DNA of 64,000 bases from Patescibacteria group bacterium (lineage in GTDB: Bacteria > Patescibacteriota > JABMPQ01): positions 142,039 through 206,038 of the forward strand of contig JBGTBM010000010.1 of NCBI GenBank assembly GCA_041749335.1. The letters run 5' to 3'. The position numbers and the translations under genes were made by a program. This document shows, in pieces, positions 1 to 64,000 of the stretch. The notes beneath the pieces were generated by a model. It did no database searches. It was not told the origin of the DNA and saw nothing but the letters and a program-made list of their open reading frames with translations. How positions within the stretch are numbered: the stretch's first letter is position 1; the number at the start of each line of letters is the position of its first letter.

Positions 1-1
1 A

Positions 2-1510
2 GATTGGGTCGATAAGTTAAAAAATTGCAAGAAAATTTATATCTGTTTTGATAATGATGAAGCTGGTCATAAAGGAGCTATGCGAGTAGCAGATATGATA
101 TATGAAAATACTGATTGTGAAACATTTAAAATTGATTTACCGGAAGAAGTCGGAGATGGAGGGGATATTACTGATTATTTAACAAAACTTAATGGCAATA
201 TTGAAGACTTATTTAGTAAATATTCAAGGCCTTATCCCGAAAGAATTGATACATCACAATTTAAACCTATTGTATTAAGCGATATTGTTAAGACGCTAGG
301 ATTAACGATTAAAAAAGATGAAACAAATAAAATCATAACTTTCCTATGCGAATTATCTGCATATACTGAAAGTTCCCAGTTTAATATTAGTTTTAACGCC
401 CCCTCCTCTACCGGCAAGTCTTATATACCTACAGAAATTGCACGCTTGTTCCCGGAAAAAGATATTGTCGAAATCGGATATTGTTCTCCTACAGCTTTTT
501 TCCATGATGTTGGAGAATATGATGAGGAAAGAAAAGGATATATTGTTGACCTGTCTAGAAAAATCCTTATCTTCTTAGACCAACCACACACCCAACTTCT
601 GGAAAGGCTAAGGCCTCTTTTATCGCATGATAAGAAAGAAATAAATATTAAAATAACCGATAAGAGCCAGAAATTTGGACTAAAGACAAAAAACGTTCTA
701 CTGAGAGGCTACCCTTCTGTTATTTTTTGTACAGCTGGACTAAGGATAGATGAACAAGAAGCAACACGATTTCTACTTTTAAGCCCCGAAACAAAACAGG
801 AAAAACTTAGAGAAGCAATACAAGAGAAAATTAAGAAAGAATCCGATTCCGCTGCATACAAGGAAGCCCTAAATAACAATCCTGAACGCAAATTATTACG
901 GAACAGAATAATGGCAATAAAGCAGGCAAAGATTAAGGAAATCAAAATCGCCTCCCCCGATATAATCGAGAAAAAAGTCTTAGATAATAAAATGTTGAAA
1001 CCTAGACACGCAAGAGATGTTGGTCGTCTCATATCGCTAATAAAAGCAAATGCTTTATTGAATTTATGGTTTAGGAAAAAGGAAGGATCAACAATTACTG
1101 CCAGTGATGATGATATTGAAAAAGCTTTCAAAATATGGGATTCAATATCAGAAAGTCAAGAATTGAATTTACCGCCATATATTTATAACCTTTACCACGA
1201 AGTTATTATGCCGGCCTGGAAAGAAAAAAACGAAGGACGATCGGAGGGATTTGAAGAAATTACAGGTGAGTTGGGATTATCACGACAAGATATTGTTCAA
1301 ATGCATTACAAAATTCACGGCAGATTTATAGCAGACTGGCAACTTAGACAGCATATAATCCCAATGCTAGAAACAGCGGGATTAATAATGCAAGAGCGAG
1401 ACCCAAGTGATAAACGTAAAATATTAATATATCCTACTCCCCTGTTAAACTCTGCAAATAAGAAAAACAATAGTGAGTCGAGTAGTGGGGTAAATAATTT
1501 AAAAATATGA
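2..1510 (+). CDS. Phage/plasmid-type DNA primase-helicase, 5'-partial (TOPRIM domain plus P-loop NTPase).
   Basis: The ORF is open from base 2 (DWVDKLKNCKKIYICFDNDEAGHKGAMRVADMI is a TOPRIM DxD/E-type motif). Walker A-like NAPSSTGKSY and Walker B-like ILIFLDQ follow. The ORF track starts at the first Met (80), but the frame is open to the window edge. Confidence 0.6.
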   Translation, partial: DWVDKLKNCKKIYICFDNDEAGHKGAMRVADMIYENTDCETFKIDLPEEVGDGGDITDYLTKLNGNIEDLFSKYSRPYPERIDTSQFKPIVLSDIVKTLGLTIKKDETNKIITFLCELSAYTESSQFNISFNAPSSTGKSYIPTEIARLFPEKDIVEIGYCSPTAFFHDVGEYDEERKGYIVDLSRKILIFLDQPHTQLLERLRPLLSHDKKEINIKITDKSQKFGLKTKNVLLRGYPSVIFCTAGLRIDEQEATRFLLLSPETKQEKLREAIQEKIKKESDSAAYKEALNNNPERKLLRNRIMAIKQAKIKEIKIASPDIIEKKVLDNKMLKPRHARDVGRLISLIKANALLNLWFRKKEGSTITASDDDIEKAFKIWDSISESQELNLPPYIYNLYHEVIMPAWKEKNEGRSEGFEEITGELGLSRQDIVQMHYKIHGRFIADWQLRQHIIPMLETAGLIMQERDPSDKRKILIYPTPLLNSANKKNNSESSSGVNNLKI

Positions 1511-1602
1511 CATCCAGTTGCAATACTTTATTTAAGGATTTAGCCAATAAAATCAACAATTTTACGTCTTATCTCTATTAATTTCGGTATTTTAAGAAAA
1601 AT

Positions 1603-2190
1603 ATGGCAAAACCATTAGCAGAACAATCCAATAGTATAAGTATATTTATGCTCAAAAAGTGGGGCTACATAAACTCAAAAGGCGGCCAATCTTGCGGAGT
1701 TTTAACATGGACTTCGTTCGGATATGAAAATAGTATTAATTTTAAGATTATTACTACAAGTAAAGATGAACCAGATGATTGCTATATAAAAATATCTTAT
1801 TCATATTCAGATATTTATAGCGATGATAAAGAATCTCTTGATTATAAAATAGAATTAACCACCACGGAGTGCAATTATGGAGGAACAAGATATTGGTTTA
1901 GATGTCCTTTAATAAGAAATGGTCATGCATGTAATAAACGAGTAGGTGTTTTGTATCAGGCGGGTAAATATTTTGGATGCAGATATTGTGCGGATATTTC
2001 GTATAAATCACAAAGACAAGGAGGTAATTATCGTGAAAGCTCAATAACAATTTATGATATTGAAAATTTTGAAAATGAAATAACAAAATATTATTATAAA
2101 GGAAAGCCAACCAAGAAGCATCTTCGTCTAAAAAAAATGCGAGATAGATTTGAGAAAGATTTTTATATTTCTGTTAGCTTACTTATATAG
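1603..2190 (+). CDS. Hypothetical Cys-rich (Zn-ribbon-like) protein inside the mobile element.
   Basis: CxxC-type pairs (CNYGG..RCP, GCRYCAD). Located between the primase and the recombinase. Confidence 0.4.
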   Translation: MAKPLAEQSNSISIFMLKKWGYINSKGGQSCGVLTWTSFGYENSINFKIITTSKDEPDDCYIKISYSYSDIYSDDKESLDYKIELTTTECNYGGTRYWFRCPLIRNGHACNKRVGVLYQAGKYFGCRYCADISYKSQRQGGNYRESSITIYDIENFENEITKYYYKGKPTKKHLRLKKMRDRFEKDFYISVSLLI

Positions 2191-2236
2191 AATTTGATAC
2201 TTTACTTATAATCAATAAAAAGATATAATATATACG

Positions 2237-2333
2237 TTGACCCACTATTAATAATTTTCCAAGGAATTTTTGTTTGTCGCTATGATGGGCGACTCTGCCA
2301 ACAAACTACTCCTTGGAGTAATAGTTGGGTCAA
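2237..2333. promoter_or_regulatory. ~97-bp nested near-perfect palindrome (TTGACCCACTATT..CCAAGGA..GTCGC-N8-GCGAC..TCCTTGG..AATAGTTGGGTCAA). Candidate recombinase att/res site or operator.
   Basis: Read directly from the sequence. Sits immediately upstream of the serine recombinase start (2368). Confidence 0.45.
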
Positions 2334-2367
2334 CCAGGGTCGTCCTTTTAGTTAATAAGATAAATAT

Positions 2368-3978
2368 ATGAATGAAGACAAACCTAAAATTAAATACTTT
2401 CTTTATACTCGCAAATCCTCAGAGGCTGAAGATAAACAAGTGGCTTCAATTGATTCTCAAATATCAGAATTAAGAAAAAAAGCTAAGCAAGTAAATATTA
2501 AGATCGTAAAGATATTTAAAGAATCTATGTCAGCTAAAGCTCCTGGTCGCCCCGTTTTTAACGAAATGTTAAGCAAAATTCAAAATGGCGAAGCTGACGG
2601 AATTTTGTGCTGGAAACTTGATAGGCTTGCCAGAAACTCAGTAGATGGAGGTCAAATTATATATTTACTGCAAAGTAATATTATTAAAAATATACAAGCA
2701 TATAGTCATAGCTATTATCCTAATGATAATGTTGTCATGATGTATGTTGAGTTCGGTGTAGCAAATCAATTTGTTAAAGATTTAAGCCAAAATGTAAAAA
2801 GAGGCTTTAATTCAAAAGCTCAAAGAGGATGGTTTCCTAACCGATTAACCCTGGGATATATGCACAATCCTAAAGGCTATGAAGATGGTAAGGAAATAAT
2901 CATTGATCCGGATAGCTTTAATGGTTTAAGAGAAGTATTTGATTTAGTTCTCACAGGTAATTATACGGTACCAGAAATATACAAAATTGCTATTAACGAG
3001 CTTTGTCTTAGAAATAAGAAGGGCAAGAAATTTTCACTAAGCACCTTATATAGAATATTAACTGATACATTTTATTATGGAGAATTTGAATATCCAAAGG
3101 GTAGTAGTGATTGGTTTACGGGTAAACACCATCAAATGATAACAGAAGAAGAATATGACAAGATTCAAATCATTTTAGGTAGAAAGGGCAAACCTCGCCC
3201 CAAGACTCATAAATTCGCCTATACAGGCCTTATACGCTGTGGTGAGTGCGGATGCAGTATAACCGCAGAAGATAAAATTAAAAAACAAATAAATGGTAAT
3301 ATACATAGATACACATACTATCACTGCACAAAACGTAAAAAAATACCCTGCTCCCAAAAAAATATAAGAGTTGAAAATTTAGAGAAGCAAATTAAAAATG
3401 TATTAGAAAAAATTGAAATTCCTAACAAGTTTTATCAGTGGGCATTAGATGAATTGCGGGAACGAAATAAAAAAGAATCCATAAATAGAGAAGAATTATT
3501 GTCTACGCAACAAAGACAATACAACAATTGTATCCAGAAAGTAGATAGATTGATTGATATGAGAACTAATGGAGAGCTTACAGAAGAAGAGTTTAAAAAT
3601 AAAAAGAGGGAATTAATAAAAGAAAAGGATAATTTCCAGAAACTTCTCAAAGACACAGACAACCGAGTAGACGACTGGTTAGACAAAGCAGAAGAAATGT
3701 TTAAATTTGCAGAAACTGCTAAATACAGATTTGAAAATGGCACCCTTGAAGATAGAAAGAATGTGCTTTCTATACTAGGTTCGAACCTCTTCCTAAAAAA
3801 CAATATTTTAAGTATACAAGTACAAAAACCCCTATTACTCATTCAAAAAGCCTCTTCTGAGATAAAAGCTTTTTCCAGAATGTTAGAACCTCAAACAATT
3901 GGCTTAAACAAAAGAAAAAAGAGAGCTTCTCGCTCTCAATTTCCTACACTATGGGACGTACAAGAATCGAACTTGTGA
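2368..3978 (+). CDS. Large serine recombinase/integrase (resolvase catalytic domain + recombinase domain + Zn ribbon + coiled coil).
   Basis: N-terminal YTRKSS..SIDSQ..DRLARN resolvase motifs. Zn ribbon CGECGCS..YYHCTKRK. Length 536 aa. Last 27 nt overlap tRNA-Lys. Confidence 0.85.
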   Translation: MNEDKPKIKYFLYTRKSSEAEDKQVASIDSQISELRKKAKQVNIKIVKIFKESMSAKAPGRPVFNEMLSKIQNGEADGILCWKLDRLARNSVDGGQIIYLLQSNIIKNIQAYSHSYYPNDNVVMMYVEFGVANQFVKDLSQNVKRGFNSKAQRGWFPNRLTLGYMHNPKGYEDGKEIIIDPDSFNGLREVFDLVLTGNYTVPEIYKIAINELCLRNKKGKKFSLSTLYRILTDTFYYGEFEYPKGSSDWFTGKHHQMITEEEYDKIQIILGRKGKPRPKTHKFAYTGLIRCGECGCSITAEDKIKKQINGNIHRYTYYHCTKRKKIPCSQKNIRVENLEKQIKNVLEKIEIPNKFYQWALDELRERNKKESINREELLSTQQRQYNNCIQKVDRLIDMRTNGELTEEEFKNKKRELIKEKDNFQKLLKDTDNRVDDWLDKAEEMFKFAETAKYRFENGTLEDRKNVLSILGSNLFLKNNILSIQVQKPLLLIQKASSEIKAFSRMLEPQTIGLNKRKKRASRSQFPTLWDVQESNL

Positions 3979-4024
3979 CCTTCTGCTTAAAAGGCAGCTG
4001 CTCTACCTGCTGAGCTAACGTCCC
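3952..4024 (-). tRNA. tRNA-Lys (anticodon UUU).
   Basis: Cloverleaf folded manually: GGGACGT/ACGTCCC acceptor, anticodon loop CUUUUAA, T-loop TTCGATT. 73 nt, no encoded CCA. Confidence 0.85.
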
Positions 4025-4048
4025 ATATAAATTAAATTATTAATGATT

Positions 4049-4170
4049 CTACGCTGTGACCTTTCCCGCCAAGCGGGACTGCTCCCCGCCTCGCGTCGAC
4101 GAGCGACTGCGAGTCGAGGCGGGTACCTGCTGCCTGCCCGCCGTAGGAGGGGAGCTAACGTCCCATAATA
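4049..4170. repeat. GC-rich (~70%) hairpin-dense element of ~105 bp flanked by a 16-17-nt direct repeat of the tRNA-Lys 5' end (GAGCTAACGTCCCATA at ~4010-4027 and 4153-4168).
   Basis: Sharp compositional island in AT-rich DNA. Hairpins CCCGC-caa-GCGGG and CCCCGCCTCG..CGAGGCGGG. The 5' part of the tRNA is duplicated (GGGACGTTAGCTC). Confidence 0.5.
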
Positions 4171-4204
4171 AAACCAACGTCATCCTGATCCCGCAAAGTG
4201 GGAG

Positions 4205-4240
4205 AAGGATCTCATTGCAAATGCAAAAAATCCTTTTTCT
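4205..4240 (+). terminator. Possible intrinsic terminator (AAGGAT-loop-ATCCTT + TTTTT) downstream of the GC-rich element on the + strand.
   Basis: 6-bp stem with a long loop, then a T-run. Weak. Confidence 0.25.
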
Positions 4241-4317
4241 CAGTAAAACCGAGAAGTCAGCATGACAATATATATATAAAATTATTCTATTAAACACCAG
4301 AAGTCAATATAAATTTA

Positions 4318-4836
4318 TCATGACTCCTTCTTTTTTATTAATACCATGGCTAAAATCGGCACCAACATCCACGCAAGTTTGGAAACATTGGTGGTAAATA
4401 ATTTTTTGGTAATTGGAGCAAATGATGAGATCGTTTCAGCCGGAAGAAAAGATAAAATTATGCTTATCAATAACCCTACCAGTAAAAAACTGAATAATAA
4501 AACTACCAATGGATTTATTTTTCCGGAAAAGCTTGATAAGGCTCCCATGCGGGAAAACAATACAAAAAGTATTACTACACAAAAAATAAAAACTACCACT
4601 TTAAGCGCCGATACGGAACCCAGATGAAATTTTGAGGAAGTTTCGTCTGTAATAAAAGGCAAAGTAGATGTAATAGCCAGTCCGATATATTGGCTCAGCA
4701 GAACGAATAATACTCTGGCTCTTCCCAAGGTAAAGGCGAAAAGGATCCCAACCGCAGTAAAAAAAATTATTATAAAAAGATCCCAAGTTGGAACCGTCCA
4801 ATTTATGCTAGAAATTAAGTTACCGATATACTGCAT
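4318..4836 (-). CDS. Hypothetical integral membrane protein (about 5 TM helices).
   Basis: Hydrophobic segments throughout. No recognisable motif. Confidence 0.5.
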   Translation of the reverse strand: MQYIGNLISSINWTVPTWDLFIIIFFTAVGILFAFTLGRARVLFVLLSQYIGLAITSTLPFITDETSSKFHLGSVSALKVVVFIFCVVILFVLFSRMGALSSFSGKINPLVVLLFSFLLVGLLISIILSFLPAETISSFAPITKKLFTTNVSKLAWMLVPILAMVLIKKKES

Positions 4837-4905
4837 TTTTGTTTTTTGTTTTATAAATCTATTTATATTATTTTAGCATAAGATCTAATGTATGTAAAAT
4901 AATTT

Positions 4906-6081
4906 TTATTCAAATATTTTATGGAAAAAACTTTTATTATTTACTTTTCCGCTTTGCCCATCCTCTCCAGCCAATTCTAAAAATAATTCTTTTTCTTTTT
5001 TAGTTAGTTTTTTAGGCGTCACTACCATTACTTCCACTAATAAATTTCCGGTTTTATTACTATGAATATAGGGCATGCCCATGTTGGCAATTTTAAAAAT
5101 CTTTCCGCTTTGCACCCCCGCCGGAATTTTAAAAGCTATTTTCCCCTTTAGTGTATTAATATTTATTTCTCCTCCCAGCGCTGCCTGTGTAAAGCTGATC
5201 GGCACTACCACCTTAATATCATTCCCAACTCTTTCAAATTCTTCGTGTTTAGAGACATTAACGGTGGCAAATAAATTTCCATTTGGCCCACCCTTTAAAC
5301 CGGCTTCTCCCGCTCCTTCAATTTCTATGGTCTGACCGGAGGAAATACCTGCGGGAATTTTTATTTTAATTCTTTTGTATTCTTTAACTCGACCGTCTCC
5401 ACCGCATTTTACGCATGGTTTTTGCGCTTTTTTACCCTCTCCCCGACAATCCGGACAAGTAACAACCTGTGTAAATGCTCCCATTATTGTTTGCTGCGTT
5501 TTTCTCACTTTTCCGGATCCATTACAGGTTTTACAAGTTTCAATTTTTGTTCCCGGTTCCGCTCCATTGCCATGGCATCTTTCACATTTATCTCGTTTAT
5601 AAAGTTCAATTTCTTTTTCAACGCCCCAAAAAGCGTCTTCAAACGATATTTCAATATTAACACTTATGTCATCACCTTGAATCGGGCCAGTTCTCCTGGA
5701 TTTTCCTGCGCCTCCCCCAAAAAAACTGCCAAAAATGTCACCTAGATCTAAATCATCTAAATTTATATTAAAGCCTTGTTGAGAATATTGCCCGCCGCCA
5801 AAACCTGAAAATCCTTCTTGCCCGGAAAAACCACCCTGTTGATAAAATCCGCCGCCGGGTTGTCCTCCCGCTTGCCCAAAAGCAGACCCAAATTGATCAT
5901 ATTGGCTTCTTTTTTGTTTATCAGATAGTGTCTGATATGCCTCGTTAACCTCTTTAAATTTTGCCTCATCTCCGCCCTTGTCGGGATGATGCTTTTGCGC
6001 AGCTTTTCGATAAGCTTTTTTTATTTCGACCTCAGAGGCATCCTTAGCCACACCCAATATTTCATAATAGTCTTTTGGCAT
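4906..6081 (-). CDS. dnaJ: Chaperone DnaJ.
   Basis: J-domain with HPD ([14 protein letters not shown]), G/F-rich linker, four CxxCxGxG zinc-finger repeats. Confidence 0.95.
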
Positions 6082-6185
6082 ATTTCATATTAAATAACCA
6101 CGCCATCCTGGGTTTTTTAGTCTGTAAACACAATTATATGCGCTTACATCTCACTGCCTGCCTTAGATGACGTGATATTTATAAT

Positions 6186-8114
6186 TTATTTTTTATCCTT
6201 TTTTACATCTTCGCCCCGGCCTTTAACATTTTCTTCAGGTTTTGTTTTATCTTTATCGTCTTGTTTCCCCGCATTTTTGTCAGCTGCTTGTCCAGCTTGT
6301 TGATTTTGCTGTGCGGCTTGATACATTTGCTGGCCGACTTTTTGAATCTCTTGGCTTAATTCATCCGCTGCTTTTTTGATTGCATCCACGTCATCGCTAT
6401 CTTTTACTTTCTTCAATGCTTCAACTTTCTCTTCGACAGATTTCTTGACTTTTTTATCAACTTTATCACCGGCATCTTTTAATGTTTTTTCGGTAGAATT
6501 TACCAATGTTTCCGCATTGTTTTTAATTTCAATCTTTTCTTTCTTTTTCTTGTCTTCTTCGGCATGCTCTTCCGCATCTTTTTTCATCTTTTCAACTTCT
6601 TCCTTAGAAAGACCGGTGGAGCCTTGAATAGTTATGCTTTGCTCCTTGTTAGTAGCTTTATCAATCGCTTTTACGTTTAAAATACCATTGGCATCGATAT
6701 CAAAACTAACTTCTATTTGAGGCACTCCGCGCGGTGCCGGAGGAATTCCATCAAGCATAAATCTTCCCAGCGATTTATTATCAGCCGCCATTTCTCTTTC
6801 ACCTTGCAAAACATGAATTTCTACGGATGGCTGGTTGTCGGCTGCCGTAGAAAATATCTGTGATTTAGAAGCCGGAATAGTCGTATTTCTTTCAATTAAT
6901 GGAGTTCTTACTCCACCCAATGTTTCAATACCTAAAGTTAAGGGAGTAACATCTAAAAGCAAAACGTCCTTAACATCACCCCTCATTACTCCGCCCTGAA
7001 TAGCTGCGCCCATGGCAACTACTTCATCCGGATTTATTCCCTTATGCGGCTTCTTGCCAAATAAATCCTCAACCGCTTTTTGAACTGCCGGCATTCTGGT
7101 CTGGCCACCGACTAATATTACTTCGTCGATATCCGATGTATTTAACTTCGCATCTTCCAACGCCTTTTTAGTAGGTTCCAATGTTCTCTGCACTAAATCC
7201 GCAGTAAGTTCTTCTAATTTAGCGCGTGTTAATTTTATGTTCAAATGTTTAGGTCCGCTTGAATCAGTAGTAATGAATGGCTGGTTAACATCAGATTCCA
7301 TTGTTGTTGACAGCTCGTGCTTTGCTTTTTCTGCAGATTCCTTTAGCCTTTGCAGCGCCATTTGGTCTTTAGATAAATCGATTCCCTGGTCTTTTTTAAA
7401 CTCTTCAATTAGCCAGTTAATAATTTTCTGGTCAAAATCGTCTCCCCCCAAATGAGTGTCTCCATTAGTAGCTTTAACTTCAACTGTATTATCGCCTACT
7501 TCCAAAACCGACACATCGAACGTTCCACCGCCCAAATCGTAAACCACAATTTTCTCTTCTTTCTTTTTATCAAGCCCATAAGCCAAAGCTGCGGCCGTAG
7601 GTTCATTAATTATTCTTTTAACATTTAGGCCGGCAATCTTTCCTGCGTCCTTGGTCGCTTGCCTTTGCGAATCGTCAAAATAAGCGGGGACGGTAATAAC
7701 CGCGTCCTCAACTTTTTCTCCCAGATAATCTTCCGCATCCACTTTCATTTTTTGCAAGATCATGGCGGAAATTTCTTGAGGCGTATGATCTTTTCCATTC
7801 ATTTCAACGATAATGCTGCCGTTTTTCCCCTCTTTGATCTTATATGGCATTAACTCAATATCTTTTTTTGCATCCTCATCAGAATATTTTCTACCGATGA
7901 ATCTTTTTACAGAAAATATGGTATTTTGTGGATTAGTAACGGCTTGCCTTTTTGCAAGCTGCCCCACAACTCTTTCTCCATCAGATTTTATGGCTACCAT
8001 TGAGGGCGTGGTTCGATTGCCTTCTTTATTTTCAATAACTTGCGCCTCTCCGCCCTCAACTACGGCCATAGCCGAGTTGGTGGTGCCCAGATCTATTCCT
8101 AATATTTTTGACAT
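6186..8114 (-). CDS. dnaK: Chaperone DnaK (Hsp70).
   Basis: [43 protein letters not shown] motifs. Confidence 0.97.
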
Positions 8115-8230
8115 TGTTTTATCCTTTCTAAATTAATATTACTTTTAAATTATTTTTCTCCCTGTGGATAAACTAATTGATAATTTACCCGCAGCGAGCT
8201 ACCTCTTATTCGAGATAGCTCAAATTTTTC

Positions 8231-8662
8231 TTATTTTTCAATATTTACTTTGATCTTTTTAATTTCCTTTATCGGCTCCGCTTTGGGAATATTAATCTTT
8301 AGAATACCGTTTTCAAATTTGGCTTTGGCCTCATTGGCCATTACCGGAAACGGCAAATTAACCATGCGAGAAAAACTCCCCTTTCGAATCTCTTTCTTAA
8401 AATAATTTTCCTTTTTTATCTCTTCCTTTTTTTCTGTTTCTCCCCTTATTGTCAACATATCGTCTTCAATCGAAATATCAATCTTATCCGGATCTACTCC
8501 CGGAACTGAAGTTTCAACCACTACTTGATTGTCAGTTTGATAAACATCGCAGGCCGGAGCTAGTTTAACTTCTCCTTCCCAAGCCTTTGGCAAATTTCTT
8601 TCGAAAAAACTGTCAAACTCCTCGAAAGGATCCCACCATGGCTGTAATGAAAATTTTGGCAT
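8231..8662 (-). CDS. Small heat-shock protein (Hsp20/alpha-crystallin family).
   Basis: Alpha-crystallin domain pattern (..LTIRGE.., GILKINIPK). Located inside the hrcA-dnaK operon. Confidence 0.8.
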   Translation of the reverse strand: MPKFSLQPWWDPFEEFDSFFERNLPKAWEGEVKLAPACDVYQTDNQVVVETSVPGVDPDKIDISIEDDMLTIRGETEKKEEIKKENYFKKEIRKGSFSRMVNLPFPVMANEAKAKFENGILKINIPKAEPIKEIKKIKVNIEK

Positions 8663-8689
8663 AGTTTTTTCCTTTCTTTTTATTAATTA

Positions 8690-9172
8690 TTATTTAGCCA
8701 CTTTGACCCGAGCGGGCCTAATGACTTTATTTTTAAATTTATAACCAGTTTGAATTTCCTCAATAATCTTTCCGCTTTCGGCTTTGCTTTTTACCGATTC
8801 AATCGCTTCATGCATTTCCAGGTCAAAATCTTCCCCCAGGCTTTTTATCGATTCCACCTCATTATCCAGTAAATATTTATCGAATTGATCCTTAATAAAA
8901 CCTATTCCCCGCACCCAATTATTATCTTGAATTTCTGCTGGAATATTTTTATAAGCATTGGCAAAATTATCCACCACGGGTAATAAGTTTAAAATCATTT
9001 CCGCATTAACATATTCCATCAACTTTTTTTTCTCTTCAGCCGTACGTTTTTTTAAATTTTCGTAATCAGCTTTCGCCCTTTTCCATCCGGCTAAATTTTC
9101 TTCAACCTGCTTTTTTAAAATTTCTATTTCGCCTTTTTCTTCTTTTTTATTAAAAATATTTTTTTTATTCAT
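8690..9172 (-). CDS. grpE: Nucleotide exchange factor GrpE.
   Basis: Coiled-coil N-terminus (WKRAKADYENLKKR). GrpE C-terminal region. Operon context. Confidence 0.85.
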   Translation of the reverse strand: MNKKNIFNKKEEKGEIEILKKQVEENLAGWKRAKADYENLKKRTAEEKKKLMEYVNAEMILNLLPVVDNFANAYKNIPAEIQDNNWVRGIGFIKDQFDKYLLDNEVESIKSLGEDFDLEMHEAIESVKSKAESGKIIEEIQTGYKFKNKVIRPARVKVAK

Positions 9173-9173
9173 T

Positions 9174-9917
9174 TTAAATAATTATTATTGCAAAAACTAC
9201 CACTAGACCTGAACCTAATAACTTTTTTACATATTTAACCAACGAAATATTTTTTGAATATTGCATTCTTTTGGGACCCACCACTGCGATTATTCCCCTT
9301 TCGCCCGAAGGAAATTCTATCCCGGATAATATCATGCTGCAGCTTTCAACTTTGGCTAAAGGATTCTCGCTACCGATAAATATCTCAATATTTTTTTTCT
9401 GTGTTTGCTGCGCCAATTGATCAATGTTTTCATCGATATATTCCAATAGTTCAGCCACCTGGCAAACCTTGTCTGATTCCTTAAATTCCGGATTTTTAAG
9501 AAGTTCCGACATGCCGAAATCCCACACCGAATCTGAATCCACTAGGCCCGATAATGCCAGATTGCTAGACATCAGTGACAGCATTTTAGCCATGCTTTTT
9601 GCCATCCGATTATGCTGGGCGCGCAGTTTTAATAATTCAGTTTGTAACGCTCTCTGTTCATTATGATTTAATTTCTTTTCCCTCATTAAAGTATCGACAA
9701 AATACCGATAACCCTTGTCGGTTGGCACTCTGCCGGCAGATGTGTAGGGTTGAAAAATATATCCCTCTTCTTCCAACTCCTGCATTTCATTTCTGATAGT
9801 GGCAGTAGAAACCTTAACTTTAAAATTTTCCGCAATTTCAGAAGAACTGACCGGCTTAGCGCTGTCTATATATTTTTTTATAAGAGATCCTAAAATTAAT
9901 TCTTTTCTTATTTCCAT
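9174..9917 (-). CDS. hrcA: Heat-inducible transcription repressor HrcA (short form).
   Basis: N-terminal wHTH with SSEIAE..TIRNEM..LEEEGY..PYTSAGRVPTDKGYRYFVD. CIRCE lies immediately upstream. Confidence 0.85.
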   Translation of the reverse strand: MEIRKELILGSLIKKYIDSAKPVSSSEIAENFKVKVSTATIRNEMQELEEEGYIFQPYTSAGRVPTDKGYRYFVDTLMREKKLNHNEQRALQTELLKLRAQHNRMAKSMAKMLSLMSSNLALSGLVDSDSVWDFGMSELLKNPEFKESDKVCQVAELLEYIDENIDQLAQQTQKKNIEIFIGSENPLAKVESCSMILSGIEFPSGERGIIAVVGPKRMQYSKNISLVKYVKKLLGSGLVVVFAIIII

Positions 9918-9930
9918 TATTTTAGATAAT

Positions 9931-9957
9931 TTAGCACTCTATCATATAGAGTGCTAA
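9931..9957. promoter_or_regulatory. CIRCE operator (TTAGCACTC-N9-GAGTGCTAA), perfect consensus, upstream of hrcA.
   Basis: The string ttagcactc tatcatata gagtgctaa was read directly from the sequence. Confidence 0.95.
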
Positions 9958-9999
9958 TATCATTATATTTTATAAAATTGTACTGTCAAGAGAAATTTT

Positions 10000-10872
10000 T
10001 TAAAAAACCAATATCTCCCACCATGGCTTATCAATGTGTTTTATCAATCCCTTTTGGGCATCGTATGTTACCAACATATTAGTTTTAATCGGTATTATCC
10101 ACAGTATTTTTCCATCAATACATCCATCAATTTCATAAATCGCTTCTCCTTCGTCAATTTGCAAATTTATGCTATTTTCTTGAAATTTTTTATAGCGCGT
10201 CTTTACTTCACGCAAAGCATAAGATGGAAGTTTGTTAATTTCTTCAGCCTGCTTTTCTTCCCGGTTGAAAATAAAAAGCTTGCCGTCTTTAAGCTCAATT
10301 GCGGATTTGGTTTTAGCGATAATTCCGTCGCTATTAAGAGTAATTATATTTTCATTAATATTTTTAATAATTTTTATTCGATCTGAATTATAACCGGAAA
10401 TTGCCAATTCTAATATTAAGCTTTCAACGTCCATATTTTGCAGATTTTCAATTTCCAATACCTGATTGTCAAAATTTATTCCGGCATCAATTATTTCCGG
10501 ATCTATCTTTATATTTCCTAAATAATTATCATTAACCGGAATAATCAGGTCTAAGCCTAGCCTGGGCAAAATTTCCGGAGCAACTTTAATTATATTAACT
10601 CCGGATCTCACAAAAGTTTGTACATCTCCCGTTTTAACCGCCTCCATGGCGTTAATAATATCAATAAATTGATTACCGAATATTTTCTCCCAATTTTTAA
10701 TTTGCTGATCAGCTCCCGCTTCAATAAATTCAGGCAGTATTGGCGGAGTAGAATCTTCAATAACATTATCATCCGCAAAAGCAAAATTTAAAACAGTAAT
10801 TAACATCACCGATACCAACAAGGCAAATATTTTTATCCTATTCTTCATAAACGCCTGAATAAATACCTTCAT
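10000..10872 (-). CDS. Hypothetical secreted protein (N-terminal signal peptide).
   Basis: Signal-peptide-like N-terminus (IKIFALLVSVMLITVLNFAFA). No recognisable motifs. Confidence 0.5.
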   Translation of the reverse strand: MKVFIQAFMKNRIKIFALLVSVMLITVLNFAFADDNVIEDSTPPILPEFIEAGADQQIKNWEKIFGNQFIDIINAMEAVKTGDVQTFVRSGVNIIKVAPEILPRLGLDLIIPVNDNYLGNIKIDPEIIDAGINFDNQVLEIENLQNMDVESLILELAISGYNSDRIKIIKNINENIITLNSDGIIAKTKSAIELKDGKLFIFNREEKQAEEINKLPSYALREVKTRYKKFQENSINLQIDEGEAIYEIDGCIDGKILWIIPIKTNMLVTYDAQKGLIKHIDKPWWEILVF

Positions 10873-10944
10873 AAAATACTAATTTTTTTAATCAGCATAA
10901 GCGGTCCTGTATATTTATTAATTTAAATAATTTTTATACAACCT

Positions 10945-11016
10945 TAGCCTCAGGGGGAATCGAACCCCCGTTTGATGGATGAGAACCATCTGTCCTAACC
11001 ATTAGACGATGAGGCC
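10945..11016 (-). tRNA. tRNA-Glu (anticodon CUC).
   Basis: Manual fold: acceptor GGCCTCA/TGAGGCT (G-U at 1:72), anticodon loop TTCTCAT, T-loop GGTTCGATTCC. Confidence 0.8.
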
Positions 11017-11125
11017 ATATATATTTTATAAACCCCATCTTCAACAGACGGGGTATTTTAAATCCTATCAAATAAATCTCGAGTGCCAAATAATATCCGA
11101 AGTAATGATAAAACTCAAGCCAGCT

Positions 11126-12175
11126 TTAATTTTGCTTATATTTAGAGCGAATAAATATATATATAAAAGCCGAAGCTATTAAGGTTAAAACTAAAATAAT
11201 TGTGGTAAATTGGGGAATAACAGCTTCGGTGCCATCAGTGCGCCATAACTCGCCGCATGATTTTTCATTATAGGTGCCGACATATAAATATTTTCCATAT
11301 ACTATCATGGACATCATGGCAATATTATTTTTTAAGCCAAATCCGCTCTGGCTTACTCGACTCCAGGCGCTTAAATCATTATTAAATCTCCACACTTCTC
11401 CCCCGCTCTCTTCGTTCCAGGTTCCAAAAAATAACTGCCCGCGAAATATTTCCATCGAATAAATGCCGATATTATTTATGTCATTTATTCCATTTCCGAT
11501 TATTTTATTCCAATTATTACTATCATATTTCCACAGCTGGGCTCCATTTGTTTTATTTAAAGTTCCTGCGTATAATCTTCCCTGATGCTCTTTTATAATC
11601 GGAATAGCGGTGTTATTTTTATCTCCAAAACCGTCTCTAATTTCATTATTTATGTTACTGCCGTCATATGAATAAATTCTCCCGCCGTCAACTTCATTTA
11701 TGGTGCTAATATATAATTTATTGTTTAGTTCTTCCATCGACATAAATTCTATATTGTTGGTTGAATCAATGCCCGAATTTACTATCAAATCCCAATTACT
11801 TCCATTGTGAACCCATAATTCTGCCCCCTGAGAAATATTCTTAGTACCAACATATAGCCGATTTTTAAACACAATCATTGAAGAAATTGAAGTATTATTG
11901 GCATTCCCTAGGCCACGATCCGCTATTTCTTCCCATCTAAACCCATCAAATCTACGAATTTCCGCCCCATCCAAAGAATTTTCAGCTCCGGAATATAAAT
12001 AATTTTTATATACTGCCATTGATTGAAAATTGATTGCCTTACTCTCTTGGGCGCTAATTTTATTCCAGCCGCCCGAAAAAAAGGCAGTAAATATTATTGC
12101 GCTTATTATAAATAATACAAAGACAACATAATAAATATCGATCTTCAACATTCTTTTTTTGATTTGTGCAATCAT
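11126..12175 (-). CDS. Repeat (beta-propeller-like) surface protein with a C-terminal TM anchor (..AVIPQF + TM + RSKYKQN).
   Basis: Reiterated ~45-aa blades (KN.LY.GT.N...GAELW). N-terminal TM/signal. C-terminal hydrophobic helix plus basic tail. Confidence 0.55.
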   Translation of the reverse strand: MIAQIKKRMLKIDIYYVVFVLFIISAIIFTAFFSGGWNKISAQESKAINFQSMAVYKNYLYSGAENSLDGAEIRRFDGFRWEEIADRGLGNANNTSISSMIVFKNRLYVGTKNISQGAELWVHNGSNWDLIVNSGIDSTNNIEFMSMEELNNKLYISTINEVDGGRIYSYDGSNINNEIRDGFGDKNNTAIPIIKEHQGRLYAGTLNKTNGAQLWKYDSNNWNKIIGNGINDINNIGIYSMEIFRGQLFFGTWNEESGGEVWRFNNDLSAWSRVSQSGFGLKNNIAMMSMIVYGKYLYVGTYNEKSCGELWRTDGTEAVIPQFTTIILVLTLIASAFIYIFIRSKYKQN

Positions 12176-12181
12176 AATTTA

Positions 12182-13516
12182 TTAGTTTTTAATTTTTTTC
12201 ATGCCAATATCATTTTCCACATCCTTGCTTGTTTCTACTCTCATTTCTTTATCGGGAAATATGTAGCCGTTCTTGGTGGGAATAATATTGCTATTTATTT
12301 CGTCTCCGATTAAAAACCCATAGCGTCCATCTGCTTTTGTGATATAGGCTTGCATCAATCTGCCATAGGTAGTATCAAAGATTCTCACTACCGTATTTGG
12401 CAACGCTCTAAAGCTCTGAACATCATAAACCTTGCCCCATGGCTTAATTTTTCTTCCCATTGCCAGCCTTCTAAATAATAACAATATCAACACGTGCGCC
12501 ATCAACAACAGATAAGTAAATAAGCCCGGATTAAGAATGAAGCTGGTAAGTCCCAACATCGGTCCCAGATAAGCGATAACTTTATTCGCCGTTTTAAATC
12601 TGCTCCTCCAAATAATCTTATTATTCCTTTTTCTCTGGGCCTCCTCATCTAACTTATTAAAATCTTCCAATGTAGCAATGTCTGTTTTCATTTTTGCTCC
12701 CACGTCACCGGTAGCGACATAACCCGCTAGCGGATCAAGCGGAATATTATATGCAATAAATCCTTGATCATCTTCTTTTTCTTTTCCGATTTGAAATTCT
12801 TCGCCGTGATATAAATTATCAAATTCTTTGTCTTTAATTTCGGCGGCCATAATTTTAGTTGGAAATTTATAGCCATGTTTAGTTACCGTCACATAATATT
12901 TACGATTGAAATCAACAATTAATAAATATTTTCCTTCCAAATTGGTTATTTTTGTTTCAACTAATTTTTTTGTTTCAGCGTCAAATAAACGCACTACGGC
13001 CAAATCCACCGGCTGCTTAGTTAAAGAATCATAAACAACACCCCATTTTCTTTTCTTTTTACTGAAGTATAAAAATGGTTCAGTCAGCAGTTGCCAAAGA
13101 TACATAAGATATGGCAGTAGTGATGATAATGATATTATAGACAATAAATTAGCTAAGGCCAGAAGTACGAAGGCCATGGCCGCATATGGACTTTGCAGCC
13201 GATAAATTAATTGCTGTTGAAAGGGCAGCTCTCCGATTGGAATTTCTTTAGTGCCCAATTTTTTCCAGTCTTTGCCGTCAAAATACCAAATTTCTCCCCC
13301 GGCTAAATTAAGCGTACCGATATAAAGCTTACCTTTAAATACCGCCATGGAATTTATGCCTTCATTGGTACCGCTATCGCGGCATCCCCAAAATACCCTT
13401 TGCCAAAGTAATTCCTGAGATTGAGCCTTGATGTCGCAGGGCAATAAATTAAACAAAATTGCCAACGCAAAAAACAAAGAAAAAACAAGCAATATTTTTT
13501 TATGAAGCCTTTTCAT
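12182..13516 (-). CDS. Hypothetical multi-pass membrane protein with one propeller-like blade and CarboxypepD_reg-like beta-sandwich domains.
   Basis: Signal peptide, KLYIGT..GGEIWYFDG blade, several TM stretches. VVYD..VRLFD.. and VYDV..VRIFD.. modules. Confidence 0.45.
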   Translation of the reverse strand: MKRLHKKILLVFSLFFALAILFNLLPCDIKAQSQELLWQRVFWGCRDSGTNEGINSMAVFKGKLYIGTLNLAGGEIWYFDGKDWKKLGTKEIPIGELPFQQQLIYRLQSPYAAMAFVLLALANLLSIISLSSLLPYLMYLWQLLTEPFLYFSKKKRKWGVVYDSLTKQPVDLAVVRLFDAETKKLVETKITNLEGKYLLIVDFNRKYYVTVTKHGYKFPTKIMAAEIKDKEFDNLYHGEEFQIGKEKEDDQGFIAYNIPLDPLAGYVATGDVGAKMKTDIATLEDFNKLDEEAQRKRNNKIIWRSRFKTANKVIAYLGPMLGLTSFILNPGLFTYLLLMAHVLILLLFRRLAMGRKIKPWGKVYDVQSFRALPNTVVRIFDTTYGRLMQAYITKADGRYGFLIGDEINSNIIPTKNGYIFPDKEMRVETSKDVENDIGMKKIKN

Positions 13517-13599
13517 TTAATAATTTATTCGATATATCTTTAATATATAATACTACTTTTTACTAAAATGTAAAATATATAATAATTAAATTTGTATTT

Positions 13600-14889
13600 C
13601 TATTCTTTCAGCCATTTCTTTTCCTGCCTAACGATTAATTCAGCTGCTCGTAGCGGATCTGCCATAATTTCTTTAACAATTTTTTCCATTCGTAGCGCCT
13701 GTGAACCTTTTACTAAAATAATGTCATTTGATCTAAGAACGCTATTTTGAATAAATTTACCGGCCTGACTGGAATCAGTAAAGTAATAGATTTTATCAGA
13801 GCTAATTCCGTTTTTCTGCGCCGCTTCTGCTATATATTGCGCATCCTGCCCCACCGCAACAAGAATATCGGCCGACTCAGATACAACTTGCCCAATTTTT
13901 TTGTGCGCCTCCTCCGACTTTATTCCCAGTTCTTTCATATCTCCCAATATTGCAATTTTCCTCCCGCCGGCAGAAAGCTTCTGTAAAAGATTAAGAGCTG
14001 CTTGGGTAGAATCGGGTGAAGCATTATAAGTATCATCAATAATCGTAGTTCCTTTAATACCGGCAATAATATTTAATCTCCCTTTCGGCGGCCGTAATTT
14101 TTTGATAACTTCCGCTATTTCAATTAAATTCATATCAAAGATTAATCCACAGGCGACTGCGGCCAAAGCTGCATAAATTTGATGTTCAGCTAGTATATAT
14201 GGCAACCTGACGGGCAATGAGCTTTTCTCATAATGTAGCTTAAAAGACAACCCCCTGATGCCGTCGTCCAGCATTAATTCCTTTGAATCCAGCAGCACGT
14301 TATCCGCTTTAATTTCGGCACTGCCTGATAATCCAAATCCCACAATTTTTTGGTTAATTTTGGGCAGATACTTTTTGATTATTTGGTTATCGTGATTTAT
14401 AATAGCAGCGCCGTTTTCGGGTAACTGTTTTATAATTTTTAATTTTTCCTTGGCTAGTTCTTTAACGCTATTAAAATTTTCCAAATGTACCGGTATTTCA
14501 GATATTGCTGTAACTATAGCTATATCCGGTCGGACAAAGCTTAACAAATAATCCATATCATGCGGTTTATCAATCCCCATCTCCAATACTAAAATTTGGG
14601 GATAATTGGTTTTTATTAATTTAAAAATCGATTTAATAAAAATTATTATCCAACCAATAATAGATCTGCCGGCCGTTTTTTCTCCCAAGATAGTAAGCGG
14701 TACGCCAATTTCATTATTATAGTTATTAATATTACTTCTAACCTGATATTTTTTGCTTAAAACTATATTTACCGCTTCTTTGGTGCTGGTTTTACCCACA
14801 CTCCCCGTTATTCCCACCACCTTGGGGCGATATCTCTTTAAGGTAAGAATAGCTAGCTTCTTTAATATTTTTTCTAATAAATTTTTCAA
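13600..14889 (-). CDS. murF: Mur ligase family protein, probably UDP-MurNAc-tripeptide--D-Ala-D-Ala ligase MurF.
   Basis: GITGSVGKTSTKE P-loop. Mur ligase middle and C domains. dcw cluster position. Confidence 0.75.
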   Translation of the reverse strand: MKNLLEKILKKLAILTLKRYRPKVVGITGSVGKTSTKEAVNIVLSKKYQVRSNINNYNNEIGVPLTILGEKTAGRSIIGWIIIFIKSIFKLIKTNYPQILVLEMGIDKPHDMDYLLSFVRPDIAIVTAISEIPVHLENFNSVKELAKEKLKIIKQLPENGAAIINHDNQIIKKYLPKINQKIVGFGLSGSAEIKADNVLLDSKELMLDDGIRGLSFKLHYEKSSLPVRLPYILAEHQIYAALAAVACGLIFDMNLIEIAEVIKKLRPPKGRLNIIAGIKGTTIIDDTYNASPDSTQAALNLLQKLSAGGRKIAILGDMKELGIKSEEAHKKIGQVVSESADILVAVGQDAQYIAEAAQKNGISSDKIYYFTDSSQAGKFIQNSVLRSNDIILVKGSQALRMEKIVKEIMADPLRAAELIVRQEKKWLKE

Positions 14890-14903
14890 TTTTTTTTATT
14901 ATT

Positions 14904-16634
14904 TTATTCAGTAGGCGAAATTTGATAATAGCGCAATATCTCTTCAGCTATCTCTTTAAATATCGGCGCAGCCGTAGAAGTTGCCCACACATTGCCTCCG
15001 GGATTATCAAATTTTACCAGCATGACAAATTGCGGATCTTCAACCGGGCCAAAACCGATAAAGGTAGCAATTTTTTTATTGGGATCGTATCCAGGCTTAT
15101 CTTGATTGGGAACCTGGGCGGTACCCGTCTTGCCGGCAATTTTATATCCATTAATTTTAGCTGTTGTGGCATGGCCATTTTCTACCACTGAGACCATCAT
15201 AGCCGATGCGGTCGCTGCTACCGATGGCGAGATTACTTCTCTGGCTTCCTTCGTTCCGATTACCTCCTCGTCGCCATTGGCCCGGATAATCTTTTTTACC
15301 ACATGGGGCTGAATAAGTTTCCCGCCGTTTGCGATAGCGGCGGTTGCAGTCACTAAGCGCATTGGAGTAGTCACTAATCCCTGTCCAAAAGTAATAGTGG
15401 CTTGATCAGCGTCGCTCCAACTTTCATAATCAGAAATACTTACCGGCACCTCTACATCCAGATCCACTCCAGATAAATCATTAAAGCCGAATTTATCAAG
15501 ATATTTATAGATATTTTTCGCTCCCATTTTTTGTCCGACCTTAACCATGCCGACGTTAATGGATTTTTCTAATATTTCCGTCATGGTAACCTCGCCGCTG
15601 CTTAATCCGTCGGAATTGCGAATTGTAAATTCATCAACTTCTATCGCTCCGTTGTCAACCATAGTGGAATCGGGAGAAACCAGCCCTAAATCCAGAGCGG
15701 ATGTCATAATAATCGGTTTGAATACCGACCCGGGCTCATATAAATTATAGATCGCCGAATTACTGAAAACGCCAATATCTTCTACTTCTGAATACTTATT
15801 TAAGTCAAAATTCGGATAGTTGGCCATAGCGATTATTTCGCCGGTATATGGCTGCATAACAATTACTGTTCCATTTTCTGCACCAAATTTTTCCACGCCT
15901 TCCTTAAGTTTTTGCTCAACTTTAAATTGGATATAGCGGTCCAGCGTCAATACCAAATCATCTCCGTCCCGCGCCCGATTAAGCACTTCATCTCCAATTG
16001 AAATAAATCGGCCGGTCGGATCTTTTTCAGTTGATAAATATCCTTCTTTGCCTGATAAAAGATCATTATAATAACCCTCAATGCCATATCTGCCTCTTTT
16101 TTCATCACCGACATAACCCACAAATCCCAAAACGTGAGAAGCAAAATCTCCATCCGGATAAAAACGCCAATCTTCCGGCTGAAAACGAATTCCCTCCAGA
16201 TCTCTATTTTTTATCTCTTCAATTTTATCATCGGTTACGCGACGCTTTATTGATTCGTATAAATCTTCTTGCTTGGATATTTTTTCCAATATTTCTTCTT
16301 TGGGGATTTCTAAAATTTCTTCAAGCGCTACAGCTACTTTTTCCGTATCTTTGATCTGTTTGGGAATCGCATAAACCAAATTCAATCTTTTATTTATCGC
16401 CAGGGGATAAAGATTTTTGGTAAATCGATCTTCAATATAAATTCTGCCTCTTTCCGGCACCAGCTCTTCATACATTTTTTGCTGATCAGAGGCCAAAGCT
16501 AAAAAGTAATTATGCTTGATAACCTGAATATTAAACAATCTAAATACAATAATAATTGCAAAAATAATAGTTGCAATAATCAATAGATCATTTCGAGAAA
16601 TGGATTTTTTATTTTTTTCCTGGTTTTTTATCAT
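14904..16634 (-). CDS. ftsI: Penicillin-binding protein transpeptidase (FtsI/PBP2-like).
   Basis: N-terminal TM. SVFKP (SxxK), SxN and KTGTA motifs. dcw context. Confidence 0.85.
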   Translation of the reverse strand: MIKNQEKNKKSISRNDLLIIATIIFAIIIVFRLFNIQVIKHNYFLALASDQQKMYEELVPERGRIYIEDRFTKNLYPLAINKRLNLVYAIPKQIKDTEKVAVALEEILEIPKEEILEKISKQEDLYESIKRRVTDDKIEEIKNRDLEGIRFQPEDWRFYPDGDFASHVLGFVGYVGDEKRGRYGIEGYYNDLLSGKEGYLSTEKDPTGRFISIGDEVLNRARDGDDLVLTLDRYIQFKVEQKLKEGVEKFGAENGTVIVMQPYTGEIIAMANYPNFDLNKYSEVEDIGVFSNSAIYNLYEPGSVFKPIIMTSALDLGLVSPDSTMVDNGAIEVDEFTIRNSDGLSSGEVTMTEILEKSINVGMVKVGQKMGAKNIYKYLDKFGFNDLSGVDLDVEVPVSISDYESWSDADQATITFGQGLVTTPMRLVTATAAIANGGKLIQPHVVKKIIRANGDEEVIGTKEAREVISPSVAATASAMMVSVVENGHATTAKINGYKIAGKTGTAQVPNQDKPGYDPNKKIATFIGFGPVEDPQFVMLVKFDNPGGNVWATSTAAPIFKEIAEEILRYYQISPTE

Positions 16635-16707
16635 ATAATAAAGGCTCTTCTGGAATAACTTCGCTGCATTTAGATCTGTCTCGCATGTTCGGCTCCATAT
16701 CGCAGAA

Positions 16708-17076
16708 TTATCTGTTGGCCGCCACGATTGTTCCGCCGGTTTTCTTTAAATAAACAACCGAGTCAGATTTAACCATATTAAGCTTTTCGACTGACTCGTC
16801 AATATTATCAAAAGATCTCAGCTCCGCCGCCTTTATTTCAAGTTTTTTATTTTCTTCCTTCAATTCATTAGCCACGCTTCTTAATTCTGTAATCTCATAC
16901 CCCTTGGTAGATGATTGGAATAATTGCGCCAAAAACATAAAACCAATAAACGCAAACGTGGCAGCCGCAATTACCACAAATGTTACCGGTCCGATTCTAA
17001 AATTTTTCGGCAAAGTTTTTTTTCTAATGCCTCGTTTCATGGTTTTTGAATTTGTGATTGTTAGATAAGCTGACAT
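16708..17076 (-). CDS. ftsL: Cell-division protein FtsL-like (single TM plus coiled coil).
   Basis: Small bitopic protein between rsmH and ftsI. Confidence 0.55.
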   Translation of the reverse strand: MSAYLTITNSKTMKRGIRKKTLPKNFRIGPVTFVVIAAATFAFIGFMFLAQLFQSSTKGYEITELRSVANELKEENKKLEIKAAELRSFDNIDESVEKLNMVKSDSVVYLKKTGGTIVAANR

Positions 17077-17087
17077 GGCGTTTTTGT

Positions 17088-18014
17088 TTAAATTTTTATT
17101 ATTGCTCTTAATTTTGCGCTTCTGCCTTTTCTATTGCTTAAAATTTCAGATTTGGAAGCAGTCAGCGGTTTTTTTGTAATTATTTTTAATCTTTTTTTAT
17201 GATCGCATTGGCACTGCAAAGCGTCGTCGGGACAAATACAATCTCTGGCTTCTTTTTGAAAATATTTTTTAACGATTCGATCCTCCAGTGAATGATAAGA
17301 TATCACCACCATCCGGCCTGATGGCCTTAATATTTCCAGCGCTTGCGACAAAACTTGGTTTAGATTTTCCAGCTCATTGTTCACCGCGATCCGAATAGCT
17401 TGGAATACTTGTGAAATTAATTTAACGTTGGTCTTATTTATTTCTTTTTTTCCTAAAACCGACCGGGTTAAATCTAAAGTACTGGCAATCTTTATATTTT
17501 TACGATAATCAATAATTTTTTGCGAAATTCTCTCCGCGCTCCTAACTTCACCGTATTTTTCCAAAATATTTTTTAAATCATTCGCAGAGATTCCTTCAAT
17601 ATAATCCTTAGCGCTAACCGGGATTTTTTCCCCCAAGCGCATATCTAACTCGCCTTCCAAGCGATAAGAAAATCCTCTGCCGGGAGATTTCAACTGGTGA
17701 TAAGAAACGCCTAAGTCCAGTAAAATTCCACTAATATCAGTAAATTTATTTACCTGAACAATATTTTTTAAATCAGCAAAATTTCCTTGAACAAAAACCA
17801 TTCTTTCTTGAAATCCTTTTAGCCTATCTCTGGATTCATCTAGGGCCTCTTGATCCAAATCGATTCCCAGAACCCTTCCACTGCCATTTTTTTTTAAAAT
17901 TTCCTCAGCATGTCCGCCGCCGCCAAGCGTACAATCAATAAAATTTTCGTTCGGTTTCGGATCCAGCAGCCTGATGGCCTCTTTCAACATGACCGGTTCA
18001 TGATATTGCGACAT
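17088..18014 (-). CDS. rsmH: 16S rRNA (cytosine1402-N4)-methyltransferase RsmH (MraW).
   Basis: HEPVML..IDCTLGGGGHAE SAM-binding motif. Follows mraZ. Confidence 0.9.
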   Translation of the reverse strand: MSQYHEPVMLKEAIRLLDPKPNENFIDCTLGGGGHAEEILKKNGSGRVLGIDLDQEALDESRDRLKGFQERMVFVQGNFADLKNIVQVNKFTDISGILLDLGVSYHQLKSPGRGFSYRLEGELDMRLGEKIPVSAKDYIEGISANDLKNILEKYGEVRSAERISQKIIDYRKNIKIASTLDLTRSVLGKKEINKTNVKLISQVFQAIRIAVNNELENLNQVLSQALEILRPSGRMVVISYHSLEDRIVKKYFQKEARDCICPDDALQCQCDHKKRLKIITKKPLTASKSEILSNRKGRSAKLRAIIKI

Positions 18015-18022
18015 AATTTTTT

Positions 18023-18454
18023 TTATACGTCCAACTCGCCCAAAGCCTCAGCGATTTTATTGGAAGCTTTTTCCGTATTTCTCTTGTATACTTCCCATTT
18101 ACTTTCGTCCCAAATTTCCAATCTATTTAATAATCCGGCGATCACGGTATTTTTTGATAAACCGGCAAATTTTCTTAAATAATCGGGAACAATGATTCGG
18201 CCCTGTTTATCAATTTCAACATCCATGGCTCCTGCCAGCATCAAGCGTGAAAATGCGCGGGTATTAGACTGGCTGATCGGCAAACGAGACAGCTTTTCCG
18301 CCATCTTGTCCCATTCTTTTTTGGTATATAAAAACAAACAATTATCTAAACCGCGGGTAACAATTGCCCCGTCTCTTAATTCGCGGCGAAACTTAACGGG
18401 AACCGCCAAGCGCCCCTTTTGATCGATTTTGTGGCTATACTCTCCGATAAACAT
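18023..18454 (-). CDS. mraZ: Transcriptional regulator MraZ.
   Basis: MFIGEYSHKIDQKGRLAVP and duplicated DxxxR-like halves. Confidence 0.9.
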   Translation of the reverse strand: MFIGEYSHKIDQKGRLAVPVKFRRELRDGAIVTRGLDNCLFLYTKKEWDKMAEKLSRLPISQSNTRAFSRLMLAGAMDVEIDKQGRIIVPDYLRKFAGLSKNTVIAGLLNRLEIWDESKWEVYKRNTEKASNKIAEALGELDV

Positions 18455-18626
18455 AGCTTTTTATTTATTACCCACATATCCCCACATTCTTCCACTTTTT
18501 CCTACTGTGATGTCATTATACACCATAAATATGCACTGTCAATCAAACCGACTCTGAACAATAGCCATATTCATCAAGCAGCATTACTTGATTTATTTCC
18601 CCAATATAAGCCAACAATGGATTAAA

Positions 18627-18656
18627 TAAAAAACTGCGATTCTATTTCGCAGTTTA
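18627..18656 (-). terminator. Intrinsic terminator (ACTGCGA-loop-TCGCAGT flanked by A-run and T-run, bidirectional) after the 18681 gene.
   Basis: Perfect 7-8 bp stem plus T-tract on the - strand. Confidence 0.6.
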
Positions 18657-18680
18657 ATTTATAAAGTTATCAACAGTTAG

Positions 18681-19241
18681 CTATATTTTACCGATTAAAT
18701 TAATTTTATTGTTATTAATAATCGACAGCAAAAATTGGTCTCCCAAATCATTGCGGTATTTAAACTCATTTTCATCCATAACGGTATAATCAATATCATG
18801 CCCCTGGATTTTTTCAATTTCTTTAATAAGGCTTACCAGTTTCGGCTTCTTGACATTTCCCACAACCAGCAGATCAACTTTGGCCGGAGACTTTGTAAAA
18901 GATCCGGTTAGGCAGGCATATTTGATATCTCCAACTTTATTAAGCTTGATAATAATTTCATCTTTGGGCGCCGCAGTCGCTTTGACAAATAAAGCCTTAA
19001 GTTCGCTCAATAAATCAAAATTTTTATCCACATAAAAATATTTTTTTAGATCTTTTTTTTCGCTTTTTAGCAAGCCGATTTTTGATAAATTATCCAACTC
19101 GCGTCGAATTGAATTAATTCTCTCGTCTAATTTTCTGGTTAATTGTCTGACATAATACTTTTCGTTGGGATTTTTAAGAAATAATGTCAGTATTTTTATT
19201 CTAGCCTTAGAGCAAAAAAGATTTTCTAACGGATTTTTCAT
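18681..19241 (-). CDS. Hypothetical protein with N-terminal winged-helix-like region and a possible minimal nucleotidyltransferase-like segment.
   Basis: ARIKILTLFLKNP..YVRQLTRKL HTH-like segment. CLTGSFTKSPAKVDLLVVG. Weak. Confidence 0.35.
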   Translation of the reverse strand: MKNPLENLFCSKARIKILTLFLKNPNEKYYVRQLTRKLDERINSIRRELDNLSKIGLLKSEKKDLKKYFYVDKNFDLLSELKALFVKATAAPKDEIIIKLNKVGDIKYACLTGSFTKSPAKVDLLVVGNVKKPKLVSLIKEIEKIQGHDIDYTVMDENEFKYRNDLGDQFLLSIINNNKINLIGKI

Positions 19242-19381
19242 ATAATTATTATTTGATCAAGTTATTTATTCAAATTGTATTCTAATAAATTTATCGCCCG
19301 ATTGTCAACAACTTAATTATTTCCTTCACTTTATTGCAAAATTGATATAAAATTATATAATAATCATAGATTATAATCAAT

Positions 19382-21520
19382 ATGTTTACTGAAAGATATA
19401 AAAGTTTTAATATTTTTAATCCCGCTAAATCAAAATTATTTAGCGGATCATATGTTTTATCTCCCCAAAATCCTGATTATGACAAGCTCGGCCGCTTATA
19501 TTTGATTATGGAATTTTCACTGGATAATAATTTAGCTTCCAAGATCAGTGAAATCATTTTAGAAGTCTTGCAAAAAGAATATTACCGGCTGGAAGATGTA
19601 TTTAGAGAAGAACTGATTTTATCAAATTTTGAGAAGACATTAAATAAAACAAATCAAGCTTTATCGGCTTTGGCTTCCCAGGGCTATACCGATTGGATCA
19701 ATAATACCCACATCGCCATCGCCGTATTAAAACACAATAAAATACATTTTGCTATCACCGGAGACCCGAAAATTTTTCTAGTCAGGGGCAATAATTTTAT
19801 TTCCATTAATCAAGGATCTGGTAGCCAAACCCCCTCCCCCATGAAAGCCTTTACCAATATTACCAGCGGAACTTTAATGGCAGACGACAATCTCTTCCTG
19901 GCTACTCCCGAACTGATGAAATTTATTTCCGAAGATAAAATTAAAAAATTAATCGTCAATAATAAAGACGAGGTTTTGGAGTATATCAAGCACGAGATCC
20001 CCATGACCGATGATTACTCTTTCGCAGCTTTATCCATCAATATTGAAAAAGAGAAAAAAGTTAGCAGCTTTCCAATGAACGCACCATCCAAAATTCAGCC
20101 ACGCGAACTTGACTATCCCAGTTTAAATAATCTGGAGGAACTTAAATACCGTGAAAGTAAAAACACCGAAAGCTCAAATTCCGCTCCCGATGTGTTAAGC
20201 CCTAGTCCAAATATTAAACCCAAGACCGGAATTTCGCTTGCCAAGATAAAATTATTAGGCTCTAAATTCTTACGAAAAGCGCAATCAGTAAAAAAACTAG
20301 GTAATAAAACAAACTTAAAGGCCGGGGCTCAAAACATCAAGCGCACCGGAGGCGGCATTAAAAAATTGCCCAAGGTTCTGATTTATAAATTTAACGAACT
20401 GCCAAAATCCAGTAAATTATTATTAGTTTTATCGGTTGCTTTGGCAGTGCTTTTTGGCGGCAGCTTAATCATGCTTAAACAAAAAAAGAACGAAATTACC
20501 AAATTGAGCCAGCACGAGATCTTGTTAAATAGCGCCTTAAATAAAGAAAAAGAGGCTCAAGATGCCCTAATTTATAAAGATAAAGATAAAGCCAAGGAAT
20601 TGCTCATGCAGGCCAAGGAAGAAGCCAATAAATTAATTGCGGCTGATGTAATGGTAGCTGAAGCTAAAAATCTTTTGGATAAAATCAGTGAACAAATTGA
20701 TAAAGCGGAGGGAGTAACTCGCGTCAAAGATCCATTATTGGTCGCCGATTTAAAAGATCAACCGATTGATGGAATTTTCGGTTTGGACGGAACTGTGTAT
20801 TCTTTTAATCAAAGTAATAATTTTGTTTACAGCGTTGATGAAGAAAGCAAGGCTCTCTTAAAAGTATCAGAGGAGTCAAATAATATGGGGCATTTTACCA
20901 AGGGAACAATAAATGATGTTAGTAATTCTTTGATTTTCTTAACCGACACTCCCGGTTTTGTTGAATTCATGTTGGGAACCAGATCTATTGATAAGCTGGA
21001 AATTGATATTTTTAACTATGACAACGATACCGTGGATATAAAAACTTACGGCGATCGCTTATATCGACTAGTCCCTTCACAAAAACAAATTTTAAAGCAC
21101 ACGCGAACCATCGCCGGATATTCTCGGGGCGTGGAGTGGGTGCTTTCTAATGCAGGCGAGCTGGAAAATGCGGTTTCTTTCGCTATTGACGGCCAGGTTT
21201 ATGTTTTAAAGTCAGATGGCAATATCATAAAATATTTACGGGGAATCAAGCAGGAATTCAATATGCCGGAAATGCAAAATCCGCTTGAATCCCCCACAAA
21301 AATATACACGTCCGATAATTTAGACTATTTGTATGTTTTGGAACCAAAAAATAAAAGAGTGATAGTCCTGGATAAAAATTCCGGCAATTTAACCAACCAA
21401 TATACATCTGATAAATTTGACGACTTAAAAGATCTATACGTGGATGAAGAAGGACAAAAACTTTATATTTTAGCCGAAGATAACATTTACGGTATTGTTC
21501 TGGATACAGATAGCAACTAG
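19382..21520 (+). CDS. Large hypothetical protein (712 aa) with a central TM helix and C-terminal repeat (propeller-like) region.
   Basis: TM LLLVLSVALAVLFGGSLIM at about residue 340. No confident domain. Confidence 0.4.
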   Translation: MFTERYKSFNIFNPAKSKLFSGSYVLSPQNPDYDKLGRLYLIMEFSLDNNLASKISEIILEVLQKEYYRLEDVFREELILSNFEKTLNKTNQALSALASQGYTDWINNTHIAIAVLKHNKIHFAITGDPKIFLVRGNNFISINQGSGSQTPSPMKAFTNITSGTLMADDNLFLATPELMKFISEDKIKKLIVNNKDEVLEYIKHEIPMTDDYSFAALSINIEKEKKVSSFPMNAPSKIQPRELDYPSLNNLEELKYRESKNTESSNSAPDVLSPSPNIKPKTGISLAKIKLLGSKFLRKAQSVKKLGNKTNLKAGAQNIKRTGGGIKKLPKVLIYKFNELPKSSKLLLVLSVALAVLFGGSLIMLKQKKNEITKLSQHEILLNSALNKEKEAQDALIYKDKDKAKELLMQAKEEANKLIAADVMVAEAKNLLDKISEQIDKAEGVTRVKDPLLVADLKDQPIDGIFGLDGTVYSFNQSNNFVYSVDEESKALLKVSEESNNMGHFTKGTINDVSNSLIFLTDTPGFVEFMLGTRSIDKLEIDIFNYDNDTVDIKTYGDRLYRLVPSQKQILKHTRTIAGYSRGVEWVLSNAGELENAVSFAIDGQVYVLKSDGNIIKYLRGIKQEFNMPEMQNPLESPTKIYTSDNLDYLYVLEPKNKRVIVLDKNSGNLTNQYTSDKFDDLKDLYVDEEGQKLYILAEDNIYGIVLDTDSN

Positions 21521-22167
21521 TTTATCTTTTCCGCAAAAACGATATATCTTCTTAACACGCTTCCCAGTGGCCAGCAAGTAATTAACGCCAATCCCGATTC
21601 AATCGCGGGATTTTTTATTTGTTCCCACTCCGACGGATTAATAATTTTATTGCCGGCCACCCGATAATCATATTTAATATTTTGGTAATATATATTGATC
21701 TCGTCTCCGTCTTTTAGTTCGGGAATCAGCGCAAAAACATTATTATAATCGCTTTTTACCCACCAGTAGTTTGAGCTATGGCCCAAAAGCACAGACAGTC
21801 CCCGCTCTTCACCAGGCAGGCTTGATCCGGCATAATACACCACGCCCTTATTCAGATTATCAGTTATGGACTCTTCATTAAGGCCGGAATTAAAGATAAT
21901 AGGCGCTTTTACATTTATTTTAGGGATATAAATACTATCTTGAATATTTTTTTTATCCAATGGCTTGTCCTGCTGGTAAACATTTTGAACGAGGCACGCG
22001 CTTCCACAAATATCATAACTCATCTTTTCTACAATCATTCCAAAATTTAAACTAATCAAAATAAACTCGATTATCATTACGGCCCAAAATATCTTTTTAA
22101 TTTGTTTTCTTATTTTCATATTTACTATCAAAAAAACGAGCGTTTTACCGCCCGTTTTTTCGTTCAA
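21517..22167 (-). CDS. Sortase family transpeptidase (likely true start at Met17, about 22119).
   Basis: His motif LLGHSSNYW, catalytic Cys in LALITCWP (TLxTC), downstream Arg (RRYIV), N-terminal TM anchor. The ORF-track start is a TTG. Confidence 0.65.
   Translation of the reverse strand: MNEKTGGKTLVFLIVNMKIRKQIKKIFWAVMIIEFILISLNFGMIVEKMSYDICGSACLVQNVYQQDKPLDKKNIQDSIYIPKINVKAPIIFNSGLNEESITDNLNKGVVYYAGSSLPGEERGLSVLLGHSSNYWWVKSDYNNVFALIPELKDGDEINIYYQNIKYDYRVAGNKIINPSEWEQIKNPAIESGLALITCWPLGSVLRRYIVFAEKIN
22124..22156 (-). terminator. Intrinsic terminator downstream of rplL (AACGGGCG/CGCTCGTT hairpin with A-run and T-run).
   Basis: Hairpin plus T-tract read on the - strand. Confidence 0.5.
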
Positions 22168-22168
22168 A

Positions 22169-22645
22169 TTATTTTAGTTCAACTTTAGCGCCAGCTTCTT
22201 CTAATTTCTTCTTTAATTCTTCCGCTTCCGCTTTAGGAGCGTTTTCTTTAATTACCGCCGGAGCTTTGTCTACCATGTCTTTGGCATCCTTTAATCCTTT
22301 GCCGGTAATTTCTTTTACTACCTTGATTACTTGTATCTTTTGTCCGCCCACGTCAGTTAGCTCGACATTAAAATTGGTTTTTTCCGCGGCGGCTTCTCCA
22401 CCTTCTCCGGCTCCGGGAGCTTGGGCCATCATTGCCATTGGAGCTGCAGCCGACACACCGAATTTATCTTCCAATACTTTTACCAATTCAGATAATTCCA
22501 GTACACTCATTTTCTCAATCTCTTCCACTAGCGGCTTAAATTTTTTAGGAACTTCAACTTCCTTTTTTTCTTCTTTGTCTTCTGTTGTTTTTTCTTCTTT
22601 CTTGTCCTCCGCAGCTTTAGCGGAGGTGGATTTTTCTTCAGCCAT
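22169..22645 (-). CDS. rplL: Ribosomal protein L7/L12, with a Lys/Glu-rich N-terminal extension in the longest ORF.
   Basis: [20 protein letters not shown]-terminal [41 protein letters not shown]. The first ~45 aa are low-complexity and may not be translated. Confidence 0.9.
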
Positions 22646-22676
22646 ATATTTTATTAATTATTTATATATTTAATTA

Positions 22677-23201
22677 TTATGCTTTTTGATCCTTAATAGA
22701 ATTTAAAACGTTTACCAATCCCCTTAAATTGCCGGCTAACACATTAACAAAGCCGGTAATGGGAGCTTTGATTGTGCCTACTGTTTTGGCCAATAATTCT
22801 TGCTTGCCGGGCAGTTTCGCCAGAGATTCCACTTCGCTTTTAGCCAAATATTTTCCGTCTAAAATTCCGGCCAATATCTCCAAATTATTATGTCCTTTGG
22901 CAAAATCATAGACAATTTTGGCCGGTGAAACTTCGTCTTCCACCCCAAAAGCAACCGCAATTTGTCCTTCCTGCTGTTCCATTTCAGCATCCTTGATTTC
23001 GGATTTGGCCCGAGCTACTTCAAATAACGTATTTTTAACGATCTTGTAGGATACGCCTTGTTCGCGCATCTTAGAACGCATTTCTTCCAATTCCTTGACG
23101 GTCAAACCCTGATAGTTGGTTAGAACTAAAGACTTGGCCTCATTCATCTGATCTACCAAATTTTTGACATCTTCTTCTTTTTGCTTTCTTGTTTTTGGCA
23201 T
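22677..23201 (-). CDS. rplJ: Ribosomal protein L10.
   Basis: MPKTRKQKEE..LVLTNYQGLTVKELEEMR motif. Precedes rplL. Confidence 0.9.
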   Translation of the reverse strand: MPKTRKQKEEDVKNLVDQMNEAKSLVLTNYQGLTVKELEEMRSKMREQGVSYKIVKNTLFEVARAKSEIKDAEMEQQEGQIAVAFGVEDEVSPAKIVYDFAKGHNNLEILAGILDGKYLAKSEVESLAKLPGKQELLAKTVGTIKAPITGFVNVLAGNLRGLVNVLNSIKDQKA

Positions 23202-23273
23202 AATGATTAGATAATCACGAAGCTAAAACTAATTTCATACAAATTGTACTTATTAGTATTAATCTCGTTTATT

Positions 23274-23311
23274 AATAAAAAAATCGCTCATTACCATAGA
23301 ATTGAGCGAAA
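23274..23311 (-). terminator. Hairpin CGCTCA-N12-TGAGCG plus T-run between surface-protein paralog 1 and rplJ. Terminator or rplJ leader structure.
   Basis: Read directly from the sequence. Confidence 0.4.
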
Positions 23312-23452
23312 TTACAACCATTACTAATCACTATTTTCTAATGACTAATAACCAGTTAAAACTCCCTCGGTAAGTTTTACGCATAAAATGCTACTTACGG
23401 TCTATGGTAAGTTAAAATAATGTTAATCTAATTACGATTAACTGTCAAGTGT

Positions 23453-24859
23453 TTACTTTTTATTTCTTTTATAAACTAACATCACCACAATAAACATTCC
23501 AAAAGCGGCCAAAGCGACTAATATCAAAGCTTTGTATGATGCAAATTCCGGTACAGTCGGACCCTCTTCTTGTTGTTCTAGTTCTCCATAAAAAACGTTA
23601 TAATATGATGGAATTGCTCGACTGCTAAATGTAGTAATTGGATCACCTCCTGATGTTATTTCAATATTTGGCATCATACCGAAATCATTACCGGTGCTGC
23701 CTTCATATACTGCATCGGCGGTCCAAGTTCCAGCGCCGGTTCCGGCGCAATTAGCGCTATCGCATGAATAATAAATTGCATCGTTTGTAGATGTATCGGA
23801 ATATATTATATGGGGGAATTCAGATGAATCATAAGCTACAGTTGCTCCCACCCATTTATCCTCTCCTTCGAACGGGAAAGTCCCTGAAAATACATTACAA
23901 TCCCAAGCATCGCTGCCGCCATAAGAGTCATCGCAGTTGCCTCCGCTGCCGACATATTCCGCGAAAGCTAAACTGCCGCTATAATCAAAGACTAAACCAA
24001 TTGTATCAGCATCTTTAACATAAATATCCCCGTTATAAATTAATCCGCTGGCGACTGTAGTTAAAGCCCAGTCTTCTGCCGCATCGCAGCTAGACGTAGC
24101 AACATCACATCTGGCCACATATAAACCACTGCCATCATCGTAAGAAGTATAGATTAATCCGGCTGAACTGGCGCTGATACGGCTATTCTGGTTATTTTTA
24201 TTGGTGAAAATATTATATAAAGTATAATCTCCAGCAGTATCACACCCGGATGAGGCATAATCATCACAGTAGCCATACTTTAATGTTTGATAACCATCAT
24301 TCCAAATTCCATGATAGCGATCATTGCCATCTATGGATAAATCGGTATGCGCTTCGGTATTTGCATCAGTTAAATCAATGGTAAAGCATGACCAGGCAGT
24401 TATGCCTGAAGCACATCCGGTGCCGCCGCTCCCAACATATACTGCCATCCTGGTTCGATTCGCCGTATCATACCCAGAGTAGATTATGGCAGCATAATTG
24501 TCAGAATTATAATCAATAGCATTGTACTCTCCAATGAGGTTGATAGTGTCATCCAAAGTTATTTCCGTATTCCAGCTTGAAATTCCTCCTCCGCCATCCG
24601 TAGCACAATCGCCCGACGTACAATCCCGGAATCTTAAGGAATCATCAAAGTCGGACATCCAGGCCACTCCGGGATAGTTATCGCTTCTTAACGCCATAGA
24701 TACAAACCCGTTATAAACTACGCTTGGCTCATCAATTATTGAATAAATATTTAACACATCCCAATTAGTTCCCTCGGCCGCCCAAACAATACCGTACAGA
24801 GCCAAGGATGCTCCACAAATTAATAGCAGTGCCAAAAAATAATTTTTTATTTTAGCCAT
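23453..24859 (-). CDS. Surface-protein paralog 1 (Cys/Tyr/Gly/Ser-rich repeats; C-terminal TVPEF + TM + KRNKK). True start at MAKIKNYF (24859); the ORF track extends to 24949.
   Basis: Signal peptide. Repeated C-x3-6-C-x4-8-W and YVGSGG.C modules. C-terminal TM anchor. Confidence 0.6.
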   Translation of the reverse strand: MAKIKNYFLALLLICGASLALYGIVWAAEGTNWDVLNIYSIIDEPSVVYNGFVSMALRSDNYPGVAWMSDFDDSLRFRDCTSGDCATDGGGGISSWNTEITLDDTINLIGEYNAIDYNSDNYAAIIYSGYDTANRTRMAVYVGSGGTGCASGITAWSCFTIDLTDANTEAHTDLSIDGNDRYHGIWNDGYQTLKYGYCDDYASSGCDTAGDYTLYNIFTNKNNQNSRISASSAGLIYTSYDDGSGLYVARCDVATSSCDAAEDWALTTVASGLIYNGDIYVKDADTIGLVFDYSGSLAFAEYVGSGGNCDDSYGGSDAWDCNVFSGTFPFEGEDKWVGATVAYDSSEFPHIIYSDTSTNDAIYYSCDSANCAGTGAGTWTADAVYEGSTGNDFGMMPNIEITSGGDPITTFSSRAIPSYYNVFYGELEQQEEGPTVPEFASYKALILVALAAFGMFIVVMLVYKRNKK

Positions 24860-24930
24860 TTTTTTATTATTAATAATCTGGTTTATTATATCAAACAAAA
24901 CAAACCATTTATAGCTCCGCCTGTGCATAA

Positions 24931-24961
24931 CTAAAAAAGCGTCCATCACTTAGATGGACGC
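24931..24961 (-). terminator. Intrinsic terminator after paralog 2 (GCGTCCATC-actta-GATGGACGC plus T6).
   Basis: Perfect 9-bp stem plus T-tract. Confidence 0.7.
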
Positions 24962-24977
24962 CTTAATAATTATTTAG

Positions 24978-26441
24978 TTATTCTTTGTTCTTATTGCGCC
25001 AGGCGACAATTCCAATAACCATCCCTAAGGCTAAAACTGCAATTACAATCTTCCAAATATTGCTCTGGGGAAGTTCCGGGACTATATCTTCTAACGGCGG
25101 CTCATCGCCTCCTTGTTCGCCGTAATACAAATCACCAGCTACAGTATCTGAAAATGCTACGCGGGGCCCGGAACCAAATTCTACGCTAGAAAGTATCCCA
25201 AAGTGATTCATATTAATTTGATTAGTATAAAAAATTGTTTGCCTATTCCAATTACTAGGAGTAGTACAATTTGCAGTACAATGAGAATATTCTGCAATAA
25301 AATCTTTATTTTCTGGTGAAATAGTTTGTTTATTGACATTATAAGCTAACCCCCGCTCTCCAGAAGAACTAATGTCCATTTCTAATGACAAGGCACTATT
25401 ATTGCCGGGATGTAATGGTGTATATGTGGAAGCAATTGAAGCACATGTCCAATCTGAACTTGAACATCCGGTACCACCACTACCTACATATTCAGCATAA
25501 TGTAACTGATAACCAGAATCTTGCGCATAAGCTATAGCTAATATTCCAGCCTTAGCTTCAATATCACCCACCATAACCGCTGATGAATCGATTGTCGTGG
25601 CAGATGACCAATCAGTAGAATCATTACAGCCAGTAGAACTAAAATTACACGTTTTATAATAAAGGGTAGTTGTTGAATCTGTAAAAGCTACATGCAAATT
25701 TCCGGAAGAATCCGCATCAATTCTTGCAGCTTGGTTATAAATACCATGATGAATTTCATAAAATTGAAAATCGCCAGTTTCATCACACCCCGAAGCGGCC
25801 ATATCACAGAATGCATAATTTAAATCATAATCATTATTATTAGTATAAACAATATGGTAATTTCCATTGCTATCGATAACGAAATCCGAATTTGGTGCGT
25901 AATCAGAATTACCAAGAGAAAAACATTTCCAGTTATTATTACCACCAGCACAACTATTTTCTGTTCCCGATCCGGTATATTTTGCAATTCTCATTGGATT
26001 GTATGCATGGAGTATTACCGGTTTATTATCGGAACCATAATCCAAAGAAACAAATGTTCCATACCTAATACCCGAAGCGGGTGTTTCAACAGTTATTTCG
26101 GAACCCCAATTCTCTCGGCCACCACCATCTCCTAAGGCGCAATCACTACCAGAATTACATTCAACATATCTTAGACCGCTCCAATTATCATTATTATCTA
26201 TTCTATAGCTATAAGCGATTCCGGGATATCCATTGCTTTTTGTCGCTAAGGATAAAAAACCGCCTAATGGCCTCTCATCAGATAAATTTCCATCATTATT
26301 TATATAATCATATACCACATCCCAATCAACACCTTCTGAATATGCCGCTTGCGCAAAATTATTATTTGCAAGACACACCCCCATTACTGCAATTATAAAT
26401 AGAAGTATAATTTTTCCTGCGGTAAAAATTTTTTTGACCAT
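24978..26441 (-). CDS. Surface-protein paralog 2 (C-terminal IVPELPQSN + TM + RNKNKE).
   Basis: Signal peptide. Same repeat modules as paralogs 1 and 3. The 3' end is ~85% nt-identical to paralog 3. Confidence 0.6.
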   Translation of the reverse strand: MVKKIFTAGKIILLFIIAVMGVCLANNNFAQAAYSEGVDWDVVYDYINNDGNLSDERPLGGFLSLATKSNGYPGIAYSYRIDNNDNWSGLRYVECNSGSDCALGDGGGRENWGSEITVETPASGIRYGTFVSLDYGSDNKPVILHAYNPMRIAKYTGSGTENSCAGGNNNWKCFSLGNSDYAPNSDFVIDSNGNYHIVYTNNNDYDLNYAFCDMAASGCDETGDFQFYEIHHGIYNQAARIDADSSGNLHVAFTDSTTTLYYKTCNFSSTGCNDSTDWSSATTIDSSAVMVGDIEAKAGILAIAYAQDSGYQLHYAEYVGSGGTGCSSSDWTCASIASTYTPLHPGNNSALSLEMDISSSGERGLAYNVNKQTISPENKDFIAEYSHCTANCTTPSNWNRQTIFYTNQINMNHFGILSSVEFGSGPRVAFSDTVAGDLYYGEQGGDEPPLEDIVPELPQSNIWKIVIAVLALGMVIGIVAWRNKNKE

Positions 26442-26523
26442 AAATGTATTTTTTAATTAAATATTTATCCTAATTGATTATATTATATTTCTCAATTCTA
26501 CGAAATGCCCGCCTGTGCATAAT

Positions 26524-26551
26524 TAAAAAAGCGCCCCAAATTTATGGGACG
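26524..26551 (-). terminator. Intrinsic terminator after paralog 3 (GCGCCCCA-loop-TGGGACGC plus T6), preceded by the conserved motif CCGCCTGTGCATAAYTAAAAAAGCG.
   Basis: Hairpin plus T-tract. The motif is shared with the 24915-24940 region. Confidence 0.6.
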
Positions 26552-26555
26552 CTTT

Positions 26556-26583
26556 TGTTATATGTTATATGTTATATGTTACA
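26556..26583. repeat. Tandem heptamer repeat (GTTATAT)x3 + GTTACAT between paralogs 3 and 2.
   Basis: Read directly from the sequence. Confidence 0.8.
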
Positions 26584-26586
26584 TGA

Positions 26587-28008
26587 CTATTTTTTTTTCT
26601 TATTGCGCCAAGCGACGATACCGATCACTAAGCCAAACGCCAGAACCGCGATTGCAATCTTCCAAATGCTGCTTTGTGGCAGTTCGGGTACGATTTGCTC
26701 TTCAGGCGGTAAGTCACCTTCCTGCTCGGCATAGTAAACATATAAACTTCCAGATGTACTTGAGGCAATTCTCGGTCCGGAGCCAAATTCCATGGAAATT
26801 AAACTTCCTGAATATATATTAGTAGGAGTGCCATTATTAACAAAAATTGGTTCCGCTGTCCAGTTTGAATTGGTAGTACAGTTACTGGTGCATGACACAT
26901 ATCGCATATTCGGATTACCACTGGGAGAACCGACTGCGATTCCTCTTTCTCCAGTAGCTGAATAGATATCAAGCTCAAAAGCATATCTGCCATCGCCATT
27001 AGAATCTATTGAAATATTAGACGAACTAACATTTGAACAATTCCAAGCGTCTGCGCCAGCAGCCCCACCCCATGAATTATCGCAATTTCCGCCAGATCCT
27101 ACATATTCCACATATTTAAGATACTCAGAAGCTCCGTTATATGCGAATCCCAATGTGCTTGTTTGAGCATCAAGGCTCATGTTGGGAATTTGACTAACAT
27201 ATGAAGAGGTCGAAACAACATTGTAAACTGTACTCCATTCTCCACTCGCATTACATCCGGTATTAATATCACATTTAGAATATTTTATATAATACCCATT
27301 ATATTCACCATATACTAAATGTAGATAACCTGAAGAGTCAATATCCAACGAATGATGTGAATTACCACCAACGCTGTAAAGATCTAATTTTGAGTAATCA
27401 CCAGGATCATCGCAATTGGTAGTATTGTATGTTTGACATACTGCCACGGCAACTCGAGGATTACTTCCATCATCAAAAACAAGGTAATAATTATTATTGC
27501 CATCAATAATGAAATCAAAGTCTGCATTATAAAAGGACACAAATGATCCAGAAGAAAATCTCCATGCACTATTTATATATGTTGCAATTTTCAAATTATT
27601 TCCGTCAGTATAAAAAATAACCGGCTCATCGTTTGTATTAAAATCAATTTTTGCGTAATTGATATTGGTACTACTATTAATTGTAGTATAAGGACTCCAA
27701 TTTCCCACTCCATCTCCCGAAGCACAATCCCCCGATGTACACTCGGCATAGCCTAGTCCTCGTGTACTATTTTTAGAAAAAACAATCGCAGGATAACCAT
27801 TGCTCCTAGTAGCTAACGAAACATTCCGCTGATAAGTAGCACCACTATAAATACTGCCGGGATGATTTACATTTCCGCTATCATATACCACGTCCCAATT
27901 CGTTTGTTCAATAGGAATCGCCATGGTTGTATTTAGGCCCACAAAAGCACTCGTCAGCATAATTAAAAGAAAAATTAATATTCTTTTTAACCTGTTTGGT
28001 TTTTTCAT
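26587..28008 (-). CDS. Surface-protein paralog 3 (C-terminal IVPELPQSS + TM + RNKKKK).
   Basis: Signal peptide. Shared Cys-repeat modules. Confidence 0.6.
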   Translation of the reverse strand: MKKPNRLKRILIFLLIMLTSAFVGLNTTMAIPIEQTNWDVVYDSGNVNHPGSIYSGATYQRNVSLATRSNGYPAIVFSKNSTRGLGYAECTSGDCASGDGVGNWSPYTTINSSTNINYAKIDFNTNDEPVIFYTDGNNLKIATYINSAWRFSSGSFVSFYNADFDFIIDGNNNYYLVFDDGSNPRVAVAVCQTYNTTNCDDPGDYSKLDLYSVGGNSHHSLDIDSSGYLHLVYGEYNGYYIKYSKCDINTGCNASGEWSTVYNVVSTSSYVSQIPNMSLDAQTSTLGFAYNGASEYLKYVEYVGSGGNCDNSWGGAAGADAWNCSNVSSSNISIDSNGDGRYAFELDIYSATGERGIAVGSPSGNPNMRYVSCTSNCTTNSNWTAEPIFVNNGTPTNIYSGSLISMEFGSGPRIASSTSGSLYVYYAEQEGDLPPEEQIVPELPQSSIWKIAIAVLAFGLVIGIVAWRNKKKK

Positions 28009-28096
28009 ATTATTATTAATTATTTTATTTAAGTTATTATAACATTTTTTTCAATTTCCCCAAATGACTTTGGGGATAAGTTGTACCGAGGTCTAA

Positions 28097-29161
28097 TTAA
28101 TTTAAATATTTCTGCTTATTAATATTATGCTCTTCCAGGTTTTTAGAAAAAATCGCCTCGCCGGTATCAAGCGTAGTCAAAAAGAAAAAATAATCATGGC
28201 TGGCGGGATCAATTGTCGCAGAAATAGCCATAAGTCCCGGATTGCCCACCGGTCCCGGAGGCAGCCCTTCGTTTAAATATGTATTATAGGGCGATTCAAT
28301 CTGCGTATCTTTAATCGTTGGCTGGGGATCTTTTTTGCCGGTGATGTATGTAATAGTTACGTCTGACTGCAATTTCATGCCAGTATTGAGGCGGTTATAA
28401 TATACCCCTGCGACTTTTTTCATTTCCTGCTCATCTCTCACCTCTTTTTCCACTATCGATGCCAGAGTAATTATCTCATAGAAATTCAAATCTTGTTTAT
28501 GGGCTTCTTTTATCATATCCGCACCGACTTTATCTTGAAAATTATCCAGCATTTTCCTTACAATTGCTTCCGGCTCAGAGTTCGCAAATACTTTATATGT
28601 ATCGGGAAATAAAAATCCCTCCAAATCATTACCTTTGGGAATATTGGAAAGAAAATCATAGTCCTTTTTATACTTGCTGATATTTTTTATTTCTTCCAAA
28701 AATTTATCCTCAAATTCTTTCGCCAATTCCTCCGGCGCTTTATCGCTAGCTGTATGCTTCCCGTGATATAGAGCAAATTCTTCTGCAATTTCCCGACTAT
28801 TATATCCTTCCGGAATGGTTACCCGATCGTCTTCCGCCATTTCTCCGCCGATCAAAATTTCTACGATCTCTTTGGGAGTCATAGAGGGAGCCAGCCGATA
28901 TTTGCCGGCCTTGATTTTATCTTCCGACCGCTTCAGCCAGATACAGGTATCAAAAAAGAAATTATCGGAAATAATTCCCTGCTTTTCCAACCGCGCCGAT
29001 ACAATATTGACTCCGTCCCCGCTTTCCACCACAAAATCCTGTTCACCCGCGGAATTAATATAAGGCTGATTAAATTGATAATTCATCCAGATGACAAATC
29101 CCGCCCCTGTCAAAATTAAAATAACGATTAATGCGATAAATATTTTTGCGCCGGTTTTCAT
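28097..29161 (-). CDS. mltG: Endolytic murein transglycosylase MltG (YceG family).
   Basis: N-terminal TM. YYNRL.., LQSDVTITY, EGLPPGPVGNPG motifs. Confidence 0.8.
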   Translation of the reverse strand: MKTGAKIFIALIVILILTGAGFVIWMNYQFNQPYINSAGEQDFVVESGDGVNIVSARLEKQGIISDNFFFDTCIWLKRSEDKIKAGKYRLAPSMTPKEIVEILIGGEMAEDDRVTIPEGYNSREIAEEFALYHGKHTASDKAPEELAKEFEDKFLEEIKNISKYKKDYDFLSNIPKGNDLEGFLFPDTYKVFANSEPEAIVRKMLDNFQDKVGADMIKEAHKQDLNFYEIITLASIVEKEVRDEQEMKKVAGVYYNRLNTGMKLQSDVTITYITGKKDPQPTIKDTQIESPYNTYLNEGLPPGPVGNPGLMAISATIDPASHDYFFFLTTLDTGEAIFSKNLEEHNINKQKYLN

Positions 29162-29164
29162 ATT

Positions 29165-30244
29165 TTATAAATAATTTTTTTTATCTTTTTCCAATTTTTC
29201 CACAATCTTTTTTACATCTTGAGAGCGCCCCTTAGGACAAATGAGCAGCGCATCTTCGGTATCCACCACTACTATATCATCCAGGCCGATAGTCGCCACC
29301 ATTTTATTTTTTTGGCCGTAAATCAGGCATTGATTGGTATCCTCGCCGACCCAATCGCCGCGTATCACATTGCCGTTTTTATCCGCTTCCTTGCTCAACT
29401 GATCATGCAAAGCGTCCCAGGCGCCCAAATCGCTCCAGCCGAAATCGCCCTTGATAATCAAGACTTCGTCCGGGTCCATATTTTCCGTTACGGCATAATC
29501 AAAAGAAATTTTTCTGATTTTTTGATATTCTTCCTGAACTAAATTTTCATTATTATCATTTAAAGCTCGAACAATTATCTCCAGGTGCTTAAAAATATCC
29601 GGCGCGTATTTTTTAAAGCTTTCCAAAATCCGGCGCGCCGTCCACATATAGTAGCTGGCGTGCCATAAGTAGCTGCCTTCATGGATATATTTTTTCGCAA
29701 GCTCATAGCTCGGTTTTTCCACATGCTGTTCAAATTCAAATATTTCCACGCCGTCAATTTCCCGATATGCCTTGCCGATTTTGGTATAGCCCAAAGCGGT
29801 GCTGGGAAAATTAGGATTGATGGCGATATCCAGCATTTTTCCTTCTTGCCGAATTATCTCGTCCGCAATCTTGATTGATTGCAAAAATTTGTCGGTATTT
29901 CCAATATAATGGTCGGAGGGTATAAAAGCAATCGGCTCATCCGGTGCGGTTAAAAATAATTTGGCGGCCACGTATCCCATAGCGGCGGCGGTATCTCTTT
30001 TTTCCGGTTCGGCGATAATATTTTTTTGAGGAAGCTCCGGCAACAGCTTGCCGATTTCATCTTTGAATTCCAACGTGGTGGAAACATAAATATTATCTAC
30101 CGGATAATCACGATTGAAACGATTAAAAGTAACTTCCAGCATGGTGCTGTTGGTAATAATAGAGGTAAACTGCTTGGGCCGGCTACTGCGCGACATCGGC
30201 CAAAAGCGCGTGCCTTTCCCTCCCGCCATAATAACAATATTCAT
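29165..30244 (-). CDS. Mannose-1-phosphate guanylyltransferase-like sugar nucleotidyltransferase.
   Basis: MNIVIMAGGKGTRFWPMSRSSRPKQF N-terminal motif. ~360 aa single-domain NTP-transferase. Confidence 0.7.
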   Translation of the reverse strand: MNIVIMAGGKGTRFWPMSRSSRPKQFTSIITNSTMLEVTFNRFNRDYPVDNIYVSTTLEFKDEIGKLLPELPQKNIIAEPEKRDTAAAMGYVAAKLFLTAPDEPIAFIPSDHYIGNTDKFLQSIKIADEIIRQEGKMLDIAINPNFPSTALGYTKIGKAYREIDGVEIFEFEQHVEKPSYELAKKYIHEGSYLWHASYYMWTARRILESFKKYAPDIFKHLEIIVRALNDNNENLVQEEYQKIRKISFDYAVTENMDPDEVLIIKGDFGWSDLGAWDALHDQLSKEADKNGNVIRGDWVGEDTNQCLIYGQKNKMVATIGLDDIVVVDTEDALLICPKGRSQDVKKIVEKLEKDKKNYL

Positions 30245-30319
30245 AGTAATAAAAGTTAATTGGTATTTTTAATTATAGACTACTATCATGATTTAAATAA
30301 TCCAATTTATCCACTGCCG

Positions 30320-30736
30320 CTATTCCCCGCTTAATTGGATAATAACTTTTCTGATTCTTTCCCGGTTATCAAAATCTATCAAAACCACTTGCTGCCAAGT
30401 CCCCAAAGCAAGTTTTCCTCCCAAAATCGGCACTGCCAAAGAAGTTCCGGTTACCGCTGAACGCAGATGCGAAAAGCCGTTGCCATCGCCCCATTTTTTA
30501 TCGTGATGATATTCTCGATTAGACGGAATATATTTTTCAAAATATTCTTTTAGATCTTTTATCAGCCCCGGTTCATATTCCATAGTAGTGACTCCGGCCG
30601 TAGAGCCCGCCACAAAAACCAAAGCTTGTCCGTTTTGAATTTTATTTTCCGCCAAAAAAGCGCTGATTTCAGAAGTTATATCCACCACATCGCAAAATCC
30701 CTTGGTTTGAATTTCAATTTCTTTTGTCTTATACAT
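30320..30736 (-). CDS. YjbQ/UPF0047 family protein (secondary thiamine-phosphate synthase-like).
   Basis: Full-length similarity pattern to YjbQ (..MEYEPG.., ..NGFSHL..). Confidence 0.7.
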   Translation of the reverse strand: MYKTKEIEIQTKGFCDVVDITSEISAFLAENKIQNGQALVFVAGSTAGVTTMEYEPGLIKDLKEYFEKYIPSNREYHHDKKWGDGNGFSHLRSAVTGTSLAVPILGGKLALGTWQQVVLIDFDNRERIRKVIIQLSGE

Positions 30737-30823
30737 AATTTTTTTAGCGCTATATTTTGCTTGTTCTTTTTTATCTTGCGTTTTGCTTTCATTGTTTGTT
30801 CTTTTGTTTTTATGTTTTAATGG

Positions 30824-31891
30824 TTACTTTACTATTTCTTTTGGCCCTTCACCCACCTCATCATCAATATATTTTCGATCTTCACAATATTTTAACAAAT
30901 TGGCAAAGATAAACTTTTTTATTTTTCCCTTTTCGCTATGTGGATAAAGTACATGGACATTGGGTCCGGCGTCCAAAGTAAAACAAATATTAGCCTTGGT
31001 TCTCTCCCGATATTCCCTGATTTTATTGATAATATTAATCGTATTAGCCTCCATCAGTATAAAAGATGGATGCGAAGTCATCATCATCGCATGCAGGCTA
31101 AGCGCCTCTCTTTCCACAATGCTTCTAAATTCCTGGTGATTATTTTTTTGCATCGCTTGGATGATTTTAGTCGCATTTTCTTTGGCATCTTTGAATCTGA
31201 TTCGCGCGTAAGGATTTTTTTCCATCAAACTATGTCCCGCGCTGCTGGATATTTTTTTCTCCGCTGAAGAGACAATCAAAATGGTATCGCAATAGTTTTG
31301 ATAGCCGGCAAGTTTGCTTGATTTAAGCGGTATCGCATAATTATCCGAGGAATTATTTATTCCTTTGATTTTACCCCACAGAGCCGGTCCCCCGTAAACC
31401 GAGCGGCAGGCGCTGCCTGATCCCAAGCGGGCATAATAGGAAGCGCGCTGATAAAATTTATCCGGCTGGTGTTTTTTAGGAGGGTTTATTTTTTCGTCCA
31501 TTGAACAAAGGCATAAAGCCAGCGAACTATAAAAAGCCGCCGAAGATGCGATGCCCGCCGAATGGGGAAAAGTATTAATGCTCTCAATCTCCAAATGGTA
31601 ATTCTTTAAAAATTTGAAATCGTTTTGAATGCTTTTTAGATATATCCCGATTTTTTCCGCGAATTTTTGATTGCTTTTACCCATAAACTTCAACCCAAAA
31701 GATACACTTTTTTGCTTGGGACGATATTGGTATTTAACGATCGTATCGGTGTAAGATTTTTTTAAAGTAAAACTAAGCGAGGGATTCCGAGGCAGCTGGC
31801 GGCCGTATTTGCCCCAATATTTAACTAAAGCAATATTGGACGGACTCTGCCATCTCACCTTGCCGCTTGATTTTTGTAATTTTGGTTTCAT
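30824..31891 (-). CDS. mvaD: Diphosphomevalonate decarboxylase.
   Basis: SPSNIALVKYWGK N-terminal signature. GHMP-family ATP motif SAGIASSAA. Confidence 0.8.
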   Translation of the reverse strand: MKPKLQKSSGKVRWQSPSNIALVKYWGKYGRQLPRNPSLSFTLKKSYTDTIVKYQYRPKQKSVSFGLKFMGKSNQKFAEKIGIYLKSIQNDFKFLKNYHLEIESINTFPHSAGIASSAAFYSSLALCLCSMDEKINPPKKHQPDKFYQRASYYARLGSGSACRSVYGGPALWGKIKGINNSSDNYAIPLKSSKLAGYQNYCDTILIVSSAEKKISSSAGHSLMEKNPYARIRFKDAKENATKIIQAMQKNNHQEFRSIVEREALSLHAMMMTSHPSFILMEANTINIINKIREYRERTKANICFTLDAGPNVHVLYPHSEKGKIKKFIFANLLKYCEDRKYIDDEVGEGPKEIVK

Positions 31892-32844
31892 TATTGTCGG
31901 TTTATAACTTTTTTAAATTGAGCAAAGTTTTGGTTAATTATCATATCATCAAATGCAAAAATTGTTTTGTATCCTCGGCACGAAAAATATTTAAGAGTTT
32001 TATTTTTAGCTTGGTTGGAGCAAACCAAAGCAAAATCTCCGCCCCATGCTCCCAGAGATTTTATCTCTCCGTCAAAATCTTTAAAAAGCCGCTCTTTAAT
32101 TTTCGTCCGCTGTAATATATTTGAAATTATTTCCTCATGCCGCGCCATACTGCGCATAAATTCTTTTGGGCTTTGAGTTTGAGCCATGATAGCCGTAAGC
32201 TTTGATATTTCCAAGATCAGAGCCGGTGTAATTTTTTTATTTTGCTTAAACTTTTTTACTTCTCTAGCGGAATCCTGCTTTTGATTTAAATATAAAAAAA
32301 ACAGCTGCTGCCTGAAGCGCGGCTTAAATTTTATCGTTCGGATATTATATTTTTTATTTTTCAGCTCATAAATAAGTGGCGAGGCAGACCGCGCGCAGGC
32401 GATATCATAGCCTGAACCGCCGGCAACTTTAAAAAAGAGCTTAAAGGGATCAACGCCTGCCCAATAAGCAATATTAGAAATTAATGTTGAGCTGCTGCCC
32501 AATCCCCAATTCCGATCAAAATTAAGGTTCGTGGATATCTGATAGCGGCAGCTGCGGTCAAAAAAGTCAGGATTCATTTTATAAGCCGCCCTCACAATAG
32601 AAAATAGTTTTTTCGCCTTATTAGGATCGCTGCTGGAAATAATTTTAAAGTTATGATCAAAAATTATTTTTATCCACGGCTTTCCCTGCTGGAAACTTTG
32701 CCAGCTATTTTGAAGATTTGCGCTTAACTTAACTCCCAGCGACTGGCCAAAAGCTACCGGCAGCGCCAAGGCCTTAGCACCCCGTAAAACCAAATATTCA
32801 CCCGTGATTAATAGCTTCCCGTTAGAATAATATTGGGAATACAT
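31891..32844 (-). CDS. GHMP kinase of the mevalonate pathway (mevalonate or phosphomevalonate kinase).
   Basis: LLITGEYLVLRGA N-terminus. GLGSSSTL ATP-binding loop. Adjacent to mvaD. Confidence 0.6.
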   Translation of the reverse strand: MYSQYYSNGKLLITGEYLVLRGAKALALPVAFGQSLGVKLSANLQNSWQSFQQGKPWIKIIFDHNFKIISSSDPNKAKKLFSIVRAAYKMNPDFFDRSCRYQISTNLNFDRNWGLGSSSTLISNIAYWAGVDPFKLFFKVAGGSGYDIACARSASPLIYELKNKKYNIRTIKFKPRFRQQLFFLYLNQKQDSAREVKKFKQNKKITPALILEISKLTAIMAQTQSPKEFMRSMARHEEIISNILQRTKIKERLFKDFDGEIKSLGAWGGDFALVCSNQAKNKTLKYFSCRGYKTIFAFDDMIINQNFAQFKKVINRQ

Positions 32845-32854
32845 AAATTGTTAA

Positions 32855-33553
32855 TTATTTGCCAAAGCGTCGCTGGCGCCGGCTATATTCCTCTATCGCC
32901 TTATCCAGCTCCGAACCGTCAAAATCCGGCCACAGCACTTCCGTAAAATACAGCTCGGAATATGTTGATTGCCAGGTAAGAAAATTGCTTAACCTTAACT
33001 CGCCCCCGGTGCGGATCACCAAATCCGGATCAGAATCTCCCCGGGTATATAAGTATCGTGCAATTATTTCTTCGCTGATTTCTTCCGGTTTTTTGTTTTC
33101 TTTAATCAGATTGCGGCAGGCGCGCGCAATCTCCGCCCGACCGCCATAATTTAGCGCAATATTCAAATTTATCCGACTGCAATTTTTGAGATAATCCACA
33201 GTCTTGTTTATTTCTTCCTGCAAATCTTGAGGGAAATAGCTTAAATCGCCCAATATTTTTAATTTTGCTCCAAGTTTATGCAGTTTTTTTCTTTTGCTTT
33301 TAATAAAATATTTCAGCAGATACATTAAATCTTTAATCTCCTGCGGATCACGATGCCTGTTTTCAGAAGAAAAAGCGTAAGCGGTTATAGACTTAACGCC
33401 CCAATACCCGGCTCGATCAATTACTTTTTCCAAAGCCAAAGCTCCATTGCGATGGCCTTCTATTTTCGGCAAGCCTTTGCCCTTAGCCCAGCGCCGATTG
33501 CCGTCCATAATTAAAGCGATATGCGCGGGAATTTTTAAATTATTTTTATCCAT
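32855..33553 (-). CDS. uppS: Undecaprenyl-diphosphate synthase (cis-prenyltransferase).
   Basis: HIALIMDGNRRWAK, ..AFSSENRHR.., ..RTGGELRLSNFL.. motifs. Confidence 0.9.
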   Translation of the reverse strand: MDKNNLKIPAHIALIMDGNRRWAKGKGLPKIEGHRNGALALEKVIDRAGYWGVKSITAYAFSSENRHRDPQEIKDLMYLLKYFIKSKRKKLHKLGAKLKILGDLSYFPQDLQEEINKTVDYLKNCSRINLNIALNYGGRAEIARACRNLIKENKKPEEISEEIIARYLYTRGDSDPDLVIRTGGELRLSNFLTWQSTYSELYFTEVLWPDFDGSELDKAIEEYSRRQRRFGK

Positions 33554-33640
33554 ATGAATATTTTTAGTTCAAAATATTGCGATTATCGTTGCATCAATAA
33601 TAAATAGCAATCGCTATTTTCATCAATTTTTTGACAATTT

Positions 33641-34570
33641 TTATTTCTTTTCTGCCATGACATATTTATATGCGCTGGTAGCTGCCACCGCCCCTTCCGC
33701 CGCCGCTGTGATAATTTGATCCAACTCACAGAATCCCGAAGTAATATCTCCGGCCGCATAAACCCCCGAGATATTTGTTTCGCATCTGTTATTAATTTTA
33801 ATCATATTTCTCTCATCGGTCTCCACTCCAATTCCCTGCGCCAAGCTTACCGCCGGCACCGCCCCAATTTCAACAAAAACCCCGCTTACCGCCAAATCCT
33901 TTTTTCCATTATGCTCTTTATCTAATTGGATGGATTTGACTACATTTTCACCGTTTATCTTAATGACATTGGTATTTCTGATTATTTCAATTTTTTTGTG
34001 ATTTTCTGCGCGATCTACCCAGATTGGCTCAGCCCGTAAATTTTCTTTGCGATATATAAGATAGATTTTGGCAGCATGCTGAGCTAAAAGCAAAGCCGCC
34101 GTTACCGCTGCGTCGCTGCCGCCAATTACCGCTACTTCCCGATCTTTGAAAAAGGTGGAGTCGCAGGTTGCGCAATACGATATTCCTTTGCCCAAAAATT
34201 CTTTTTCTCCCGGAATATTTAATTTGCGCCTTTCGGTGCCTAGCGCCAAAATTAATGTTTTGCCTAAATATTTTTTTTCCCTAAGATAAACCTGATAGAT
34301 TTTTTTATCCGGCAGAAATTCAATTTTTCTGACTTCATCAGTCACTTTTTCAACCGGATAATCCGCCAAATGTTTTATGAACTGCTCTCCTAATTCGCTG
34401 CCGGTTATTTTAGAAATCCCGGGCCAGTTTTCCACCATATGCGCCTGCGTACATGTTCCGCCATACTGCTTGGCAATAATGCATGTCTCAAGTCTGTACC
34501 TGGCCGCGTAAATTCCGGCTGCAATCCCCGCCGGCCCGCCGCCAATGATAACCGTATCAAATATTTTCAT
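33641..34570 (-). CDS. trxB: Thioredoxin reductase.
   Basis: VIIGGGPAGIAAGIYAAR FAD motif. Redox-active CATC. GGSDAAV NADPH motif. Confidence 0.85.
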   Translation of the reverse strand: MKIFDTVIIGGGPAGIAAGIYAARYRLETCIIAKQYGGTCTQAHMVENWPGISKITGSELGEQFIKHLADYPVEKVTDEVRKIEFLPDKKIYQVYLREKKYLGKTLILALGTERRKLNIPGEKEFLGKGISYCATCDSTFFKDREVAVIGGSDAAVTAALLLAQHAAKIYLIYRKENLRAEPIWVDRAENHKKIEIIRNTNVIKINGENVVKSIQLDKEHNGKKDLAVSGVFVEIGAVPAVSLAQGIGVETDERNMIKINNRCETNISGVYAAGDITSGFCELDQIITAAAEGAVAATSAYKYVMAEKK

Positions 34571-34632
34571 AAGATAATATTAATTTATATGATATAAATA
34601 TATCACTAATTTTTTATTAATCAATTTATATT

Positions 34633-36150
34633 TTATGCCCTTTTTAAGTATTCAAATACCGTTTTTTTACTAGGCTCTTTTTTATTTTCAGAAATATAGT
34701 TAAAAATAAATTCGTCGGCCCGGGCTAAAATTTTTCCCACCTCGGGCCCCGGCTTAATATTATATTTTTTCATAATGTCCCGACCGGATATTACATGCCG
34801 GAAAGTTTCTACCTGTGATTCTACAAAAGCTTTTCTGGTATCTTCAATATATTTTTTTACTTCCTGGTATCTTTGCAAATTTTCCGGCTGAAATTCGTTT
34901 TCCGACGACAAAACATCAACGCGGTATAATTCCAATAAATTATCTCCTCGGCGCGGATCGTCAATAAAATACTTTTTTAAAGTGGCAGTGCGCATTTCTT
35001 CCACTTTGCCCGCCACAAAAAGCATATGATTTCTGACCAGCCACACAACATGTTCGGTTAAATTCTTAGAAAATCTTAATCGGCGGCAAATTTCAGCAGC
35101 CATATCGGCTCCAATATCCGTATGTTCATCAAATCTGATTCGATCCACCCCGTCTTTTTCCGGAGTTTTTATCGTACTCGGCTTGCCGATATCATGAAAT
35201 AATAATCCCAAAATAAGCTCAATTGGAGCATCCGCGGGGATATTATCCATACATATTCCGGTATGCACAAAAACATCCCCCTCCCGATGATATTCCTCCG
35301 GCTGTTTTACATTTTTCATCGCCTCAATCTCGGGTATTAATATTTTAAAAATTCCGCTCTGGTTAAATAATGAATAGCTTTTTACCGGATCGGCCGAAAA
35401 AGCTTTTAAAAATTCCGCAGAAATTATTTCCAAGGGCACTATCGAGCTTAATTTTCCTTTTAGTTCTCGCTCCTTTAATATTTTTGGCGCTAGTTTTTTT
35501 ATTTGTCTCCAAGCCCTCAAAGATATTTCAAAATCGAGCTGTGCCGAAAATCTTAATGCCCGCAATATTCTGGAATAGTCTTCATTAAATCGGGCAGCGG
35601 GACTGCCGACGGTATCGATAATCTTTTTTTTGATATCGCCTATTCCATTAAAGGGATCAATTAATTTGCCGGACTTGATATTTAGAGCCATGGCATTAAT
35701 GGTAAAATCCCTGCGGGATAAATCTTCTTTAATCGGAAGATCAGGATCCGACTGGACAGTAAAATCTTTATAGCCTACTCCGGTTGAAATTTCCGTACGC
35801 GGAAGTGCGATATCAAATGGCTGGATAAATTTTGATTGATGCGGTTTAAATTTAAAAACGCCAAAATTGCGGCCCACCAAGCTAACCCAGCCTCTTTTTT
35901 CTAAAAATGCCTTTAAATCTTTAGGCTTTATTTTTCTAACGACAAAATCATAATCTTTAGACTTTCTTTTAAGTATTTCATCTCTGATCATCCCTCCGAC
36001 TAAATAAACTTCGCAGTCGGGAAACTCCTTAAATAATTCATAAATAAAAGAAAACGATTTACCGCCGCTAATTTTATCAAGAAATTTTGTAAACATTATT
36101 TTATATTTTTTAAGTATAAAAATATTAGCACTTCTTGCCATTTTAATCAA
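34633..36150 (-). CDS. cca: CCA-adding enzyme / polyA polymerase-family tRNA nucleotidyltransferase with HD domain.
   Basis: YLVGGMIRDEIL..DYD head domain. HD motif (LLFHDIGK). Confidence 0.8.
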   Translation of the reverse strand: MIKMARSANIFILKKYKIMFTKFLDKISGGKSFSFIYELFKEFPDCEVYLVGGMIRDEILKRKSKDYDFVVRKIKPKDLKAFLEKRGWVSLVGRNFGVFKFKPHQSKFIQPFDIALPRTEISTGVGYKDFTVQSDPDLPIKEDLSRRDFTINAMALNIKSGKLIDPFNGIGDIKKKIIDTVGSPAARFNEDYSRILRALRFSAQLDFEISLRAWRQIKKLAPKILKERELKGKLSSIVPLEIISAEFLKAFSADPVKSYSLFNQSGIFKILIPEIEAMKNVKQPEEYHREGDVFVHTGICMDNIPADAPIELILGLLFHDIGKPSTIKTPEKDGVDRIRFDEHTDIGADMAAEICRRLRFSKNLTEHVVWLVRNHMLFVAGKVEEMRTATLKKYFIDDPRRGDNLLELYRVDVLSSENEFQPENLQRYQEVKKYIEDTRKAFVESQVETFRHVISGRDIMKKYNIKPGPEVGKILARADEFIFNYISENKKEPSKKTVFEYLKRA

Positions 36151-36178
36151 TTTATAGTAGAATAAGTCAGATAAATTT

Positions 36179-38359
36179 ATGAATATTGAGTCAATAATTA
36201 AGAAAATTAAAAAAAATAATCCTCAGGCCGATAGCAATAGGATTAGAGCGGCTTATAATTTTGCTAAAGTAAAACATCAGGGACAAAAAAGAAAGTCGGG
36301 TGAAAAATACATAGTACACCCGCTTTTTGTTACTGATTTCTTATCCCAGTTCAATTTTAATACTGAAACTTATATCGCCGCCCTATTGCATGACACCGTT
36401 GAGGATACTGATGCGGATCTTGAAGTCATTAAAAATAAATTCGGCGAAGAAGTGGCTTTTCTGGTTAGCGGCGTCACCAAGCTTAAACGCTTAAAAGGAA
36501 AATTGGTCACCAGAGAAAGTTTGCAAAACTATTCCATGGAAAATCTGCGTAAAATGTTTTTGGCAATGGCAGAAGATATTCGCGTGGTATTGATAAAATT
36601 ATCCGACCGCCTACATAATATTAAAACTCTGGAGGCCAAAGAAACGCAGGATCGAAAAAGAATTGCTCAAGAAACCATTGAAATATACGCGCCCTTAGCC
36701 AATCGCCTGGGAATGGGCGAAATCAAAGGACAGCTGGAAGATTACTCTTTCCCGCACTTATATCCGGAAGAGTACAAAAATATCAAACGGCTCTATGCTA
36801 AAGAAATAAACATTAGAAAAAGCTATATCAATAAAGCCAAAAGGCAAATAAGAAAATTAATGAATGAGCATGGCATTGAAGTATTGGATATTCATGGCCG
36901 CGCCAAACATCTTTATAGCTTATATAAAAAATTGCAGCGTTACGATAATAATATTAAGAATATTTATGATCTTTTTGCCATCAGAGTAATTGTAAAAAAT
37001 GTATCGGATTGCTATGAAGTCCTGGGTTTAATTCATCAAAATTGGAAACCGCTTATTGGCCGAATTAAAGATTATATTTCTCTTCCCAAAACCAACGGTT
37101 ATCAATCCTTACACACTACCGTACTTACCTCCGACGGTGAAATATTGGAAATTCAAATCAGAACCCCGAAAATGCACGAAGAAGCGGAATATGGAATTGC
37201 CGCGCACTGGCAGTATGAAGAATCGGGAAAATCCAAAGACAATGCTAAAGCTGCAAATGAAAAACTTCTCTGGATCAGCCAGCTTATCAATTGGCAGAAA
37301 GAAATGTCTTCCAGTGACACCGGCGAAAAGTTTTTGGAATCATTGAAGATTGATGTTTTTAAAGACAGAATCTTTTCATTTACGCCTAAAGGGAAAATTA
37401 TTGATTTGCCCGATGGAGCCACTCCGATTGATTTTGCCTATAACATCCATAGCGATATTGGAAACCATTGCCGACAAGTAAAAGTAAATGACAAAATAGT
37501 CCCGCTAGATTATAAGCTGGTTAATGGCGACCGCGTAAAAATTATTACTGACAATAAAATTACTCCCAGCCGAGACTGGCTTGATTTTGTTAAAACCAAC
37601 AATGCCAGAAATCAAATCAAAGCATTTTATAAAAAATTAGACCGTTCTTATAATATTGAATTGGGGCGCAAAATATTAAATTCCAAATTGCAGGAATATG
37701 AAAATAAAAATATTGAAAAAATACCCAAAAGTAAAATCAATAAATTATTACAGAAATTCGGATTGGCCAAATTGGATGATTTGCTGGTGCAAATAGCCTT
37801 GGGTGAAATAAGATCAAGGCAGGTTATGCGCGAAATTTTCCAAGAAAAAGACATTATTAGGCCCTATGCGAAGAAAATATTTTCTCTTTTTGGTAATAAC
37901 AAGGAGGATTTAATCGCTACCATCGAAGGGCAAAGCGGTTTTTTAACCAATATCGCCAAATGCTGCAACCCCTCCAAAAATGATAAGATTAAAGCTTATA
38001 TTACCAGATCTAAAGGCGCGAGCATCCATAGGGCCGATTGTAAAGAATTGACCAAAAATAAAGATGGCCGCGTAGTTAATGCTTCCTGGCAATCCGGACA
38101 TATCGGCATAGTAATGATTAAGATCGATACACTCAACCGAGTAGGGATGCTGCGCGACCTAACCGAAGCAATTTCAAAAAACGACATTAACATCAAAGAC
38201 GTCAGGTCATCCGACAGCATTAAAAAGGATTTAGTTAATATTCAATTCAGTATAGAAATAAAAAACCTCGATCAATTGTTTAATTTATTGAACGAGATTA
38301 GAAAAATTGATGGAGTAATAAATATAAAGAGAAAAACTATAATGCCACTATCCTTCTGA
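36179..38359 (+). CDS. Bifunctional (p)ppGpp synthetase/hydrolase RelA/SpoT homolog.
   Basis: HD domain (LLHDTVEDT), RelA_SpoT synthetase region, TGS and C-terminal ACT. Confidence 0.9.
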   Translation: MNIESIIKKIKKNNPQADSNRIRAAYNFAKVKHQGQKRKSGEKYIVHPLFVTDFLSQFNFNTETYIAALLHDTVEDTDADLEVIKNKFGEEVAFLVSGVTKLKRLKGKLVTRESLQNYSMENLRKMFLAMAEDIRVVLIKLSDRLHNIKTLEAKETQDRKRIAQETIEIYAPLANRLGMGEIKGQLEDYSFPHLYPEEYKNIKRLYAKEINIRKSYINKAKRQIRKLMNEHGIEVLDIHGRAKHLYSLYKKLQRYDNNIKNIYDLFAIRVIVKNVSDCYEVLGLIHQNWKPLIGRIKDYISLPKTNGYQSLHTTVLTSDGEILEIQIRTPKMHEEAEYGIAAHWQYEESGKSKDNAKAANEKLLWISQLINWQKEMSSSDTGEKFLESLKIDVFKDRIFSFTPKGKIIDLPDGATPIDFAYNIHSDIGNHCRQVKVNDKIVPLDYKLVNGDRVKIITDNKITPSRDWLDFVKTNNARNQIKAFYKKLDRSYNIELGRKILNSKLQEYENKNIEKIPKSKINKLLQKFGLAKLDDLLVQIALGEIRSRQVMREIFQEKDIIRPYAKKIFSLFGNNKEDLIATIEGQSGFLTNIAKCCNPSKNDKIKAYITRSKGASIHRADCKELTKNKDGRVVNASWQSGHIGIVMIKIDTLNRVGMLRDLTEAISKNDINIKDVRSSDSIKKDLVNIQFSIEIKNLDQLFNLLNEIRKIDGVINIKRKTIMPLSF

Positions 38360-39202
38360 TATTTTACTGATTATCTCTCCCAATTCACTATCAGAATAAT
38401 AATTAATAATTATTTTACCTCTCTTCCCTTTGTTTTTGATTTCAACTTTTGTTCCCAGCGCTTGCCGCAAAGTTTCCTCATATCCTACAATGCGGGGATT
38501 GTTAATCTTTAGTTTATCTTTCCTTATTTTCTTATTATTAACTTTATTTTCAGTATCTTTGACGGTTAAACTGCTGCTAATAATTTTATTAAAAAGCTGC
38601 CTCTGATCCGCTTCGTTTTTTAGCCCCATAATCAGCTTGGCATGGCCCATGGTAATTTTATTGATTGCCAGCGCTTTCTGAATCTCATCTGGTAAAGATA
38701 AAATCCGCAAAATATTCGCGATTCCCGATCGGCTTTTTCCAACTTTTTTGGCAATTTGCTCCTGATTCAAATTAAATTCGCTCATTAACCTCTCGTACGA
38801 CATAGCTTCCTCGACCGGATTTAAATTTTCTCTCTGTACATTTTCTACAATTGCCACTTCTAATTTTTGCTGGTCAGATGCCGTCCTTATTACCACCGGA
38901 ACTTTATTAAGACCCGCCATTTTTGCCGCCCGCAGCCTTCTTTCTCCGGCTAATACCTCGTATTGATTGGATTTATTTTTGGAAACCACCAGCGGCTGAA
39001 TTACCCCGTGCACCTTGATTGACTGGGCCAATTCATTTAGTAATTCCTGGTTAAATTCTTTCCGAGGTTGATGAGGATTCGGAATAATATCAGTTAATTC
39101 TAATTCAATAATTCCTCTTTCTATTTTTTCTTCATTGGTAATTTTTTTTGGTCTTTGGGGAATAAGCGACTCAAGCCCCCTGCCCAATCCTTTTTTTGCC
39201 AT
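38348..39202 (-). CDS. parB: Chromosome partitioning protein ParB.
   Basis: IIPNPHQPRKEF.., ..VLAGERRLRAAKMAG.. motifs. Confidence 0.9.
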   Translation of the reverse strand: MAKKGLGRGLESLIPQRPKKITNEEKIERGIIELELTDIIPNPHQPRKEFNQELLNELAQSIKVHGVIQPLVVSKNKSNQYEVLAGERRLRAAKMAGLNKVPVVIRTASDQQKLEVAIVENVQRENLNPVEEAMSYERLMSEFNLNQEQIAKKVGKSRSGIANILRILSLPDEIQKALAINKITMGHAKLIMGLKNEADQRQLFNKIISSSLTVKDTENKVNNKKIRKDKLKINNPRIVGYEETLRQALGTKVEIKNKGKRGKIIINYYSDSELGEIISKISEG

Positions 39203-39203
39203 A

Positions 39204-40040
39204 TTATAATAAATTATATGCTTTCAAAAATTCTACTGCTAATTTTCTGTATGCTTTTGATCCGCTTGATCTCTTGGCGTGTTCAATAATGGCCGTACCG
39301 AAAGACGGCGCTTCTGCCAAATCAACATTGCGAGGTATAATCGTGTCAAAAACCTTATAGGGAAAATGCTCTCTTACTTGTTCTACCACCTCTGTGGATA
39401 ATTTAATTCTTTTATGATACATGGTCAGTAATGCCCCCAGCACCTTAAGATTGGGCTGCAGGCTATTTTTAACTAATTCAATCGTATTTAAAAGCTGTCC
39501 TAATCCTTCTAGCGCGTAATATTCGCACTGAACCGGAATCAATACCTCGTCAGAAGCCACCAAGCTATTTAAAGTAAGCAGGCCCAAACTTGGCGGACAA
39601 TCAATCAGAATAAAATCATAATCATTTCTTAACTCCAATAAAGCTTCTTTTAATTTATATTCTCTATTTTCAGCTTCAACCAATTCAATGTTGGCGCCGG
39701 AAAGATCCTGGCTGGAAGGAATTATATTTAAGCCCTGAATACTTGTCGCATAAGTTACTTCCGCGGAAGATTTAGCTTTAACCAATAAATCATAAACGCC
39801 GCGATTGCCATTTGCTTCAGTATTTACGCCTAAGCCGCTGGACGCATTGCCTTGCGGATCAAAATCTACCAATAAAATAAATTTTCCCAAACTAGCCAAT
39901 GCCGCGCCCAAATTAATTGCGGTTGTGGTTTTACCGGTTCCACCCTTTTGATTTACGATAGAAATTACTCGAGCCATTTTATTATTGCGATTTATTATAT
40001 ATTCTAATAAATATATCAACGGGTCAAGAGAAATTGACAA
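39204..40040 (-). CDS. parA: Chromosome partitioning ATPase ParA/Soj (probable start MARVISIV at about 39977).
   Basis: Deviant Walker A NQKGGTGKTTTAINLG. Confidence 0.9.
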   Translation of the reverse strand: MSISLDPLIYLLEYIINRNNKMARVISIVNQKGGTGKTTTAINLGAALASLGKFILLVDFDPQGNASSGLGVNTEANGNRGVYDLLVKAKSSAEVTYATSIQGLNIIPSSQDLSGANIELVEAENREYKLKEALLELRNDYDFILIDCPPSLGLLTLNSLVASDEVLIPVQCEYYALEGLGQLLNTIELVKNSLQPNLKVLGALLTMYHKRIKLSTEVVEQVREHFPYKVFDTIIPRNVDLAEAPSFGTAIIEHAKRSSGSKAYRKLAVEFLKAYNLL

Positions 40041-40111
40041 GCGCTAAAACAAAATTTATAATAACAGCATTGTTTAATTGTTGATTCCAGCCGAACTGCC
40101 CAATTTTTTGT

Positions 40112-40194
40112 GCCGATGTGGCGGAACTGGCATACGCGTGCGACTCAAAATCGCATGGACTTTGTCCATGTGGGTTCGACTCCCACCATCGGCA
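40112..40194 (+). tRNA. tRNA-Leu (anticodon CAA), type II with long variable arm.
   Basis: Manual fold: acceptor GCCGATG/CATCGGC, anticodon loop CTCAAAA, variable hairpin TGGAC-TTT-GTCCA, T-loop GGTTCGACTCC. Followed by a T6 run. Confidence 0.8.
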
Positions 40195-40237
40195 TTTTTT
40201 ATTTAATCAAATTGCCTTCTTTCGTTTTAATTATAGA

Positions 40238-40951
40238 TTATCCGATCTTTTCCTGCAATCGCCCAATCAAAATATCCAACTTATTTCTTTCCGAATTAAT
40301 TCTTTCTATATTTTGCTGAGCAAACCTCAACTTTTTCGCAGCTTTGCCATATTCAGTATTATCCCGGGTGTATTCTGCGGCGCCGATATCTAACTCCAGA
40401 TCAGTTATTTTGAATTTGCTTGGCTCCGCCATTTCCCGCTCTTTTTTTAATTTGGCGTATAAATTATCCAATTCCTGATTTTTGGCATGAAATTTCAAAT
40501 AGCCAAAATCTTTTTCTTCACCAAGCTCCTGGGCTTTCATTTGATCAATCTTTTTATTCAGTTCAGCCTCTTCTTTAACTTTTGGTTGCAATTCTTTTTC
40601 TTGATCCCGCATTTTTCCCAATAAATAATTAACTGCCTCATCAACTGCTTCCGGTTTATTCCCTTTTAATCCCTCAATCATTTCCGATAATTTTTTTCTT
40701 TTTTCGGCGTGCTCCCCGGCATTTTTATTCCATTGTTCAATGGTCATTCCCGGTCCAAAAGCCTCTGTATATTCTTTTCCCAATTTTTTAATTTCACCTT
40801 CAAAATATTCAATCGGATTAATTTTTGATTCCCCGATTTCTCCTTTAACCTGTTCCTGCTGCTCGGAAGTAATCGGTTCAGATTTTGGTTTTTTTTCGGA
40901 AACTTTTAAATTTTCAAATTCTTGGGGTAATTGTTTTTCCGGATTTGGCAT
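40238..40951 (-). CDS. Hypothetical charged coiled-coil protein.
   Basis: Lys/Glu-rich. No motif. Confidence 0.4.
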   Translation of the reverse strand: MPNPEKQLPQEFENLKVSEKKPKSEPITSEQQEQVKGEIGESKINPIEYFEGEIKKLGKEYTEAFGPGMTIEQWNKNAGEHAEKRKKLSEMIEGLKGNKPEAVDEAVNYLLGKMRDQEKELQPKVKEEAELNKKIDQMKAQELGEEKDFGYLKFHAKNQELDNLYAKLKKEREMAEPSKFKITDLELDIGAAEYTRDNTEYGKAAKKLRFAQQNIERINSERNKLDILIGRLQEKIG

Positions 40952-40963
40952 ATTTTTATAATA

Positions 40964-42280
40964 TTATTTAATGGGAAAAATATTACATAGGTCCTGCACT
41001 TCGCCTCTAATCTTGGTTAATTCTTTATCGTCTTTGTTATGAGTAATCGCGCTATTTATCCAAAGCGCAATTTTTTTCATTTCATTTTCCTTCATGCCTC
41101 TCGTAGTCAGCGCCGGAGTTCCCAGGCGAATTCCTGACGGATCAAACGGTTTACGCCGATCATAGGGAATGGTATTTTTATTGACCGTGATCCCGGCTTT
41201 ACTTAAAGCATTTTCTGCTTGCGAACCGGTCACTTCTTTATTGGTTAAATCAATTAATATAAGGTGATTATCAGTTCCACCGGTAACTAAGTTATAATCT
41301 AATTTTAAAAGCTCCGCAGCTAAAGTTTTAGCGTTTTTTACTATTTGTTGAACATAATCCTTGAAAGCCGGCTGCATTGCTTCTTTTAAAGCTACCGCGA
41401 TTGCAGCGGTTTGATGATTATGCGGACCTCCCTGTAATCCCGGAATAACCGCCCGATCAATTAAAGTCGGAATATTTTCCTTGGTTCTAGCTGCTTTTTT
41501 TAAGGGGTTGGAAGAATTTCCATTTGCCAAAATCATCGCTCCCCGCGGACCACGCAATGTTTTGTGGGTAGTGGTAGTGACCACATCGGCAATTCCGATG
41601 GGAGAAGGATGCATTCCTCCCGCAACCAAGCCTGCAATATGGCTCATGTCTGCCATCAAAAATGCCCCACAACGCTCTGCCACTTCTTTATATTTTTCCC
41701 ATTCATACATCCGGGGATAAGCCGTTGCGCCCACAACGATTATTTTCGGCTGGTGTTTGATGGCTAATTCCATCATTTGATCAATATCAATATAGCCGTC
41801 ACTGCGCACTCCATATTGGACACTGTGATAATAGACTCCCGAAAAATTTACCGTAAGCCCATGTGTCATATGTCCGCCATGGTATAGTTTTAATCCCATT
41901 ATAGTATCACCGGGATCAGCCAAGGCAAAATATACCGCCAGATTCGCCGGCGAGCCGGAAAGAAGCTGAACGTTCGCGTAGTTACAATTGAACAATTTCT
42001 TGGCGCGATCTCGAGCAATATTTTCTATCTGATCAACAAATTCACAGCCGCCATAATATCTCATTCCCGGGTAGCCTTCAGAATACTTATCGCTCAAGCG
42101 CGACCCAAGAGCTTCAAGCACCGCCCTGGAAGTATGATTTTCCGAAGGGATCATCTCTAAACCGTTATTTTGCCTATTTATTTCTTTTTGTATCAAAGAA
42201 TAAATTTCCTGATCAATATTTTTCAACATGCTTTTCTTTTTAAATAATAAAATATAGAAGTGAAGTAATCGCCGGAGCAA
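40964..42280 (-). CDS. glyA: Serine hydroxymethyltransferase.
   Basis: PLP-lysine region TTTHKTLRGPRG. ..NLAVYFA.., ..HLILIDL.. motifs. Confidence 0.92.
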   Translation of the reverse strand: MLRRLLHFYILLFKKKSMLKNIDQEIYSLIQKEINRQNNGLEMIPSENHTSRAVLEALGSRLSDKYSEGYPGMRYYGGCEFVDQIENIARDRAKKLFNCNYANVQLLSGSPANLAVYFALADPGDTIMGLKLYHGGHMTHGLTVNFSGVYYHSVQYGVRSDGYIDIDQMMELAIKHQPKIIVVGATAYPRMYEWEKYKEVAERCGAFLMADMSHIAGLVAGGMHPSPIGIADVVTTTTHKTLRGPRGAMILANGNSSNPLKKAARTKENIPTLIDRAVIPGLQGGPHNHQTAAIAVALKEAMQPAFKDYVQQIVKNAKTLAAELLKLDYNLVTGGTDNHLILIDLTNKEVTGSQAENALSKAGITVNKNTIPYDRRKPFDPSGIRLGTPALTTRGMKENEMKKIALWINSAITHNKDDKELTKIRGEVQDLCNIFPIK

Positions 42281-43400
42281 TAAAAGATAATTCTATTCTA
42301 CCGGTAAAATAAATAATGATAAATGCAAAAAATAATAAGATTGTTCGGCTTAAATTTACCGCCTGTTCAAAGAAAATCACGGTTTTCATAAACCGATGAG
42401 TTTTTGATGCGAAAGAATAAGTTTTAGACCAAACCGGAATCAAAATACTGCTCAATGAAATACGATAAAGTGAATCAGTAAAAAAAATCGAAATTGGCCC
42501 TCTAATAAATATCCTGGCGATCCAGATAAGAATATTGGCCGCTCCTCCGATCCTAATTAGCTTATCACGGTGTTTGGTATCAGTATAGCGTCCGATAACT
42601 AAATTTATAATTATTGTAAATAAGGTCGATAGCGAAATTACCACCCCCATGGAAAAATATTGGTCAAGAATTAAAAAAATTAATATTGGCTAGACCACCG
42701 CGACAATGGCATCTTCGCCTAAAGCAAAATATCCCCACAGTTTTTTTCGATTTTCTTTTTTAAACAATCTCCTGAAAGCTCTAAAAAATAAAAACCGGCC
42801 GGGGCGAAATTTTTCTTTGGTGGTAAACATCGGAATTACCGAAACTATAAAAAGCATTGATACGATTACAAAAAGCGCCGGAAAATTAAATCGGTTTATA
42901 ATAATACCGCCCAGCAACGGCCCAATAATAGCAACCACAAAACCGATTATTCTAAAAAAGCCGACTTCTCGGCCGCGATTTTTCTGATTGCCATAAAAAG
43001 CCAGATTGGCATGATAAGCCGGCCAATATATTACTCGCTCAATGGCATAAAATAATCCGGCCAAAAATATAAGCGGGGGATAAAATATAATAAAATACAG
43101 AAATAAATAATACAGAATTCTAAAGGGAATGCTGTAGAACATGGCGTGTTCAAATCCAACCTTGACCGATATCTTCCCGCCCAAAGGCAATAAAATAAAA
43201 TATGTGAAATATACTCCGGCATAAAATAAAATGATTTGATGAACCGGAAATCCCAAGGAATAAAAATATAAAGGCTCAAAGAGCGCGATCATCGCAACTC
43301 CCAATGATCTTATCGTGGCTGAAATATAAAGCTCCGCCACCTCTCTCTTAATTAACAATCGCAGATAAGGAATATTTATTTTTGCATTTGTGTCCGGCAT
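42240..43400 (-). pseudogene. MFS-type transporter interrupted by a single in-frame TAG (stop at 42690-42692). The two halves are in the same frame and would give ~386 aa and ~12 TM helices.
   Basis: Both sub-ORFs (42690..43400 and 42240..42650) share a frame. Hand translation of the 39-nt spacer gives PILIFLILDQYFS with no further stop. Confidence 0.55.
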
Positions 43401-44015
43401 CTATTGAAATTTTTCCTTTCCCTGTCTTAAAATGCGGGGAACATTGCTGGTCAGGTCAACTAAAGTAGAAGGAATGATTTCCCTCAAGTTCCCGCCGTTG
43501 ACTAAAAGATCGGGTGCGGTCGGCTTTTCTTGAAAATAAATCAATATTTCTCTTGGATCATATATCGGAGCTTGTCCCGTAATATTGGCGCTGGTGGCGG
43601 TAATGGGAAATTTAATATATTGAAAAATATTATTTATCAATCTTGAATCAATCAATCGAACCGCAATGGTTTTTTTATCAAAAGATATATTATCGTAAAT
43701 CCCTTCTTTCTTTTTTAAAATAAAAGTAAATGATCCGGGCAAATATTTTTGCAATATTTTTTTATTTTTATTATCTAAATCCGCAATATTTTCAATCATC
43801 GGAATATCTTTTACGAAAACAGAGATCGATTTAATTTTTTCTCTTTTTTTTATTTGATATATTTTATTGGTAATTTCAACCTCGTCGGCTTTAGCGCATA
43901 AAGCATAACTGGTATCCGAAGGAAGGACACAGACCTTACCTCTTTTTAAATAATTTGCTATTTTGGCTGCCTTGCTGATATTTATATTTTTTAAATTGAC
44001 TTTAATTGTTTCCAT
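43401..44015 (-). CDS. tsaC: L-threonylcarbamoyladenylate synthase (TsaC/YrdC family).
   Basis: ..VCVLPSDTSYAL.. and ..TATSANITGQ.. YrdC motifs. Confidence 0.8.
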   Translation of the reverse strand: METIKVNLKNINISKAAKIANYLKRGKVCVLPSDTSYALCAKADEVEITNKIYQIKKREKIKSISVFVKDIPMIENIADLDNKNKKILQKYLPGSFTFILKKKEGIYDNISFDKKTIAVRLIDSRLINNIFQYIKFPITATSANITGQAPIYDPREILIYFQEKPTAPDLLVNGGNLREIIPSTLVDLTSNVPRILRQGKEKFQ

Positions 44016-44742
44016 CTTTTAATATTTTTTTAGCTTGCAATAATTCAGCGGGAGTATTTATTCCCACAATATTATTATATTCGGTGGTAATGATAGAAAT
44101 TATTTTTTTATCAAAGCTGCTTAATATTTCAACAACATCGGTTAAATAATATTCTTTTTGGGCATTATTTGATTTAATTTTTTCCAGAGCGAAAAATAAA
44201 TCTTTGATGCTAAAGCAATAGATGCCCGCATTTTTTTCCTCAATCTCTAAAATTTCTTGGTCGGCATCTTTCGCTTCCACAATTTTTTTAACATTGCCGC
44301 GCCGATCCCTGATTACTCTTCCCCAAGATGGAAAATCTTTTGTTTTAACCGACATCATCGCCGCCGCCGCCCTTTCCTTAATACAAGCATTATATAGATC
44401 TTTAAACATCTTTGGAGAAATAAACGGCATGTCTCCATTGGATACCAACACGTAACCGTCAGCCTGCACTAAAAGCTTTTTGGTTTGCATTAAAGCATGT
44501 CCCGTGCCTAATTGGTTCTTCTGAATTGCATAATCTACGCTCTTTCCCAAAATACCTTGCACCAATTCTCTTTTATAACCAACGACTACAATCACCCTGG
44601 TAAGATTAAGACTTTGGACCGTATCAACACAATATTCAATCAGCGTTTTACTATTAATCTTAAAAAGCACCTTGGGCAGATCCGATTTCATCCTGGTTCC
44701 CTTGCCCCCGGCCAATATTACGCTATATACTTCCGCCATCAT
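44002..44742 (-). CDS. GlmU-like uridyltransferase domain protein (N-terminal NTP-transferase only, no LbH acetyltransferase domain).
   Basis: ILAGGKGTRMKSDLPKVLF closely matches the GlmU signature. 246 aa. Confidence 0.7.
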   Translation of the reverse strand: MMAEVYSVILAGGKGTRMKSDLPKVLFKINSKTLIEYCVDTVQSLNLTRVIVVVGYKRELVQGILGKSVDYAIQKNQLGTGHALMQTKKLLVQADGYVLVSNGDMPFISPKMFKDLYNACIKERAAAAMMSVKTKDFPSWGRVIRDRRGNVKKIVEAKDADQEILEIEEKNAGIYCFSIKDLFFALEKIKSNNAQKEYYLTDVVEILSSFDKKIISIITTEYNNIVGINTPAELLQAKKILKDGNN

Positions 44743-44914
44743 TGATAAATAATTTATTTCAAAACTTATATGTATTTTATCTTATCTATAAGCAGTATGT
44801 CAATTTACAAAAAACCGACAGATAAATCCGCCGGTTAATGCTTTATAATTTTCACCCAATTTTTATTTCTAAAGTTCTTGATTTTAGTTAAATTAGGCAC
44901 TTGAAATTAATATT

Positions 44915-45718
44915 TTATTTTTTAATTAAAATAATTCCCAGCTTTTCGCCCGTGAGCATCAAATCCGGATCAGCATTTGCTCCAGTGACAAAATTATGAA
45001 TGGATTCGTAAAAATTATAATGTGAATATTCAAAATTCGCCCCAAATTGGGTACCGGGATCATGGGTAATAATTTTTTCTTCAGTATATCCGATAACGGT
45101 TAGCATATGATAGACCGGCGCGGGCGGAGTAAAATGCTTATTTTCTAAAACTCTTCCGGCGGCGGGTATTATTACCGGATTGCCATTGGCTATTTCCGAC
45201 TTGATTGCTTCTAGGCTTTCAATTTTTATTATTTTATATTCGTATCCTAAATATTTTTCGATTACCGTCGCCACTTCTGCTATCTGTAAATCTTTGTGTG
45301 AACCGAAATATTTTAGCTCCCAATCGATCATCTGCTGCAGATCATCTCTGACCCTTTCGGGCGCAATTGTTTTAATATTTTCTAAATAATAATACGCATT
45401 TAAAATCGCGGCCTCTTCGCACGCATTCTGCCAAGGCTCATTCCAATCTTTGAAAGGGGCCTGCGGAACAAATACAGCCTCCAGAGTTTTTGTTTGCGGA
45501 ACTACAATATCTCCTTCTTCTTCCGGAATATTTAATTCATTTTGACCAATAATATTTTGTTGATAATTATCATTGTCTAAAATATTTTCTGCCTTTTCTA
45601 TTTCTTCTCCTGCTTTTTGCTCTTCATTGATATTTTTAAACGCATAGACAAAAATCACGATTATCGGAATCGTGATTAATAGTGCAATTAATATTTTTTT
45701 ATTGGTTCCTCTTTTCAT
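44915..45718 (-). CDS. Secreted protein with C39-like (YvpB-type, papain-fold) peptidase domain.
   Basis: N-terminal TM/signal. Putative catalytic Cys in WQNACEEAA and His in HMLTVIGY. Paralogous to the C-terminus of the next gene. Confidence 0.5.
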   Translation of the reverse strand: MKRGTNKKILIALLITIPIIVIFVYAFKNINEEQKAGEEIEKAENILDNDNYQQNIIGQNELNIPEEEGDIVVPQTKTLEAVFVPQAPFKDWNEPWQNACEEAAILNAYYYLENIKTIAPERVRDDLQQMIDWELKYFGSHKDLQIAEVATVIEKYLGYEYKIIKIESLEAIKSEIANGNPVIIPAAGRVLENKHFTPPAPVYHMLTVIGYTEEKIITHDPGTQFGANFEYSHYNFYESIHNFVTGANADPDLMLTGEKLGIILIKK

Positions 45719-45719
45719 A

Positions 45720-47408
45720 TTATTTCACTACTACTCCGCTATGATTAAAATAACTCCAATTTTCTAAAAATTCTTCTTTGGTATATGTCCTAATTTCACC
45801 TAGTGGATCATTGGTTAAAATATGCGATGGATTGTCTATGTGGCCGATAAATCCTTTGACTACCCTAGCATGTTGTCCAATTATTGCAAATATTTCACGA
45901 CCAAAAACCGTCCGCCAATAAACCGGCCGAAAATCATTACTTCTTGCCCCCCACATAATAACGGGATTGCCGTCCGCTACCTCTTCAAGCATCTTTTTTA
46001 ATGAAGTTCCTTCAAAATAATATGATTCTCTCATCATTGATGCCGCTCTGGCAACCGGCCTCCAATAAACGCCGTATCCGCTGCTAACCTGTCTGCCGGT
46101 AACCCGGCCGACAAATCCATATTGAGGATCGCCCCAAATATTTCCATCCTTTCCCGTTCGATCATATCCAATTAAATTTATCAATTCATCTTCTGAAACA
46201 TTAATTCCTTTATACGCCAATGCCATCCGCAAACTGGCCGCCTCGCACGATAAGTTTTTTTCTTGCTTTATTAAAGGAATGTTTAAATCGACATTTTCAT
46301 ATTTTATCGGTTTAATATTGCCCGGCCCCGCCAGCAGCTCAAATTTGCCATCGCCGGTTACATCGGCAAGATCAATATTTACTCCCTGCCGCGAGTTTTT
46401 ATCAAAAGCCATTATTCTCTTGCCTAAATAGATAAGACTCTTTGAATAATATTTATAATATTTGATTTCCGGCCCGCCATTATACCCGGCAGCGGTGATA
46501 ATTTCGTCTTGACCGTCATTATTGATATCGGCCAGCCTTACTTTAATTCCGGATTTAATATTTTCAGGATAAAGCATATCATAAGCGATTATTTCTCCAT
46601 TTTTTTTATAAATTTTTGTCCAGGCTTGCCCCTCCCCGGCTTGGCTGGCAATGATTTCCATCTCGCCATTTCCATCTACATCGCCGATATCAACCGCTAC
46701 GCCGCCGCGAAAATCAGGATGAAAAGGAAAAAAATTATAATCCGTCGGCCGGCCTCGGCCATCGAAAATTCTCACGTGCGGTCCTCCCTTGCGTCCGGCG
46801 CCGGTAATAATCTCGTCCCGGCCGTCTCGATCAATATCGCCGGTTGAAATATTTACTCCGCATTCAATGCCGGCTTCATATGCTAAAAAATCTCCGATGA
46901 TATTGCCATTATATTGGTATATTTTTATTCTTGCTTCGCCCAACGATGCCTGCCCGAAAACAAGCTCGTCCACACCATCACCGTCAAGATCACCCGCCGC
47001 TACATTTATTCCACCCCTGAAATCAGAATGAAAAGGCAAAAACTTCTTGCCGATATACTTTCCCTCAACATTATAAATTTTTACCTCGGGATAATCGCCC
47101 ACTCCGGAACCAACAATGATCTCAACCTTTCCATCGCCGTCAAGGTCCCCGGCCGAAAGATTAACTCCTCCGGCATTTTTATTGCCTCCAAGCACCGAAA
47201 AACTTTGCATTTCGGCCAGTTTATTTCCGGAAAATATTTTTACTTCCGCCTCAAGGCTGCTTTCGGCATGGGCGATTCCGCATCCGAATAATAGCGCGAT
47301 TAATATACTTATTATGCTAAAGATATTTTTTTTCATAACACCGCTTGATTGATTAAATTTAAAATTTTTTAATTTGCTGACAAAAACATTTTTTGCTAAT
47401 GTTAGCAC
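45720..47408 (-). CDS. Secreted FG-GAP/VCBS-repeat protein with C-terminal C39-like peptidase domain.
   Basis: Six or more GDLDGDG/GDIDRDG..E(I/L)I Ca-binding FG-GAP repeats. C-terminal LSCEAASL..GNPVIMWG..HARVVKGF. Confidence 0.6.
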   Translation of the reverse strand: MLTLAKNVFVSKLKNFKFNQSSGVMKKNIFSIISILIALLFGCGIAHAESSLEAEVKIFSGNKLAEMQSFSVLGGNKNAGGVNLSAGDLDGDGKVEIIVGSGVGDYPEVKIYNVEGKYIGKKFLPFHSDFRGGINVAAGDLDGDGVDELVFGQASLGEARIKIYQYNGNIIGDFLAYEAGIECGVNISTGDIDRDGRDEIITGAGRKGGPHVRIFDGRGRPTDYNFFPFHPDFRGGVAVDIGDVDGNGEMEIIASQAGEGQAWTKIYKKNGEIIAYDMLYPENIKSGIKVRLADINNDGQDEIITAAGYNGGPEIKYYKYYSKSLIYLGKRIMAFDKNSRQGVNIDLADVTGDGKFELLAGPGNIKPIKYENVDLNIPLIKQEKNLSCEAASLRMALAYKGINVSEDELINLIGYDRTGKDGNIWGDPQYGFVGRVTGRQVSSGYGVYWRPVARAASMMRESYYFEGTSLKKMLEEVADGNPVIMWGARSNDFRPVYWRTVFGREIFAIIGQHARVVKGFIGHIDNPSHILTNDPLGEIRTYTKEEFLENWSYFNHSGVVVK

Positions 47409-47421
47409 TATATAAAAACAA

Positions 47422-48510
47422 ATGGATCAAGATTTAAAATATTGGAACGCCTTCAATCAAAATTTAAAAATTGGACCGGTGCGCTTCCAAAAAATATATA
47501 ATCATTTTGAAAATTTGTCGGCTGCCTGGCAAGCTTCAGCTCAAGAACTATCCCGGGCCGGCTTAGAGCCGAATGTGATAGATTATTTCATGGTAAAGCG
47601 CAAGGAAATTAATCCGGATGCAGAAATGGAAAAACTTTACCGAGAAAATATAAATATCATTACTATAAAAAATAGCGTCTATCCGAAAATTTTAAAAGAG
47701 ATTTATAGTCCCCCGGCACTATTATATGTCAAGGGACAGATAACTGAAATGGATGATATTTCTTTGGGCGTAGTGGGAACCAGAAAAATTTCAGCTTATG
47801 GAAAAATAGTCGCTCCTGATATTATTAACGAATTAGCTGCCAATAAAATTACCATAGTTTCCGGTTTGGCTTTGGGCATTGATACAATCGCCCATTCCAC
47901 AGCTTTAAATGGCGGCGGCCGAACCATTGCCGTGCTGGGATCCGGCTTGGATGAAAAAAGCATTTATCCCTACGCCAATAAAATGCTGGCGCAAAAAATC
48001 ATGGAAAACGGAGCGGTCATATCAGAATATCCCCTTGGCACCATGCCGCTAAAACAAAATTTTCCCGCCCGCAATCGCATTATTTCCGGACTTAGTCGCG
48101 GCACTTTGGTCGTTGAAGCTCCCGAAAGTTCCGGAGCCTTAATTACCGCGAAATTCGCACTGGAACAAAATCGTGAAGTCTTTGCCATTCCCGGCAATAT
48201 TACCAATGTAAATTCTCAAGGTCCCAATAATTTGATTAAAATGGGCGCCAAACTGGTTTCGTCCGCTCAAGATATTTTAGATGAATTAAATCTCAATATG
48301 GCTACGGAATTTTCCAAAAATAAAAAGATTATTCCCGAAACAAAAGAGGAGGAAATTATTTTGCAATTTATTTCCAAAGACCCGATACATATTAATAAAT
48401 TAATTTCTCTAACCAAATTACCCGCTCATACCTTAAGCGCCTGCATAACCATAATGGAGATGAAAGGAAAAATCCGAAATCTGGGCGGGATGATGTACGT
48501 AATTAATTAG
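47422..48510 (+). CDS. dprA: DNA processing protein DprA (Smf).
   Basis: GLALGIDTIAHSTAL..GGGRTIAVLGSGLD Rossmann motif. C-terminal wH. Confidence 0.9.
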   Translation: MDQDLKYWNAFNQNLKIGPVRFQKIYNHFENLSAAWQASAQELSRAGLEPNVIDYFMVKRKEINPDAEMEKLYRENINIITIKNSVYPKILKEIYSPPALLYVKGQITEMDDISLGVVGTRKISAYGKIVAPDIINELAANKITIVSGLALGIDTIAHSTALNGGGRTIAVLGSGLDEKSIYPYANKMLAQKIMENGAVISEYPLGTMPLKQNFPARNRIISGLSRGTLVVEAPESSGALITAKFALEQNREVFAIPGNITNVNSQGPNNLIKMGAKLVSSAQDILDELNLNMATEFSKNKKIIPETKEEEIILQFISKDPIHINKLISLTKLPAHTLSACITIMEMKGKIRNLGGMMYVIN

Positions 48511-48569
48511 CTAATTTGACAAACATCAAACATTGTATTAATGTTTGTCACAAAATATTTTAATTTTAT

Positions 48570-50792
48570 ATGAAAACATTAGTTATCGTCGAATCTCCCA
48601 CCAAAGCCAAAACCATTTCCCGATATTTAGGCAAAGATTTTATTGTTGAATCTTCATTCGGCCACATTAGAGATCTTCCCAAAAAAGAAATTGGCGTTGA
48701 TGTGGAAAAAAACTTTACTCCGATTTATGAAATACCGGATAAAGCCAAAAAGGTCGTCTCCAGACTCAAAGCTAAATTAAAAAATGCCGACGAAGTGATA
48801 CTGGCGACTGACGAAGACCGGGAAGGAGAAGCCATCGCCTGGCATTTGGCGCACGCTTTAAATATTGACCCCAAAAATACCAAAAGAATTGTTTTTCACG
48901 AAATTACTAAAAAAGCGATTACTCAAGCGCTAAAAAATCCGCGCAAGATTGATGACAATTTGGTAGATGCCCAGCAGGCGCGCCGAATTCTTGATCGCTT
49001 AGTGGGATATAAATTAAGCCCGCTTTTATGGAATAAAGTTCGCCGAGGACTTTCCGCCGGCCGGGTCCAATCCGTCGCGGTACGCTTGATCGTAGATCGC
49101 GAAAGAGAAATTGAAAAATTTAAGGTTCAAGAATATTGGAGCATTGAAGCGGAATTATCTCAGCAAAATAAAGAAGATAATTTTATTGCCAAATTGGTTA
49201 AAAAAGATGATAAAACTTTTAAAAAGCTGGCGATCGATAGCGTGCAAGCAAAAAATATTATTCAAGATTTGGACCGGGCTCAATATAAAGTAATTGATAT
49301 TAGGCAAAAAGAAATTAAAAGAAGCCCTGCCCCGCCTTTTATTACCAGCACCTTGCAGCAGGAAGCATCGCGCAAATTCGGCTTTTCCGCCAAGCAAACC
49401 ATGATGATCGCCCAACAGCTTTATGAAGGAATAAACCTCGCAGGAAAATCAACTGGACTAATCAGCTATATGCGAACTGATTCTTATAATTTATCCCAAG
49501 ACGCTCTCGCGGAAGCTCAAACCGTCATTCAAAATTTGTACGGCAAGAATTACGCGCTCTCCACGCCGAGATTTTATAAAAAGAAAAGCAAAGGCGCGCA
49601 AGAAGCACATGAAGCCATCCGGCCTACCTCGCTTTCTAGATACCCCGAGGATTTAAAAAATGATTTAGACCCCAGGCAATATAAACTATACAGCCTGATT
49701 TGGAAAAGAACTATCGCCTGCCAGATGCAAGAAGCCATCATGGATTCAACCGCAGTGGATATTCAGGCCAAAAATTATTTATTCAGGGCAACCGGAGCGG
49801 TTATTAAATTTGCCGGTTTTATTAAAGTGTATACCGAAGGCACCGACGACGGTAAAAATATTTTTAAGGAAAACATCTTGCCTGGACTAAAAATTAATGA
49901 AGATCTTAAACTAATTGACTTAAAATCCATCCAGCATCACACCGAACCGCCGGCCCGCTATACCGACGCCACTTTGGTTAAAGCGCTGGAAGAGCATGGC
50001 ATCGGCCGGCCGTCCACCTATGCCCCCACCATCAGCACCATCCAGGATCGCGGTTATGTGGAAAAGATAGAAAAAAAATTCCATCCCTTGGATATCGGCA
50101 AACTGGTAAATGACATTTTGGTAGAACATTTTCCTGCGATTGTTGACTTTGAATTTACCGCCAAACTTGAAGAAGACCTGGATAAAATTGCGCTTAATGA
50201 AACCGAGTGGGTGCCGGTCATTGCTGATTTCTACGCGCCTTTTATTAAAAACATTGAAAAGAAAGATAAAGAATTGGACAAGAAAAAATTAACGGAGGAA
50301 AAAACGGATAAAAAATGTCCGCAGTGCCAAAGCGATATGGTAATTAAAATGGGACGCTTTGGAAAATTTTATGCCTGTTCAAAATATCCGGAATGTAAAT
50401 ATACCGAACCGCTGGAGGCAGAGAAAAAAGAATTGGCTAAGCTGGAAACCCAATCCAACGAAAAATGTGAAAAATGCGGTTCTGCCATGGAAGTAAAAAG
50501 AGGAAGATTCGGTCCATTTCTCGCCTGTTCTAAATATCCCGAATGTAAAAATACCAAGGCAATTGAAATATCTACCGGCGCCAAATGTCCGCAGTGCGGT
50601 AAGGGAGAAATCATTGAAAAAAAATCTAAAAAGGGTAGAACCTTTTACGCCTGCAACCAATATCCCAAATGCAAATATGCGATGTGGAATAAACCCACCG
50701 GCGAAAATTGCCCGCAGTGCCAAAGCCTTCTGGTCTATGCCGGCAAAGATAAAATTAAATGCAGCAACAAGGAATGTAAATTTGAAAAATAA
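48570..50792 (+). CDS. topA: DNA topoisomerase I with four C-terminal C4 zinc ribbons.
   Basis: TOPRIM (LVIVESPTKAKTI..), catalytic region, then 4x C-x2-C..C-x(4-5)-C ribbons. Confidence 0.95.
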   Translation: MKTLVIVESPTKAKTISRYLGKDFIVESSFGHIRDLPKKEIGVDVEKNFTPIYEIPDKAKKVVSRLKAKLKNADEVILATDEDREGEAIAWHLAHALNIDPKNTKRIVFHEITKKAITQALKNPRKIDDNLVDAQQARRILDRLVGYKLSPLLWNKVRRGLSAGRVQSVAVRLIVDREREIEKFKVQEYWSIEAELSQQNKEDNFIAKLVKKDDKTFKKLAIDSVQAKNIIQDLDRAQYKVIDIRQKEIKRSPAPPFITSTLQQEASRKFGFSAKQTMMIAQQLYEGINLAGKSTGLISYMRTDSYNLSQDALAEAQTVIQNLYGKNYALSTPRFYKKKSKGAQEAHEAIRPTSLSRYPEDLKNDLDPRQYKLYSLIWKRTIACQMQEAIMDSTAVDIQAKNYLFRATGAVIKFAGFIKVYTEGTDDGKNIFKENILPGLKINEDLKLIDLKSIQHHTEPPARYTDATLVKALEEHGIGRPSTYAPTISTIQDRGYVEKIEKKFHPLDIGKLVNDILVEHFPAIVDFEFTAKLEEDLDKIALNETEWVPVIADFYAPFIKNIEKKDKELDKKKLTEEKTDKKCPQCQSDMVIKMGRFGKFYACSKYPECKYTEPLEAEKKELAKLETQSNEKCEKCGSAMEVKRGRFGPFLACSKYPECKNTKAIEISTGAKCPQCGKGEIIEKKSKKGRTFYACNQYPKCKYAMWNKPTGENCPQCQSLLVYAGKDKIKCSNKECKFEK

Positions 50793-50917
50793 GCCCTAAT
50801 CAAAAAAACAGCTAACTATTAGCTGTTTTGTTATTAACATATTAAACAATCACACATAGGTGGTAGGAATCCTGCCTGTGATAGGCCGATAAACCCAATA
50901 TGTATATAATAAAACCA

Positions 50918-50988
50918 CAGGGGTGGTAGGAATTGAACCCACGTTACCGGTTTTGGAGACCGGAGTTCTACCACTGAACTACACCCCC
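50918..50988 (-). tRNA. tRNA-Trp (anticodon CCA).
   Basis: Manual fold: acceptor GGGGGTG/CACCCCT, anticodon loop CTCCAAA, T-loop GGTTCAATTCC. Confidence 0.8.
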
Positions 50989-51215
50989 AAAATTAAGCAG
51001 AAGAGCAAGCCTTCAGTCCATGAATTTTTTAAAAATAAGTTTATTTGGTTTCTTTGTGGGCTGTGTGCTTGCGGCACTCCTTGCAATATTTTTTTAATTC
51101 CAATCTTTCTTTAATTAGTTTTTTATTTTTTCGTGAAAAATAATTAACATTATGGCATTCCGTGCATTCAAATTTTATCATATTGTCTTGAGACATATAT
51201 TTTTTAATTAAATTT

Positions 51216-53120
51216 TTAAATATTTTTTATTCTGACCAAGGTCCATGCTCCGCCCTCGCCTTCTTTAACCAATTGAAGTAATTTTACTTCATATTCCTGG
51301 CCGTTATGCTCCACTCTTACTCGCGCCTCTCCGTCCTCGGATAAAAATAGATCAAATACATCAGTTTCGTTATCCAGGCCAAATTTTTCCGGAAGTTCTT
51401 CTTGCACTACCTTGACCGGATCTAATCTCCATTGCTCCTCGCCATCTTCAACCGCTTTTTGTTGTTGCTTGATATCAATAATGTTGTAGGGAAAAACTTC
51501 TTTACTCGCGGATGAATAGCTTTCCTCCCAAACTCCTTCTCGATATTCATAATAGATTACATCTTTGTCGGCAAAATAATCATTGCCGTCCGCCAGCTTC
51601 CATTGATAGCCCTCCGGTTGAAATGATGCGGTTACGTCGCATTTTATCTTACTTTTTTCATTTATGCAATGCAATAACAATCTGCGCGCATTAGCATTGT
51701 CCCCGTATTCAACATAATAGTCCGAATCGGTAACATAACCGATTTTAGCCGCTCGCCAAAATTCATTTTCCTGCGGCTCCTCAACCGCTAGAATATTAAT
51801 GTTTTTTTCAATATATTTAAATACTTCCGTTAAATTTATTTTAGGCGCTGATGATTCTGCTTCCGCTGCGGCCAGGGACTGCCAGTTCAAATCCTTCGGA
51901 ATTTCTATCGTTTGTAATATTTTAATATAATCATTCTTATCTCCGGCTTCTCGACGATATATAACCTCTGACTGTTTGGCTTCAATATCGGCCTTGATTA
52001 TTTCAGAATACACACCCCTTTGGCTATCAACGAAATAAATATATTTATTGGTTTTATCCCAAAATAGGTCAAAAATTTGGTTGCTGCTATCACTGGTTTC
52101 ATAGATCACTTCCGGCTTGGAGCCATTGCTTTCAATTATTTCCACCGTAATTTTTTTTATTTTATCATCATCGGAATAAATAATATGATTATAGGCGATA
52201 AATTTTCCATCGGGCGACCAGCGAAGTTCATAAATATTGCCCGTCAAGCTCGCTAAGTCGGTAAATTCCCCCACTTCGCTAATTTTTTTGATTTCGGTTT
52301 TTTTAATGATATCCCCGGACATCACTTTATCCAAATAGACCATAGCATCATCACCGGGAGAGATTGCGATAGGCTTTACTTCCCATAAATAATCCCAAGA
52401 AACATTTCTCCATTCTACTCCGCGGAAGGCGGGAGAAATTATTGATCCTTGAATTTTCGCTTGATTGAGCCGATACTCGGAATTGTCATATTTTTCTAAA
52501 TAATGAAACTTGTCGCCCGCGGCGTTAAAACCTTGATAATGCACCGGGTGCAGATTGGCGGCCGGAGCTACTAATTCGCTGGCTACTCCATTTTCGTTAT
52601 GAAAAACCCAATAAGAATATTCTTCATTATTATAAGAACGCAAATAAGCCACCGTGCTATAATCCGGAGACATCCAAATTCCCATAGGGTAATAATCTTT
52701 TGAAAAGGAAGCAATTTTATTTTCCGAAGCCCCCTTAAAGTCTGCCGCCCACAAAATCATATGATTTAAATCATCCTGTTTTTCTCCCGGTTCGTAATAA
52801 AACAGATTTGTTTTGGTGGCTTGAGGATTGGCCATAATAGAAACGTCGTGCGCGATATCAATGGTAAATTTTTGCTCCCCGATTGAATCGATAAAATAAA
52901 TATCGCCCCACTTGGTTTTATCTTTATCAATATACTTCTCGCCGATCAACAAGGCGGATTTATCCAAAGAATTGTCTTGCGTTATCTTTTCATTATAATC
53001 ATCCTTTTCTTGATCATATTTTTCTTTGTAGTATTTCCAGCCATAAAAAAATCCCACCGACATTCCTCCCAATACCAATATTAATATAAAATTGATTATT
53101 ACCGCTTTAAATATTTTCAT
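51216..53120 (-). CDS. Membrane-anchored hypothetical protein with TolB/PD40-like beta-propeller repeats.
   Basis: N-terminal [12 protein letters not shown]-type PD40 motif. Confidence 0.5.
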
Positions 53121-53192
53121 ATTGATTACTTTTTTTTATTTTACCAAATACATTGATTGCTCGCTAGTTGCTTTTATTAACAAATAGATAAG

Positions 53193-53223
53193 AAAAAGGG
53201 GGCAGTAGTTAAATACTGTCCCC
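53193..53223 (-). terminator. Intrinsic terminator (GGGGGCAGTA-gttaaa-TACTGTCCCC plus T5) directly downstream of the GC-rich gene.
   Basis: Perfect 10-bp stem plus T-tract on the - strand. Confidence 0.7.
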
Positions 53224-53303
53224 TGGAAGGTGCTAGGCGAGATATTCGGATGAATAGTTGACTTCCTCAGAATGAGTTGGTCGGAAAGATCAAATCTAGT
53301 GCG

Positions 53304-54743
53304 CTAGCAGTTGTAGCGCCGCTTGCTGTCGGCGACCTCGCCGAAGGTAGCGATGGCTGCCTTGCGACCATTGCCATCGGCGTAGACCTGGACGTCCTTC
53401 GAGTCGGCATGTCCGAAGCTGAAGCTGTTGCGGGCCTTGAAACCGCGGCCCCGCTGGTTCTGGCTTTTCTTCCCGCCGTTGGTGTTTCCGGACTCGTAGC
53501 GCTCGGCATCCCGCTCGTACTTCTTGGCCACTGCCTTCTCGACAGCGACCGAGAGCGGAGTCGTCCAGGCGTCTCGCTCGTCCTTGCGCGGGACTCCCCG
53601 AAGGATGTTCCCGCAGCGGCTGCAGAGAACCACCGGCTTGTTCTTCACCACCGGCTTCCCCTTGTCGTCGAGAACGACCTGCCCCTTGAGGTTGCCCTGC
53701 TTGTGCACGATCCGCATGGGCTGCCAGGAGATCCACATCTTGGGAAGTGGAATGTCCTCGCCGGCGCGGTTGATGAGAATGACCTTGTCATCCTCGTCTC
53801 GAGCCACGTCAGCCATCGTCCCCCGCTCGGAACAGTGGGGATTGGAGCAGACGTGGACATCCTTGGCATCGACCTTTGGCAGGAAGACGGGCGGACAGTT
53901 GTTCTCGTCCAGCAGGCCGTCGAACAGGTCGCGGGCCCACTGGCGCGAGAGATCGTTCGCGCTCGGTGTTCTCTGATCTTCCTCCTTCTGGTCGCCGGAC
54001 TCCACGTCCATACCGACCATGAAGGCGTCGGCCTGAGACAGAAGCTTCTGCTCGCGCAGGTGCTCCTGCTCCTCACGCCGGAGCCTCTGCTCCTCGGCCT
54101 CCTGAGACATCTTCTGGATCTTCGCTTCCGCCTCCTGCTGCCTGTGCGCCTCTTCGTCCTTGCGCTGCTTGTACTTGCGCTGGGCGTAGGAGAAATCGAG
54201 GAAGATGTCGTCGCGGCCGAAGAATCGCATGAGCTGCGAACGACAGTCGGGGCAGACCGGGAACGGTCCACCGCCATCCTTGAGAGTCAGCAGGCGGGAC
54301 TGGAAGGCCTTCGCGAGAGCGAACTGCTTCTCCTCGAGAGGAGAGCGTTTTCCGCGCGTGATGCGAGTGACCTCCGCCATCTTGGACGGATTCACCGTCT
54401 TCACGCACTCCGGAGTTCCTTCGCTTCCCATCACCATCTCCTTCCCGCAGTCGGGACGAGCGGCGCAGATCACGGTCTTCTCGGGGTCGTAGTCGAGCTG
54501 GCGTTCGGCCGGCACGACCTCGGCCTTGGCTAGGCGCCTCTCTTCGTTTTTCTTGGCCTTGGCGGCGGCTTGAACGCGACGCCTGCAGTGGGAACAGAAG
54601 CCATCGGGATCGTTGTCGTTCCAGTAGTTCTTGCAGGGGTTGCCCCCTTTCGTCACTCCCGGACACATCTTGCCATCGGAACGCTTTGGTGACATCTCAC
54701 ACCTCTTTTTACTTCTTGGTGTTGTGGTTTTATGAACAGACAT
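53304..54743 (-). CDS. Compositionally foreign (~65% GC) gene encoding a Lys/Arg/Glu-rich multi-Zn-ribbon coiled-coil protein of unknown function. Likely start at Met17 (54695), which has the SD AAAGAGGTG.
   Basis: The GC jump is confined to 53230-54700. CxxC pairs (CSHC, CPDC, CSNPHC, CSRC). Long uninterrupted frame, with alternative-frame ORFs typical of high-GC coding DNA. Own terminator downstream. Confidence 0.6.
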   Translation of the reverse strand: MSVHKTTTPRSKKRCEMSPKRSDGKMCPGVTKGGNPCKNYWNDNDPDGFCSHCRRRVQAAAKAKKNEERRLAKAEVVPAERQLDYDPEKTVICAARPDCGKEMVMGSEGTPECVKTVNPSKMAEVTRITRGKRSPLEEKQFALAKAFQSRLLTLKDGGGPFPVCPDCRSQLMRFFGRDDIFLDFSYAQRKYKQRKDEEAHRQQEAEAKIQKMSQEAEEQRLRREEQEHLREQKLLSQADAFMVGMDVESGDQKEEDQRTPSANDLSRQWARDLFDGLLDENNCPPVFLPKVDAKDVHVCSNPHCSERGTMADVARDEDDKVILINRAGEDIPLPKMWISWQPMRIVHKQGNLKGQVVLDDKGKPVVKNKPVVLCSRCGNILRGVPRKDERDAWTTPLSVAVEKAVAKKYERDAERYESGNTNGGKKSQNQRGRGFKARNSFSFGHADSKDVQVYADGNGRKAAIATFGEVADSKRRYNC

Positions 54744-55296
54744 TTCTGTCTGCCCACATTGTCTTTTCCGAATACCTATTATTAATGTACTTTCCCCTTA
54801 TATGCAAACAAGAAGAACCTTTTTTGGGCACTAAGCCCTCACCTCCATAAGGAAGGTCTAAGTAAGGAGGTAACTTAGACAAGGTTCTTCATATCTGAAT
54901 ATAATTTCCAAGTTTTAACTTAAGATTTTGAGAAATTATATAATCATTATTGAAAAGGTTCGTTTTTAACGCCATCTCTTTTCAGGCATCAATATTTTTT
55001 ACTATCTCAATCTTTATTGCACAAGTTTAACATATTATAATATTTATGTCAAGGCCTTTTGACATCTTTTGTCATTTTATTATCTTTTGTTTCATCTATA
55101 TTGTATTATTTTTTATAAATTATGTTTTACAATACCAACATATATTTATTAATAATGTTTTAGGCGCAGACATTTGGCGAGTTAAGTAATAGTGTTTTAT
55201 TTCTGAGTTATTGGCAGGTTAAGAACCTGCCCTACTTAAATATCTTTAAATTACATAGTTAACTGGGACTTAGTATATATATTTATTCATAAAGCC

Positions 55297-55324
55297 TTGA
55301 CAAATTATTTATATAATTTATAAT
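55297..55324 (+). promoter_or_regulatory. Consensus sigma70-type promoter TTGACA-N16-TATAAT in the gene-free AT-rich stretch.
   Basis: Exact -35 and -10 hexamers with 16-nt spacer, read from the sequence. Confidence 0.5.
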
Positions 55325-55451
55325 AAAGCCAGAATCAATGTCGGTTCTTGAGGAGAAAATAGAGGTATTACCGACATCGTGTGAACCATGACAGTTCTTT
55401 ATAAAAATTCTCCTCAAAACAAAAATACCTCGTGAAGACAAGGAGGTAAAT

Positions 55452-55526
55452 ATGTATGTGACCAGTTGGGGAAATATGTGCCGGTTTATTGTCCCCCGCG
55501 TCGCCCATTGCAGTGATGGCGGGTGA
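55452..55526 (+). CDS. Candidate small ORF (24 codons, MYVTSWGNMCRFIVPRVAHCSDGG) with a strong SD (AAGGAGGT-N5-ATG), downstream of the promoter and a structured leader.
   Basis: Found only by manual reading. No homology can be asserted. Confidence 0.2.
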   Translation: MYVTSWGNMCRFIVPRVAHCSDGG

Positions 55527-55638
55527 ATGTGTATGATATAAACTTTCATTATTTTCTTGCAACAGGCAAAACAAAAACCTCCGCTTGGAGGTTGAAGATA
55601 TATGAAGACTCTTAGTTCGCTAGGGGTCTCTTTTTTTA

Positions 55639-56403
55639 TTATTTATTAAATTTTTCCGAACCATTCCATGACAGCTCAAAAATATATTTCATAGTGTTAG
55701 CAATTTCCTGGCTCTCAATAATAACGCCGATGATTTTACCTTTATAAGTAGCGATAGCTAATTTATTGCAATAAATATTAATTTCAGCCGAAAAAGGAAA
55801 TTTATTTATCGGCACATACCTGCGATCTTTAGTCCCCTCTTTTTTTGGCAAAAAATTTCCCTTTTTGCTGGTATAAATAATTCTTTCCGGAATATTCTTT
55901 AGTTTCCGCGCCATTTCCTTGCGATGATCGGTTGGGCTGGGAGGCAATACTCGATAAACTTCATCCAAAGGAACAATTTGGTCAAGCCTCTCTACTTTGG
56001 ATTTGATCATATCGTCGCGAATTGATCTTAAACCTTCTTTCCCTTCAAAAAATCTCACCTTGGGTTTCTCTCCGCCAAGATTATACATAATATTTAATTC
56101 CGGAATTACATTTTTTATTTCTTCTTCTTTTTGCTTCAATCTAATTTGTTCGTTTTGAAGCAAATCTTTAAATTTTTCCGGAGATTCTGCGGTAAAATAT
56201 CTTTTTTTTCCCTTTTCAAAAGTTGATATTAGGCCTTTTTTCATCAAAGATTCCAATACCACATACGCCGTAGGGCGATTAATTTCCGCCTTTTTGGCAA
56301 TTTCCAAAACGCTGGCATAACCTAATTCCAAAGCTGATAAGTATATTTTTGCTTCTTTTGATTTTAAGCCTAAATTGGTTAGATCTTTGGGCAATATTGA
56401 CAT
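55639..56403 (-). CDS. TrmB-family transcriptional regulator.
   Basis: N-terminal wHTH (LGLKSKEAKIYLSALELGYASVLEIAKKAEINRPTAYVVLESLMKKGL) plus C-terminal TrmB-like domain. Confidence 0.7.
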   Translation of the reverse strand: MSILPKDLTNLGLKSKEAKIYLSALELGYASVLEIAKKAEINRPTAYVVLESLMKKGLISTFEKGKKRYFTAESPEKFKDLLQNEQIRLKQKEEEIKNVIPELNIMYNLGGEKPKVRFFEGKEGLRSIRDDMIKSKVERLDQIVPLDEVYRVLPPSPTDHRKEMARKLKNIPERIIYTSKKGNFLPKKEGTKDRRYVPINKFPFSAEINIYCNKLAIATYKGKIIGVIIESQEIANTMKYIFELSWNGSEKFNK

Positions 56404-56508
56404 GGTATTTATTTATCAAAATTTATAATACGGCATATCTTAGATAATATTATAGCGAATTTATTTATATTTATAATCACCACGTTCTTTTAATTATTTT
56501 CTTGTTCA

Positions 56509-56615
56509 ACCCTGAATCGGCGGTGGGATTCCTAACTGTGGCAATTTTTCGAACCTCTGCCTGCGGCAGACAGGCACGACTTATCCCGCTTAGCGGGTTG
56601 CTCTAGCCGATAGAT
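56509..56615 (-). other. tRNA-like fragment/pseudo-tRNA. It carries tRNA-Thr D-loop (GGCTAGAGCAAC) and T-arm (GGTTCGAA..AATCCCACCG) segments interrupted by GC-rich hairpins (CCCGC-TAA-GCGGG; CCTGTCTGCC-GCA-GGCAGAGG).
   Basis: Manual comparison with the adjacent tRNA-Thr. It does not fold as a canonical cloverleaf. Confidence 0.4.
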
Positions 56616-56659
56616 TGATTACCGTATTGAATATAATTTGCAATTTGCCTTAAATTCTT

Positions 56660-56732
56660 AGCCGACGGTGGGATTCGAACCCACGACCTACTGTTTACAA
56701 AACAGTTGCTCTAGCCGCTGAGCTACATCGGC
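56660..56732 (-). tRNA. tRNA-Thr (anticodon UGU).
   Basis: Manual fold: GCCGATG acceptor, D-arm GCTCAGCGGCTAGAGC, anticodon loop TTTGTAA, T-loop GGTTCGAATCC. Confidence 0.85.
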
Positions 56733-56735
56733 ATT

Positions 56736-56818
56736 TGGGCCGGGCAGGACTCGAACCTGCGTAGGCCGAAGCCATCAGATTTACAGTCTGACCCAGTTGA
56801 CCACTTTGGTACCGACCC
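56736..56818 (-). tRNA. tRNA-Tyr (anticodon GUA), type II long variable arm.
   Basis: Manual fold: GGGTCGG acceptor, anticodon stem TCAGA/TCTGA with loop CTGTAAA, variable hairpin, T-loop GGTTCGAGTCC. Confidence 0.8.
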
Positions 56819-57291
56819 ATCTTATAAATTTTTAATAAACCCGCCACCGGATTTAAGCCCGCGACTTTTCCCTGTCTAAAATATAGCTCTGAATTAGTAA
56901 AAATCAGAGTCAGTTCTAGAAAAATGTTGTTAGTTATTAACACAATTAAATCTAACATATATAATTAAGCGCATCAAGAGAAATATAATTATTATTTAAT
57001 ATGAAATATTTTAAGATAGAAAGTTTTTTAGATTAATAAACATAAAATTGTTTATAAATTTTGCCATGTATTTATTGTTTGCGGTTGTTTTATCATACCA
57101 CTCCTAATATTCCTACTCTTGTATTACAATAAACCAAATATTTTCAGTATTTATAAATGTTTTCAACTTAAAAAATATAAATGCGCTCGCCATTATTAAA
57201 TTGTTTACCCGATAAACCTAGATATTGTTTTAATAAAAGTATTATGTTTTAATAAAAGTAAAAGTTATTCACACTTTTTAAAAATTAAGTC

Positions 57292-57594
57292 TTGAATATT
57301 TCATTAATTTTTTATATTATTATGAATAAATTAAATTTGGCAGATATAAATAAGAATAGTGATAATAATGATCGAAAATATTATTTATTTGCATTAAAGA
57401 TTATTGGTGATTTTGGAATCGCTATTGCCGCCCCGGTAGTTATAATGGTATTAATCGGCCAATACCTTGACGAAAGATACCACCGCCAAATTTTATTTAC
57501 TATTTTGGGTTTTATTTTAGCCGCTTTGCTTTCCACATTGATTATCTACCGTAAAGCTAAAAAATATGGTGAACAATACCAGAAACTGAAATAA
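57292..57594 (+). CDS. atpZ: AtpZ/AtpI-like small membrane protein preceding the F-ATPase operon.
   Basis: Two TM helices. Position immediately upstream of atpB. Confidence 0.5.
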   Translation: MNISLIFYIIMNKLNLADINKNSDNNDRKYYLFALKIIGDFGIAIAAPVVIMVLIGQYLDERYHRQILFTILGFILAALLSTLIIYRKAKKYGEQYQKLK

Positions 57595-57600
57595 ATCTAT

Positions 57601-58377
57601 ATGCATATACCTACATTAGCTCCAGAAATACTATTTTATATCGGACCAGTGCCGATTACCAACACTATTATTAATACGTGGCTTGCGATAATTATTTTTT
57701 TAATCATAGGATTGATCCTTAGGCGAAAAATCAACCTTTATCCCGGCAAACTTCAAAATTTTTTCGAGTACGTTCTAGAATCATTATTAGGGTATTTCGA
57801 TCAAGTAACTGGCGACCGAAAAAAAACTTTACGCTTTTTGCCGTTAGTCGGATCAATTTTCTTTTTTATCCTGTTATCTAATTGGCTTGGATTAATTCCG
57901 GGAACAGGCAGTTTAACTTTTGATCATAAGATGCTATTACGTCCCGCTAATTCCGATCTAAACTTAACGGTAGCCATGGCCCTCGTCGCTGTAGTATGTT
58001 CGCATATTTACGGTATAATTTCCGTAGGAATTTTTACCCATTTAAATAAATTTATCCAGATTGGCACATTAATTAAAAGTTTGCGCAAGGGACCTATCGC
58101 TATTTTTACCGCCATTATTGAATTAGCGGTTGGGGTTATTGAATTAATTAGTGAAATGGCTAAAGTTTTATCTTTATCGCTTCGACTGTTCGGCAATATC
58201 TTTGCCGGCGAAGTATTAATTACCGTAATTGGCAGCCTTGTGGGTTTATTGGTTCCTACCCCCTTTATGCTGCTGGAAATATTAGTCGGAATCATCCAAG
58301 CTAGCGTTTTTGCAATTTTGACTTTGGTATATTTAACCGTTGCCACTACTGAAGTTGAAAGTCATGAAGAAGCTTAA
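57601..58377 (+). CDS. atpB: F0F1 ATP synthase subunit a.
   Basis: Conserved Arg in LSLSLRLFGNIFAGE. 5-6 TM. Confidence 0.9.
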   Translation: MHIPTLAPEILFYIGPVPITNTIINTWLAIIIFLIIGLILRRKINLYPGKLQNFFEYVLESLLGYFDQVTGDRKKTLRFLPLVGSIFFFILLSNWLGLIPGTGSLTFDHKMLLRPANSDLNLTVAMALVAVVCSHIYGIISVGIFTHLNKFIQIGTLIKSLRKGPIAIFTAIIELAVGVIELISEMAKVLSLSLRLFGNIFAGEVLITVIGSLVGLLVPTPFMLLEILVGIIQASVFAILTLVYLTVATTEVESHEEA

Positions 58378-58449
58378 TTTCAATAGCTTATTAATTAAAA
58401 CGGCGTCAGCGGAGCGAAGTAAAATAACCAATCCCCCTTCGTTCTAAAG

Positions 58450-58692
58450 ATGTCAGAAAGGATTAAAAATATGGATCACGAATCAATTGTCGCAATCGCT
58501 AAAGCATTTACAATGGCAATCGGAGGCTTCGGTCCTGCCCTAGCAATCGGCAGACTGGTAGCAAAAGCGATGGAAGCGATTGGACGCAATCCGGAAGCAT
58601 CTGGAAAATTATTTGTACCTATGCTGTTAGGCGCGGCTTTCGCAGAAGCGATTGCAATTTATTCTCTAGTGGTAGTTTTTACTTTGAAGTAA
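58450..58692 (+). CDS. atpE: F0F1 ATP synthase subunit c.
   Basis: Two-helix hairpin GLGPALAIGRL..AFAEAIAIY with the conserved carboxylate. Confidence 0.9.
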   Translation: MSERIKNMDHESIVAIAKAFTMAIGGFGPALAIGRLVAKAMEAIGRNPEASGKLFVPMLLGAAFAEAIAIYSLVVVFTLK

Positions 58693-58805
58693 TCCCCTTG
58701 ATTAGGTCTTTGCTAAATAAAGGCCTAATCAAATAGGACTATTTCAGAAATATCATGGTTTAAAAAACTAATCGATATTATTGCTAGTAATTAATTTAGA
58801 TCAAG

Positions 58806-59372
58806 ATGAATTTGTTAAACATCGCCTTGGCCAATGAAACAACTGCAGAAAATATAGCCAATACTGAAGAAGGACTATTGGCATCATTGGGAATAAACGG
58901 CACCTTATTTATTTTTCAGTTAATTAATTTCGCTGTAGTCGCATTGATTCTTTGGTTTTTAATTCTTAAGCCGCTTACCAAAAAAATGTCAGAGAGACAA
59001 AAATTGATTGATAAGAGCATTGAACAAACTAAAGAAATCGAAAAGAATTTATCTCAAAGCGCAGAACAATATCAAGTTAAAATGACTGAAGCAAAAAAAG
59101 AGGCAAATAAAATTATTGCGGCAGCACAGCAGGAAGCGATAAAAGCTACAAATGTCGTTAAAGATAAAGCGCAGCAGGATATTGAGCGAATAAAAGAACA
59201 GGCTAAAAACCAGATAAATAAAGAAAAGGACATAGCGAGGCAACAAGTAAGAGATGAAGCCGCTAGTATGATAACAGCCGCTGCAGAAAAAATAATAACT
59301 GCCAAAATCGACGAGCACCAAGATAATCAATTGATTAAACAGATTATTGGTGATTTAAAAATAAAATCATGA
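58806..59372 (+). CDS. atpF: F0F1 ATP synthase subunit b.
   Basis: N-terminal TM plus a long charged helix. Operon position. Confidence 0.8.
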   Translation: MNLLNIALANETTAENIANTEEGLLASLGINGTLFIFQLINFAVVALILWFLILKPLTKKMSERQKLIDKSIEQTKEIEKNLSQSAEQYQVKMTEAKKEANKIIAAAQQEAIKATNVVKDKAQQDIERIKEQAKNQINKEKDIARQQVRDEAASMITAAAEKIITAKIDEHQDNQLIKQIIGDLKIKS

Positions 59373-59761
59373 AAAAAAATACTATCAGGCAATATGCGCA
59401 AAGCCTATATCAGATAACCAGAAATGCTGCTCCAAAACAGCTGCCAGAAATAACTAAACAATTTTTATTTTTACTTACTCGCCACCACCAATTAAATAAA
59501 ATTGATTTTATTATCAAAGAATTTGACCAATACGCTAAAGAACAAGAAGGTATTCAAGAGATCACCATTGAATCAGCTTCAACCATTAATTCTGAAAATT
59601 TACAAAATATTAAAAAAATTTTTGGTGGTGAAAATACAATAGTCCATAGCACGATTAAACAAAATATCATCGGCGGCATGCGCCTAATAAGTAAGAACTT
59701 GATTTTTGATGCCACACTTAAAAAACAACTGCAAAAACTAAAAGAACATCTTAGTAGATAA
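59369..59761 (+). CDS. atpH: F0F1 ATP synthase subunit delta (OSCP), short form.
   Basis: C-terminal ..IIGGMRL.. motif. Overlaps atpF by 4 nt. Confidence 0.7.
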   Translation: MKKNTIRQYAQSLYQITRNAAPKQLPEITKQFLFLLTRHHQLNKIDFIIKEFDQYAKEQEGIQEITIESASTINSENLQNIKKIFGGENTIVHSTIKQNIIGGMRLISKNLIFDATLKKQLQKLKEHLSR

Positions 59762-59783
59762 TATAATTTAAGATATACCCATT

Positions 59784-61277
59784 ATGTCAACAAACTCAAT
59801 TATAGAGGAACTTAAAAAAAATATTTCCTCTTTCAAAAAAGAAACTGCCCAAGAAGAAATTGGTACGGTCGTAGAAGTAGGAGATGGAATTGCTCGCTTA
59901 CAAGGTTTAAACAATTGCCAAGCTAGCGAAATGTTGGAATTTTCCGGCGGTACCTATGGAATGGCTTTAAATCTTGAAGAAGAAACTGTAGGTTCAGTGT
60001 TACTTGGTGAATACGAACATATAAAAGAAGGTGACACGGTTAAGCGAACCGGCAGAATTCTTTCGGTGCCAGTCGACGAAGAATTAATCGGCCGAGTAAT
60101 TAATCCGCTTGGCCAACCAATTGATGGTGGCCCGGAATTAAAAATTAAAAAATTTTATCCGATTGAAAAAATTGCCCCGGGAGTAATTACCAGAGAACCA
60201 GTCAGCCAGCCGGTACAAACAGGAATCAAAGCAATTGATGCCATGATTCCGATCGGACGAGGACAGCGAGAATTAATTATCGGCGATCGGCAGACCGGTA
60301 AAACAGCAATCGCAATTGATACGATCATCAACCAAAAAGGGCAAAACATGATTTGCATTTACGTAGCTATCGGCCAGAAGGAATCAAAAATTGCTCATTT
60401 GGTAGCAAAACTAAAGGAAGCAGGAGCGATGGACTACACTATTGTAGTGGTCGCTGGTGCTTCTCAACCTGCCTCCCTTTCTTATATTGCTCCCTATGCC
60501 GGCGTGGCTATTGCGGAATATTTTATGGACCAGGGCAAAGATGTTTTATGTATTTATGATGATCTCTCAAAACAAGCCTGGGCATATCGAGAAATTTCTT
60601 TATTATTGCGCCGCCCTCCCGGACGCGAAGCTTATCCCGGGGACGTTTTTTACTTGCATTCACGCCTATTGGAGCGCGCTTGCCGACGCAATAAAGAATC
60701 TGGCGGCGGCTCAATTACCGCTCTACCGATTATTGAAACGCAAGCCGGAGATGTTACTGCCTATATTCCTACTAATGTGATATCGATTACCGACGGACAA
60801 ATTTTTCTAGAAACCGACCTTTTTTATCGCGGCATCAGACCCGCTCTTAATGTTGGAATTTCTGTTTCCCGCGTTGGCGGCGCCGCCCAAATTAAACCGA
60901 TGAAAAAGGTGGCCGGAAAATTAAAATTAACCATGGCGCAATTCCGCGAACTGGAAGCTTTTGCCCAATTTGCCAGCGATCTTGATCCGGAAACCAAAAT
61001 GCAGATTGAACGCGGACAAAGAATTACCGAACTGCTGAAACAACCGCAATATTATCCTCTACCCGTCGAACATCAGGTAGCTGCTATTTTTGCCGTTGAT
61101 AATGGCTTTTTTGACCAGATAGAGCTTAAAAATATTTCTGCCGCCGAGAAAAATTTGATTGAATTTATGGAAAAAACTAAGCGGTCTTTATTAGATAAAA
61201 TCGCCCAGGGAGAATGGGATGATAAAATCGAACAAAATTTAAAGGACGCTTGTCAAGAATTTATTAAAAGCAATTAA
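59784..61277 (+). CDS. atpA: F0F1 ATP synthase subunit alpha.
   Basis: P-loop [11 protein letters not shown]. ..[16 protein letters not shown].. region. Confidence 0.97.
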
Positions 61278-61279
61278 AT

Positions 61280-62236
61280 ATGGCTGTTAATACTAAAGCA
61301 ATAAAAAGACGGCTGCGTTCCGTCGGCAGCACAAAAAAGATTACCAAAGCCATGGAAATGGTTGCTGCTGCTAAAATGCGCAAGGCAGTCAATGCCGCTT
61401 TGGAAACACGCACCTATGCTAAATTGGCTTGGGATCTTTTAGTTAGCCTATCTAAAACCCAAAAAGCAGCTATCCCCCTTTTGCAAGTTAGGCCGGTAAA
61501 TAAATTATTAATTATTTTAGTAACATCTAACCGCGGCTTATGCGGAAGCTTTAACGCGAATATCATCCGAAAAACTGCCAAGCAATTAGAAGATCCCCGC
61601 CTAATAAGCCGGCACCGAATTAAAAATCAAGATATTTCTCCCGCTAGCAAAGAAATTGACGTAGATATTATCGGGATTGGCAAAAAAGGTGCAGATTTCG
61701 CTAAAAAGACCGGTAATAATTTGATAGCTTCTTTTACTAATTTATCCGACACTCCTAAACTTAACGATGTTTATCCAATAAGCCACTTAGCTATCCAAAA
61801 ATACTCTGATCAAAAATACGATAAAGTTATTGTAGCTTATACTGAATTTTATTCAGCGATATCGCAAATTGCAAAATTACGTCAAGTTTTACCTATATCC
61901 GAAAATGATTTGGAAAAAATGATAACTGATATAGATAATACCGAATCGAAATTACAGCCGGCAGAAACTGATTATTTAGAAGATTTTTTATTTGAACCTA
62001 GCCGTCAGGAAGTACTAAAAACAATTTTGCCTCGCCTGGTGGAAACACAAATATACCAAGCATTATTGGAATCAGCCGCGAGCGAGCACAGCGCGCGAAT
62101 GCTAGCTATGCGTAATGCCAATGAAGCGGCGGAAGATATGGTTGAAGAATTAAATCTGCATTACAATAAAGCGCGCCAAGCAATAATTACCAGAGAAATC
62201 GCGGAAATTGCCAGTGGAGCAGCCGCTTTAGAATAA
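61280..62236 (+). CDS. atpG: F0F1 ATP synthase subunit gamma.
   Basis: N-terminal IKRRLRSV..KITKAMEMVAAAKMRKA and C-terminal ..ITREIAEI.. motifs. Confidence 0.9.
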   Translation: MAVNTKAIKRRLRSVGSTKKITKAMEMVAAAKMRKAVNAALETRTYAKLAWDLLVSLSKTQKAAIPLLQVRPVNKLLIILVTSNRGLCGSFNANIIRKTAKQLEDPRLISRHRIKNQDISPASKEIDVDIIGIGKKGADFAKKTGNNLIASFTNLSDTPKLNDVYPISHLAIQKYSDQKYDKVIVAYTEFYSAISQIAKLRQVLPISENDLEKMITDIDNTESKLQPAETDYLEDFLFEPSRQEVLKTILPRLVETQIYQALLESAASEHSARMLAMRNANEAAEDMVEELNLHYNKARQAIITREIAEIASGAAALE

Positions 62237-63631
<1,395 letters not shown>

Positions 63632-63647
63632 TTTTTATTATTATTTT

Positions 63648-64000
63648 ATGAAAAGTTTAAAAATAAAAATTGCTACGCCTGAAAGAATTGTTTACGAGAA
63701 TGATATTTTTCAAGCAACCATTCCAACTCAAAACGGAGAAATTACCATATTGCCGAATCACATTCCCCTAGTATCAGTTTTACGAGCAGGAGAGCTAATG
63801 ATTAAAGATAAGAATGGCGAACAAATTTTAGCCTTAGCCGGTGGTTTCTTGGAAATAAAAAATAATAATGAAATAACTATCCTCGCGGACAATATTGAAC
63901 GAGTAGAAGAAATTGACATCGCGCGCGCTGAAGAAGCGAGAAAAAGAGCAGAGGAACAAATGAAAGGATCTAAAGATGCTCAAGAGGTTGATTTTGCCCG
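63648..64000 (+). CDS. atpC: F0F1 ATP synthase subunit epsilon, 3'-partial at the window edge.
   Basis: The ATG at 63648 opens MKSLKIKIATPERIVYEND..TILPNHIPLVSVL (epsilon beta-sandwich), which continues to the window end. Confidence 0.75.
   Translation, partial: MKSLKIKIATPERIVYENDIFQATIPTQNGEITILPNHIPLVSVLRAGELMIKDKNGEQILALAGGFLEIKNNNEITILADNIERVEEIDIARAEEARKRAEEQMKGSKDAQEVDFA

Follow-up and report, generated by a model that had tools for sequence, protein, structure and literature searches.

A large serine recombinase gene ending inside tRNA-Lys(UUU) in a Patescibacteria genome, with a predicted attP in its own coding sequence

The extreme 3' end of tRNA genes is normally the target of tyrosine integrases. 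Among large serine recombinases (LSRs), Ccr of SCCmec integrates at the extreme 3' end of rlmH/orfX without inactivating this housekeeping gene. An attP inside an open reading frame, with a product whose C-terminus differs between the free and integrated states, is a feature of mycobacteriophage integration-dependent immunity and of SSV-type integrases; these are tyrosine integrases, and the split gene is a repressor or the whole integrase. Serine integrases are 'not known for targeting tRNA genes', with 14 of 297 candidates, unvalidated (Mageeney et al. 2020, PMC7192596), and LSRs were reported in 27 of 937 Tycheposons and related cryptic elements of Prochlorococcus (Hackl et al., bioRxiv 10.1101/2020.12.28.424599), a paper in which we found no description of the att geometry of the clade considered here.

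We analysed 64,000 nucleotides of a Patescibacteria group bacterium (contig JBGTBM010000010.1, positions 142,039 to 206,038; hereafter the window). We consider it quite probable that window positions 1-3954 are the recombinase-proximal end of a small element whose LSR joins an attP in its own gene to an attB at the acceptor end of a tRNA gene.

Results

Anatomy of the docked end

The following features were located in the window.

1-1510 (+): primase-helicase gene, 3' 1.5 kb; frame open to base 2, with 222 codons cut off by the window edge
1603-2190 (+): Cys-rich protein, 195 aa (CNYGGTRYWFRCP...CNKRV...CRYC), accessory gene of the core module
2368-3978 (+): LSR, 536 aa, intact; Resolvase, Recombinase and Zn_ribbon_recom domains
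3911-3937 (-): intrinsic-terminator-like hairpin GAGAGC-GAGAA-GCTCTC (3937 to 3921) followed by TTTTTTCTTT (3920 to 3911), from a terminator scan
3925-3951 (no strand): predicted P arm (element-side half-site) of attL, inside the recombinase ORF (..SRSQFPTL), by homology
3953-3954 (no strand): predicted crossover dinucleotide GG, tRNA positions 72-71, from relatives
3955-3978 (no strand): B' arm (host-side half-site), acceptor 3' strand and most of the T-arm, from the sequence
3952-4024 (-): tRNA-Lys(UUU), intact, putative integration target; Rfam, 72.1 bits, full model

ARAGORN calls the same gene, tRNA-Lys(ttt), at 3951-4025 (-), and no CCA is encoded. ARAGORN, Rfam and the sequence itself all bear out an earlier note's claim that the recombinase ORF enters the 3' end of the opposite-strand tRNA by 27 nt. 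The overlap (3952-3978) reads TGG GAC GTA CAA GAA TCG AAC TTG TGA, and its reverse complement comprises the discriminator, the 3' strand of the acceptor stem, the greater part of the T-arm (65-50) and positions 49-47. The overlap encodes WDVQESNL, eight codons and a stop codon; the earlier note had assigned '..TLWDVQESNL' to the tRNA, of which WDVQESNL holds while the preceding T and L lie outside. The B' arm, which contains the T-loop block GAATCGAAC at 3964-3972, doubles as the source of the last codons of the recombinase.

That the enzyme is an LSR, as the note had proposed, was borne out by domain searches (Resolvase, E = 1.2e-19; Recombinase, 4.6e-09; Zn_ribbon_recom, 1.7e-10). It matches PHROG 95 'integrase' (1.5e-69), is full length and carries all 84 family-invariant residues, and its catalytic-motif residues Y13, R15, S17 and Q24 are invariant across 34 sequences. 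Homologues number 6795 proteins at E <= 1e-20, and similarity to LSRs of solved structure is confined to the N-terminal domain (3g13; TP901-1, 3bvp). The nearest named NCBIfam models, CcrB (96.5 bits, cutoff 900) and XisF (93.5 bits, cutoff 375), score so far under their cutoffs that the enzyme is a member of neither.

Replication genes beside the recombinase

The truncated gene at the window edge corresponds to residues 223-724 of P0121 (724 aa) at 100% identity, consistent with the note's description of a 5'-truncated TOPRIM and P-loop protein: P0121 has Toprim_2, Toprim_4 and Toprim matches at 190-282, the end of which is visible in the fragment (IYICFDNDEAG), together with weak DnaG-primase matches in PDB and NCBIfam. 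The fragment contains an AAA+ P-loop domain with Walker A APSSTGKS at about 398-421 and a Walker B-like ILIFLDQP at about 563-586, followed by a helical or winged-helix-like C-terminal part. When an AF2 model of the fragment (pLDDT 70) was compared with the PDB by Foldseek, the top matches were MCM helicases (E about 1e-5, TM about 0.35). Relatives are 65-77% identical. The visible cargo thus comprises a primase of the DnaG type in fusion with an MCM-like AAA+ ATPase, and the Cys-rich protein. The latter has no match in Pfam, PHROG or NCBIfam and only 23 homologues were found; a 50%-identical homologue lies at the equivalent place in a tRNA-His-docked element, L114, where the gene order is primase, 181 aa, Cys-rich homologue, 53 aa, LSR. 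The identity to P0121 and the Toprim, DnaG and MCM-like matches support the view, already taken in the note, that these neighbouring genes are a replication module, probably for an excised circle.

The label 'typical of phage/ICE', which the note had given to this cargo, was not supported. The family alignment recovered one distant match among 2.9 million IMG/VR contigs, and no capsid, terminase, portal or conjugation genes were called in the related elements P0138, P0129 and L114, in which several small genes are unannotated. The related elements read carry restriction-modification/helicase or small unknown genes, and the genes called in P0138, the mapped element, include no tyrosine recombinase.

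Docking across the clade

Docking was surveyed at 80 related loci from GTDB species genomes, with 74 LSR ORFs evaluable. In 57 of these 74 the ORF ends inside an opposite-strand tRNA or an in-frame T-arm: 41 overlap an annotated tRNA (14 His, 11 Asn, 7 Gln, 6 Lys, 2 Ala, 1 Ile), and 16 further loci have the in-frame T-arm overlap without an annotated tRNA, some targets missed by ARAGORN being tRNAs with group I introns. No tRNA was found at 17 of the 74, mostly more distant members, and 26 of the 27 closest relatives (HMM score of at least 800 bits) are docked. Given these counts, the overlap of the LSR with the tRNA is far beyond chance expectation.

A single frame is observed in the 63 unique attL sites, in which a codon starts at tRNA position 73 and is abutted by conserved C-terminal codons (YSQSPxLL); the T-loop therefore reads (D/E)SN. 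The T-loop block is also the most conserved part of the attL sites (1.3-1.9 bits per position). Among the best 120 proteins, a script flagged T-loop-encoded tails in 44, manual inspection found about 19 that end in (D/N)(N/D)(V/I)RT, read from the P' arm, and most of the remainder stop 3-4 codons into the tRNA (LLRG-stop, LLRR-stop). The hosts are mainly Patescibacteria and other uncultivated phyla. The window LSR belongs to a big and apparently undescribed clade, whose members act on tRNA genes at their extreme 3' end.

Short junctions in relatives

In relatives with several contexts, attL and attR share an identity of only 4-7 bp at tRNA positions 69-74. The same 6.25-kb element occupies two sites (L056, L057), and TC (positions 72-71) alone is common to all of its junction halves. 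The 13.5-kb P0138 element, of which both ends were mapped and whose primase is 72% identical to that of the window, occurs in at least three left and at least three right contexts with the core GCTCCG (positions 74-69); its attL reads ..CACGCTG-GCTCCG-GTGGTAGGATTCGAACC and its attR reads variable flank-GCTCCG-AATTGTAGACAATGTTAGAATC. It abuts three different tRNA-Asn alleles, which first differ at position 68 and one of which carries a group I intron. The junctions of L024, which targets tRNA-Lys, diverge after position 67, consistent with a short core; its positions 72-71 are GC, which is palindromic and therefore an awkward central dinucleotide. A displaced 26-nt tRNA fragment (<=5 mismatches) was absent within up to 10 kb at 32 loci, and L051 has a 16-nt match to tRNA positions +2 to +17 located 10.4 kb upstream.

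The short cores, the allele differences and the lack of a displaced fragment together argue that the T-arm and acceptor bases encoding the LSR tail are host DNA and that attP lies inside the 3' end of the LSR gene itself. By transfer from relatives, whose recombinases share no more than about 60% identity with this one and act on other tRNAs, we infer that the crossover of the window element would fall at positions 72-71 (3953-3954).

Unintegrated attP sites and the tRNA trailer

Two loci without a tRNA (L116, L117) hold an unintegrated attP of the form P arm-GCTCCGC-N12-13-(A/G)TTAGAACC, in which the same P arm as in the attL sites is joined to a P' arm. A T-loop mimic, GTTAGAACC, is present in the P' arm, displaced outward by exactly 5 bp from where the real T-loop lies; across five P' arms, GTTAGAACC-like 9-mers occupy virtual positions 55-47, against 60-52 for the T-loop ATTCGAACC. 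For serine integrases, the zinc-ribbon-domain (ZD) motif has been reported to sit 5 bp nearer the centre in attB than in attP (Rutherford et al. 2013, PMC3783163), and the 5-bp shift of the putative mimic matches this attP/attB geometry. Direct comparison of three P' arms with the T-loop gave weak agreement (6/10, 6/10 and 5/10; shuffle p 0.05, 0.05 and 0.22). The case for mimicry rests on recurrence of the motif in the protein tails and in L116 and L117. A mirror image of the P' motif is not convincingly present in the P arm. For the window element, a P' arm of this kind and mobility itself are presumed from these relatives.

Counted downstream from the 3' end of tRNA-Lys, the hairpin listed above begins at 15 nt; its bases are antisense to C-terminal LSR codons (KKRASRSQ), and the 48-nt trailer folds at -15.6 kcal/mol. 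Of 60 unique trailers in the family, 22 are terminator-like, compared with 4.7% of control antisense windows from the same genes, and mean MFE is -10.3 versus -7.0 kcal/mol in controls (Mann-Whitney p=6e-5). The element-side arm is predicted to supply the terminator hairpin of the tRNA.

Discussion

These findings support the earlier note's central proposal that the recombinase-proximal end of an integrative element is docked on the tRNA-Lys 3' end, with the remainder lying off the window to the left. We propose that 1-3954 is the right-hand end of an element that probably replicates on its own, the primase-ATPase acting on the excised circle. Its LSR would recombine an attP that spans the end of the LSR gene with an attB centred on the last base pairs of a tRNA acceptor stem, here that of tRNA-Lys(UUU), with crossover at the GG dinucleotide. 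Once integrated, the element would give the tRNA just its last 2-3 nucleotides and a new 3' trailer, which would bring the terminator hairpin that lies antisense to the last LSR codons. Host DNA would still make up the T-arm and the 3' strand of the acceptor, into which the LSR ORF reads as far as the first stop; the predicted protein therefore has the C-terminus WDVQESNL here, and tails of the (D/E)SN type occur throughout the clade. The T-arm would serve as the host half-site, with the distal P' arm mimicking the T-loop 5 bp further from the crossover, in line with the ZD model of how serine integrases tell attP from attB.

The note had held that the element brings a copy of the 3' part of the tRNA with it and restores the gene on insertion, which would mean recombination inside the tRNA over about 27 nt or more, T-arm included, with a displaced piece of tRNA-Lys marking the other end of the element. 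This is the standard layout of tRNA-targeting islands (Islander logic, PMC4383910), and the upstream match in L051 would fit it, but we consider it very unlikely: in relatives the attL/attR cores span only a few base pairs, one element adjoins three tRNA-Asn alleles whose sequences diverge inward of and including position 68, no 26-nt fragment was found at the 32 loci and the L116/L117 core runs into a P' arm that is not tRNA. Since the T-arm and acceptor bases are host-derived, the lack of a partial tRNA-Lys copy, which the note would have taken as refuting an integrative element, is no valid refutation for this class of enzyme. Integration by the serine recombinase of a copy that is now a fixed, immobile fossil, perhaps through loss of its left end or directionality factor, is unlikely. 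Decay does occur in the family, as L024 holds a 75-nt fragment of a recombinase 3' end, L084 an older recombinase gene beside a decayed tRNA-like stretch and L082 an apparently uncalled recombinase; no second context or circular form of the window element was found, and no recombination directionality factor was identified. However, the window recombinase is full length with every family-invariant residue, the primase-helicase and Cys-rich genes are intact where visible and the trailer terminator is intact.

A prophage whose integrase end lies in the window would explain the PHROG 95 and primase/helicase PHROG matches and the phage-like Rad52, PD-(D/E)XK, RuvC and HTH_3 repressor-like gene of the attP-bearing L117. 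We regard this as extremely improbable in view of the single distant IMG/VR match and of module-sharing elements that, where both ends were mapped (P0138), are about 13.5 kb, and in which no gene for a capsid, portal or terminase was called. The chance position of a housekeeping resolvase or invertase beside the tRNA, with the overlap an accident of a missing stop codon, has a probability close to nil and is rejected by the family survey; PHROG 125 'DNA invertase' does match the N-terminal half of the LSR, but the full three-domain architecture, the recurrence of the arrangement across most loci, many tRNA species and many phyla in one frame, and identical elements in different contexts all contradict it.

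Compared with described systems, the docked LSR shares its domain architecture (resolvase catalytic, recombinase, zinc-ribbon) with phiC31, Bxb1, A118/LI, TP901-1 and SPbeta SprA, and resembles phage-type serine integrases in its short att sites with few bp of identity and in a P'-arm motif 5 bp outward of the attB half-site (PMC3783163). It differs from them in that it acts at the extreme 3' end of a tRNA gene, whereas their targets are protein-coding or intergenic, in that attP lies inside the integrase ORF, so that integration swaps the C-terminal tail, and in that the P arm doubles as the tRNA terminator and the carrier is a small non-phage element. SCCmec Ccr and XisF are likewise LSRs, with a different target and carrier. 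Tyrosine-integrase islands (Islander/Williams sublocation classes, P4-like) also dock at the tRNA 3' side, leave the tRNA intact and have an integrase gene adjacent to and convergent with it; here, in contrast, the enzyme family is another, there is neither a long regenerated segment nor a displaced fragment, and only 1-2 nt separate the inferred crossover from the discriminator. The attP-in-ORF arrangement is like that of the mycobacteriophage and SSV-type systems, although in the present clade only the last few codons would change. Tycheposons are similarly small and combine a site-specific integrase, primase/helicase replication genes and variable cargo, but they were described in marine cyanobacteria and rely in the great majority on tyrosine recombinases, whereas the clade described here is found mainly in Patescibacteria and other uncultivated phyla.

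The recombinase and its overlap with tRNA-Lys

The recombinase open reading frame (ORF) at 2368–3978 (+) encodes a protein of 536 aa, in which HMM searches matched all three of the recombinase domains that the earlier note had named as worth looking for (Resolvase, Recombinase and Zn_ribbon_recom), together with a PHROG integrase family.

Domains of the recombinase
Residues 11–154: Resolvase catalytic domain (PF00239, E=1.2e-19)
Residues 187–270: Recombinase domain (PF07508, above cutoff)
Residues 285–346: zinc-ribbon domain (PF13408, above cutoff)

Residues Y13, R15, S17 and Q24 within YTRKSSEAEDKQ are invariant among 34 sequences and the serine nucleophile motif is present; by domain architecture and catalytic motif, the enzyme is a large serine recombinase. 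The lone signal for the coiled-coil motif of the zinc-ribbon domain is a sub-threshold SHOCT match at residues 393–416, in a helix-rich region. Assignment to the Ccr or XisF equivalogs was rejected on NCBIfam scores (CcrB, 96.5 against a cutoff of 900; XisF, 93.5 against 375; CcrC, 79 against 900).

An intact tRNA-Lys(UUU) gene occupies 3952–4024 on the minus strand (Rfam, 72.1 bits; ARAGORN agrees) and has no encoded CCA. The last recombinase codons, at 3952–3978 (TGG GAC GTA CAA GAA TCG AAC TTG TGA), are the reverse complement of its discriminator, acceptor 3′ strand, most of the T-arm and positions 49–47 in tRNA numbering; the 27-nt run of the recombinase ORF into the 3′ end of an opposite-strand tRNA, as first noticed from the sequence alone, is therefore real, and the sequence, ARAGORN and Rfam all confirm it.

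A clade that docks on tRNA genes

Overlaps of this kind recur throughout the relatives of the enzyme. An alignment of 33 homologues (51–60% identical) includes the C-terminal tails LLRGQDSNLRPSA, LLPGSDSNRRPID and QDSNL, and DSN is encoded by GAT TCG AAC, the reverse complement of a T-loop. Among 80 recombinase loci taken from GTDB species genomes, 41 have an ORF that stops within an annotated opposite-strand tRNA (14 His, 11 Asn, 7 Gln, 6 Lys, 2 Ala and 1 Ile) and a further 16 have an in-frame T-arm at the ORF end, while 17 have no tRNA and 6 have an ORF cut by a contig edge; docking is seen in 26 of the 27 closest relatives. The recombinase frame is fixed with respect to the tRNA in 63 unique junctions, a codon beginning at position 73 in each. 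The hosts of the GTDB loci are mainly Patescibacteria, with Elusimicrobiota, Omnitrophota, Margulisiibacteriota, Ignavibacteria, Verrucomicrobia and others also represented. The genome that holds the window is not itself a GTDB representative. We conclude that this is a large natural clade, represented by hundreds of loci across GTDB species, whose members systematically dock on the terminal base pairs of tRNA genes.

Some of the target tRNAs unseen by ARAGORN prove to be genes interrupted by group I introns, and intron-bearing tRNA-Asn targets occur in Patescibacteria-type genomes.

Group I introns interrupting the anticodon loops of targeted tRNA-Asn genes (also seen by eye in related loci L002, L007 and L060)
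14280–14617: intron in related locus L088
4679–4975: intron in related locus L020

Junctions and crossover

The left end of the window’s element lies beyond base 1, and junctions were mapped in relatives (P and P′ denote the element arms of attP, B′ the host arm, attL the recombinase-side junction and attR the far junction). The P0138 element, a 13.5-kb relative with a primase 72% identical to that of the window, has both ends mapped and is found on many contigs, with at least three left flanks and, at the right, three tRNA-Asn alleles, one of them intron-bearing. Its right junction reads ..CACGCTG / GCTCCG / GTGGTAGGATTCGAACC and its left junction reads variable flank / GCTCCG / AATTGTAGACAATGTTAGAATC, so that GCTCCG, which corresponds to tRNA positions 74–69, is the sole block common to both. 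A 6.25-kb Ignavibacteria element stands at tRNA-Asn in locus L056 and at a non-tRNA site in locus L057, and all that the four junction halves have in common is TC, at positions 72–71, which would fix the central dinucleotide if the recombinase made both insertions. At L024, a tRNA-Lys locus, the two junctions part ways after position 67. Occurrence in multiple contexts, which marks an integrative element, was thus found in relatives for both the P0138 element and the L056/L057 pair.

The earlier note had proposed that the element carries its own copy of the tRNA 3′ part and rebuilds the gene on insertion, leaving a displaced copy at the far end. Searches spanning up to 10 kb at 32 related loci found no displaced 26-nt tRNA 3′ fragment (up to 5 mismatches), no second copy of the tRNA-Lys 3′ part was found in the window, and the mapped attR sites of relatives keep just 4–7 bp of tRNA; the lone exception in seed-and-extend and fuzzy 26-mer searches, which covered up to 34 loci, is a 16-nt tRNA match in L051. 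Short cores and the missing fragment together mean that the element swaps at most the last few tRNA nucleotides for identical bases, and the mapped junctions mean that host DNA supplies the T-arm and acceptor bases through which the recombinase ORF reads, with attP spanning the end of the recombinase gene. What survives of the proposal is an integrative serine-recombinase element at tRNA-Lys; the carried and rebuilt tRNA 3′ part does not.

By homology, the crossover of the window’s element would fall at GG (3953–3954), with a predicted P arm at approximately 3925–3951 and a B′ arm at 3955–3978. Mobility, attR and crossover are demonstrated in relatives alone, which is the main weakness for the window’s element. 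Exact look-ups of its recombinase and of its DnaJ protein returned just one 11.9-kb Logan contig, which begins inside the window, and no exact record was found for a 172-aa membrane ORF or for full-length P0121, the 724-aa primase-helicase whose 3′ 1.5 kb lies at 1–1510 (+) and whose best match in a JGI metagenome scan is 72% identical. Detection of attR by inverted-repeat symmetry was abandoned because P and P′ are insufficiently alike (9 of 22 positions, compared by hand).

attP sites and a T-loop mimic

On inspection, a tRNA-encoded tail is replaced by the ending ..LLR-x-(C/L)D(N/D)(V/I)RT.. in about 19 of the 120 closest proteins. The DNA of two such loci, L116 and L117, has the usual P arm, the core GCTCCGC, 12–13 nt and then (A/G)TTAGAACC, and no tRNA was found on either contig; these are attP sites, in free forms or at internal tandem junctions. 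Nine-mers resembling GTTAGAACC occupy virtual positions 55–47 in five P′ arms (L117, L116, the P0138 element, L024 and L056), while the true T-loop block of the B′ arm, ATTCGAACC, occupies 60–52, an offset of exactly 5 bp. In serine integrases, the zinc-ribbon-domain motif of attB sits 5 bp nearer the centre than in attP (Rutherford et al. 2013, PMC3783163). An initial test of the P′ mimic on three arms was marginal, and we retain the mimic on the strength of the recurrence of its motif in L116, L117 and the approximately 19 protein tails.

No convincing mirror motif was found in the P arm, whose inner T-loop-like block (GGATTTTGA) lies in B-type register; this register may be linked to apparent tandem arrays at L024, L084 and possibly L057. 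At the left junction of L024, a 75-nt copy of the recombinase 3′ end is joined to the P′ arm (2040–2114 versus 11514–11588); at L084, positions 1–728 hold an older recombinase gene upstream of the present element; and at the right junction of L057 (6585–6640), the P arm and core lead into non-tRNA sequence, in which a T-loop-like ACTCGAA is displaced outward by 6 bp. We regard these three loci as showing signs of tandem or successive integration at one tRNA.

A proposed replacement terminator for the tRNA

On the tRNA strand, 15 nt past the 3′ end of tRNA-Lys, a hairpin (GAGAGC-GAGAA-GCTCTC) is followed by TTTTTTCTTT (3937→3911), and it is encoded antisense in the recombinase codons KKRASRSQ. 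Terminator-like trailers occur in 22 of 60 unique trailers of the clade, compared with 4.7% of antisense windows taken as controls from the same genes, and the 48-nt trailers are more stable than controls (mean −10.3 versus −7.0 kcal/mol; P = 6e-5, Mann-Whitney). In several relatives the hairpin arms covary, for example GGACTTTGAG/CTCAAAGTCC versus GGATTTTGAG/CTCAAAATCC, while the encoded amino acids differ. The hairpin probably terminates transcription, and the simplest reading of these patterns is that the element substitutes for the tRNA terminator that its insertion would displace.

At the right junction of the P0138 element (L084–L089), a CCA following the tRNA-Asn discriminator is encoded in the P arm (TGG on the plus strand); none is encoded in the four native trailers seen at its attR.

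Cargo and kind of element

The ORF upstream of the recombinase, open to base 2, corresponds to the C-terminal 502 residues of P0121 at 100% identity. The TOPRIM and P-loop primase-helicase recognized from the sequence alone was borne out: P0121 has a Toprim domain at residues 190–282 and weak matches to DnaG primases (PDB, TIGR01391), Walker A and B motifs are invariant among 27 primase-helicase relatives, and MCM-type AAA+ helicases are the best PDB matches to the fragment in the window, as modelled with AlphaFold at pLDDT 70 (Foldseek E about 1e-5, TM about 0.35). We describe P0121, with moderate confidence in the fold assignment, as a probable DnaG-type primase fused to an MCM-like AAA+ predicted helicase. 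The Cys-rich 195-aa protein has only 23 homologues and no family match in Pfam, PHROG or NCBIfam. The same core module stands at tRNA-His in L114, in the order DUF5659, small ORFs, primase-helicase, 181-aa protein, Cys-rich homologue, 53-aa protein and recombinase. An HTH_17/MerR gene in L114 and small unannotated ORFs are candidate genes for a recombination directionality factor, only as leads.

A prophage was considered and rejected: the family alignment has one distant match in 2.9 million IMG/VR contigs, and no capsid, portal, terminase or conjugation genes were called in the elements read that share the window’s primase-helicase module, which carry restriction-modification/helicase genes, a TPR protein or small unannotated genes. 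Phage-like recombination genes are present in one relative with an attP site (L117), and the more distant L056 element, which spans 6.25 kb and whose genes are unannotated, has no large ORF of primase-helicase size. On the gene content of the module-sharing elements, free of called virion and conjugation genes, we infer that the window holds a small integrative element that would replicate after excision by means of its primase-helicase.

LOOT RNA (Rfam RF03000, an orphan candidate sRNA) scores 71–74 bits at three of nine related loci scanned and was not found in the window. At L088 it lies inside the mapped P0138 element, and at L002 and L051, where the left end of the element is unmapped, it is found on the strand opposite the recombinase and 2–4 kb upstream; it may be a component of these elements.

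LOOT RNA matches (Rfam RF03000)
6701–6832: LOOT RNA in L088
7592–7706: LOOT RNA in L002
6297–6415: LOOT RNA in L051

GC-rich insertions and other features of the window

A 16-nt exact direct repeat, GAGCTAACGTCCCATA, at 4012–4027 and 4152–4167 comprises the first 14 nt of tRNA-Lys and 2 nt upstream (minus strand). The 124-nt insert between the repeats (4028–4151) is about 65% GC, compared with 37.7% for the genome, and holds the hairpins CCCGCCAAGCGGG and GGCGGGCAGGCAG.. and a 9-nt match, AAGGTCACA, to the variable/T-stem region of tRNA-Lys; the stretch at 4012–4167 looks like a disrupted tRNA-Lys copy immediately upstream of the real gene. An RNA gene at 4028–4151 was rejected, with no Rfam match and a fold z-score of just −2.6, as was a relic P′ arm at the end of the insert (GTAGAATCATTA), whose orientation does not fit. 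A disrupted copy of the tRNA-Thr 3′ part at 56516–56612, directly downstream of the real tRNA-Thr (56660–56732, −), is broken by short GC-rich hairpins (TCTGCCTGCGGCAGACAGGC and CCCGCTTAGCGGG), and in L084, at about 575–640, a similar hairpin (CCTGCCTGCCGGCAGGCAGG) splits a tRNA-Asn-like T-arm beside the older recombinase gene. The hairpins at tRNA-Thr and in L084 may belong to one family of short GC-rich inserts lodged in degraded copies of tRNA genes.

Near tRNA-Thr and tRNA-Tyr, a 479-aa Cys-rich ORF (53304–54743, −) of about 62% GC, again against 37.7% for the genome, has no Pfam or NCBIfam match and is flanked by a beta-propeller-like protein (51216–53120) and a TrmB-family regulator (55639–56403); it is probably recently acquired DNA.

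Ordinary host feature of the window
23269–23425 (−): ribosomal protein L10 leader (RF00557, 59.5 bits)

A proposed mechanism and comparison with known systems

Insertion of large DNA cargo relies chiefly on serine integrases, which are believed to avoid tRNA genes. Read jointly, the results might describe a single system that combines the T-arm as half of attB, a replacement terminator, state-dependent integrase C-termini and possibly an attB-like regenerated junction, although we hold this combination only tentatively and think it somewhat less probable than its failure in at least one part. In such a system the nearly universal tRNA T-arm would serve as half of attB, with the zinc-ribbon domain reading the T-loop block and the recombinase domain reading the acceptor and T-stem, and small changes could retarget elements between tRNA species (close relatives between them use those for His, Asn, Lys, Gln, Ile and Ala). 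The replacement terminator, antisense in the integrase tail, would compensate the host; integrase C-termini would differ between free and integrated forms because attP lies inside the ORF; and the regenerated junction may stay attB-like, permitting tandem accretion of islands at one tRNA.

If this is true, the clade would supply natural landing-pad-free integrases for the tRNA genes of any genome. As observed, the att geometry of the clade is legible directly from sequence, and it offers a catalogue of attP/attB pairs on universal targets, a testable model in which a zinc-ribbon domain recognizes a conserved RNA-gene motif and an account of the recurrent odd C-terminal tails (..DSNLRP.., ..DNVRTC..) of annotated ‘recombinase family proteins’. 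To our knowledge, few mobile elements have been described from the candidate phyla radiation (CPR), for which these elements offer a first handle.

Like Islander-type islands, the window’s element docks at a tRNA gene, but it appears to differ from them in two respects, namely their defining tyrosine integrase and their displaced tRNA fragment, the latter not found at 32 related loci. No Phage_integrase-family tyrosine recombinase is found in the visible part of the window’s element, nor was any tyrosine recombinase called in the P0138 relative, which is mapped in full. In the one survey found on this point, serine integrases (S-Ints) were stated not to be known for targeting tRNA genes, and the 14 of 297 candidates identified there were described as ‘requiring experimental proof’ (Mageeney et al. 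2020, PMC7192596); serine recombinases are a minority among tycheposon-like elements, which were reported without an att analysis of this kind (Hackl et al., bioRxiv 10.1101/2020.12.28.424599); a literature search for serine integrases on tRNAs in CPR/Saccharibacteria found none described. The 5-bp offset between attB and attP motifs that Rutherford et al. 2013 reported for serine integrases is matched in the five P′ arms read from relatives of the window’s element.

Follow-up and report, generated by a model that had tools for sequence, protein, structure and literature searches.

SegB of phages T4 and T6 is a free-standing GIY-YIG nuclease whose gene lies among tRNA genes (PMC2330249, PMC13096335). 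It is a homing endonuclease that recognises tRNA T-loop DNA (PMC2330249), and its homologues are found together with tRNA genes and cause the tRNA-segB segment to be amplified in tandem (PMC13096335). The scars of genomic islands and tycheposons are found at tRNA hotspots, where partial tRNA copies lie beside the full tRNA together with remnants of degraded elements (10.1101/2020.12.28.424599). Patescibacteria possess tRNA genes with group I introns of 184–894 nt, which are self-splicing and reside in the anticodon loop of an otherwise complete tRNA (10.1101/2025.07.03.662931). These three systems were the nearest ones revealed by a literature search, which found no description of the hairpin-bearing 5′ pseudo-tRNA arrangement reported here. 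With regard to the hairpins themselves, REP/BIME palindromes and MITEs are similar in being GC-rich imperfect palindromes in intergenic regions of AT-rich genomes.

The arrangement was studied at a tRNA-Lys(UUU) gene within a 64-kb stretch of Patescibacteria DNA (hereafter, the window) and at related loci, which are given by number. Like the SegB system, it includes, at some loci, GIY-YIG nuclease genes located among tRNA genes. SegB recognises tRNA-gene DNA through the T-loop motif and spreads with flanking tRNA sequence, and its tandem tRNA and nuclease amplification is resembled by two identical 311-nt units at locus L072. Unlike SegB, the proteins found here are only about 80–104 aa long, comprise the catalytic domain only and are known from sequence alone; their hosts are cellular Patescibacteria genomes, not phages; and the repeated piece is a truncated 5′ part of a tRNA, with arms replaced by GC hairpins and, in the window, without a nuclease gene. 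The similarity to integration scars includes the tRNA hotspot, the partial copy next to a full tRNA and a recombinase element that is truly integrated at the window's tRNA. Classical scars, however, are 3′ fragments on the side of the element, whereas the window contains a 5′ part on the opposite side, and the pseudo-copy is present without a recombinase in some genomes and absent in one genome with it. The group I introns share with our loci the phylum, the structured inserts in tRNA genes and the flanking tRNA halves, but the inserts described here are only 15–39 nt long, a complete uninterrupted tRNA follows, the pseudo-copy has no 3′ exon and no intron is recognised by Rfam. Finally, in contrast to REP/BIME palindromes and MITEs, the window hairpin is single-copy in 64 kb, has neither a conserved GTAG-type head nor terminal inverted repeats around the block, and the GC hairpin always lies within a pseudo-tRNA.

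Organization of the tRNA-Lys locus

The following features were identified in the window:

2368–3978, plus strand: gene for a large serine recombinase, part of an integrated element (Pfam Resolvase, Recombinase and Zn_ribbon_recom; PHROG integrase)
3921–3937, minus strand: terminator-like hairpin with a T-run, just 3′ of the tRNA and within the tail of the recombinase ORF
3952–4024, minus strand: functional tRNA-Lys(UUU) (ttt), 73 nt, CCA not encoded (ARAGORN; Rfam tRNA, 72.1 bits)
4025–4053, minus strand: AT-rich spacer CGTAGAATCATTAATAATTTAATTTATAT, 29 nt, between pseudo-copy and tRNA; same in both units of L140
4054–4063, minus strand: AAGGTCACAG, copied from the variable loop and the 5′ T-stem strand, with a 9-nt exact match to 3974–3982; tRNA similarity stops here
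4064–4078, minus strand: mini-hairpin TCCCGC-TTG-GCGGGA in the position of the anticodon arm, as read from the sequence
4079–4084, minus strand: GAGCAG, copy of the 3′ strand of the D-stem (tRNA nt 22–27), colinear with the tRNA
4085–4123, no strand assigned: GC-rich hairpin of 39 nt between pseudo-copy tRNA positions 21 and 22 (D-loop/D-stem junction)
4124–4132, minus strand: CAGCAGGTA, copy of the D-loop (tRNA nt 13–21), with a 9-nt exact match to 4004–4012
4133–4151, minus strand: GC-rich insertion CCCTCCTACGGCGGGCAGG, 19–20 nt, behind tRNA nt 13; missing there in L140, L138 and L142
4152–4167, minus strand: copy of tRNA nt 1–13 with 3 flanking nt on the 5′ side, forming the upstream member of the 16-nt direct repeat
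4182–4210, minus strand: older leader hairpin ATCCT-TC-TCCCAC-TTT-GCGGGA-TC-AGGAT, a sequence reading; its flanks GAGATCCTTC and TCAGGATGAC are colinear with 2655–2682 of L142
4302–4307, minus strand: TTGACT, a −35-like putative promoter motif directly past the stop of a conserved 172-aa gene

Situated between the functional tRNA and the conserved motif that resembles a promoter, the block reproduces the 5′ two-thirds of the adjoining tRNA-Lys(UUU) in truncated and rearranged form and in the same orientation, with GC-rich hairpins that break up or stand in for tRNA arms. From 4164 to 4054 on the tRNA strand, it is colinear with the real gene in four blocks, nt 1–13, CAGCAGGTA, GAGCAG and AAGGTCACA, which represent, in this order, tRNA nt 1–13, 13–21, 22–27 and 42–51. 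The full succession of parts from 4164 to 4025 is GGGACGTTAGCTC (tRNA nt 1–13, the start of the pseudo-copy), CCCTCCTACGGCGGGCAGG, CAGCAGGTA, the 39-nt hairpin CCCGCC...GGCGGG, GAGCAG, TCCCGC-TTG-GCGGGA, AAGGTCACAG and the 29-nt AT-rich spacer, and then the intact tRNA. The pseudo-copy lacks the T-arm and the 3′ acceptor strand and was called as a tRNA neither by ARAGORN nor by Rfam at E ≤ 10. Its AAGGTCACAG has CACAG, as do the tRNAs of relatives, while the window's own tRNA has CACAAG.

The original prediction had described this region as a GC-rich hairpin element inserted at the 5′ side of the tRNA and flanked by a target-like duplication. Most of its description of the sequence was confirmed. 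GC content is 0.70 over 4050–4149 versus 0.377 for the window. The direct repeat GAGCTAACGTCCCATA is exact over 16 nt (4012–4027 and 4152–4167; BLAST E 0.001–0.002 against the 64-kb window) and equals tRNA nt 1–13 plus 3 nt of 5′ flank. Both hairpins are present, CCCGC-CAA-GCGGG at 4065–4077 of the plus strand and CCCGCCTCG...CGAGGCGGG at 4085–4123. The supposed GGTCACA-type copy of tRNA sequence is real as well, TGTGACCTT being present at 3974–3982 and 4055–4063. The larger hairpin has a folding energy of −21.9 kcal/mol (z = −2.7) and is the sole hairpin with a perfect GC stem of at least 8 bp within the 64-kb window. As for the interpretation, the origin from the 5′ part of tRNA-Lys stands, as does the insertion of a GC hairpin relative to L140, but a discrete element with a target duplication does not. 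The repeat is merely the first of four colinear tRNA blocks, and those beyond the 16 nt identify the block as a pseudo-tRNA with insertions rather than an element bracketed by a target duplication. The GC inserts are located not at the 5′ side of the functional tRNA but within the older pseudo-tRNA copy, in its D-loop region.

A plus-strand terminator had been suggested at 4205–4240, with the block transcribed as a small RNA. The consensus scan reports no plus-strand terminator there, which leaves a plus-strand small RNA unsupported; a stem AAGGAT...ATCCTT followed by a T-run can be drawn by eye near 4205–4240, in a stretch that is not conserved in L142. The promoter-like motif and the polarity of the tRNA point to putative transcription of the leader on the minus strand. 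TTGAC(T/C) or TTGATT occupies the position of the TTGACT motif in all six of six sister genomes. The leader hairpin at 4182–4210 (minus strand) resembles a more degenerate copy of the mini-hairpin unit. A sequence nearly identical to the terminator-like hairpin at 3921–3937 is also located 3′ of the tRNA in L145.

The predicted element could not be traced elsewhere: its core has no second copy in the 64-kb window, in 50,697 phage records or in IMG/VR. The block has no match to any Rfam family, even with the threshold relaxed to E ≤ 10; over the region 3900–4350, both gathering thresholds and E ≤ 10 returned only the tRNA, the rest being chance-level hits. Only tRNAs and LOOT RNA were detected by Rfam in ten related loci. 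A group I intron was not indicated either, since there is no Intron_gpI hit and the downstream tRNA is already complete. The ORFs over the block (4049–4297, minus strand; 4056–4265, plus strand) were rejected as genes because they have no Pfam hits. Readings of the hairpins as a split tRNA, an archaeal-type intron, a terminator or a riboswitch were dismissed for lack of a 3′ half, a U-tract and a family match. The only JGI metagenome match to the 5′ 24-mer of the tRNA came from a tRNA cluster without relation to this locus (L141). The Logan assembly of run SRR28170473, which may share the window's reads, contains an identical block. Homologous versions of the block come from different samples, so it is not an assembly artefact.

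Comparison with orthologous loci

Sister genomes were reached via DnaJ and the conserved 172-aa neighbour. The gene order hrcA-grpE-hsp20-dnaK-dnaJ-orf172-tRNA-Lys is kept in these genomes, and variants of the pseudo-copy occur at the same locus in four of five of them (L138, L140, L142 and L143, but not L145). In L138, tRNA nt 1–21 are followed by a 38-nt hairpin at the same 21/22 site, nt 22–34, a different spacer and the tRNA; the hairpin with its flanks is identical to that in the window at 51 of 53 positions (96%). Two identical 82-nt units precede the tRNA in L140, each composed of nt 1–24, the mini-hairpin of the window but with a TTA loop, AAGGTCACAG and the window's 29-nt spacer. The large hairpin is absent from both units. 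L142 possesses an L138-type copy with a 39-nt hairpin, which agrees with that of the window in site, length and 6-nt ends and folds at −26.2 kcal/mol; its interior is unrelated (17 of 39 positions identical). Between this copy and an older pseudo 5′ end, L142 encodes a GIY-YIG ORF (Pfam 3e-15). The unit in L143 is degenerate, and ~100 nt enclosed by an inverted repeat have been inserted behind its nt 13. L145 has the recombinase tail on the 3′ side, as in the window, and no pseudo-copy, its tRNA being located 68 nt past the 172-aa gene. The more distant L144 and L146 have neither the pseudo-copy nor the recombinase.

The arrangement is heritable and variable within this small clade of Patescibacteria. 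Colinear identity in the same orientation, failure to score as a tRNA and presence at the orthologous position in relatives were all observed and characterise the block as a tRNA pseudogene. With regard to the original prediction, the orthologous tRNA-Lys loci bear out a hairpin insertion relative to L140 but not a 16-nt duplication of fixed length: the repeated 5′ segment comprises 16 nt in the window versus 21–24 nt in relatives.

Coding DNA of the window is 71–76% (about 73%) identical to that of the sister genomes, and their ordinary intergenic DNA cannot be aligned. The mini-hairpin, spacer and tRNA of the window are identical to those of L140 at 127 of 130 positions (98%), and the 39 nt of non-anticodon, non-tRNA-like sequence preceding the tRNA agree at all 39 positions. 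The leader in the window is thus composed of an L138-like half and an L140-like half. This mosaic near-identity points to either selection or lateral spread or gene conversion of leader segments.

The leaders of the window and L142 are colinear through nine anchors. These are, in order, TATATTGACT, TATATTGTCATGCTGA, GAGATCCTTC, TCAGGATGAC and the pseudo 5′ end, then, behind the GIY-YIG ORF that is present in L142 only, TCCTACGG, CAGCAGGTACCCGCC, GGCGGGGAGCAG (in the GAGCAG region of the window) and the tRNA. The 8-mer TCCTACGG, which is weak when taken alone (E = 3), is located in the 19-nt insertion of the window and in GC palindromes after the ORF in L142, in colinear positions. The 19–20-nt insertion at 4133–4151 may have remained from the 3′ flank of a GIY-YIG cassette that was deleted. 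In the simplest history, the ORF would have been deleted in the lineage of the window, with two pseudo-copies becoming fused and the 19-nt GC insertion remaining. The ORF in L142 has no in-frame ATG of its own beside the GIY-YIG core and may be decaying. A start at the ATG formed by the flank and the first tRNA base was rejected as being out of frame; in the frame of the core, the pseudo 5′ end is translated as W-N-V-I, and position 2605 is the start of the called ORF.

The adjacent recombinase element

The last nine codons of the recombinase gene (2368–3978) are antisense to the 3′ part of the tRNA, with the stop codon in TGTGACC. A profile scan of GTDB genomes revealed 80 recombinase loci, 48 of which have a tRNA or tmRNA convergent at the recombinase 3′ end. 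The tRNA types at this position were Asn, His, Lys, Gln, Ile, Ala, Met and Ser, and the recombinase ORF overlaps the RNA gene in 49 of 49 cases, the window counted. The window ORFs 80–1510 and 1603–2190 have homologues upstream of the recombinase in other loci, which places the element 3′ of the tRNA, opposite to the block. No distal tRNA-Lys fragment was found in the window, so that the far end of the element lies outside it. A search for an excised form in viral contigs yielded only three weak or partial relatives.

The recombinase occurs without a pseudo-copy in L145, and pseudo-copies occur without a recombinase within 7 kb in L138, L140 and L143. All four combinations of presence and absence exist, and the pseudo-copy is therefore independent of the recombinase element. 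The recombinase as the cause of the block was accordingly discarded; an association of the recombinase with tRNA genes was found, and causality was rejected on comparison of L145, L138 and L140.

Occurrence at other tRNA genes and association with GIY-YIG ORFs

Copies of a tRNA's own ends (14 nt, at most one mismatch, within 450 nt) were surveyed for 108 tRNAs in the gathered sequences. Copies of the 5′ end were located upstream of 6 of the 108 tRNAs and downstream of none; those of the 3′ end were located downstream of 3 of the 108 and upstream of none. The loci had been obtained by the recombinase and synteny searches, and these frequencies are therefore not unbiased. The arrangement recurs at other tRNAs in other Patescibacteria, the same architecture being present at tRNA-Lys(CUU), tRNA-Arg and tRNA-Asn genes. 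The tRNA-Arg(UCU) of L044 has an upstream copy with two GC hairpins in its D-loop. The tRNA-Asn genes of L012 and L014 are accompanied by a 23-nt repeat, a GC-richer insert and a mutated copy of the anticodon arm. The tRNA-Lys(CUU) of L072 is preceded by two identical 311-nt units, each consisting of nt 1–23, a GC mini-hairpin (TCCGCC-GTG-GCGGA), the anticodon loop and an 81-aa GIY-YIG ORF, before the intact tRNA. The mini-hairpin is analogous to that at 4064–4078 in the window, and GC hairpins with a 3′ fragment are also located downstream in L072.

Further GIY-YIG ORFs were detected immediately upstream of the tRNA-Lys in L067, together with a GC hairpin, and in L140, where the ORF ends in a remnant of the tRNA-Lys D-arm, followed by a GC hairpin, the tRNA 3′ end and ~85 nt of its own 3′ flank. 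In a tblastn search of 1.37 Mb of gathered loci, five of five GIY-YIG copies were located at tRNA-Lys genes or fragments, a small and biased sample. The encoded proteins (~80–104 aa) have no evident DNA-binding domain beside the catalytic one. No GIY-YIG similarity was found anywhere in the window, neither as a gene nor as a recognisable remnant. As in a SegB-like cassette, the association with tRNA genes is non-random, within the small biased sample; the window has no GIY-YIG ORF and can therefore represent at most a relic of such a cassette. Most of the pseudo-copies seen (window, L138, L140, L143, L014 and L044) are without the ORF.

Origin of the block

We tentatively favour, with a little less than even confidence, the reading that the block is an ORF-less relic of a tRNA-associated GIY-YIG cassette, situated between the conserved TTGAC motif and the tRNA. 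A small GIY-YIG nuclease with a catalytic domain only would break the DNA of the tRNA gene, and repair would copy the cassette along with the tRNA portion next to it, so that an intact tRNA would be regenerated downstream and the old 5′ part would stay upstream as a pseudo-copy. Repeated rounds would produce tandem units. The ORF would later decay or be deleted; in the window, its loss would have joined two pseudo-copies, leaving 19 nt of GC-rich sequence behind. The GC hairpins would belong to the cassette and might block tRNA-like behaviour of the leftover half or its pairing with the real tRNA; alternatively, they might destroy or constitute the DNA site of the nuclease, or provide immunity against re-cutting.

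This cassette origin is in line with the four tRNA-identical colinear blocks, the pseudo-copies at the same place in L138, L140, L142 and L143, the GIY-YIG ORFs in or near the arrays of L142, L072, L067 and L140, and the location of 5′ copies exclusively upstream. It also agrees with the independence of the pseudo-copies from the recombinase and with the near-identical leader pieces amid a coding identity of 71–76%, which suggest lateral spread or gene conversion and would be an indirect hint of site-specific cleavage of cassette-free alleles. SegB provides a precedent. On the other side, the link to GIY-YIG ORFs comes from one sister genome and analogous loci in distant lineages; the tRNA junctions vary (about nt 21, 34, 43 and 51), which fits plain tandem duplication and deletion equally well; the strong conservation of hairpin and spacer could reflect function instead of mobility; and for proteins consisting of the catalytic domain only, homing at specific sites is a proposal.

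If conservation does reflect function, the pseudo-tRNA and its GC hairpins would form a selected cis-acting RNA or DNA module in the primary transcript of the tRNA-Lys and might serve processing, stability or insulation, or act as a hairpin to which a protein binds. We consider this unlikely. It would account for the identities of 51/53 (hairpin and flanks, L138) and 39/39 (pre-tRNA stretch, L140) against 71–76% in coding DNA, for the site, 6-nt ends, length and folding (−26.2 kcal/mol) that the L142 hairpin retains despite its unrelated interior, and for the position of the array between the conserved TTGAC motif and the tRNA; furthermore, in the window, the 5′ GGGAC pairs with GUCCC in the predicted fold. 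The large-hairpin sequences compared are three in number, two of them near-identical. The block is, however, absent from L145 of the same clade and from L144 and L146 and is thus dispensable; its architecture differs from genome to genome, with zero, one or two units, the large hairpin present or absent and two unrelated spacers; folding of the whole unit is unexceptional (z = −2.0 in the window and −0.95 in L140); and there is no Rfam match. A plain tandem duplication of the tRNA-Lys, with decay of the upstream copy and GC hairpins acquired secondarily, without either a nuclease cassette or a function, appears equally doubtful to us. The two perfectly identical 82-nt units of L140 are typical of recent slippage or unequal exchange, a unit of this size corresponds approximately to one tRNA and a short spacer, and the endpoint of tRNA similarity differs between loci. 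Left unexplained by duplication are the repeated 70% GC hairpins at the same D-loop site in genomes of 32–39% GC, the fact that the broken copy is always the upstream one, the GIY-YIG ORFs inside such arrays and the near-identity of non-tRNA parts across diverged genomes.

Two readings that invoke other mobile DNA are weaker still. The block as a site-specific integration or excision scar of the adjacent or an earlier serine recombinase element, either an att remnant or an att-flanked miniature element mobilisable in cis, is very unlikely. The recombinase gene does abut the tRNA, its family is located at tRNA or tmRNA 3′ ends in 49 loci, and L012, L014 and L011 carry both the recombinase and upstream 5′ fragments; partial tRNAs are, moreover, classical integration scars (10.1101/2020.12.28.424599). 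But presence and absence of the two are independent (L145 versus L138, L140 and L143), without the co-occurrence that an att scar implies; the genes of the element lie on the 3′ side of the tRNA and the block on its 5′ side; and the breakpoints in the tRNA differ, which does not suit a fixed crossover. Nor are serine recombinases known to leave long direct repeats, which counts against such a scar. A small MITE- or REP-like hairpin element, lodged beside the tRNA with duplication of a 16–17-nt target, is barely credible. The GC hairpin is indeed an insertion relative to L140, the same-ended hairpin of different interior at the same site in L142 could mean site-specific insertion from a hairpin family, and the ~100-nt insertion after nt 13 in L143 is bounded by an inverted repeat. 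The core is nevertheless single-copy in 64 kb, and no dispersed copies were found in phage or viral collections or among the other 143 gathered loci. The repeat consists of tRNA sequence with further colinear tRNA blocks behind it and is variable in length between genomes; the ends of the block bracketed by it are not inverted repeats, and terminal inverted repeats inside a fixed-length duplication were not observed.

Implications

A wider and more speculative proposal, which we regard as improbable on present evidence, is that Patescibacteria harbour undescribed tRNA-scaffolded selfish cassettes. In each of them, GC hairpins conserved at their ends but exchangeable inside would replace the arms of a 5′ tRNA half, and a minimal GIY-YIG nuclease could be carried in addition; the cassette would insert into tRNA genes while regenerating them and use the tRNA promoter. 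Or else the hairpin-bearing pseudo-tRNA would be a tRNA-like leader RNA with a function of its own. An ORF-less member of this group would be present in the window.

For the window alone, the result is mainly a clarification, in that the ‘element’ is a decayed tRNA copy; the part of wider interest is the recurring hairpin-bearing architecture. Such blocks mimic mobile elements with target duplications and can confuse the prediction of tRNAs and att sites during annotation. If functional, the conserved hairpin would be a new cis-element of tRNA expression. If the cassette origin is true, it would provide a mechanism for the mosaic tRNA loci in the tiny, streamlined genomes of Patescibacteria and would explain both the persistence of minimal GIY-YIG genes and the piling of 5′ tRNA fragments upstream of tRNA genes, a mirror image of the classical 3′ integration scars.

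GC-rich island and the leader of the tRNA-Lys gene

A 1.4-kb island with a GC content of 60–65%, versus 38% in the genome, is located at positions 53295–54750 of the window. It is filled by a single reading frame:

53304–54743 (−), 479-aa ORF, rich in Cys, Lys, and Arg

No match to this ORF was found in Pfam, PHROG, or NCBIfam. The island is probably foreign DNA. BLAST comparison within the 64-kb window revealed no sequence relation between the island and the GC-rich block at 4050–4150.

The leader of the tRNA-Lys gene (4244–4306, minus strand) contains two copies of the repeat TGACTTCT(G/C)G(T/G)(G/T)TTTA, 47 nt apart, which were assigned to repeat family D4. The conserved TTGACT motif lies inside the upstream copy, and TATATTGTCATGCTGA, located between the two copies, is common to the window and the sister genome L142. 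The repeat pair directly follows this gene:

4318–4836 (−), 172-aa ORF without a family match

The 172-aa ORF is a real conserved gene, always located after dnaJ in the clade of the window. One gene caller reported in its place a 93-aa ORF on the plus strand (4346–4627), which is probably spurious.

Insertions and hairpins near tRNA genes

The pseudo-tRNA of the sister genome L143 (1125–1270) carries an AT-rich insertion of approximately 100 nt after nucleotide 13, the same position at which the 19-nt GC insertion occurs in the window. The ends of the AT-rich insertion form an inverted repeat, AGTACAAAC ... GTTTGTAC.

A mirror image of the arrangement upstream of tRNA-Lys, namely a GC-rich block with hairpins and, after it, a copy of the tRNA 3′ end, was detected downstream of tRNAs in L027 and L072, both from the recombinase search, and in the sister genome L140; L072 and L140 also have a GIY-YIG ORF at tRNA-Lys:

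L027, 7580–7830, hairpin and 3′-end copy
L072, 8927–9100, hairpin and 3′-end copy
L140, 10228–10362, hairpin and 3′-end copy

In L027, the recombinase adjoins such a tRNA 3′ fragment, and the full tRNA-Arg is located about 150 nt farther upstream.

Recombinase-bearing element

The region upstream of the recombinase gene (1–2190) contains element genes for proteins of 476 and 195 aa without family matches; homologs of these genes adjoin the recombinase in four recombinase-search loci (L006, L045, L074, and L057). The window starts inside an ORF in which a Toprim-like DNDEAG motif was recognized by eye, suggesting that the element may encode a primase. The far end of the element lies beyond the window. 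Some 5 kb before the recombinase gene, two recombinase-search loci, L014 (994–1115) and L044 (1481–1600), contain a LOOT RNA (RF03000) that scores well over the gathering threshold; the Rfam scan gave no match to it in the window.

The large serine recombinase family, represented by the window gene (2368–3978, plus strand) and loci L002–L081, belongs mainly to Patescibacteria. A tRNA or tmRNA gene convergent with the recombinase was found in 48 of the 80 loci and in the window. The target RNA differs inside the family and includes tRNAs for Asn, His, Lys, Gln, Ile, Ala, Met, and Ser as well as tmRNA. The recombinase ORF overlaps the 3′ end of the RNA gene by at least 10 nt in all 49 cases, window included, and in many of these the antisense strand of the T-loop encodes the C-terminal residues (D/E/G)-S-N.

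In the T-stem of the window tRNA (3957–3975), two compensatory changes distinguish the window from its relatives, the sister genome L145 (767–841) among them: ACAAG/CTTGT in the window versus ACAGG/CCTGT in the relatives. Neither change alters the protein encoded by the overlapping recombinase frame (CAA/CAG, Gln; TTG/CTG, Leu). These bases therefore appear to do double duty, as part of a tRNA stem and of the recombinase tail.

Follow-up and report, generated by a model that had tools for sequence, protein, structure and literature searches.

A sortase gene near three Cys-rich, predicted beta-propeller paralogs whose C-terminal tails carry a lineage-specific motif in a Patescibacteria group bacterium

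Organization of the locus

The window analyzed here, a 64-kb stretch of DNA from a Patescibacteria group bacterium with positions counted from its first letter, encodes on its minus strand three Cys-rich paralogs at 23453..24859 (paralog 1, 468 aa), 24978..26441 (paralog 2, 487 aa), and 26587..28008 (paralog 3, 473 aa). These are followed on the same strand by rplJ (22677..23201; ribosomal protein L10), rplL (22169..22645; ribosomal protein L7/L12), and a sortase gene (21517..22167). Translation of the open reading frames bears out the layout given in the original prediction, in which the sortase lies 1.3 kb from the paralog array with the two ribosomal protein genes between. The Pfam domains Ribosomal_L10 and Ribosomal_L12 are recovered both in these very rplJ and rplL genes (L087) and in their counterparts from relatives (L003 and L004). 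Elsewhere on the minus strand, 11126..12175 encodes a further surface protein of 349 aa, an ELW/Kelch-type beta-propeller with a weak Kelch match and an ELWxxDGT repeat.

Upstream of rplJ lies an L10 leader RNA, the autoregulatory leader of rplJ-rplL (23269..23425, minus strand), which matches RF00557 of Rfam over the full model length (59.5 bits; gathering score, 44; E 7e-8), and just upstream of it is a promoter-like site, TTGACA-17-TAACAT, at 23448-23420. The sortase is placed in or behind the L10-leader/rplJL unit and not in the operon of its potential substrates, and the propeller genes are each provided with a separate terminator or promoter. Intrinsic terminators with 12-bp stems stand behind paralog 3 (26509..26556, minus strand; stem 26556-26527) and paralog 2 (24917..24964, minus strand; stem 24964-24936, followed by a T-run), the latter upstream of the paralog 1 promoter. 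Both are accompanied by the element TTATGCACAGGCGG; the two copies of this box (CCGCCTGTGCATAAYTAAAAAAGCG), at 24917-24944 and 26509-26536, are 93% identical over 28 nt, and the terminator's own 3' arm and T-run account for half of it. A terminator and conserved box had been described after every gene; this holds for paralogs 2 and 3, whereas the scan found no terminator behind paralog 1, which is directly followed by the promoter-like site and the L10 leader.

Orthologs of paralog 1 with an equivalent start Met are found directly upstream of rplJ in relatives (P0004/L001; L003, 7095-8510; L004, 7160-8581), and the sortase is present at the same place wherever this could be checked (the window, the L003/L088 genome, and L004). 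Because the entire region of ~20 kb is syntenic in the relatives, the conserved proximity of sortase and tail-bearing proteins says little specific about a functional link between them.

The sortase

The sortase reading frame opens at TTG 22167, but the true start is most likely ATG 22119 (MKIRKQ..., 200 aa), in keeping with the orthologs of 200 to 202 aa. The protein has an N-terminal TM helix and a conserved Cys pair (DICGSAC), followed by the catalytic domain. By its Pfam score, catalytic triad, and predicted fold, this gene is a genuine sortase: it matches PF04203 with 75.8 bits (cutoff, 26.6; E 3e-21) and TIGR01076 with 59.4 bits (cutoff, 39.35), and the catalytic His, Cys, and Arg, in LLGHSS, ALITC, and LRRY, align with SAHTG, TLLTC, and ERLLV of the solved sortase PDB 7d6p and are invariant in an alignment of 20 to 21 homologs. 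The His motif and downstream Arg had been foreseen correctly, whereas the Cys motif reads ALITC and not TLITC. The AF2 model (pLDDT, 84.3) has a sortase fold, which Foldseek matches with a probability of 1.00 to SrtC, SrtA, SrtE, and SrtD structures (E about 1e-10). Being intact in profile, triad, and fold, the enzyme must therefore have substrates. None of the NCBIfam models for sortase classes A to F reaches its class-specific cutoff, and all remain far below it, the best being class C (64 bits against 160), with classes D, E, and F lower. The loop between Cys and Arg shows no consistent lineage-specific change; in P0008 it reads GTNLKR, as in the outgroups.

The Cys-rich paralogs and their predicted fold

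That the three genes encode secreted paralogs is confirmed by alignment, in which paralog 3 is 37% identical to paralog 2 (E 3.9e-70) and 30% identical to paralog 1 (E 9.4e-38), and by the N-terminal signal peptide found in each. The mature forms of paralogs 1, 2, and 3 contain 12, 12, and 10 Cys, respectively, each of which is part of a short C-x3-14-C pair (six pairs in paralog 1). The pairs fall into the two anticipated types of reiterated module with paired Cys and Trp, namely, '..Y..C....C.....W' and 'EYVGSGG.C...W.C'. The corresponding blade signature ('Y..C...C....W' / 'YVGSGG.C..W.C') has no Pfam or NCBIfam model. A disulfide-rich beta-propeller had been raised as a possible fold, and the model of paralog 3 indeed shows repeated four-stranded blades closing into a ring; hence, a seven-bladed beta-propeller is the predicted fold of all three paralogs, Sec-exported surface proteins whose blades would be stapled by short disulfide loops. 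The nearest parallels are the seven-bladed propeller lectins and enzymes PLL, BP39L, CV39L, and CylK and the BNR-like propellers, all of which show about 10% identity to the paralog propeller. Unlike them, the paralogs have the disulfide-stapled blade signature, and they show no sign of a conserved binding site. The paralogs probably serve as adhesins that bind ligands or carbohydrates for an episymbiotic, Patescibacteria/CPR-like cell belonging to a rare lineage of ultra-small bacteria.

A conserved tail on two unrelated propeller families

Each paralog ends, as predicted, in an acidic linker, the motif VPE[LF], a spacer of 4 to 7 residues, a hydrophobic core of 17 to 20 residues, and a Lys/Arg-rich end. 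The tails (all on the minus strand) read VPEF-ASYK-ALILVALAAFGMFIVVMLVY-KRNKK in paralog 1 (23456..23554), VPEL-PQSNIWK-IVIAVLALGMVIGIVAW-RNKNKE in paralog 2 (24981..25082), and VPEL-PQSSIWK-IAIAVLAFGLVIGIVAW-RNKKKK in paralog 3 (26590..26691). The AF2 model of paralog 3 has a single C-terminal helix, with the motif just outside it in a low-confidence linker that is presumably flexible. The ELW propeller is unrelated to the Cys-rich paralogs, yet it has the same kind of tail, IPQF-TTIILVLTLIASAFIYIFI-RSKYKQN (11129..11218, minus strand), so that the AVIPQF, TM, and RSKYKQN ending previously ascribed to it is upheld; its ortholog in L090 is 59% identical and keeps EAVIPQF, while the TM and tail diverge.

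Across the lineage the tail can be generalized to an acidic, disordered linker, [V/I]-P-[E/Q]-[L/F], a spacer of 0 to 7 residues (7 in the VPEL subfamily) that often ends in an aromatic residue plus Lys/Arg (IWK, SYK/R), and a helix of 17 to 20 residues with a Lys/Arg end. All 13 lineage proteins have 17 to 20 uncharged residues followed by a tail of 4 to 11 residues with 4 to 6 K/R. The motif, which with its next residue reads VPELP, VPEFA/S, or IPQFT/S, is kept in every ortholog and paralog recovered across about five genomes of relatives from metagenomes, with constant motif residues amid varying flanks, spacer, and TM; one member of the Cys-rich family (P0047) has the IPQF form. Hence, a motif conserved across homologs, on which the original prediction depended, is found here and extends to a second, unrelated family. 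In about 130 kb sampled from the lineage, all proteins that combine a signal peptide with a TM and basic tail at the C terminus have [VI]P[EQ][LF], and none has LPxTG.

For paralogs 2 and 3, nucleotide identity at the 3' end had been put at ~85% and taken as a sign of recent duplication or gene conversion. The measured value is 76% over the last 100 nt (about 54% over the whole gene), and the final 37 codons include 17 with synonymous and 7 with nonsynonymous differences; within the stretch encoding IVPELPQ, 5 of its 7 codons have synonymous changes. As these differences are mostly synonymous, they indicate an old duplication with purifying selection on the tail. We accordingly reject a recent event, with which the occurrence of VPEL as well as VPEF types in relatives is also at odds.

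Comparison with known sorting signals

In architecture the tail resembles a sorting signal, yet none of those known corresponds to it. That it is neither LPXTG nor PEP has held up, in that all NCBIfam CTERM and LPXTG models stay below their cutoffs. TIGR01167 (LPXTG) gives no match to the lineage tails even at E<=10, as against 14.1 to 15.4 bits for control CPR tails. Like the LPXTG signals and sortase systems of classes A to F, the locus combines a motif starting with a hydrophobic residue and Pro, a hydrophobic segment, and a positively charged C terminus with adhesin-like surface proteins and a nearby membrane-anchored, beta-barrel sortase with a His/Cys/Arg triad. It differs from them in the sortase scores and gene placement described above and in the absence of Thr-Gly at P1/P1', since neither VPELP, VPEFA/S, nor IPQFT/S is a pentapeptide with Thr/Ala/Ser at P1 and Gly/Ala/Asn at P1'. 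Known sortase motifs begin with L/I/V-P, and the [VI]-P of the lineage motif fits this pattern; to our knowledge, all characterized ones keep Thr (rarely Ala/Ser) at P1 and Gly/Ala/Asn at P1'.

The motif appears at least as similar to PEF-CTERM or VPEP as to LPXTG. As in the PEF-CTERM/archaeosortase C and PEP-CTERM/exosortase systems, Val/Ile precedes a Pro-Glu-(Phe/Pro)-like motif, after which come, directly or at a short distance, a TM helix and clustered basic residues; the signal also recurs within one genome on several surface proteins that are unrelated to one another. The only subthreshold CTERM matches are to these two models: PEF-CTERM (TIGR03024) scores 9.6 bits (cutoff, 23) on the ELW-propeller tail only, the alignment starting at model position 6, right after F and hence in register with PEF, and PEP-CTERM (TIGR02595) scores 11.2 bits (cutoff, 16), with an alignment confined to the TM and basic region (model positions 7 to 24). 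The 7-residue spacer of the VPEL subfamily is a further difference, and these systems are archaeal and diderm bacterial, respectively, whereas the tail host is bacterial and CPR-like. Archaeal PEF-CTERM is recognized by archaeosortase C (Haft et al. 2012, as cited in PMC5244752).

In other CPR loci with sortases of the same clade, marked by GHSSNYWW (L006, L020, L029, L038, L046, L053, L055-L057, L061, and L062), tail-bearing secreted proteins are likewise encoded beside the sortase, directly so in L006, L020, L038, L053, L055-L057, and L061, so that sortase-substrate adjacency is common in the clade. Those tails, in contrast, have LPVTG, LPVAG, LVSTG, LVKTG, LADTG, or PPKTG, and the nearest CPR sortases, 30 to 46% identical to that of the window, adjoin proteins with xTG/xAG motifs. 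None of the 80 other CPR sortase neighborhoods has a [VI]P[EQ][LF] tail; in these comparisons, the motif is lineage-specific. Of the lineage-specific anchoring system originally proposed, the motif of its own and its restriction to the lineage stand, while the link between sortase and tails is one of proximity only. In a relative, one tail-bearing paralog (P0075, with an IPEL tail) maps elsewhere on the same 551-kb contig, with no sortase within 10 kb on either side.

Possible processing of the tails

Our best single guess, held at somewhat less than an even chance, is that the sortase processes the [V/I]-P-[E/Q]-[L/F] tails. The C-terminal helix and basic tail would hold the exported propeller in the membrane. 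There the sortase, itself membrane-anchored and with its gene 1.3 kb off beyond rplJ-rplL, would recognize the exposed motif, cut at it, and transfer the propeller to peptidoglycan, in a variant of LPXTG sorting with the Thr-Gly of P1/P1' replaced. In favor of sortase processing is the tail architecture, identical to that of a cell wall sorting signal in all 13 lineage proteins; the constancy of the motif, its recurrence on the ELW propeller, its exclusive use in the 130 kb sampled, its [VI]-P start, its place in a presumably flexible linker, the intact sortase and its constant location, and the adjacency seen in its clade were also counted for it. Against it are Leu/Phe at P1 and P/A/S/T at P1' (Pro in the VPEL subfamily), and the generic synteny, the intervening rplJ-rplL and L10 leader, the separate terminators or promoter of the propeller genes, the distant location of P0075, the unremarkable Cys-to-Arg loop, the likeness of the motif to PEF-CTERM or VPEP, and the xTG tails beside related sortases were counted likewise.

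The simplest reading, requiring no enzyme, is that of a plain type I membrane anchor, in which the helix and Lys-rich tail tether the propellers to the cytoplasmic membrane without cleavage and the motif is a juxtamembrane or stalk element (a helix cap, for instance, or an interface motif) that the proteins have in common by descent or by shuffling of the tail domain. The single C-terminal helix of the model, the spacer ends typical of membrane-interface residues, and the lack of a processing enzyme demonstrably linked to the tails agree with such an anchor, and in so narrow a lineage recombination between surface-protein genes could spread tails. We nevertheless consider it rather improbable, given that the four residues are kept across paralogs of roughly 30% identity and an unrelated ectodomain family while the TM diverges, and that synonymous saturation shows long-term selection on the tail peptide. 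Moreover, proteins from other phyla that are related to the two propeller families have recognized or recognizable sorting tails at the C terminus (an IPTL-CTERM-like tail of 19.6 bits and GGIAELPD...RRRW), so that this position in such proteins is typically that of a sorting signal. Quite unlikely, in our estimate, is a PEF-/PEP-CTERM-like signal served by an exosortase/archaeosortase-family enzyme or other membrane protease encoded elsewhere in the genome, with the nearby sortase acting on other, LPxTG-type substrates. The resemblance of VPEF and IPQF to the archaeal Pro-Glu-Phe and of VPEL-P to VPEP, the two subthreshold matches, the motif lying 0 to 7 residues from the helix, and the xTG motifs of related CPR sortases speak for it; but both scores are far under their cutoffs and fall mostly over the TM part, and no archaeosortase/exosortase-like polytopic protein is encoded in the 64-kb window or in about 70 kb of the relatives' loci. 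A full-text search, weak evidence in itself, found no paper linking such enzymes with CPR/Patescibacteria, and the hosts are apparently monoderm and equipped with genes for peptidoglycan (the window encodes murF, PBP, and mraZ/W).

Sortase processing, the reading that we favor, leads to the more specific and doubtful proposal that a canonical-looking sortase has been retuned to [V/I]-P-[E/Q]-[L/F] and cuts after Leu/Phe. If sortase processing is correct, EEQIVPELPQSS and GPTVPEFASYK are peptides that the enzyme would cleave. Retuning, if true, would provide the first natural sortase signal without the P1 Thr/P1' Gly pair, and would define a new specificity class, to which disulfide-stapled propeller adhesins would belong as dedicated substrates.

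A C-terminal tail shared by unrelated secreted propellers

Four secreted proteins encoded on the minus strand of the window, three Cys-rich β-propellers (paralog 1, 23453..24859; paralog 2, 24978..26441; paralog 3, 26587..28008) and an unrelated ELW/Kelch-type propeller (11126..12175), end in a common type of tail. Aligning 13 such tails on their motif (four from the window; the others from the related loci or proteins L001, L003 [2], L004 [2], P0075/L088, P0146, P0047/L089, and L090) revealed one layout in all 13, namely, [V/I]-P-[E/Q]-[L/F], then 0, 4, or 7 spacer residues ahead of the membrane helix, a stretch of 17 to 20 uncharged residues, and a basic end of 4 to 11 residues, 4 to 6 of which are Lys or Arg. 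In the 11 members of the Cys-rich family, an acidic or proline-rich linker of about 10 to 12 residues precedes the motif; the two ELW propellers have no such linker, the motif coming immediately after the final blade (...WRTDGTEAV). Three subtypes can be distinguished, VPEL-P..(N/S)(I/L/M)WK, [VI]P[EQ]F-(A/S)SY(K/R), and, on the ELW propellers, IPQF-(T/S)T; the motif-spanning peptides include EEQIVPELPQSSIWK, GPTVPEFASYK, and TEAVIPQFTT.

Within the 64 kb of the window, the combination of signal peptide, C-terminal helix, and basic end is confined to these four proteins, the one further match to the tail-bearing criteria being a polytopic membrane protein. Among the 2,475 ORFs in 1.38 Mb of retrieved loci, only five others have the four-residue pattern within 50 residues of the C terminus, and in none of these (0/5) does a helix come after it. 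No LPxTG-like tails were seen in about 130 kb from this lineage, which is rare, being represented by a handful of contigs among ~15 billion proteins.

The ELW propeller displays a Kelch match (E 8e-5) and the ELWxxDGT repeat. Its homolog search returned no orthologs but only relatives of 25 to 38% identity with other tails, and a metagenome scan recovered L090, a 59%-identical ortholog that retains EAVIPQF, with a diverged helix and basic tail. Directly upstream of the ELW propeller, in both the window (12182..13516, minus strand) and L090 (48..1400), is a gene for a conserved 444- to 450-aa protein that unusually combines part of a propeller with a polytopic membrane protein: behind its signal peptide come one or two ELW-like blades and then TM segments alternating with CarboxypepD_reg-like domains.

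The Cys-rich propellers and their relatives

Each of the three Cys-rich proteins has a Sec-type signal peptide, upon removal of which 12, 12, and 10 Cys residues remain. Every one of these lies in a short pair (C-x3-14-C) that falls in one of two recurring blade signatures, (Y/F)..C....C.....W and EYVGSGG.C....W.C; hence, the reiterated paired-Cys/Trp modules of the original prediction were correctly described. Judged by sequence comparison, the three are true paralogs, with paralog 3 matching paralog 2 (E 3.9e-70, 37% identity) and paralog 1 (E 9.4e-38, 30% identity). No Pfam or NCBIfam model matched them. Their fold matches, all at ~10% identity, include the lectins BP39L (28.5), PLL (27.6), and CV39L (24.4), a glycoside hydrolase, and polysaccharide lyases. 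Surface proteins of CPR episymbionts are thought to mediate attachment to the host, and, given the predicted fold and the episymbiotic lifestyle attributed to CPR, we infer a possible adhesin or lectin role for these propellers.

A word-indexed homolog search with paralog 3 recovered the three paralogs, a single JGI ortholog, and nothing else; the wider repeat family became visible only when 1.84 billion representatives were searched exhaustively with a profile, which yielded 1,148 proteins at E<=1e-3. As most of these are either giants of 1,200 to 3,000 aa with many repeats or propellers of other phyla, the blade module is widespread; some of these relatives match BNR_4 weakly. The ~470-aa architecture together with this tail is found only in the window's three proteins, P0004, P0037, P0075, P0146, and P0047, the last two being fragments. 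Many of the giant relatives with the same Cys-loop blade module (among P0027 to P0087; 1,200 to 3,000 aa) share a conserved nonmembrane C-terminal domain with the consensus SEYFE..G.YW.Y.R.YQ....T..F..D.F......LR.G..F, and at least one of the giants, P0033, has a subthreshold N-terminal match to the pilin-type N_methyl model (E 0.008, 16.1 bits versus a cutoff of 21.2).

An old duplication with a conserved tail

An identity of ~85% had been given for the 3' ends of paralogs 2 and 3 and taken as evidence of recent duplication or gene conversion. We measured 76% nucleotide identity over 100 nt of the tails, the whole genes being ~54% identical, and the final 37 codons comprise 13 identical ones, 17 with synonymous differences, and 7 with nonsynonymous differences. 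As the differences are mostly synonymous, we reject a recent event; this codon pattern marks the tail peptide as having long been under purifying selection. Indeed, the duplication is old, because both the VPEL type (paralogs 2 and 3) and the VPEF type (paralog 1) are present in relatives whose sortases are only 52 to 56% identical to that of the window. The VPEL type alone was duplicated again here, and its copies are now 37% identical (best local alignment).

An intrinsic terminator with a 12-bp stem lies behind both paralog 3 and paralog 2. The conserved box that had been reported after these genes turned out to be, in part, just the terminator 3' arm and T-run; the rest is a 14- to 16-nt element, TTATGCACAGGCGG, that is indeed identical in both copies and adjoins the next gene's promoter-like site on the upstream side. 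The element is partly retained at the equivalent position in L004 as TTATGCACAGG and more weakly in L003, and it may be a promoter-proximal regulatory site. The presence of the box and terminator in both copies indicates that the gene and intergenic unit were duplicated together, though not recently.

Gene neighborhood and the sortase

On the minus strand, the series begins in transcription order with yceG/mltG (28097..29161), followed by paralogs 3, 2, and 1, a full-length L10 leader (23269..23425, 59.5 bits), rplJ (22677..23201), rplL (22169..22645), and the sortase gene (21517..22167), which thus takes the position 3' of rplL usually occupied by rpoB. A gene for a 712-aa membrane protein is convergent with the sortase gene, their 3' ends overlapping by 4 bp. 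The order yceG, propeller genes, rplJ, rplL, sortase is also found in L003 and L004, where the rplL-sortase gap is ~200 to 245 bp; coverage is limited to propeller-rplJ-rplL in L001 and to rplL-sortase in L002. A single operon of sortase and substrates is ruled out by the terminators after paralogs 3 and 2 and by the L10 leader before rplJ. A scan of the rplL-sortase interval found no terminator; taken with the bona fide L10 leader before rplJ, this suggests that the sortase may be cotranscribed with the autoregulated rplJ-rplL operon.

The sortase, whose probable start as judged from orthologs is the ATG at 22119 (200 aa), matches Pfam Sortase (75.8 bits) and exceeds the cutoff of the generic TIGR01076 model, with all class models A to F far below their own cutoffs. 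The His, Cys, and Arg of its triad match those of structurally solved sortases in alignment and are invariant in 20 CPR homologs, which share a GHSSNYWW signature. An AF2 model (pLDDT 84) has a sortase fold with an N-terminal membrane helix, and Foldseek matched it to class C, A, E, and D sortases (E ~1e-10); the identification of this gene as a sortase with the catalytic triad is thereby borne out. Its relatives in a species-representative genome collection are nearly all from Patescibacteria/CPR MAGs (Saccharibacteria, Berkelbacteria, Kazan, Peribacteria, and others), suggesting that the window comes from a CPR-like bacterium. Behind their membrane helix, the sortases of this lineage have in common an extracytoplasmic C-x3-C (DICGSAC). 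Just two lineage-specific substitutions are consistent, G[LI] in place of GN ahead of the catalytic His and GV.[YF] in place of GV.H; no consistent change was found among the homologs in the Cys-to-Arg loop. An internal IPEL in the sortase (FALIPELKDGD) lies in a conserved sortase segment, and we take its likeness to the tail motif to be coincidental.

Comparison with known sorting signals

When the tails alone were scanned against NCBIfam at E<=10, no model reached its cutoff, which agrees with the claim that the motif is neither LPXTG nor PEP. The LPXTG_anchor model gave no match at E<=10; PEP-CTERM reached 11.2 bits versus a cutoff of 16, over the helix and basic part only; and PEF-CTERM reached 9.6 bits versus a cutoff of 23 on the ELW tail, with the alignment beginning right after the Phe, in register with PEF. 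Control tails from other CPR sortase loci (LPVAG, LVSTG) scored 14.1 to 15.4 bits on LPXTG_anchor with the motif aligned, and a control IPTVSEWG tail scored 19.6 bits on IPTL-CTERM; therefore, the scan is able to detect such signals, and the window tail lies outside every curated model.

Another conserved tail, GG[IM]AE[LWM]P[DP] followed by ~20 residues, a TM helix, and ARRRW[VL]R, is present in relatives of both propeller families, apparently from GC-rich organisms (P0066, P0081, P0093, P0101, P0102, P0112, P0154, and P0191). Its best NCBIfam match is GVDTG_CTERM (19.5 bits versus a cutoff of 29), and it may be another uncurated sorting signal.

Possible processing of the tail

Unrelated ectodomains carry the tail under purifying selection, and the same position in relatives from other phyla holds recognizable sorting tails. 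Both observations argue that the tail is probably a genuine lineage-specific processing or sorting signal and not a mere anchor; they make an uncleaved membrane anchor, which the helix and basic end could also constitute, rather unlikely. As the most probable single mechanism, we tentatively favor one in which the sortase would cleave at the tail motif and attach the propeller to the wall, with Leu or Phe as P1 and Pro, Ala, Ser, or Thr as P1'. The enzyme-substrate link that we infer here is consistent with the 551-kb contig that has both the sortase ortholog P0008 and a third tail-bearing paralog, P0075, but the gene for P0075 is not near any sortase; moreover, the whole 20-kb block is syntenic, and therefore the conserved proximity of sortase and propellers says little. 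Likewise, other CPR sortases of the same clade often immediately adjoin small tail-bearing proteins, but these end in LPVTG, LPVAG, LPSAG, LVSTG, LVKTG, LADTG, PPKTG, or ADTG. To our knowledge, every characterized sortase needs Thr/Ala-Gly, and the tails adjacent to other CPR sortases retain it. The recurrence of the gene order in L003 and L004 and the lack of LPxTG-like tails in ~130 kb of this lineage also speak for the link, and the lack of a consistent lineage-specific change in the Cys-to-Arg loop of the enzyme speaks against it.

Processing of the tail by an exosortase/archaeosortase-like enzyme or another protease is suggested by the resemblance of the motif to the VPEP of PEP-CTERM and to the Pro-Glu-Phe of PEF-CTERM, the archaeosortase C signal (PMC5244752). 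However, no exosortase-family gene was present in any sequence examined (the window and the loci of relatives), and full-text literature searches found no report of an exosortase or archaeosortase for CPR; we regard this alternative as improbable.

Tail-bearing CPR sortase neighborhoods comprise L006, L017, L020, L023, L029, L031, L038, L046, L049, L053, L055 to L057, L061, and L062, with the motifs LPVTG, LPVAG(F/N)(N/E/D)D, LPSAG, LVSTG, LVKTG, LVTTTG, LADTG, PPKTG, and (A/V)(D/E)TG. The LPVAG-group proteins are small (~220 to 240 aa), and their genes lie immediately downstream of the sortase. The neighborhoods of the nearest outgroup sortases, P0013 and P0011, contained no tail-bearing proteins.

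Other features of the window

The region 80..4025 is a probable integrated mobile element. It encodes two proteins that matched no family, one of 476 aa and the other Cys-rich and 195 aa long, and next a large serine recombinase (2368..3978), the 3' end of which overlaps a tRNA-Lys (3951..4025); on the same gene in L086, Resolvase, Recombinase, and Zn_ribbon_recom domains were identified. On the minus strand, 44915..47408 encodes a secreted 562-aa protein with FG-GAP repeats and a Peptidase_C39_2-like cysteine-protease domain, adjoined by a 267-aa secreted protein; the pair may be a surface protease module. An ORF at 53304..54743 (minus strand, within 53300..54800) has a GC content of 0.61 to 0.64, versus ~0.37 for the genome and 0.25 to 0.33 in its flanks; long shadow ORFs are present on both strands. 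Its 479-aa product has a high content of Lys, Arg, Glu, and Cys, contains CxxC motifs, and matched neither Pfam nor PHROG; the ORF could be foreign DNA or an assembly chimera.

Implications

The majority of CPR genomes encode a sortase (Meheust et al. 2019, PMC6744442), and full-text literature searches returned no description of what CPR sortases recognize. While CPR sortases (PMC6744442), surface propellers, and tripartite C-terminal signals are of already known kinds, the novelty lies in the motif and in its confinement to a rare lineage, possibly with a change in sortase specificity. The survey incidentally provides a first rough picture of the motifs beside CPR sortases, such as LPVTG, LPVAG, LVSTG, LADTG, and similar ones. 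If the sortase is the processing enzyme, it would be a natural sortase with non-Thr/Gly specificity, relevant to sortase enzymology and protein-ligation engineering. The tail, conserved, lineage restricted, and outside the curated models, can serve as a query with which to search for this lineage's surface proteome.

Follow-up and report, generated by a model that had tools for sequence, protein, structure and literature searches.

A GC-rich zinc-ribbon gene that keeps its composition through deep divergence in AT-rich bacterial genomes

In the window analysed here (the whole 64,000-nt stretch of DNA, 37% GC), one open reading frame (ORF) on the minus strand, hereafter gene X, differs sharply in composition from the other 44 genes, to which it was compared. 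The coding sequence (CDS) of X has a GC content of 0.622 and a third-position GC content (GC3) of 0.821 (GC1/2/3 = 0.63/0.42/0.82), whereas the other 44 genes have a mean GC of 0.376 ± 0.031 and a mean GC3 of 0.347 ± 0.054, giving outlier scores for X of z = 7.8 for GC and z = 8.7 for GC3. Apart from X, no 1-kb bin of the 64-kb window exceeds 0.45 GC, and at both ends of the gene GC content steps from 0.27–0.35 to 0.60–0.65 over about 100 nt. A sequence-only reading of the window had drawn attention to a sharply bounded GC-rich ORF of about 1.4 kb with abundant CpG; both observations were borne out, the observed/expected ratio of CpG being 1.08. The same reading had raised the possibility of a low-complexity artefact, which can be set aside, because GC3 is uniformly high along the gene in 30-codon bins. 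The features of the locus are as follows.

51216..53120, minus strand: gene for a 634-aa membrane-anchored beta-propeller-like protein, syntenic, downstream of X, 62–65% identical among lineages
53190..53223, minus strand: intrinsic terminator of X, GGGGACAGUA-loop-UACUGCCCCC followed by UUUUUCUU; stem at 53198–53223, −14.2 kcal/mol, z = −3.0
53304..54695, minus strand: CDS of X, 463 aa, stop codon TAG at 53306..53304
54700..54708, minus strand: Shine-Dalgarno (SD) sequence (A)AAGAGGTG, assigned by sequence, 5–6 nt 5′ of the ATG at 54695
54731..54758, minus strand: conserved leader hairpin with the core CAGACA-GAAA-TGTCTG
54798..54904, minus strand: structured 5′ leader RNA of about 107 nt (covariance-model match at 54782–54910)
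55024..55052, minus strand: candidate promoter of X from a consensus scan, TTGACA, 17 nt, TAAACT, with an extended −10 TG
55639..56403, minus strand: gene for a TrmB-family HTH regulator, 254 aa, syntenic, upstream of X, 87–89% identical among lineages

A longer ORF (53304..54743, minus strand, 479 aa) is present at the locus. On sequence grounds we assign the true start to Met17 of this ORF (ATG at 54695..54693), as the sequence-only reading had proposed, giving a protein of 463 aa. The orthologs begin with MSPKR at the Met17 position, and the GC step starts there. The upstream ATG (54743) behind the 479-aa annotation lies in the loop of the conserved leader hairpin, where neither it nor the in-frame extension that follows is conserved. 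The native-looking SD and the intrinsic terminator reported earlier were both recovered: AAGAGGTG itself lies at 54700–54707, and the two syntenic lineages L001 and L004 carry a corresponding AAGGAG. The candidate promoter block is also kept in L001 and would give a transcription start near 55017 and a leader of approximately 320 nt. Together these features agree with the earlier description of an embedded, expressible gene rather than an end-to-end chimera.

The leader contains a structured element in which a P1 stem of about 22 bp encloses three hairpins. P2 (8 bp) carries the loop UACCUCCUU, a match to the anti-SD tail at the 3′ end of 16S rRNA, the 16S sequence reproduced being ACCUCCUUA; P3 bears GGAGGUGA, and P4 is formed by GGGC/GCCC. 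In the RNAalifold alignment (A6), 39 pairs were recovered with none broken, three of them compensatory and six wobble-compatible. The minimum free energy was −46.2 kcal/mol, with z = −5.2 on the minus strand and z = −2.6 on the other strand, and the entire 338-nt leader also folded with z = −5.2. A covariance model scored 145–150 bits in the window, L001 and L004, and gave no match 5′ of the distant homolog P0006, so that the element was detected in the syntenic clade only. No Rfam family corresponded to it (matches at chance level only, 18 bits against a threshold of 118), and a leader-RNA probe found no match in JGI metagenomes. Elsewhere in the window lies an L10 leader (RF00557). Since a long, conserved and structured leader lies 5′ of X, translation of the gene is likely to be regulated; the anti-SD-like loop may simply hide the SD of X.

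We considered whether the GC-rich segment could be an assembly chimera or a contaminant insert, as the sequence-only reading had allowed. The composition jump speaks for such an origin and nothing further does. Against it, contigs from two separate Logan runs, L002 (window 50001–55251) and L003 (window 52783–54810), span both junctions and are 100% identical to the window, and all re-assembled X alleles are identical. The 479-aa product is also found on an NCBI contig of 300 kb, and two further contigs, one of 551 kb from ENA and one of 14 kb from Logan, carry the same architecture in other lineages. We therefore regard an assembly error as practically negligible.

The check for X in sister genomes was positive: the gene occupies the same slot in L001 and L004, and the order TrmB-like gene, leader, X, 634-aa gene and L33 is shared by the window and both lineages, with tRNA-Trp following L33. 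The tRNA genes near X (Thr, Tyr and Trp) are at their closest 2 kb away, past conserved genes, and no rRNA gene was found in the window. L001 carries an Elp3-like gene, a candidate for tRNA modification. Gene content and a main contig of 551 kb suggest a Patescibacteria/CPR-like host with a small AT-rich genome. The syntenic X orthologs are only 38–52% identical in sequence. Nevertheless, their GC3 values are 0.82/0.71/0.68, against 0.24–0.42 in neighbouring genes. The X family comprises six known members or clusters with identities down to 23%, and the homologs that are only 23–28% identical have GC3 values of 0.74/0.64/0.87. Thus, all six members have a GC3 of 0.64–0.87 and AT-rich flanks (0.30–0.44 GC). 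One sample contained both a divergent X (L008) and an ortholog of the 634-aa gene (L014), the contig ends being similar without an exact overlap, so that the two are at most putative neighbours. Synonymous divergence (dS) among lineages was 1.5–2.2 for X, 1.6–2.4 for the TrmB-like gene and 2.2 or saturated for the 634-aa gene, and the pairwise identities of X and its neighbours were congruent. Non-synonymous divergence (dN) was higher in X (0.41–0.65) than in the neighbours (0.07–0.28).

These data bear directly on the earlier suggestion of a recent, unameliorated transfer from a high-GC donor, which has in its favour a sharp anomaly limited to a single gene. A newly arrived gene should not have syntenic orthologs at this distance, with a protein divergence of 48–62% that also excludes mutual contamination, nor be saturated at silent sites while GC3 remains equally high; moreover, no donor-like homolog was found. 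No X homolog in a GC-rich context was detected in searches of 1.84 billion representative proteins, GTDB genomes, IMG/VR and JGI metagenomes, and no member in GC-rich DNA was found among 15 billion proteins. Neither X nor its 634-aa neighbour had a match in GTDB genomes, X had none in IMG/VR, its protein patterns had none in JGI metagenomes, and a search with a six-member profile brought no further family members. Since X has stayed GC-rich through silent-site saturation, both a recent import and an assembly error can be dismissed; a recent transfer seems to us barely credible.

The compositional shift affects all codon positions of X, not the third positions alone, and extends to the amino acids: R/(R+K) is 0.49 in X against 0.31, and isoleucine makes up 2.4% against 9.1%. 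The codons AAG, GAG, CAG, TTC, TAC, ATC and CTC are preferred in all six family members, TTA is absent from every one of them, and ATA and AAA codons, UA dinucleotides and A/U runs are nearly missing from X. These are not the optimal codons of the host, because the host ribosomal protein and EF-Ts genes do not have such a bias (GC3 of 0.24–0.28). TpA at codon junctions and the triplets TAA, TTA, ATA and TAT are rare in X, and they are depleted to the same degree in the GC-rich genes of mycobacteriophage L5, so that avoidance of a specific motif was dropped as an explanation. The native X mRNAs of all six lineages have more stable folds than their synonymous shuffles (z of −2.0 to −6.6), an excess not seen in host genes. 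Ordinary GC-rich genes of phage L5 have a comparable excess (median z of about −3.5), and special selection on mRNA secondary structure was likewise rejected. As the L5 genes match X in both respects, TpA depletion and folding excess are not independent evidence of a special mRNA function. X bears a full high-GC genome signature, with which a foreign origin would also fit.

Another possibility is that the segment is primarily something other than a protein gene on the minus strand, either an antisense gene or an RNA that demands high GC. A long plus-strand ORF of 418 aa does exist (53277–54533), and the stability of the X mRNAs could be taken to point towards an RNA. However, the length of the antisense frame is about that predicted from the GC-rich codon composition, and in both L001 and L008 it is broken; on these grounds the antisense gene was abandoned. 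The folding excess is generic, and in the sense frame the protein is conserved while synonymous sites turn over, which leaves both versions very improbable.

At the protein level, dN/dS of X against its orthologs is about 0.3, indicating that X is a protein under purifying selection. The N-terminus contains a Cys4-type finger (C11, C21, C34 and C37) followed by a basic helix, and a second ribbon is formed by C77/C83/C97 and C148/C151. In an AF2 model with a pLDDT of 74 (a first model was unusable at a pLDDT of 45), the coiled-coil segment is a single helix, residues 168–226, followed by an acidic linker. The C-terminal domain (residues 283–400) is beta-rich and clamped by C283/C288 and C358/C361, and the disordered tail bears an RGRG motif. 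No Cys ligand varies among orthologs, and RRGRG is conserved in four of the six members. The multi-zinc-ribbon coiled-coil architecture proposed from the sequence was thus upheld, with all the listed Cys pairs present and conserved in orthologs. No family reached its threshold in searches of Pfam, PHROGs, NCBIfam, PADLOC or PDB sequence profiles; the best matches below threshold were Zn_ribbon_12 (16 bits, threshold 27) and zf-primase (17.2 bits, threshold 28.8). Of the members, P0005 alone, in residues 6–38, weakly matches DUF5763/zf-primase (E = 0.0045–0.0099), and a PDB profile matched the MCM10 finger with E of about 0.5. The AF2 model, its C-terminal domain included, had no significant structural neighbour in the PDB. 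X is therefore described as a lineage-restricted orphan, a multi-zinc-ribbon and coiled-coil protein without a known family. It is basic and probably dimeric, and we infer that it binds nucleic acid.

The complete high-GC signature would be explained most simply if the gene "lived" elsewhere, and the locus could then have been replaced repeatedly and independently by a mobile GC-rich cassette whose high-GC reservoir (for instance a partner organism, a plasmid or a virus) has escaped sampling. The weak similarity of the N-terminal finger to DUF5763/zf-primase might point to a finger of actinobacterial or phage type, although at E of about 0.005–0.01 it is not significant. Against repeated replacement, the flanks are AT-rich in every one of the six members, no member was found in GC-rich DNA among 15 billion proteins, and no integrase, transposase, att-like site or significant flanking repeat was found beside X. 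Moreover, the conserved AT-rich leader directly precedes the start codon in three lineages, and X and its neighbours have the same dS. We judge this scenario improbable.

A further alternative accepts an ancient acquisition from a high-GC source and proposes that GC was kept thereafter by a neutral hotspot of GC-biased gene conversion (gBGC), with no benefit for expression. It would account for the full high-GC signature (codons, GARP-shifted amino acids and TpA depletion as in the L5 genes), for the shift of every codon position, and for the faster evolution of X relative to its neighbours, as expected for a locus prone to recombination. In bacteria gBGC has been documented, and the shifts reported for it are said to amount to a few percent. 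The shift in X, +45 points of GC3, is far above this range. Furthermore, the GC step coincides with the CDS ends within tens of nucleotides in every lineage, whereas conversion tracts should ignore them: at the start codon GC rises from 0.35–0.38 to 0.50–0.55 within 40 nt, and the second step lies directly past the stop codon. The window contains no second copy of X and no repeat with which X could undergo conversion, and no donor lineage was found for the acquisition. We consider gBGC unlikely, though deserving more weight than the other alternatives.

As a whole, X has descended vertically, its GC3 has been kept through saturation, the compositional step falls on the CDS, the protein is under constraint, and the leader is structured. 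The GC step falls on the start and stop codons, so a directional force keeps the CDS GC-rich. We favour, at roughly even confidence, a vertically inherited gene in which such a force acts on the coding sequence only, the proposed cause being selection for a particular base composition of the translated message. Selection, rather than biased conversion, may be the force at work, and any specific selective benefit of the composition is a conjecture. An ancient foreign origin of X is possible, and it does not explain the persistence of the composition.

Under selection on the translated message, the X mRNA would be written in a dialect apart from the rest of the transcriptome, with G/C-ending codons, arginine for lysine, no TTA, few ATA or AAA codons, and few UA dinucleotides or A/U runs. 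Expression of X could thereby be uncoupled from whatever limits or destroys AU-rich messages. Candidate agents would be endoribonucleases directed at AU or UA or acting in the A site on A-rich codons, and depletion or cleavage of the U34 tRNAs needed by the remaining proteome; alternatively, the codons may simply throttle the rate of translation. Insulation of this kind might matter under attack by ribonuclease toxins or anticodon nucleases, in starvation or in dormancy. That the composition of the whole CDS acts as a regulatory device, the message being decoded or surviving when the AU-rich transcriptome is not, is put forward tentatively, as somewhat less probable than selection on message composition in general. 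An extreme variant, which we think far-fetched, supposes that the codons stay adapted to a high-GC cytoplasm: the bacterium is presumably an episymbiont, and its GC-rich partner cell would be where X or its mRNA is expressed, as with T-DNA.

The composition of a bacterial gene is normally regarded as a passive property of mutation bias, and outliers are read as imports that ameliorate with time. X contradicts this passive reading, since the family maintains a GC3 of 0.64–0.87 inside genomes with a GC3 of about 0.25–0.35, through a divergence that has erased most of the protein similarity. A full-text literature search turned up no account of AT-rich bacterial genomes with a conserved gene of high GC content. 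X therefore offers a handle on whether selection or biased conversion can hold composition against the mutational tide, and its locus raises the question of whether the composition of a whole gene can serve as a regulatory device. For the curation of metagenome-assembled genomes, it warns against scoring each compositional outlier as horizontal transfer or contamination. In addition, X provides an uncharacterised zinc-ribbon family from a poorly sampled small-genome lineage, which also yields two uncharacterised structured RNAs.

X resembles several known systems in part. With xenologs and genomic islands it shares a sharp break in GC and codon usage and the lack of relatives in the host genome, but it sits at the same locus in diverged sisters, is saturated yet unameliorated, has no mobility gene, repeat or donor, and its anomaly ends at the CDS bounds. 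The coiled coil and RRGRG motif recall, at the level of motifs, the AT-hook silencers H-NS and Lsr2, to which X has no sequence or fold match. A Cys4 finger with a long coiled coil is also the layout of DksA/TraR, but X is three times longer than DksA, contains three or four ribbons and possesses a separate C-terminal domain that is rich in beta structure. The N-terminal finger, C-x9-C-x12-C-x2-C, weakly resembles those of zf-primase, MCM10 and DUF5763 (best E = 0.0045, 17 bits against a cut-off of 28.8). As in ribosomal protein leaders such as that of L10, a structured leader precedes a basic and probably RNA-binding protein; unlike them, the X leader has no Rfam match, and binding of X to it is putative. 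The P1/MgPa adhesin genes of Mycoplasma and the var genes of Plasmodium are GC-elevated and recombination-prone, encode variable surface antigens and recombine with dispersed repeat copies. Like X, they are single genes far more GC-rich than their AT-rich genomes and stable in this over time, but X is single-copy in the window without repeats, looks cytoplasmic and basic, and shows a much larger shift. Finally, the TTA-containing genes of high-GC Streptomyces, which depend on the minor tRNA pool supplied by bldA, resemble X in that codons biased the opposite way from the genome set them apart. For X no dedicated tRNA was found, and the direction is reversed, X being GC-rich within an AT-rich genome. 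Whereas bldA-type gating relies on one or a few TTA codons, in X the entire CDS (GC3 of 0.64–0.87 across the family) is inverted, together with its amino acids and dinucleotides.

Gene X, the GC-rich gene of the window (53304-54695, minus strand, 463 aa), is embedded in AT-rich DNA. In 200-nt windows, GC content rose from 0.27-0.35 to 0.60-0.65 around position ~53250 and dropped back around ~54700, and no 1-kb bin elsewhere in the 64-kb window exceeded 0.45, confirming the sharp jump at both gene ends described in the sequence-only reading. The sole long sense ORF of the GC-rich segment (53304..54743, minus strand, 479 aa) matches the single ORF of 463-479 aa reported there, and the Cys pairs, coiled-coil stretch, SD and terminator are present as described. 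Counted from Met17 (463 aa), X has a GC content of 0.622 (GC1/2/3, 0.63/0.42/0.82), and the genes adjoining it have a GC3 of 0.29-0.42. Relative to the 44 other window genes (GC, 0.376 +/- 0.031; GC3, 0.347 +/- 0.054), z was 7.8 for GC and 8.7 for GC3. CpG is abundant (o/e 1.08), as had been claimed. Translation is predicted to start at Met17 (54695), because orthologs begin with MSPKR there and the extension to an upstream ATG is not conserved; this agrees with the SD previously assigned to Met17.

54700-54707, minus strand: SD of X, AAGAGGTG
53198-53223, minus strand: intrinsic terminator of X, -14.2 kcal/mol, then UUUUUCUU

A conserved leader hairpin carries the upstream ATG (54741-54743) in its loop. 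This ATG is where the NCBI record begins its 479-aa form, an annotated start that is probably too far upstream. The same probably applies to the annotated start of the homolog P0003 (L004 1633-1707), in which GC3 is just 0.30 across the first 25 residues and the conserved N-terminus runs from M26.

An assembly chimera, one of two origins suggested earlier, was rejected, because Logan assemblies from two different runs showed 100% identity with the window across 50001-55251 and 52783-54810, covering both junctions, and an NCBI contig of 300,524 bp also carries the 479-aa product. All re-assembled alleles of X were identical.

The other suggested origin, recent horizontal transfer, was examined in sister lineages. 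Among 5.8 billion protein clusters searched, one ortholog was detected, P0002 (52% identity), on a 551-kb ENA contig (locus L001), where the order tRNAs, TrmB-like regulator, X, 634-aa protein, L33 and tRNA-Trp is that of the window. P0003, P0004, P0005 and P0006 came from exhaustive profile searching across 1.84 billion representatives, and the P0003 gene (locus L004) occupies the same slot. Among these three syntenic lineages, identity was 87-89% for TrmB, 62-65% for the 634-aa protein and 38-52% for X. By the Nei-Gojobori method, X has a dS of 1.5-2.2 and TrmB one of 1.6-2.4, the 634-aa gene being at 2.2 or saturated, and third-base agreement at four-fold sites in identical residues was just 36-39% for all three genes alike. 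The synteny, a dS as high as that of the neighbours and the low four-fold agreement therefore show that X co-diverged with its genome to near-saturation, and recent import was rejected on the same-slot orthologs and silent sites. None of the six known family members lies in GC-rich DNA, and no X homologs turned up in GTDB species genomes, IMG/VR or JGI metagenomes. P0005 (locus L008) is a very divergent homolog; it has 563 aa, and its C-terminal domain contains large insertions. Its sample, SRR27456861, also yields L014, which carries a 634-aa neighbour ortholog 66% identical to that of the window; the L008 and L014 ends are similar, without exact overlap. Should these two contigs adjoin each other, the rate of X evolution in that lineage would far exceed that of the 634-aa neighbour.

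The GC-richness of X extends to homologs merely 23-28% identical to the window protein, with flanks of 0.30-0.44 GC at all six loci.

Composition of X and its homologs (gene GC; GC3)
Window: 0.62; 0.82
L001: 0.59; 0.71
L004: 0.55; 0.68
L007: 0.61; 0.74
L008: 0.54; 0.64
L009: 0.645; 0.87

A directional force maintains this composition, because neutral third positions under host AT bias should have mostly decayed to ~0.3 over >1 substitution/site, yet stayed high. The GC step coincides with the CDS in every lineage examined: GC was 0.35-0.38 in the last 40 nt before the ATG, 0.50-0.55 in the opening 40 nt of the CDS and ~0.55-0.72 in later bins, and on the 3' side it drops within ~80 nt past the stop, a stretch including the terminator stem. 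The AT-rich leader adjoining the start codon is itself conserved, and GC3 is uniform along X. The codon-usage comparison proposed earlier showed that usage in all six members is a mirror image of that in the host, with TTA absent from 6/6 and ATA near zero.

Codon shares (X members; host)
AAG: 0.65-0.93; 0.20
GAG: 0.56-0.83; 0.16
CAG: 0.68-0.96; 0.28
TTC: 0.83-1.00; 0.17
ATC: 0.71-1.00; 0.21

These are not the codons that the host prefers in highly expressed genes, since S2 and EF-Ts have a GC3 of 0.24-0.28. Amino acids also differ (R/(R+K), 0.49 in X vs 0.31; Ile, 2.4% vs 9.1%), and the number of A/T runs of at least 5 per kb is 0.7-4.1 in X members vs 43 in a host gene.

An overlapping antisense gene was rejected, as a long plus-strand ORF is expected from GC-rich codons and is broken in L001 and L008. 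Compared with synonymous shuffles, X mRNAs folded more stably (z, -2.0 to -6.6) and host-gene mRNAs showed no excess (-1.2 to +1.05), but ordinary GC-rich genes of mycobacteriophage L5 showed an excess equal to that of X (+0.7 to -6.4). The folding excess is thus generic, and special RNA-structure selection was rejected. X-specific TpA depletion was likewise rejected, because TpA was 0.25-0.42 in X and 0.24-0.61 in L5 genes (host genes, 0.73-0.84). These matches to the L5 controls show that X bears a complete high-GC-genome signature. An ancient foreign origin fits that signature but leaves the persistence of the composition unexplained. GC-biased conversion is a live alternative as the maintaining force; however, the boundary is sharp and CDS-limited, the effect is large and no repeat partner was found in the window, and we therefore favour selection.

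X is an orphan zinc-ribbon gene, without a match above threshold in Pfam, PHROGs, NCBIfam, PADLOC or PDB sequence searches. Its dN/dS of ~0.3 indicates purifying selection, and its Cys ligands are invariant. An AlphaFold model from six sequences (pLDDT 74) comprises:

Residues 9-37: N-terminal finger
Residues 35-58: basic helix
Residues 74-159: ribbon-plus-helices module
Residues 168-226: 59-residue helix, then an acidic linker
Residues 283-378: beta-rich domain, clamp C283/C288 + C358/C361
Residues 381-401: helix
Tail: disordered, with a conserved RRGRG..GMKA motif

The zinc ribbons, basic charge and RG motif suggest that X binds nucleic acid.

The ~900 nt between the TrmB-like gene and X contain no credible ORF, and blocks within them are conserved far above the saturated background.

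54798-54904, minus strand: structured leader directly upstream of X, a long stem enclosing three hairpins
55052-55024, minus strand: conserved candidate promoter-like site, implying a ~320-nt leader

Of 39 leader pairs predicted over three lineages, none is broken, 3 are changed on both sides and 6 switch to wobbles workable solely on the X-sense strand. The MFE of the 54798-54904 element was -46.2 kcal/mol (z = -5.2; opposite strand, -2.6), and the entire leader also gave z = -5.2. A covariance model scored 145-150 bits at the window, L001 and L004 and had no further matches beyond those loci. This leader is a novel structured RNA, with no Rfam family. The P2 loop, UACCUCCUU, copies the 16S 3' tail, and P3 carries GGAGGUGA; since the P2 loop is complementary to the SD of X itself, it is reasonable to infer that the leader controls X translation. 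A long AT-rich leader also precedes the gene of the distant homolog P0006 and contains two promoter-like sites of the TTGACA type (L009 1-652); the window model did not match this leader, and the first feature of that locus is the 3' end of a tRNA gene.

A candidate new ncRNA of ~250-300 nt diverges from X at 55297-55640 (plus strand), with counterparts as follows.

L001 ~9162-9478, minus strand: ncRNA counterpart
L004 ~880-1192, minus strand: ncRNA counterpart

Its perfect TTGACA-16-TATAAT promoter (55297-55324) is kept in three lineages. RNAalifold gave 63 pairs, and compensatory changes affect 12 of them. The RNA has a conserved core hairpin, AUUCCCCGCGUCGC...GGCGGGUGAAU, and its 3' end carries two terminator hairpins. 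A coding role was rejected on 5-nt indels, and the ORFs called over it (53 aa in L004; in the window, 68 and 88 aa) are probably spurious. It has no Rfam match. A ribosomal protein L10 leader (RF00557) was recognised at 23269-23425 (minus strand, 59.5 bits), so that standard leaders of this genome are within reach of Rfam models, which makes the lack of matches for the X leader and the ncRNA more meaningful.

The window also encodes DnaK, PBP2, RelA/SpoT, SHMT, ATP synthase alpha, DprA and topoisomerase I, and is rich in large proteins without a Pfam match; the 551-kb contig of the P0002 relative includes type IV pilus genes. The host would probably have a small genome of the Patescibacteria/CPR-like kind. 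A large serine recombinase gene (2368-3978, plus strand; Resolvase, Recombinase and Zn_ribbon_recom domains) ends inside or beside tRNA-Lys(UUU) (3951-4025, minus strand), and both gene orientation and GC skew reverse at ~4-5 kb; the interval 2368-4025 may mark the border of an integrated element. In L001, an Elp3-like radical-SAM/acetyltransferase gene (1999-3714, minus strand), encoding a putative tRNA U34-modification enzyme, lies ~6 kb from X and could bear on how A- versus G-ending Lys/Glu/Gln codons are decoded.

In our favoured, unproven mechanism, GC-rich composition would insulate X expression. The literature searched holds no precedent for a conserved GC-rich gene in AT-rich bacterial genomes, and we know of none; the GC-richness of the X coding sequence is actively maintained in such genomes over deep time.
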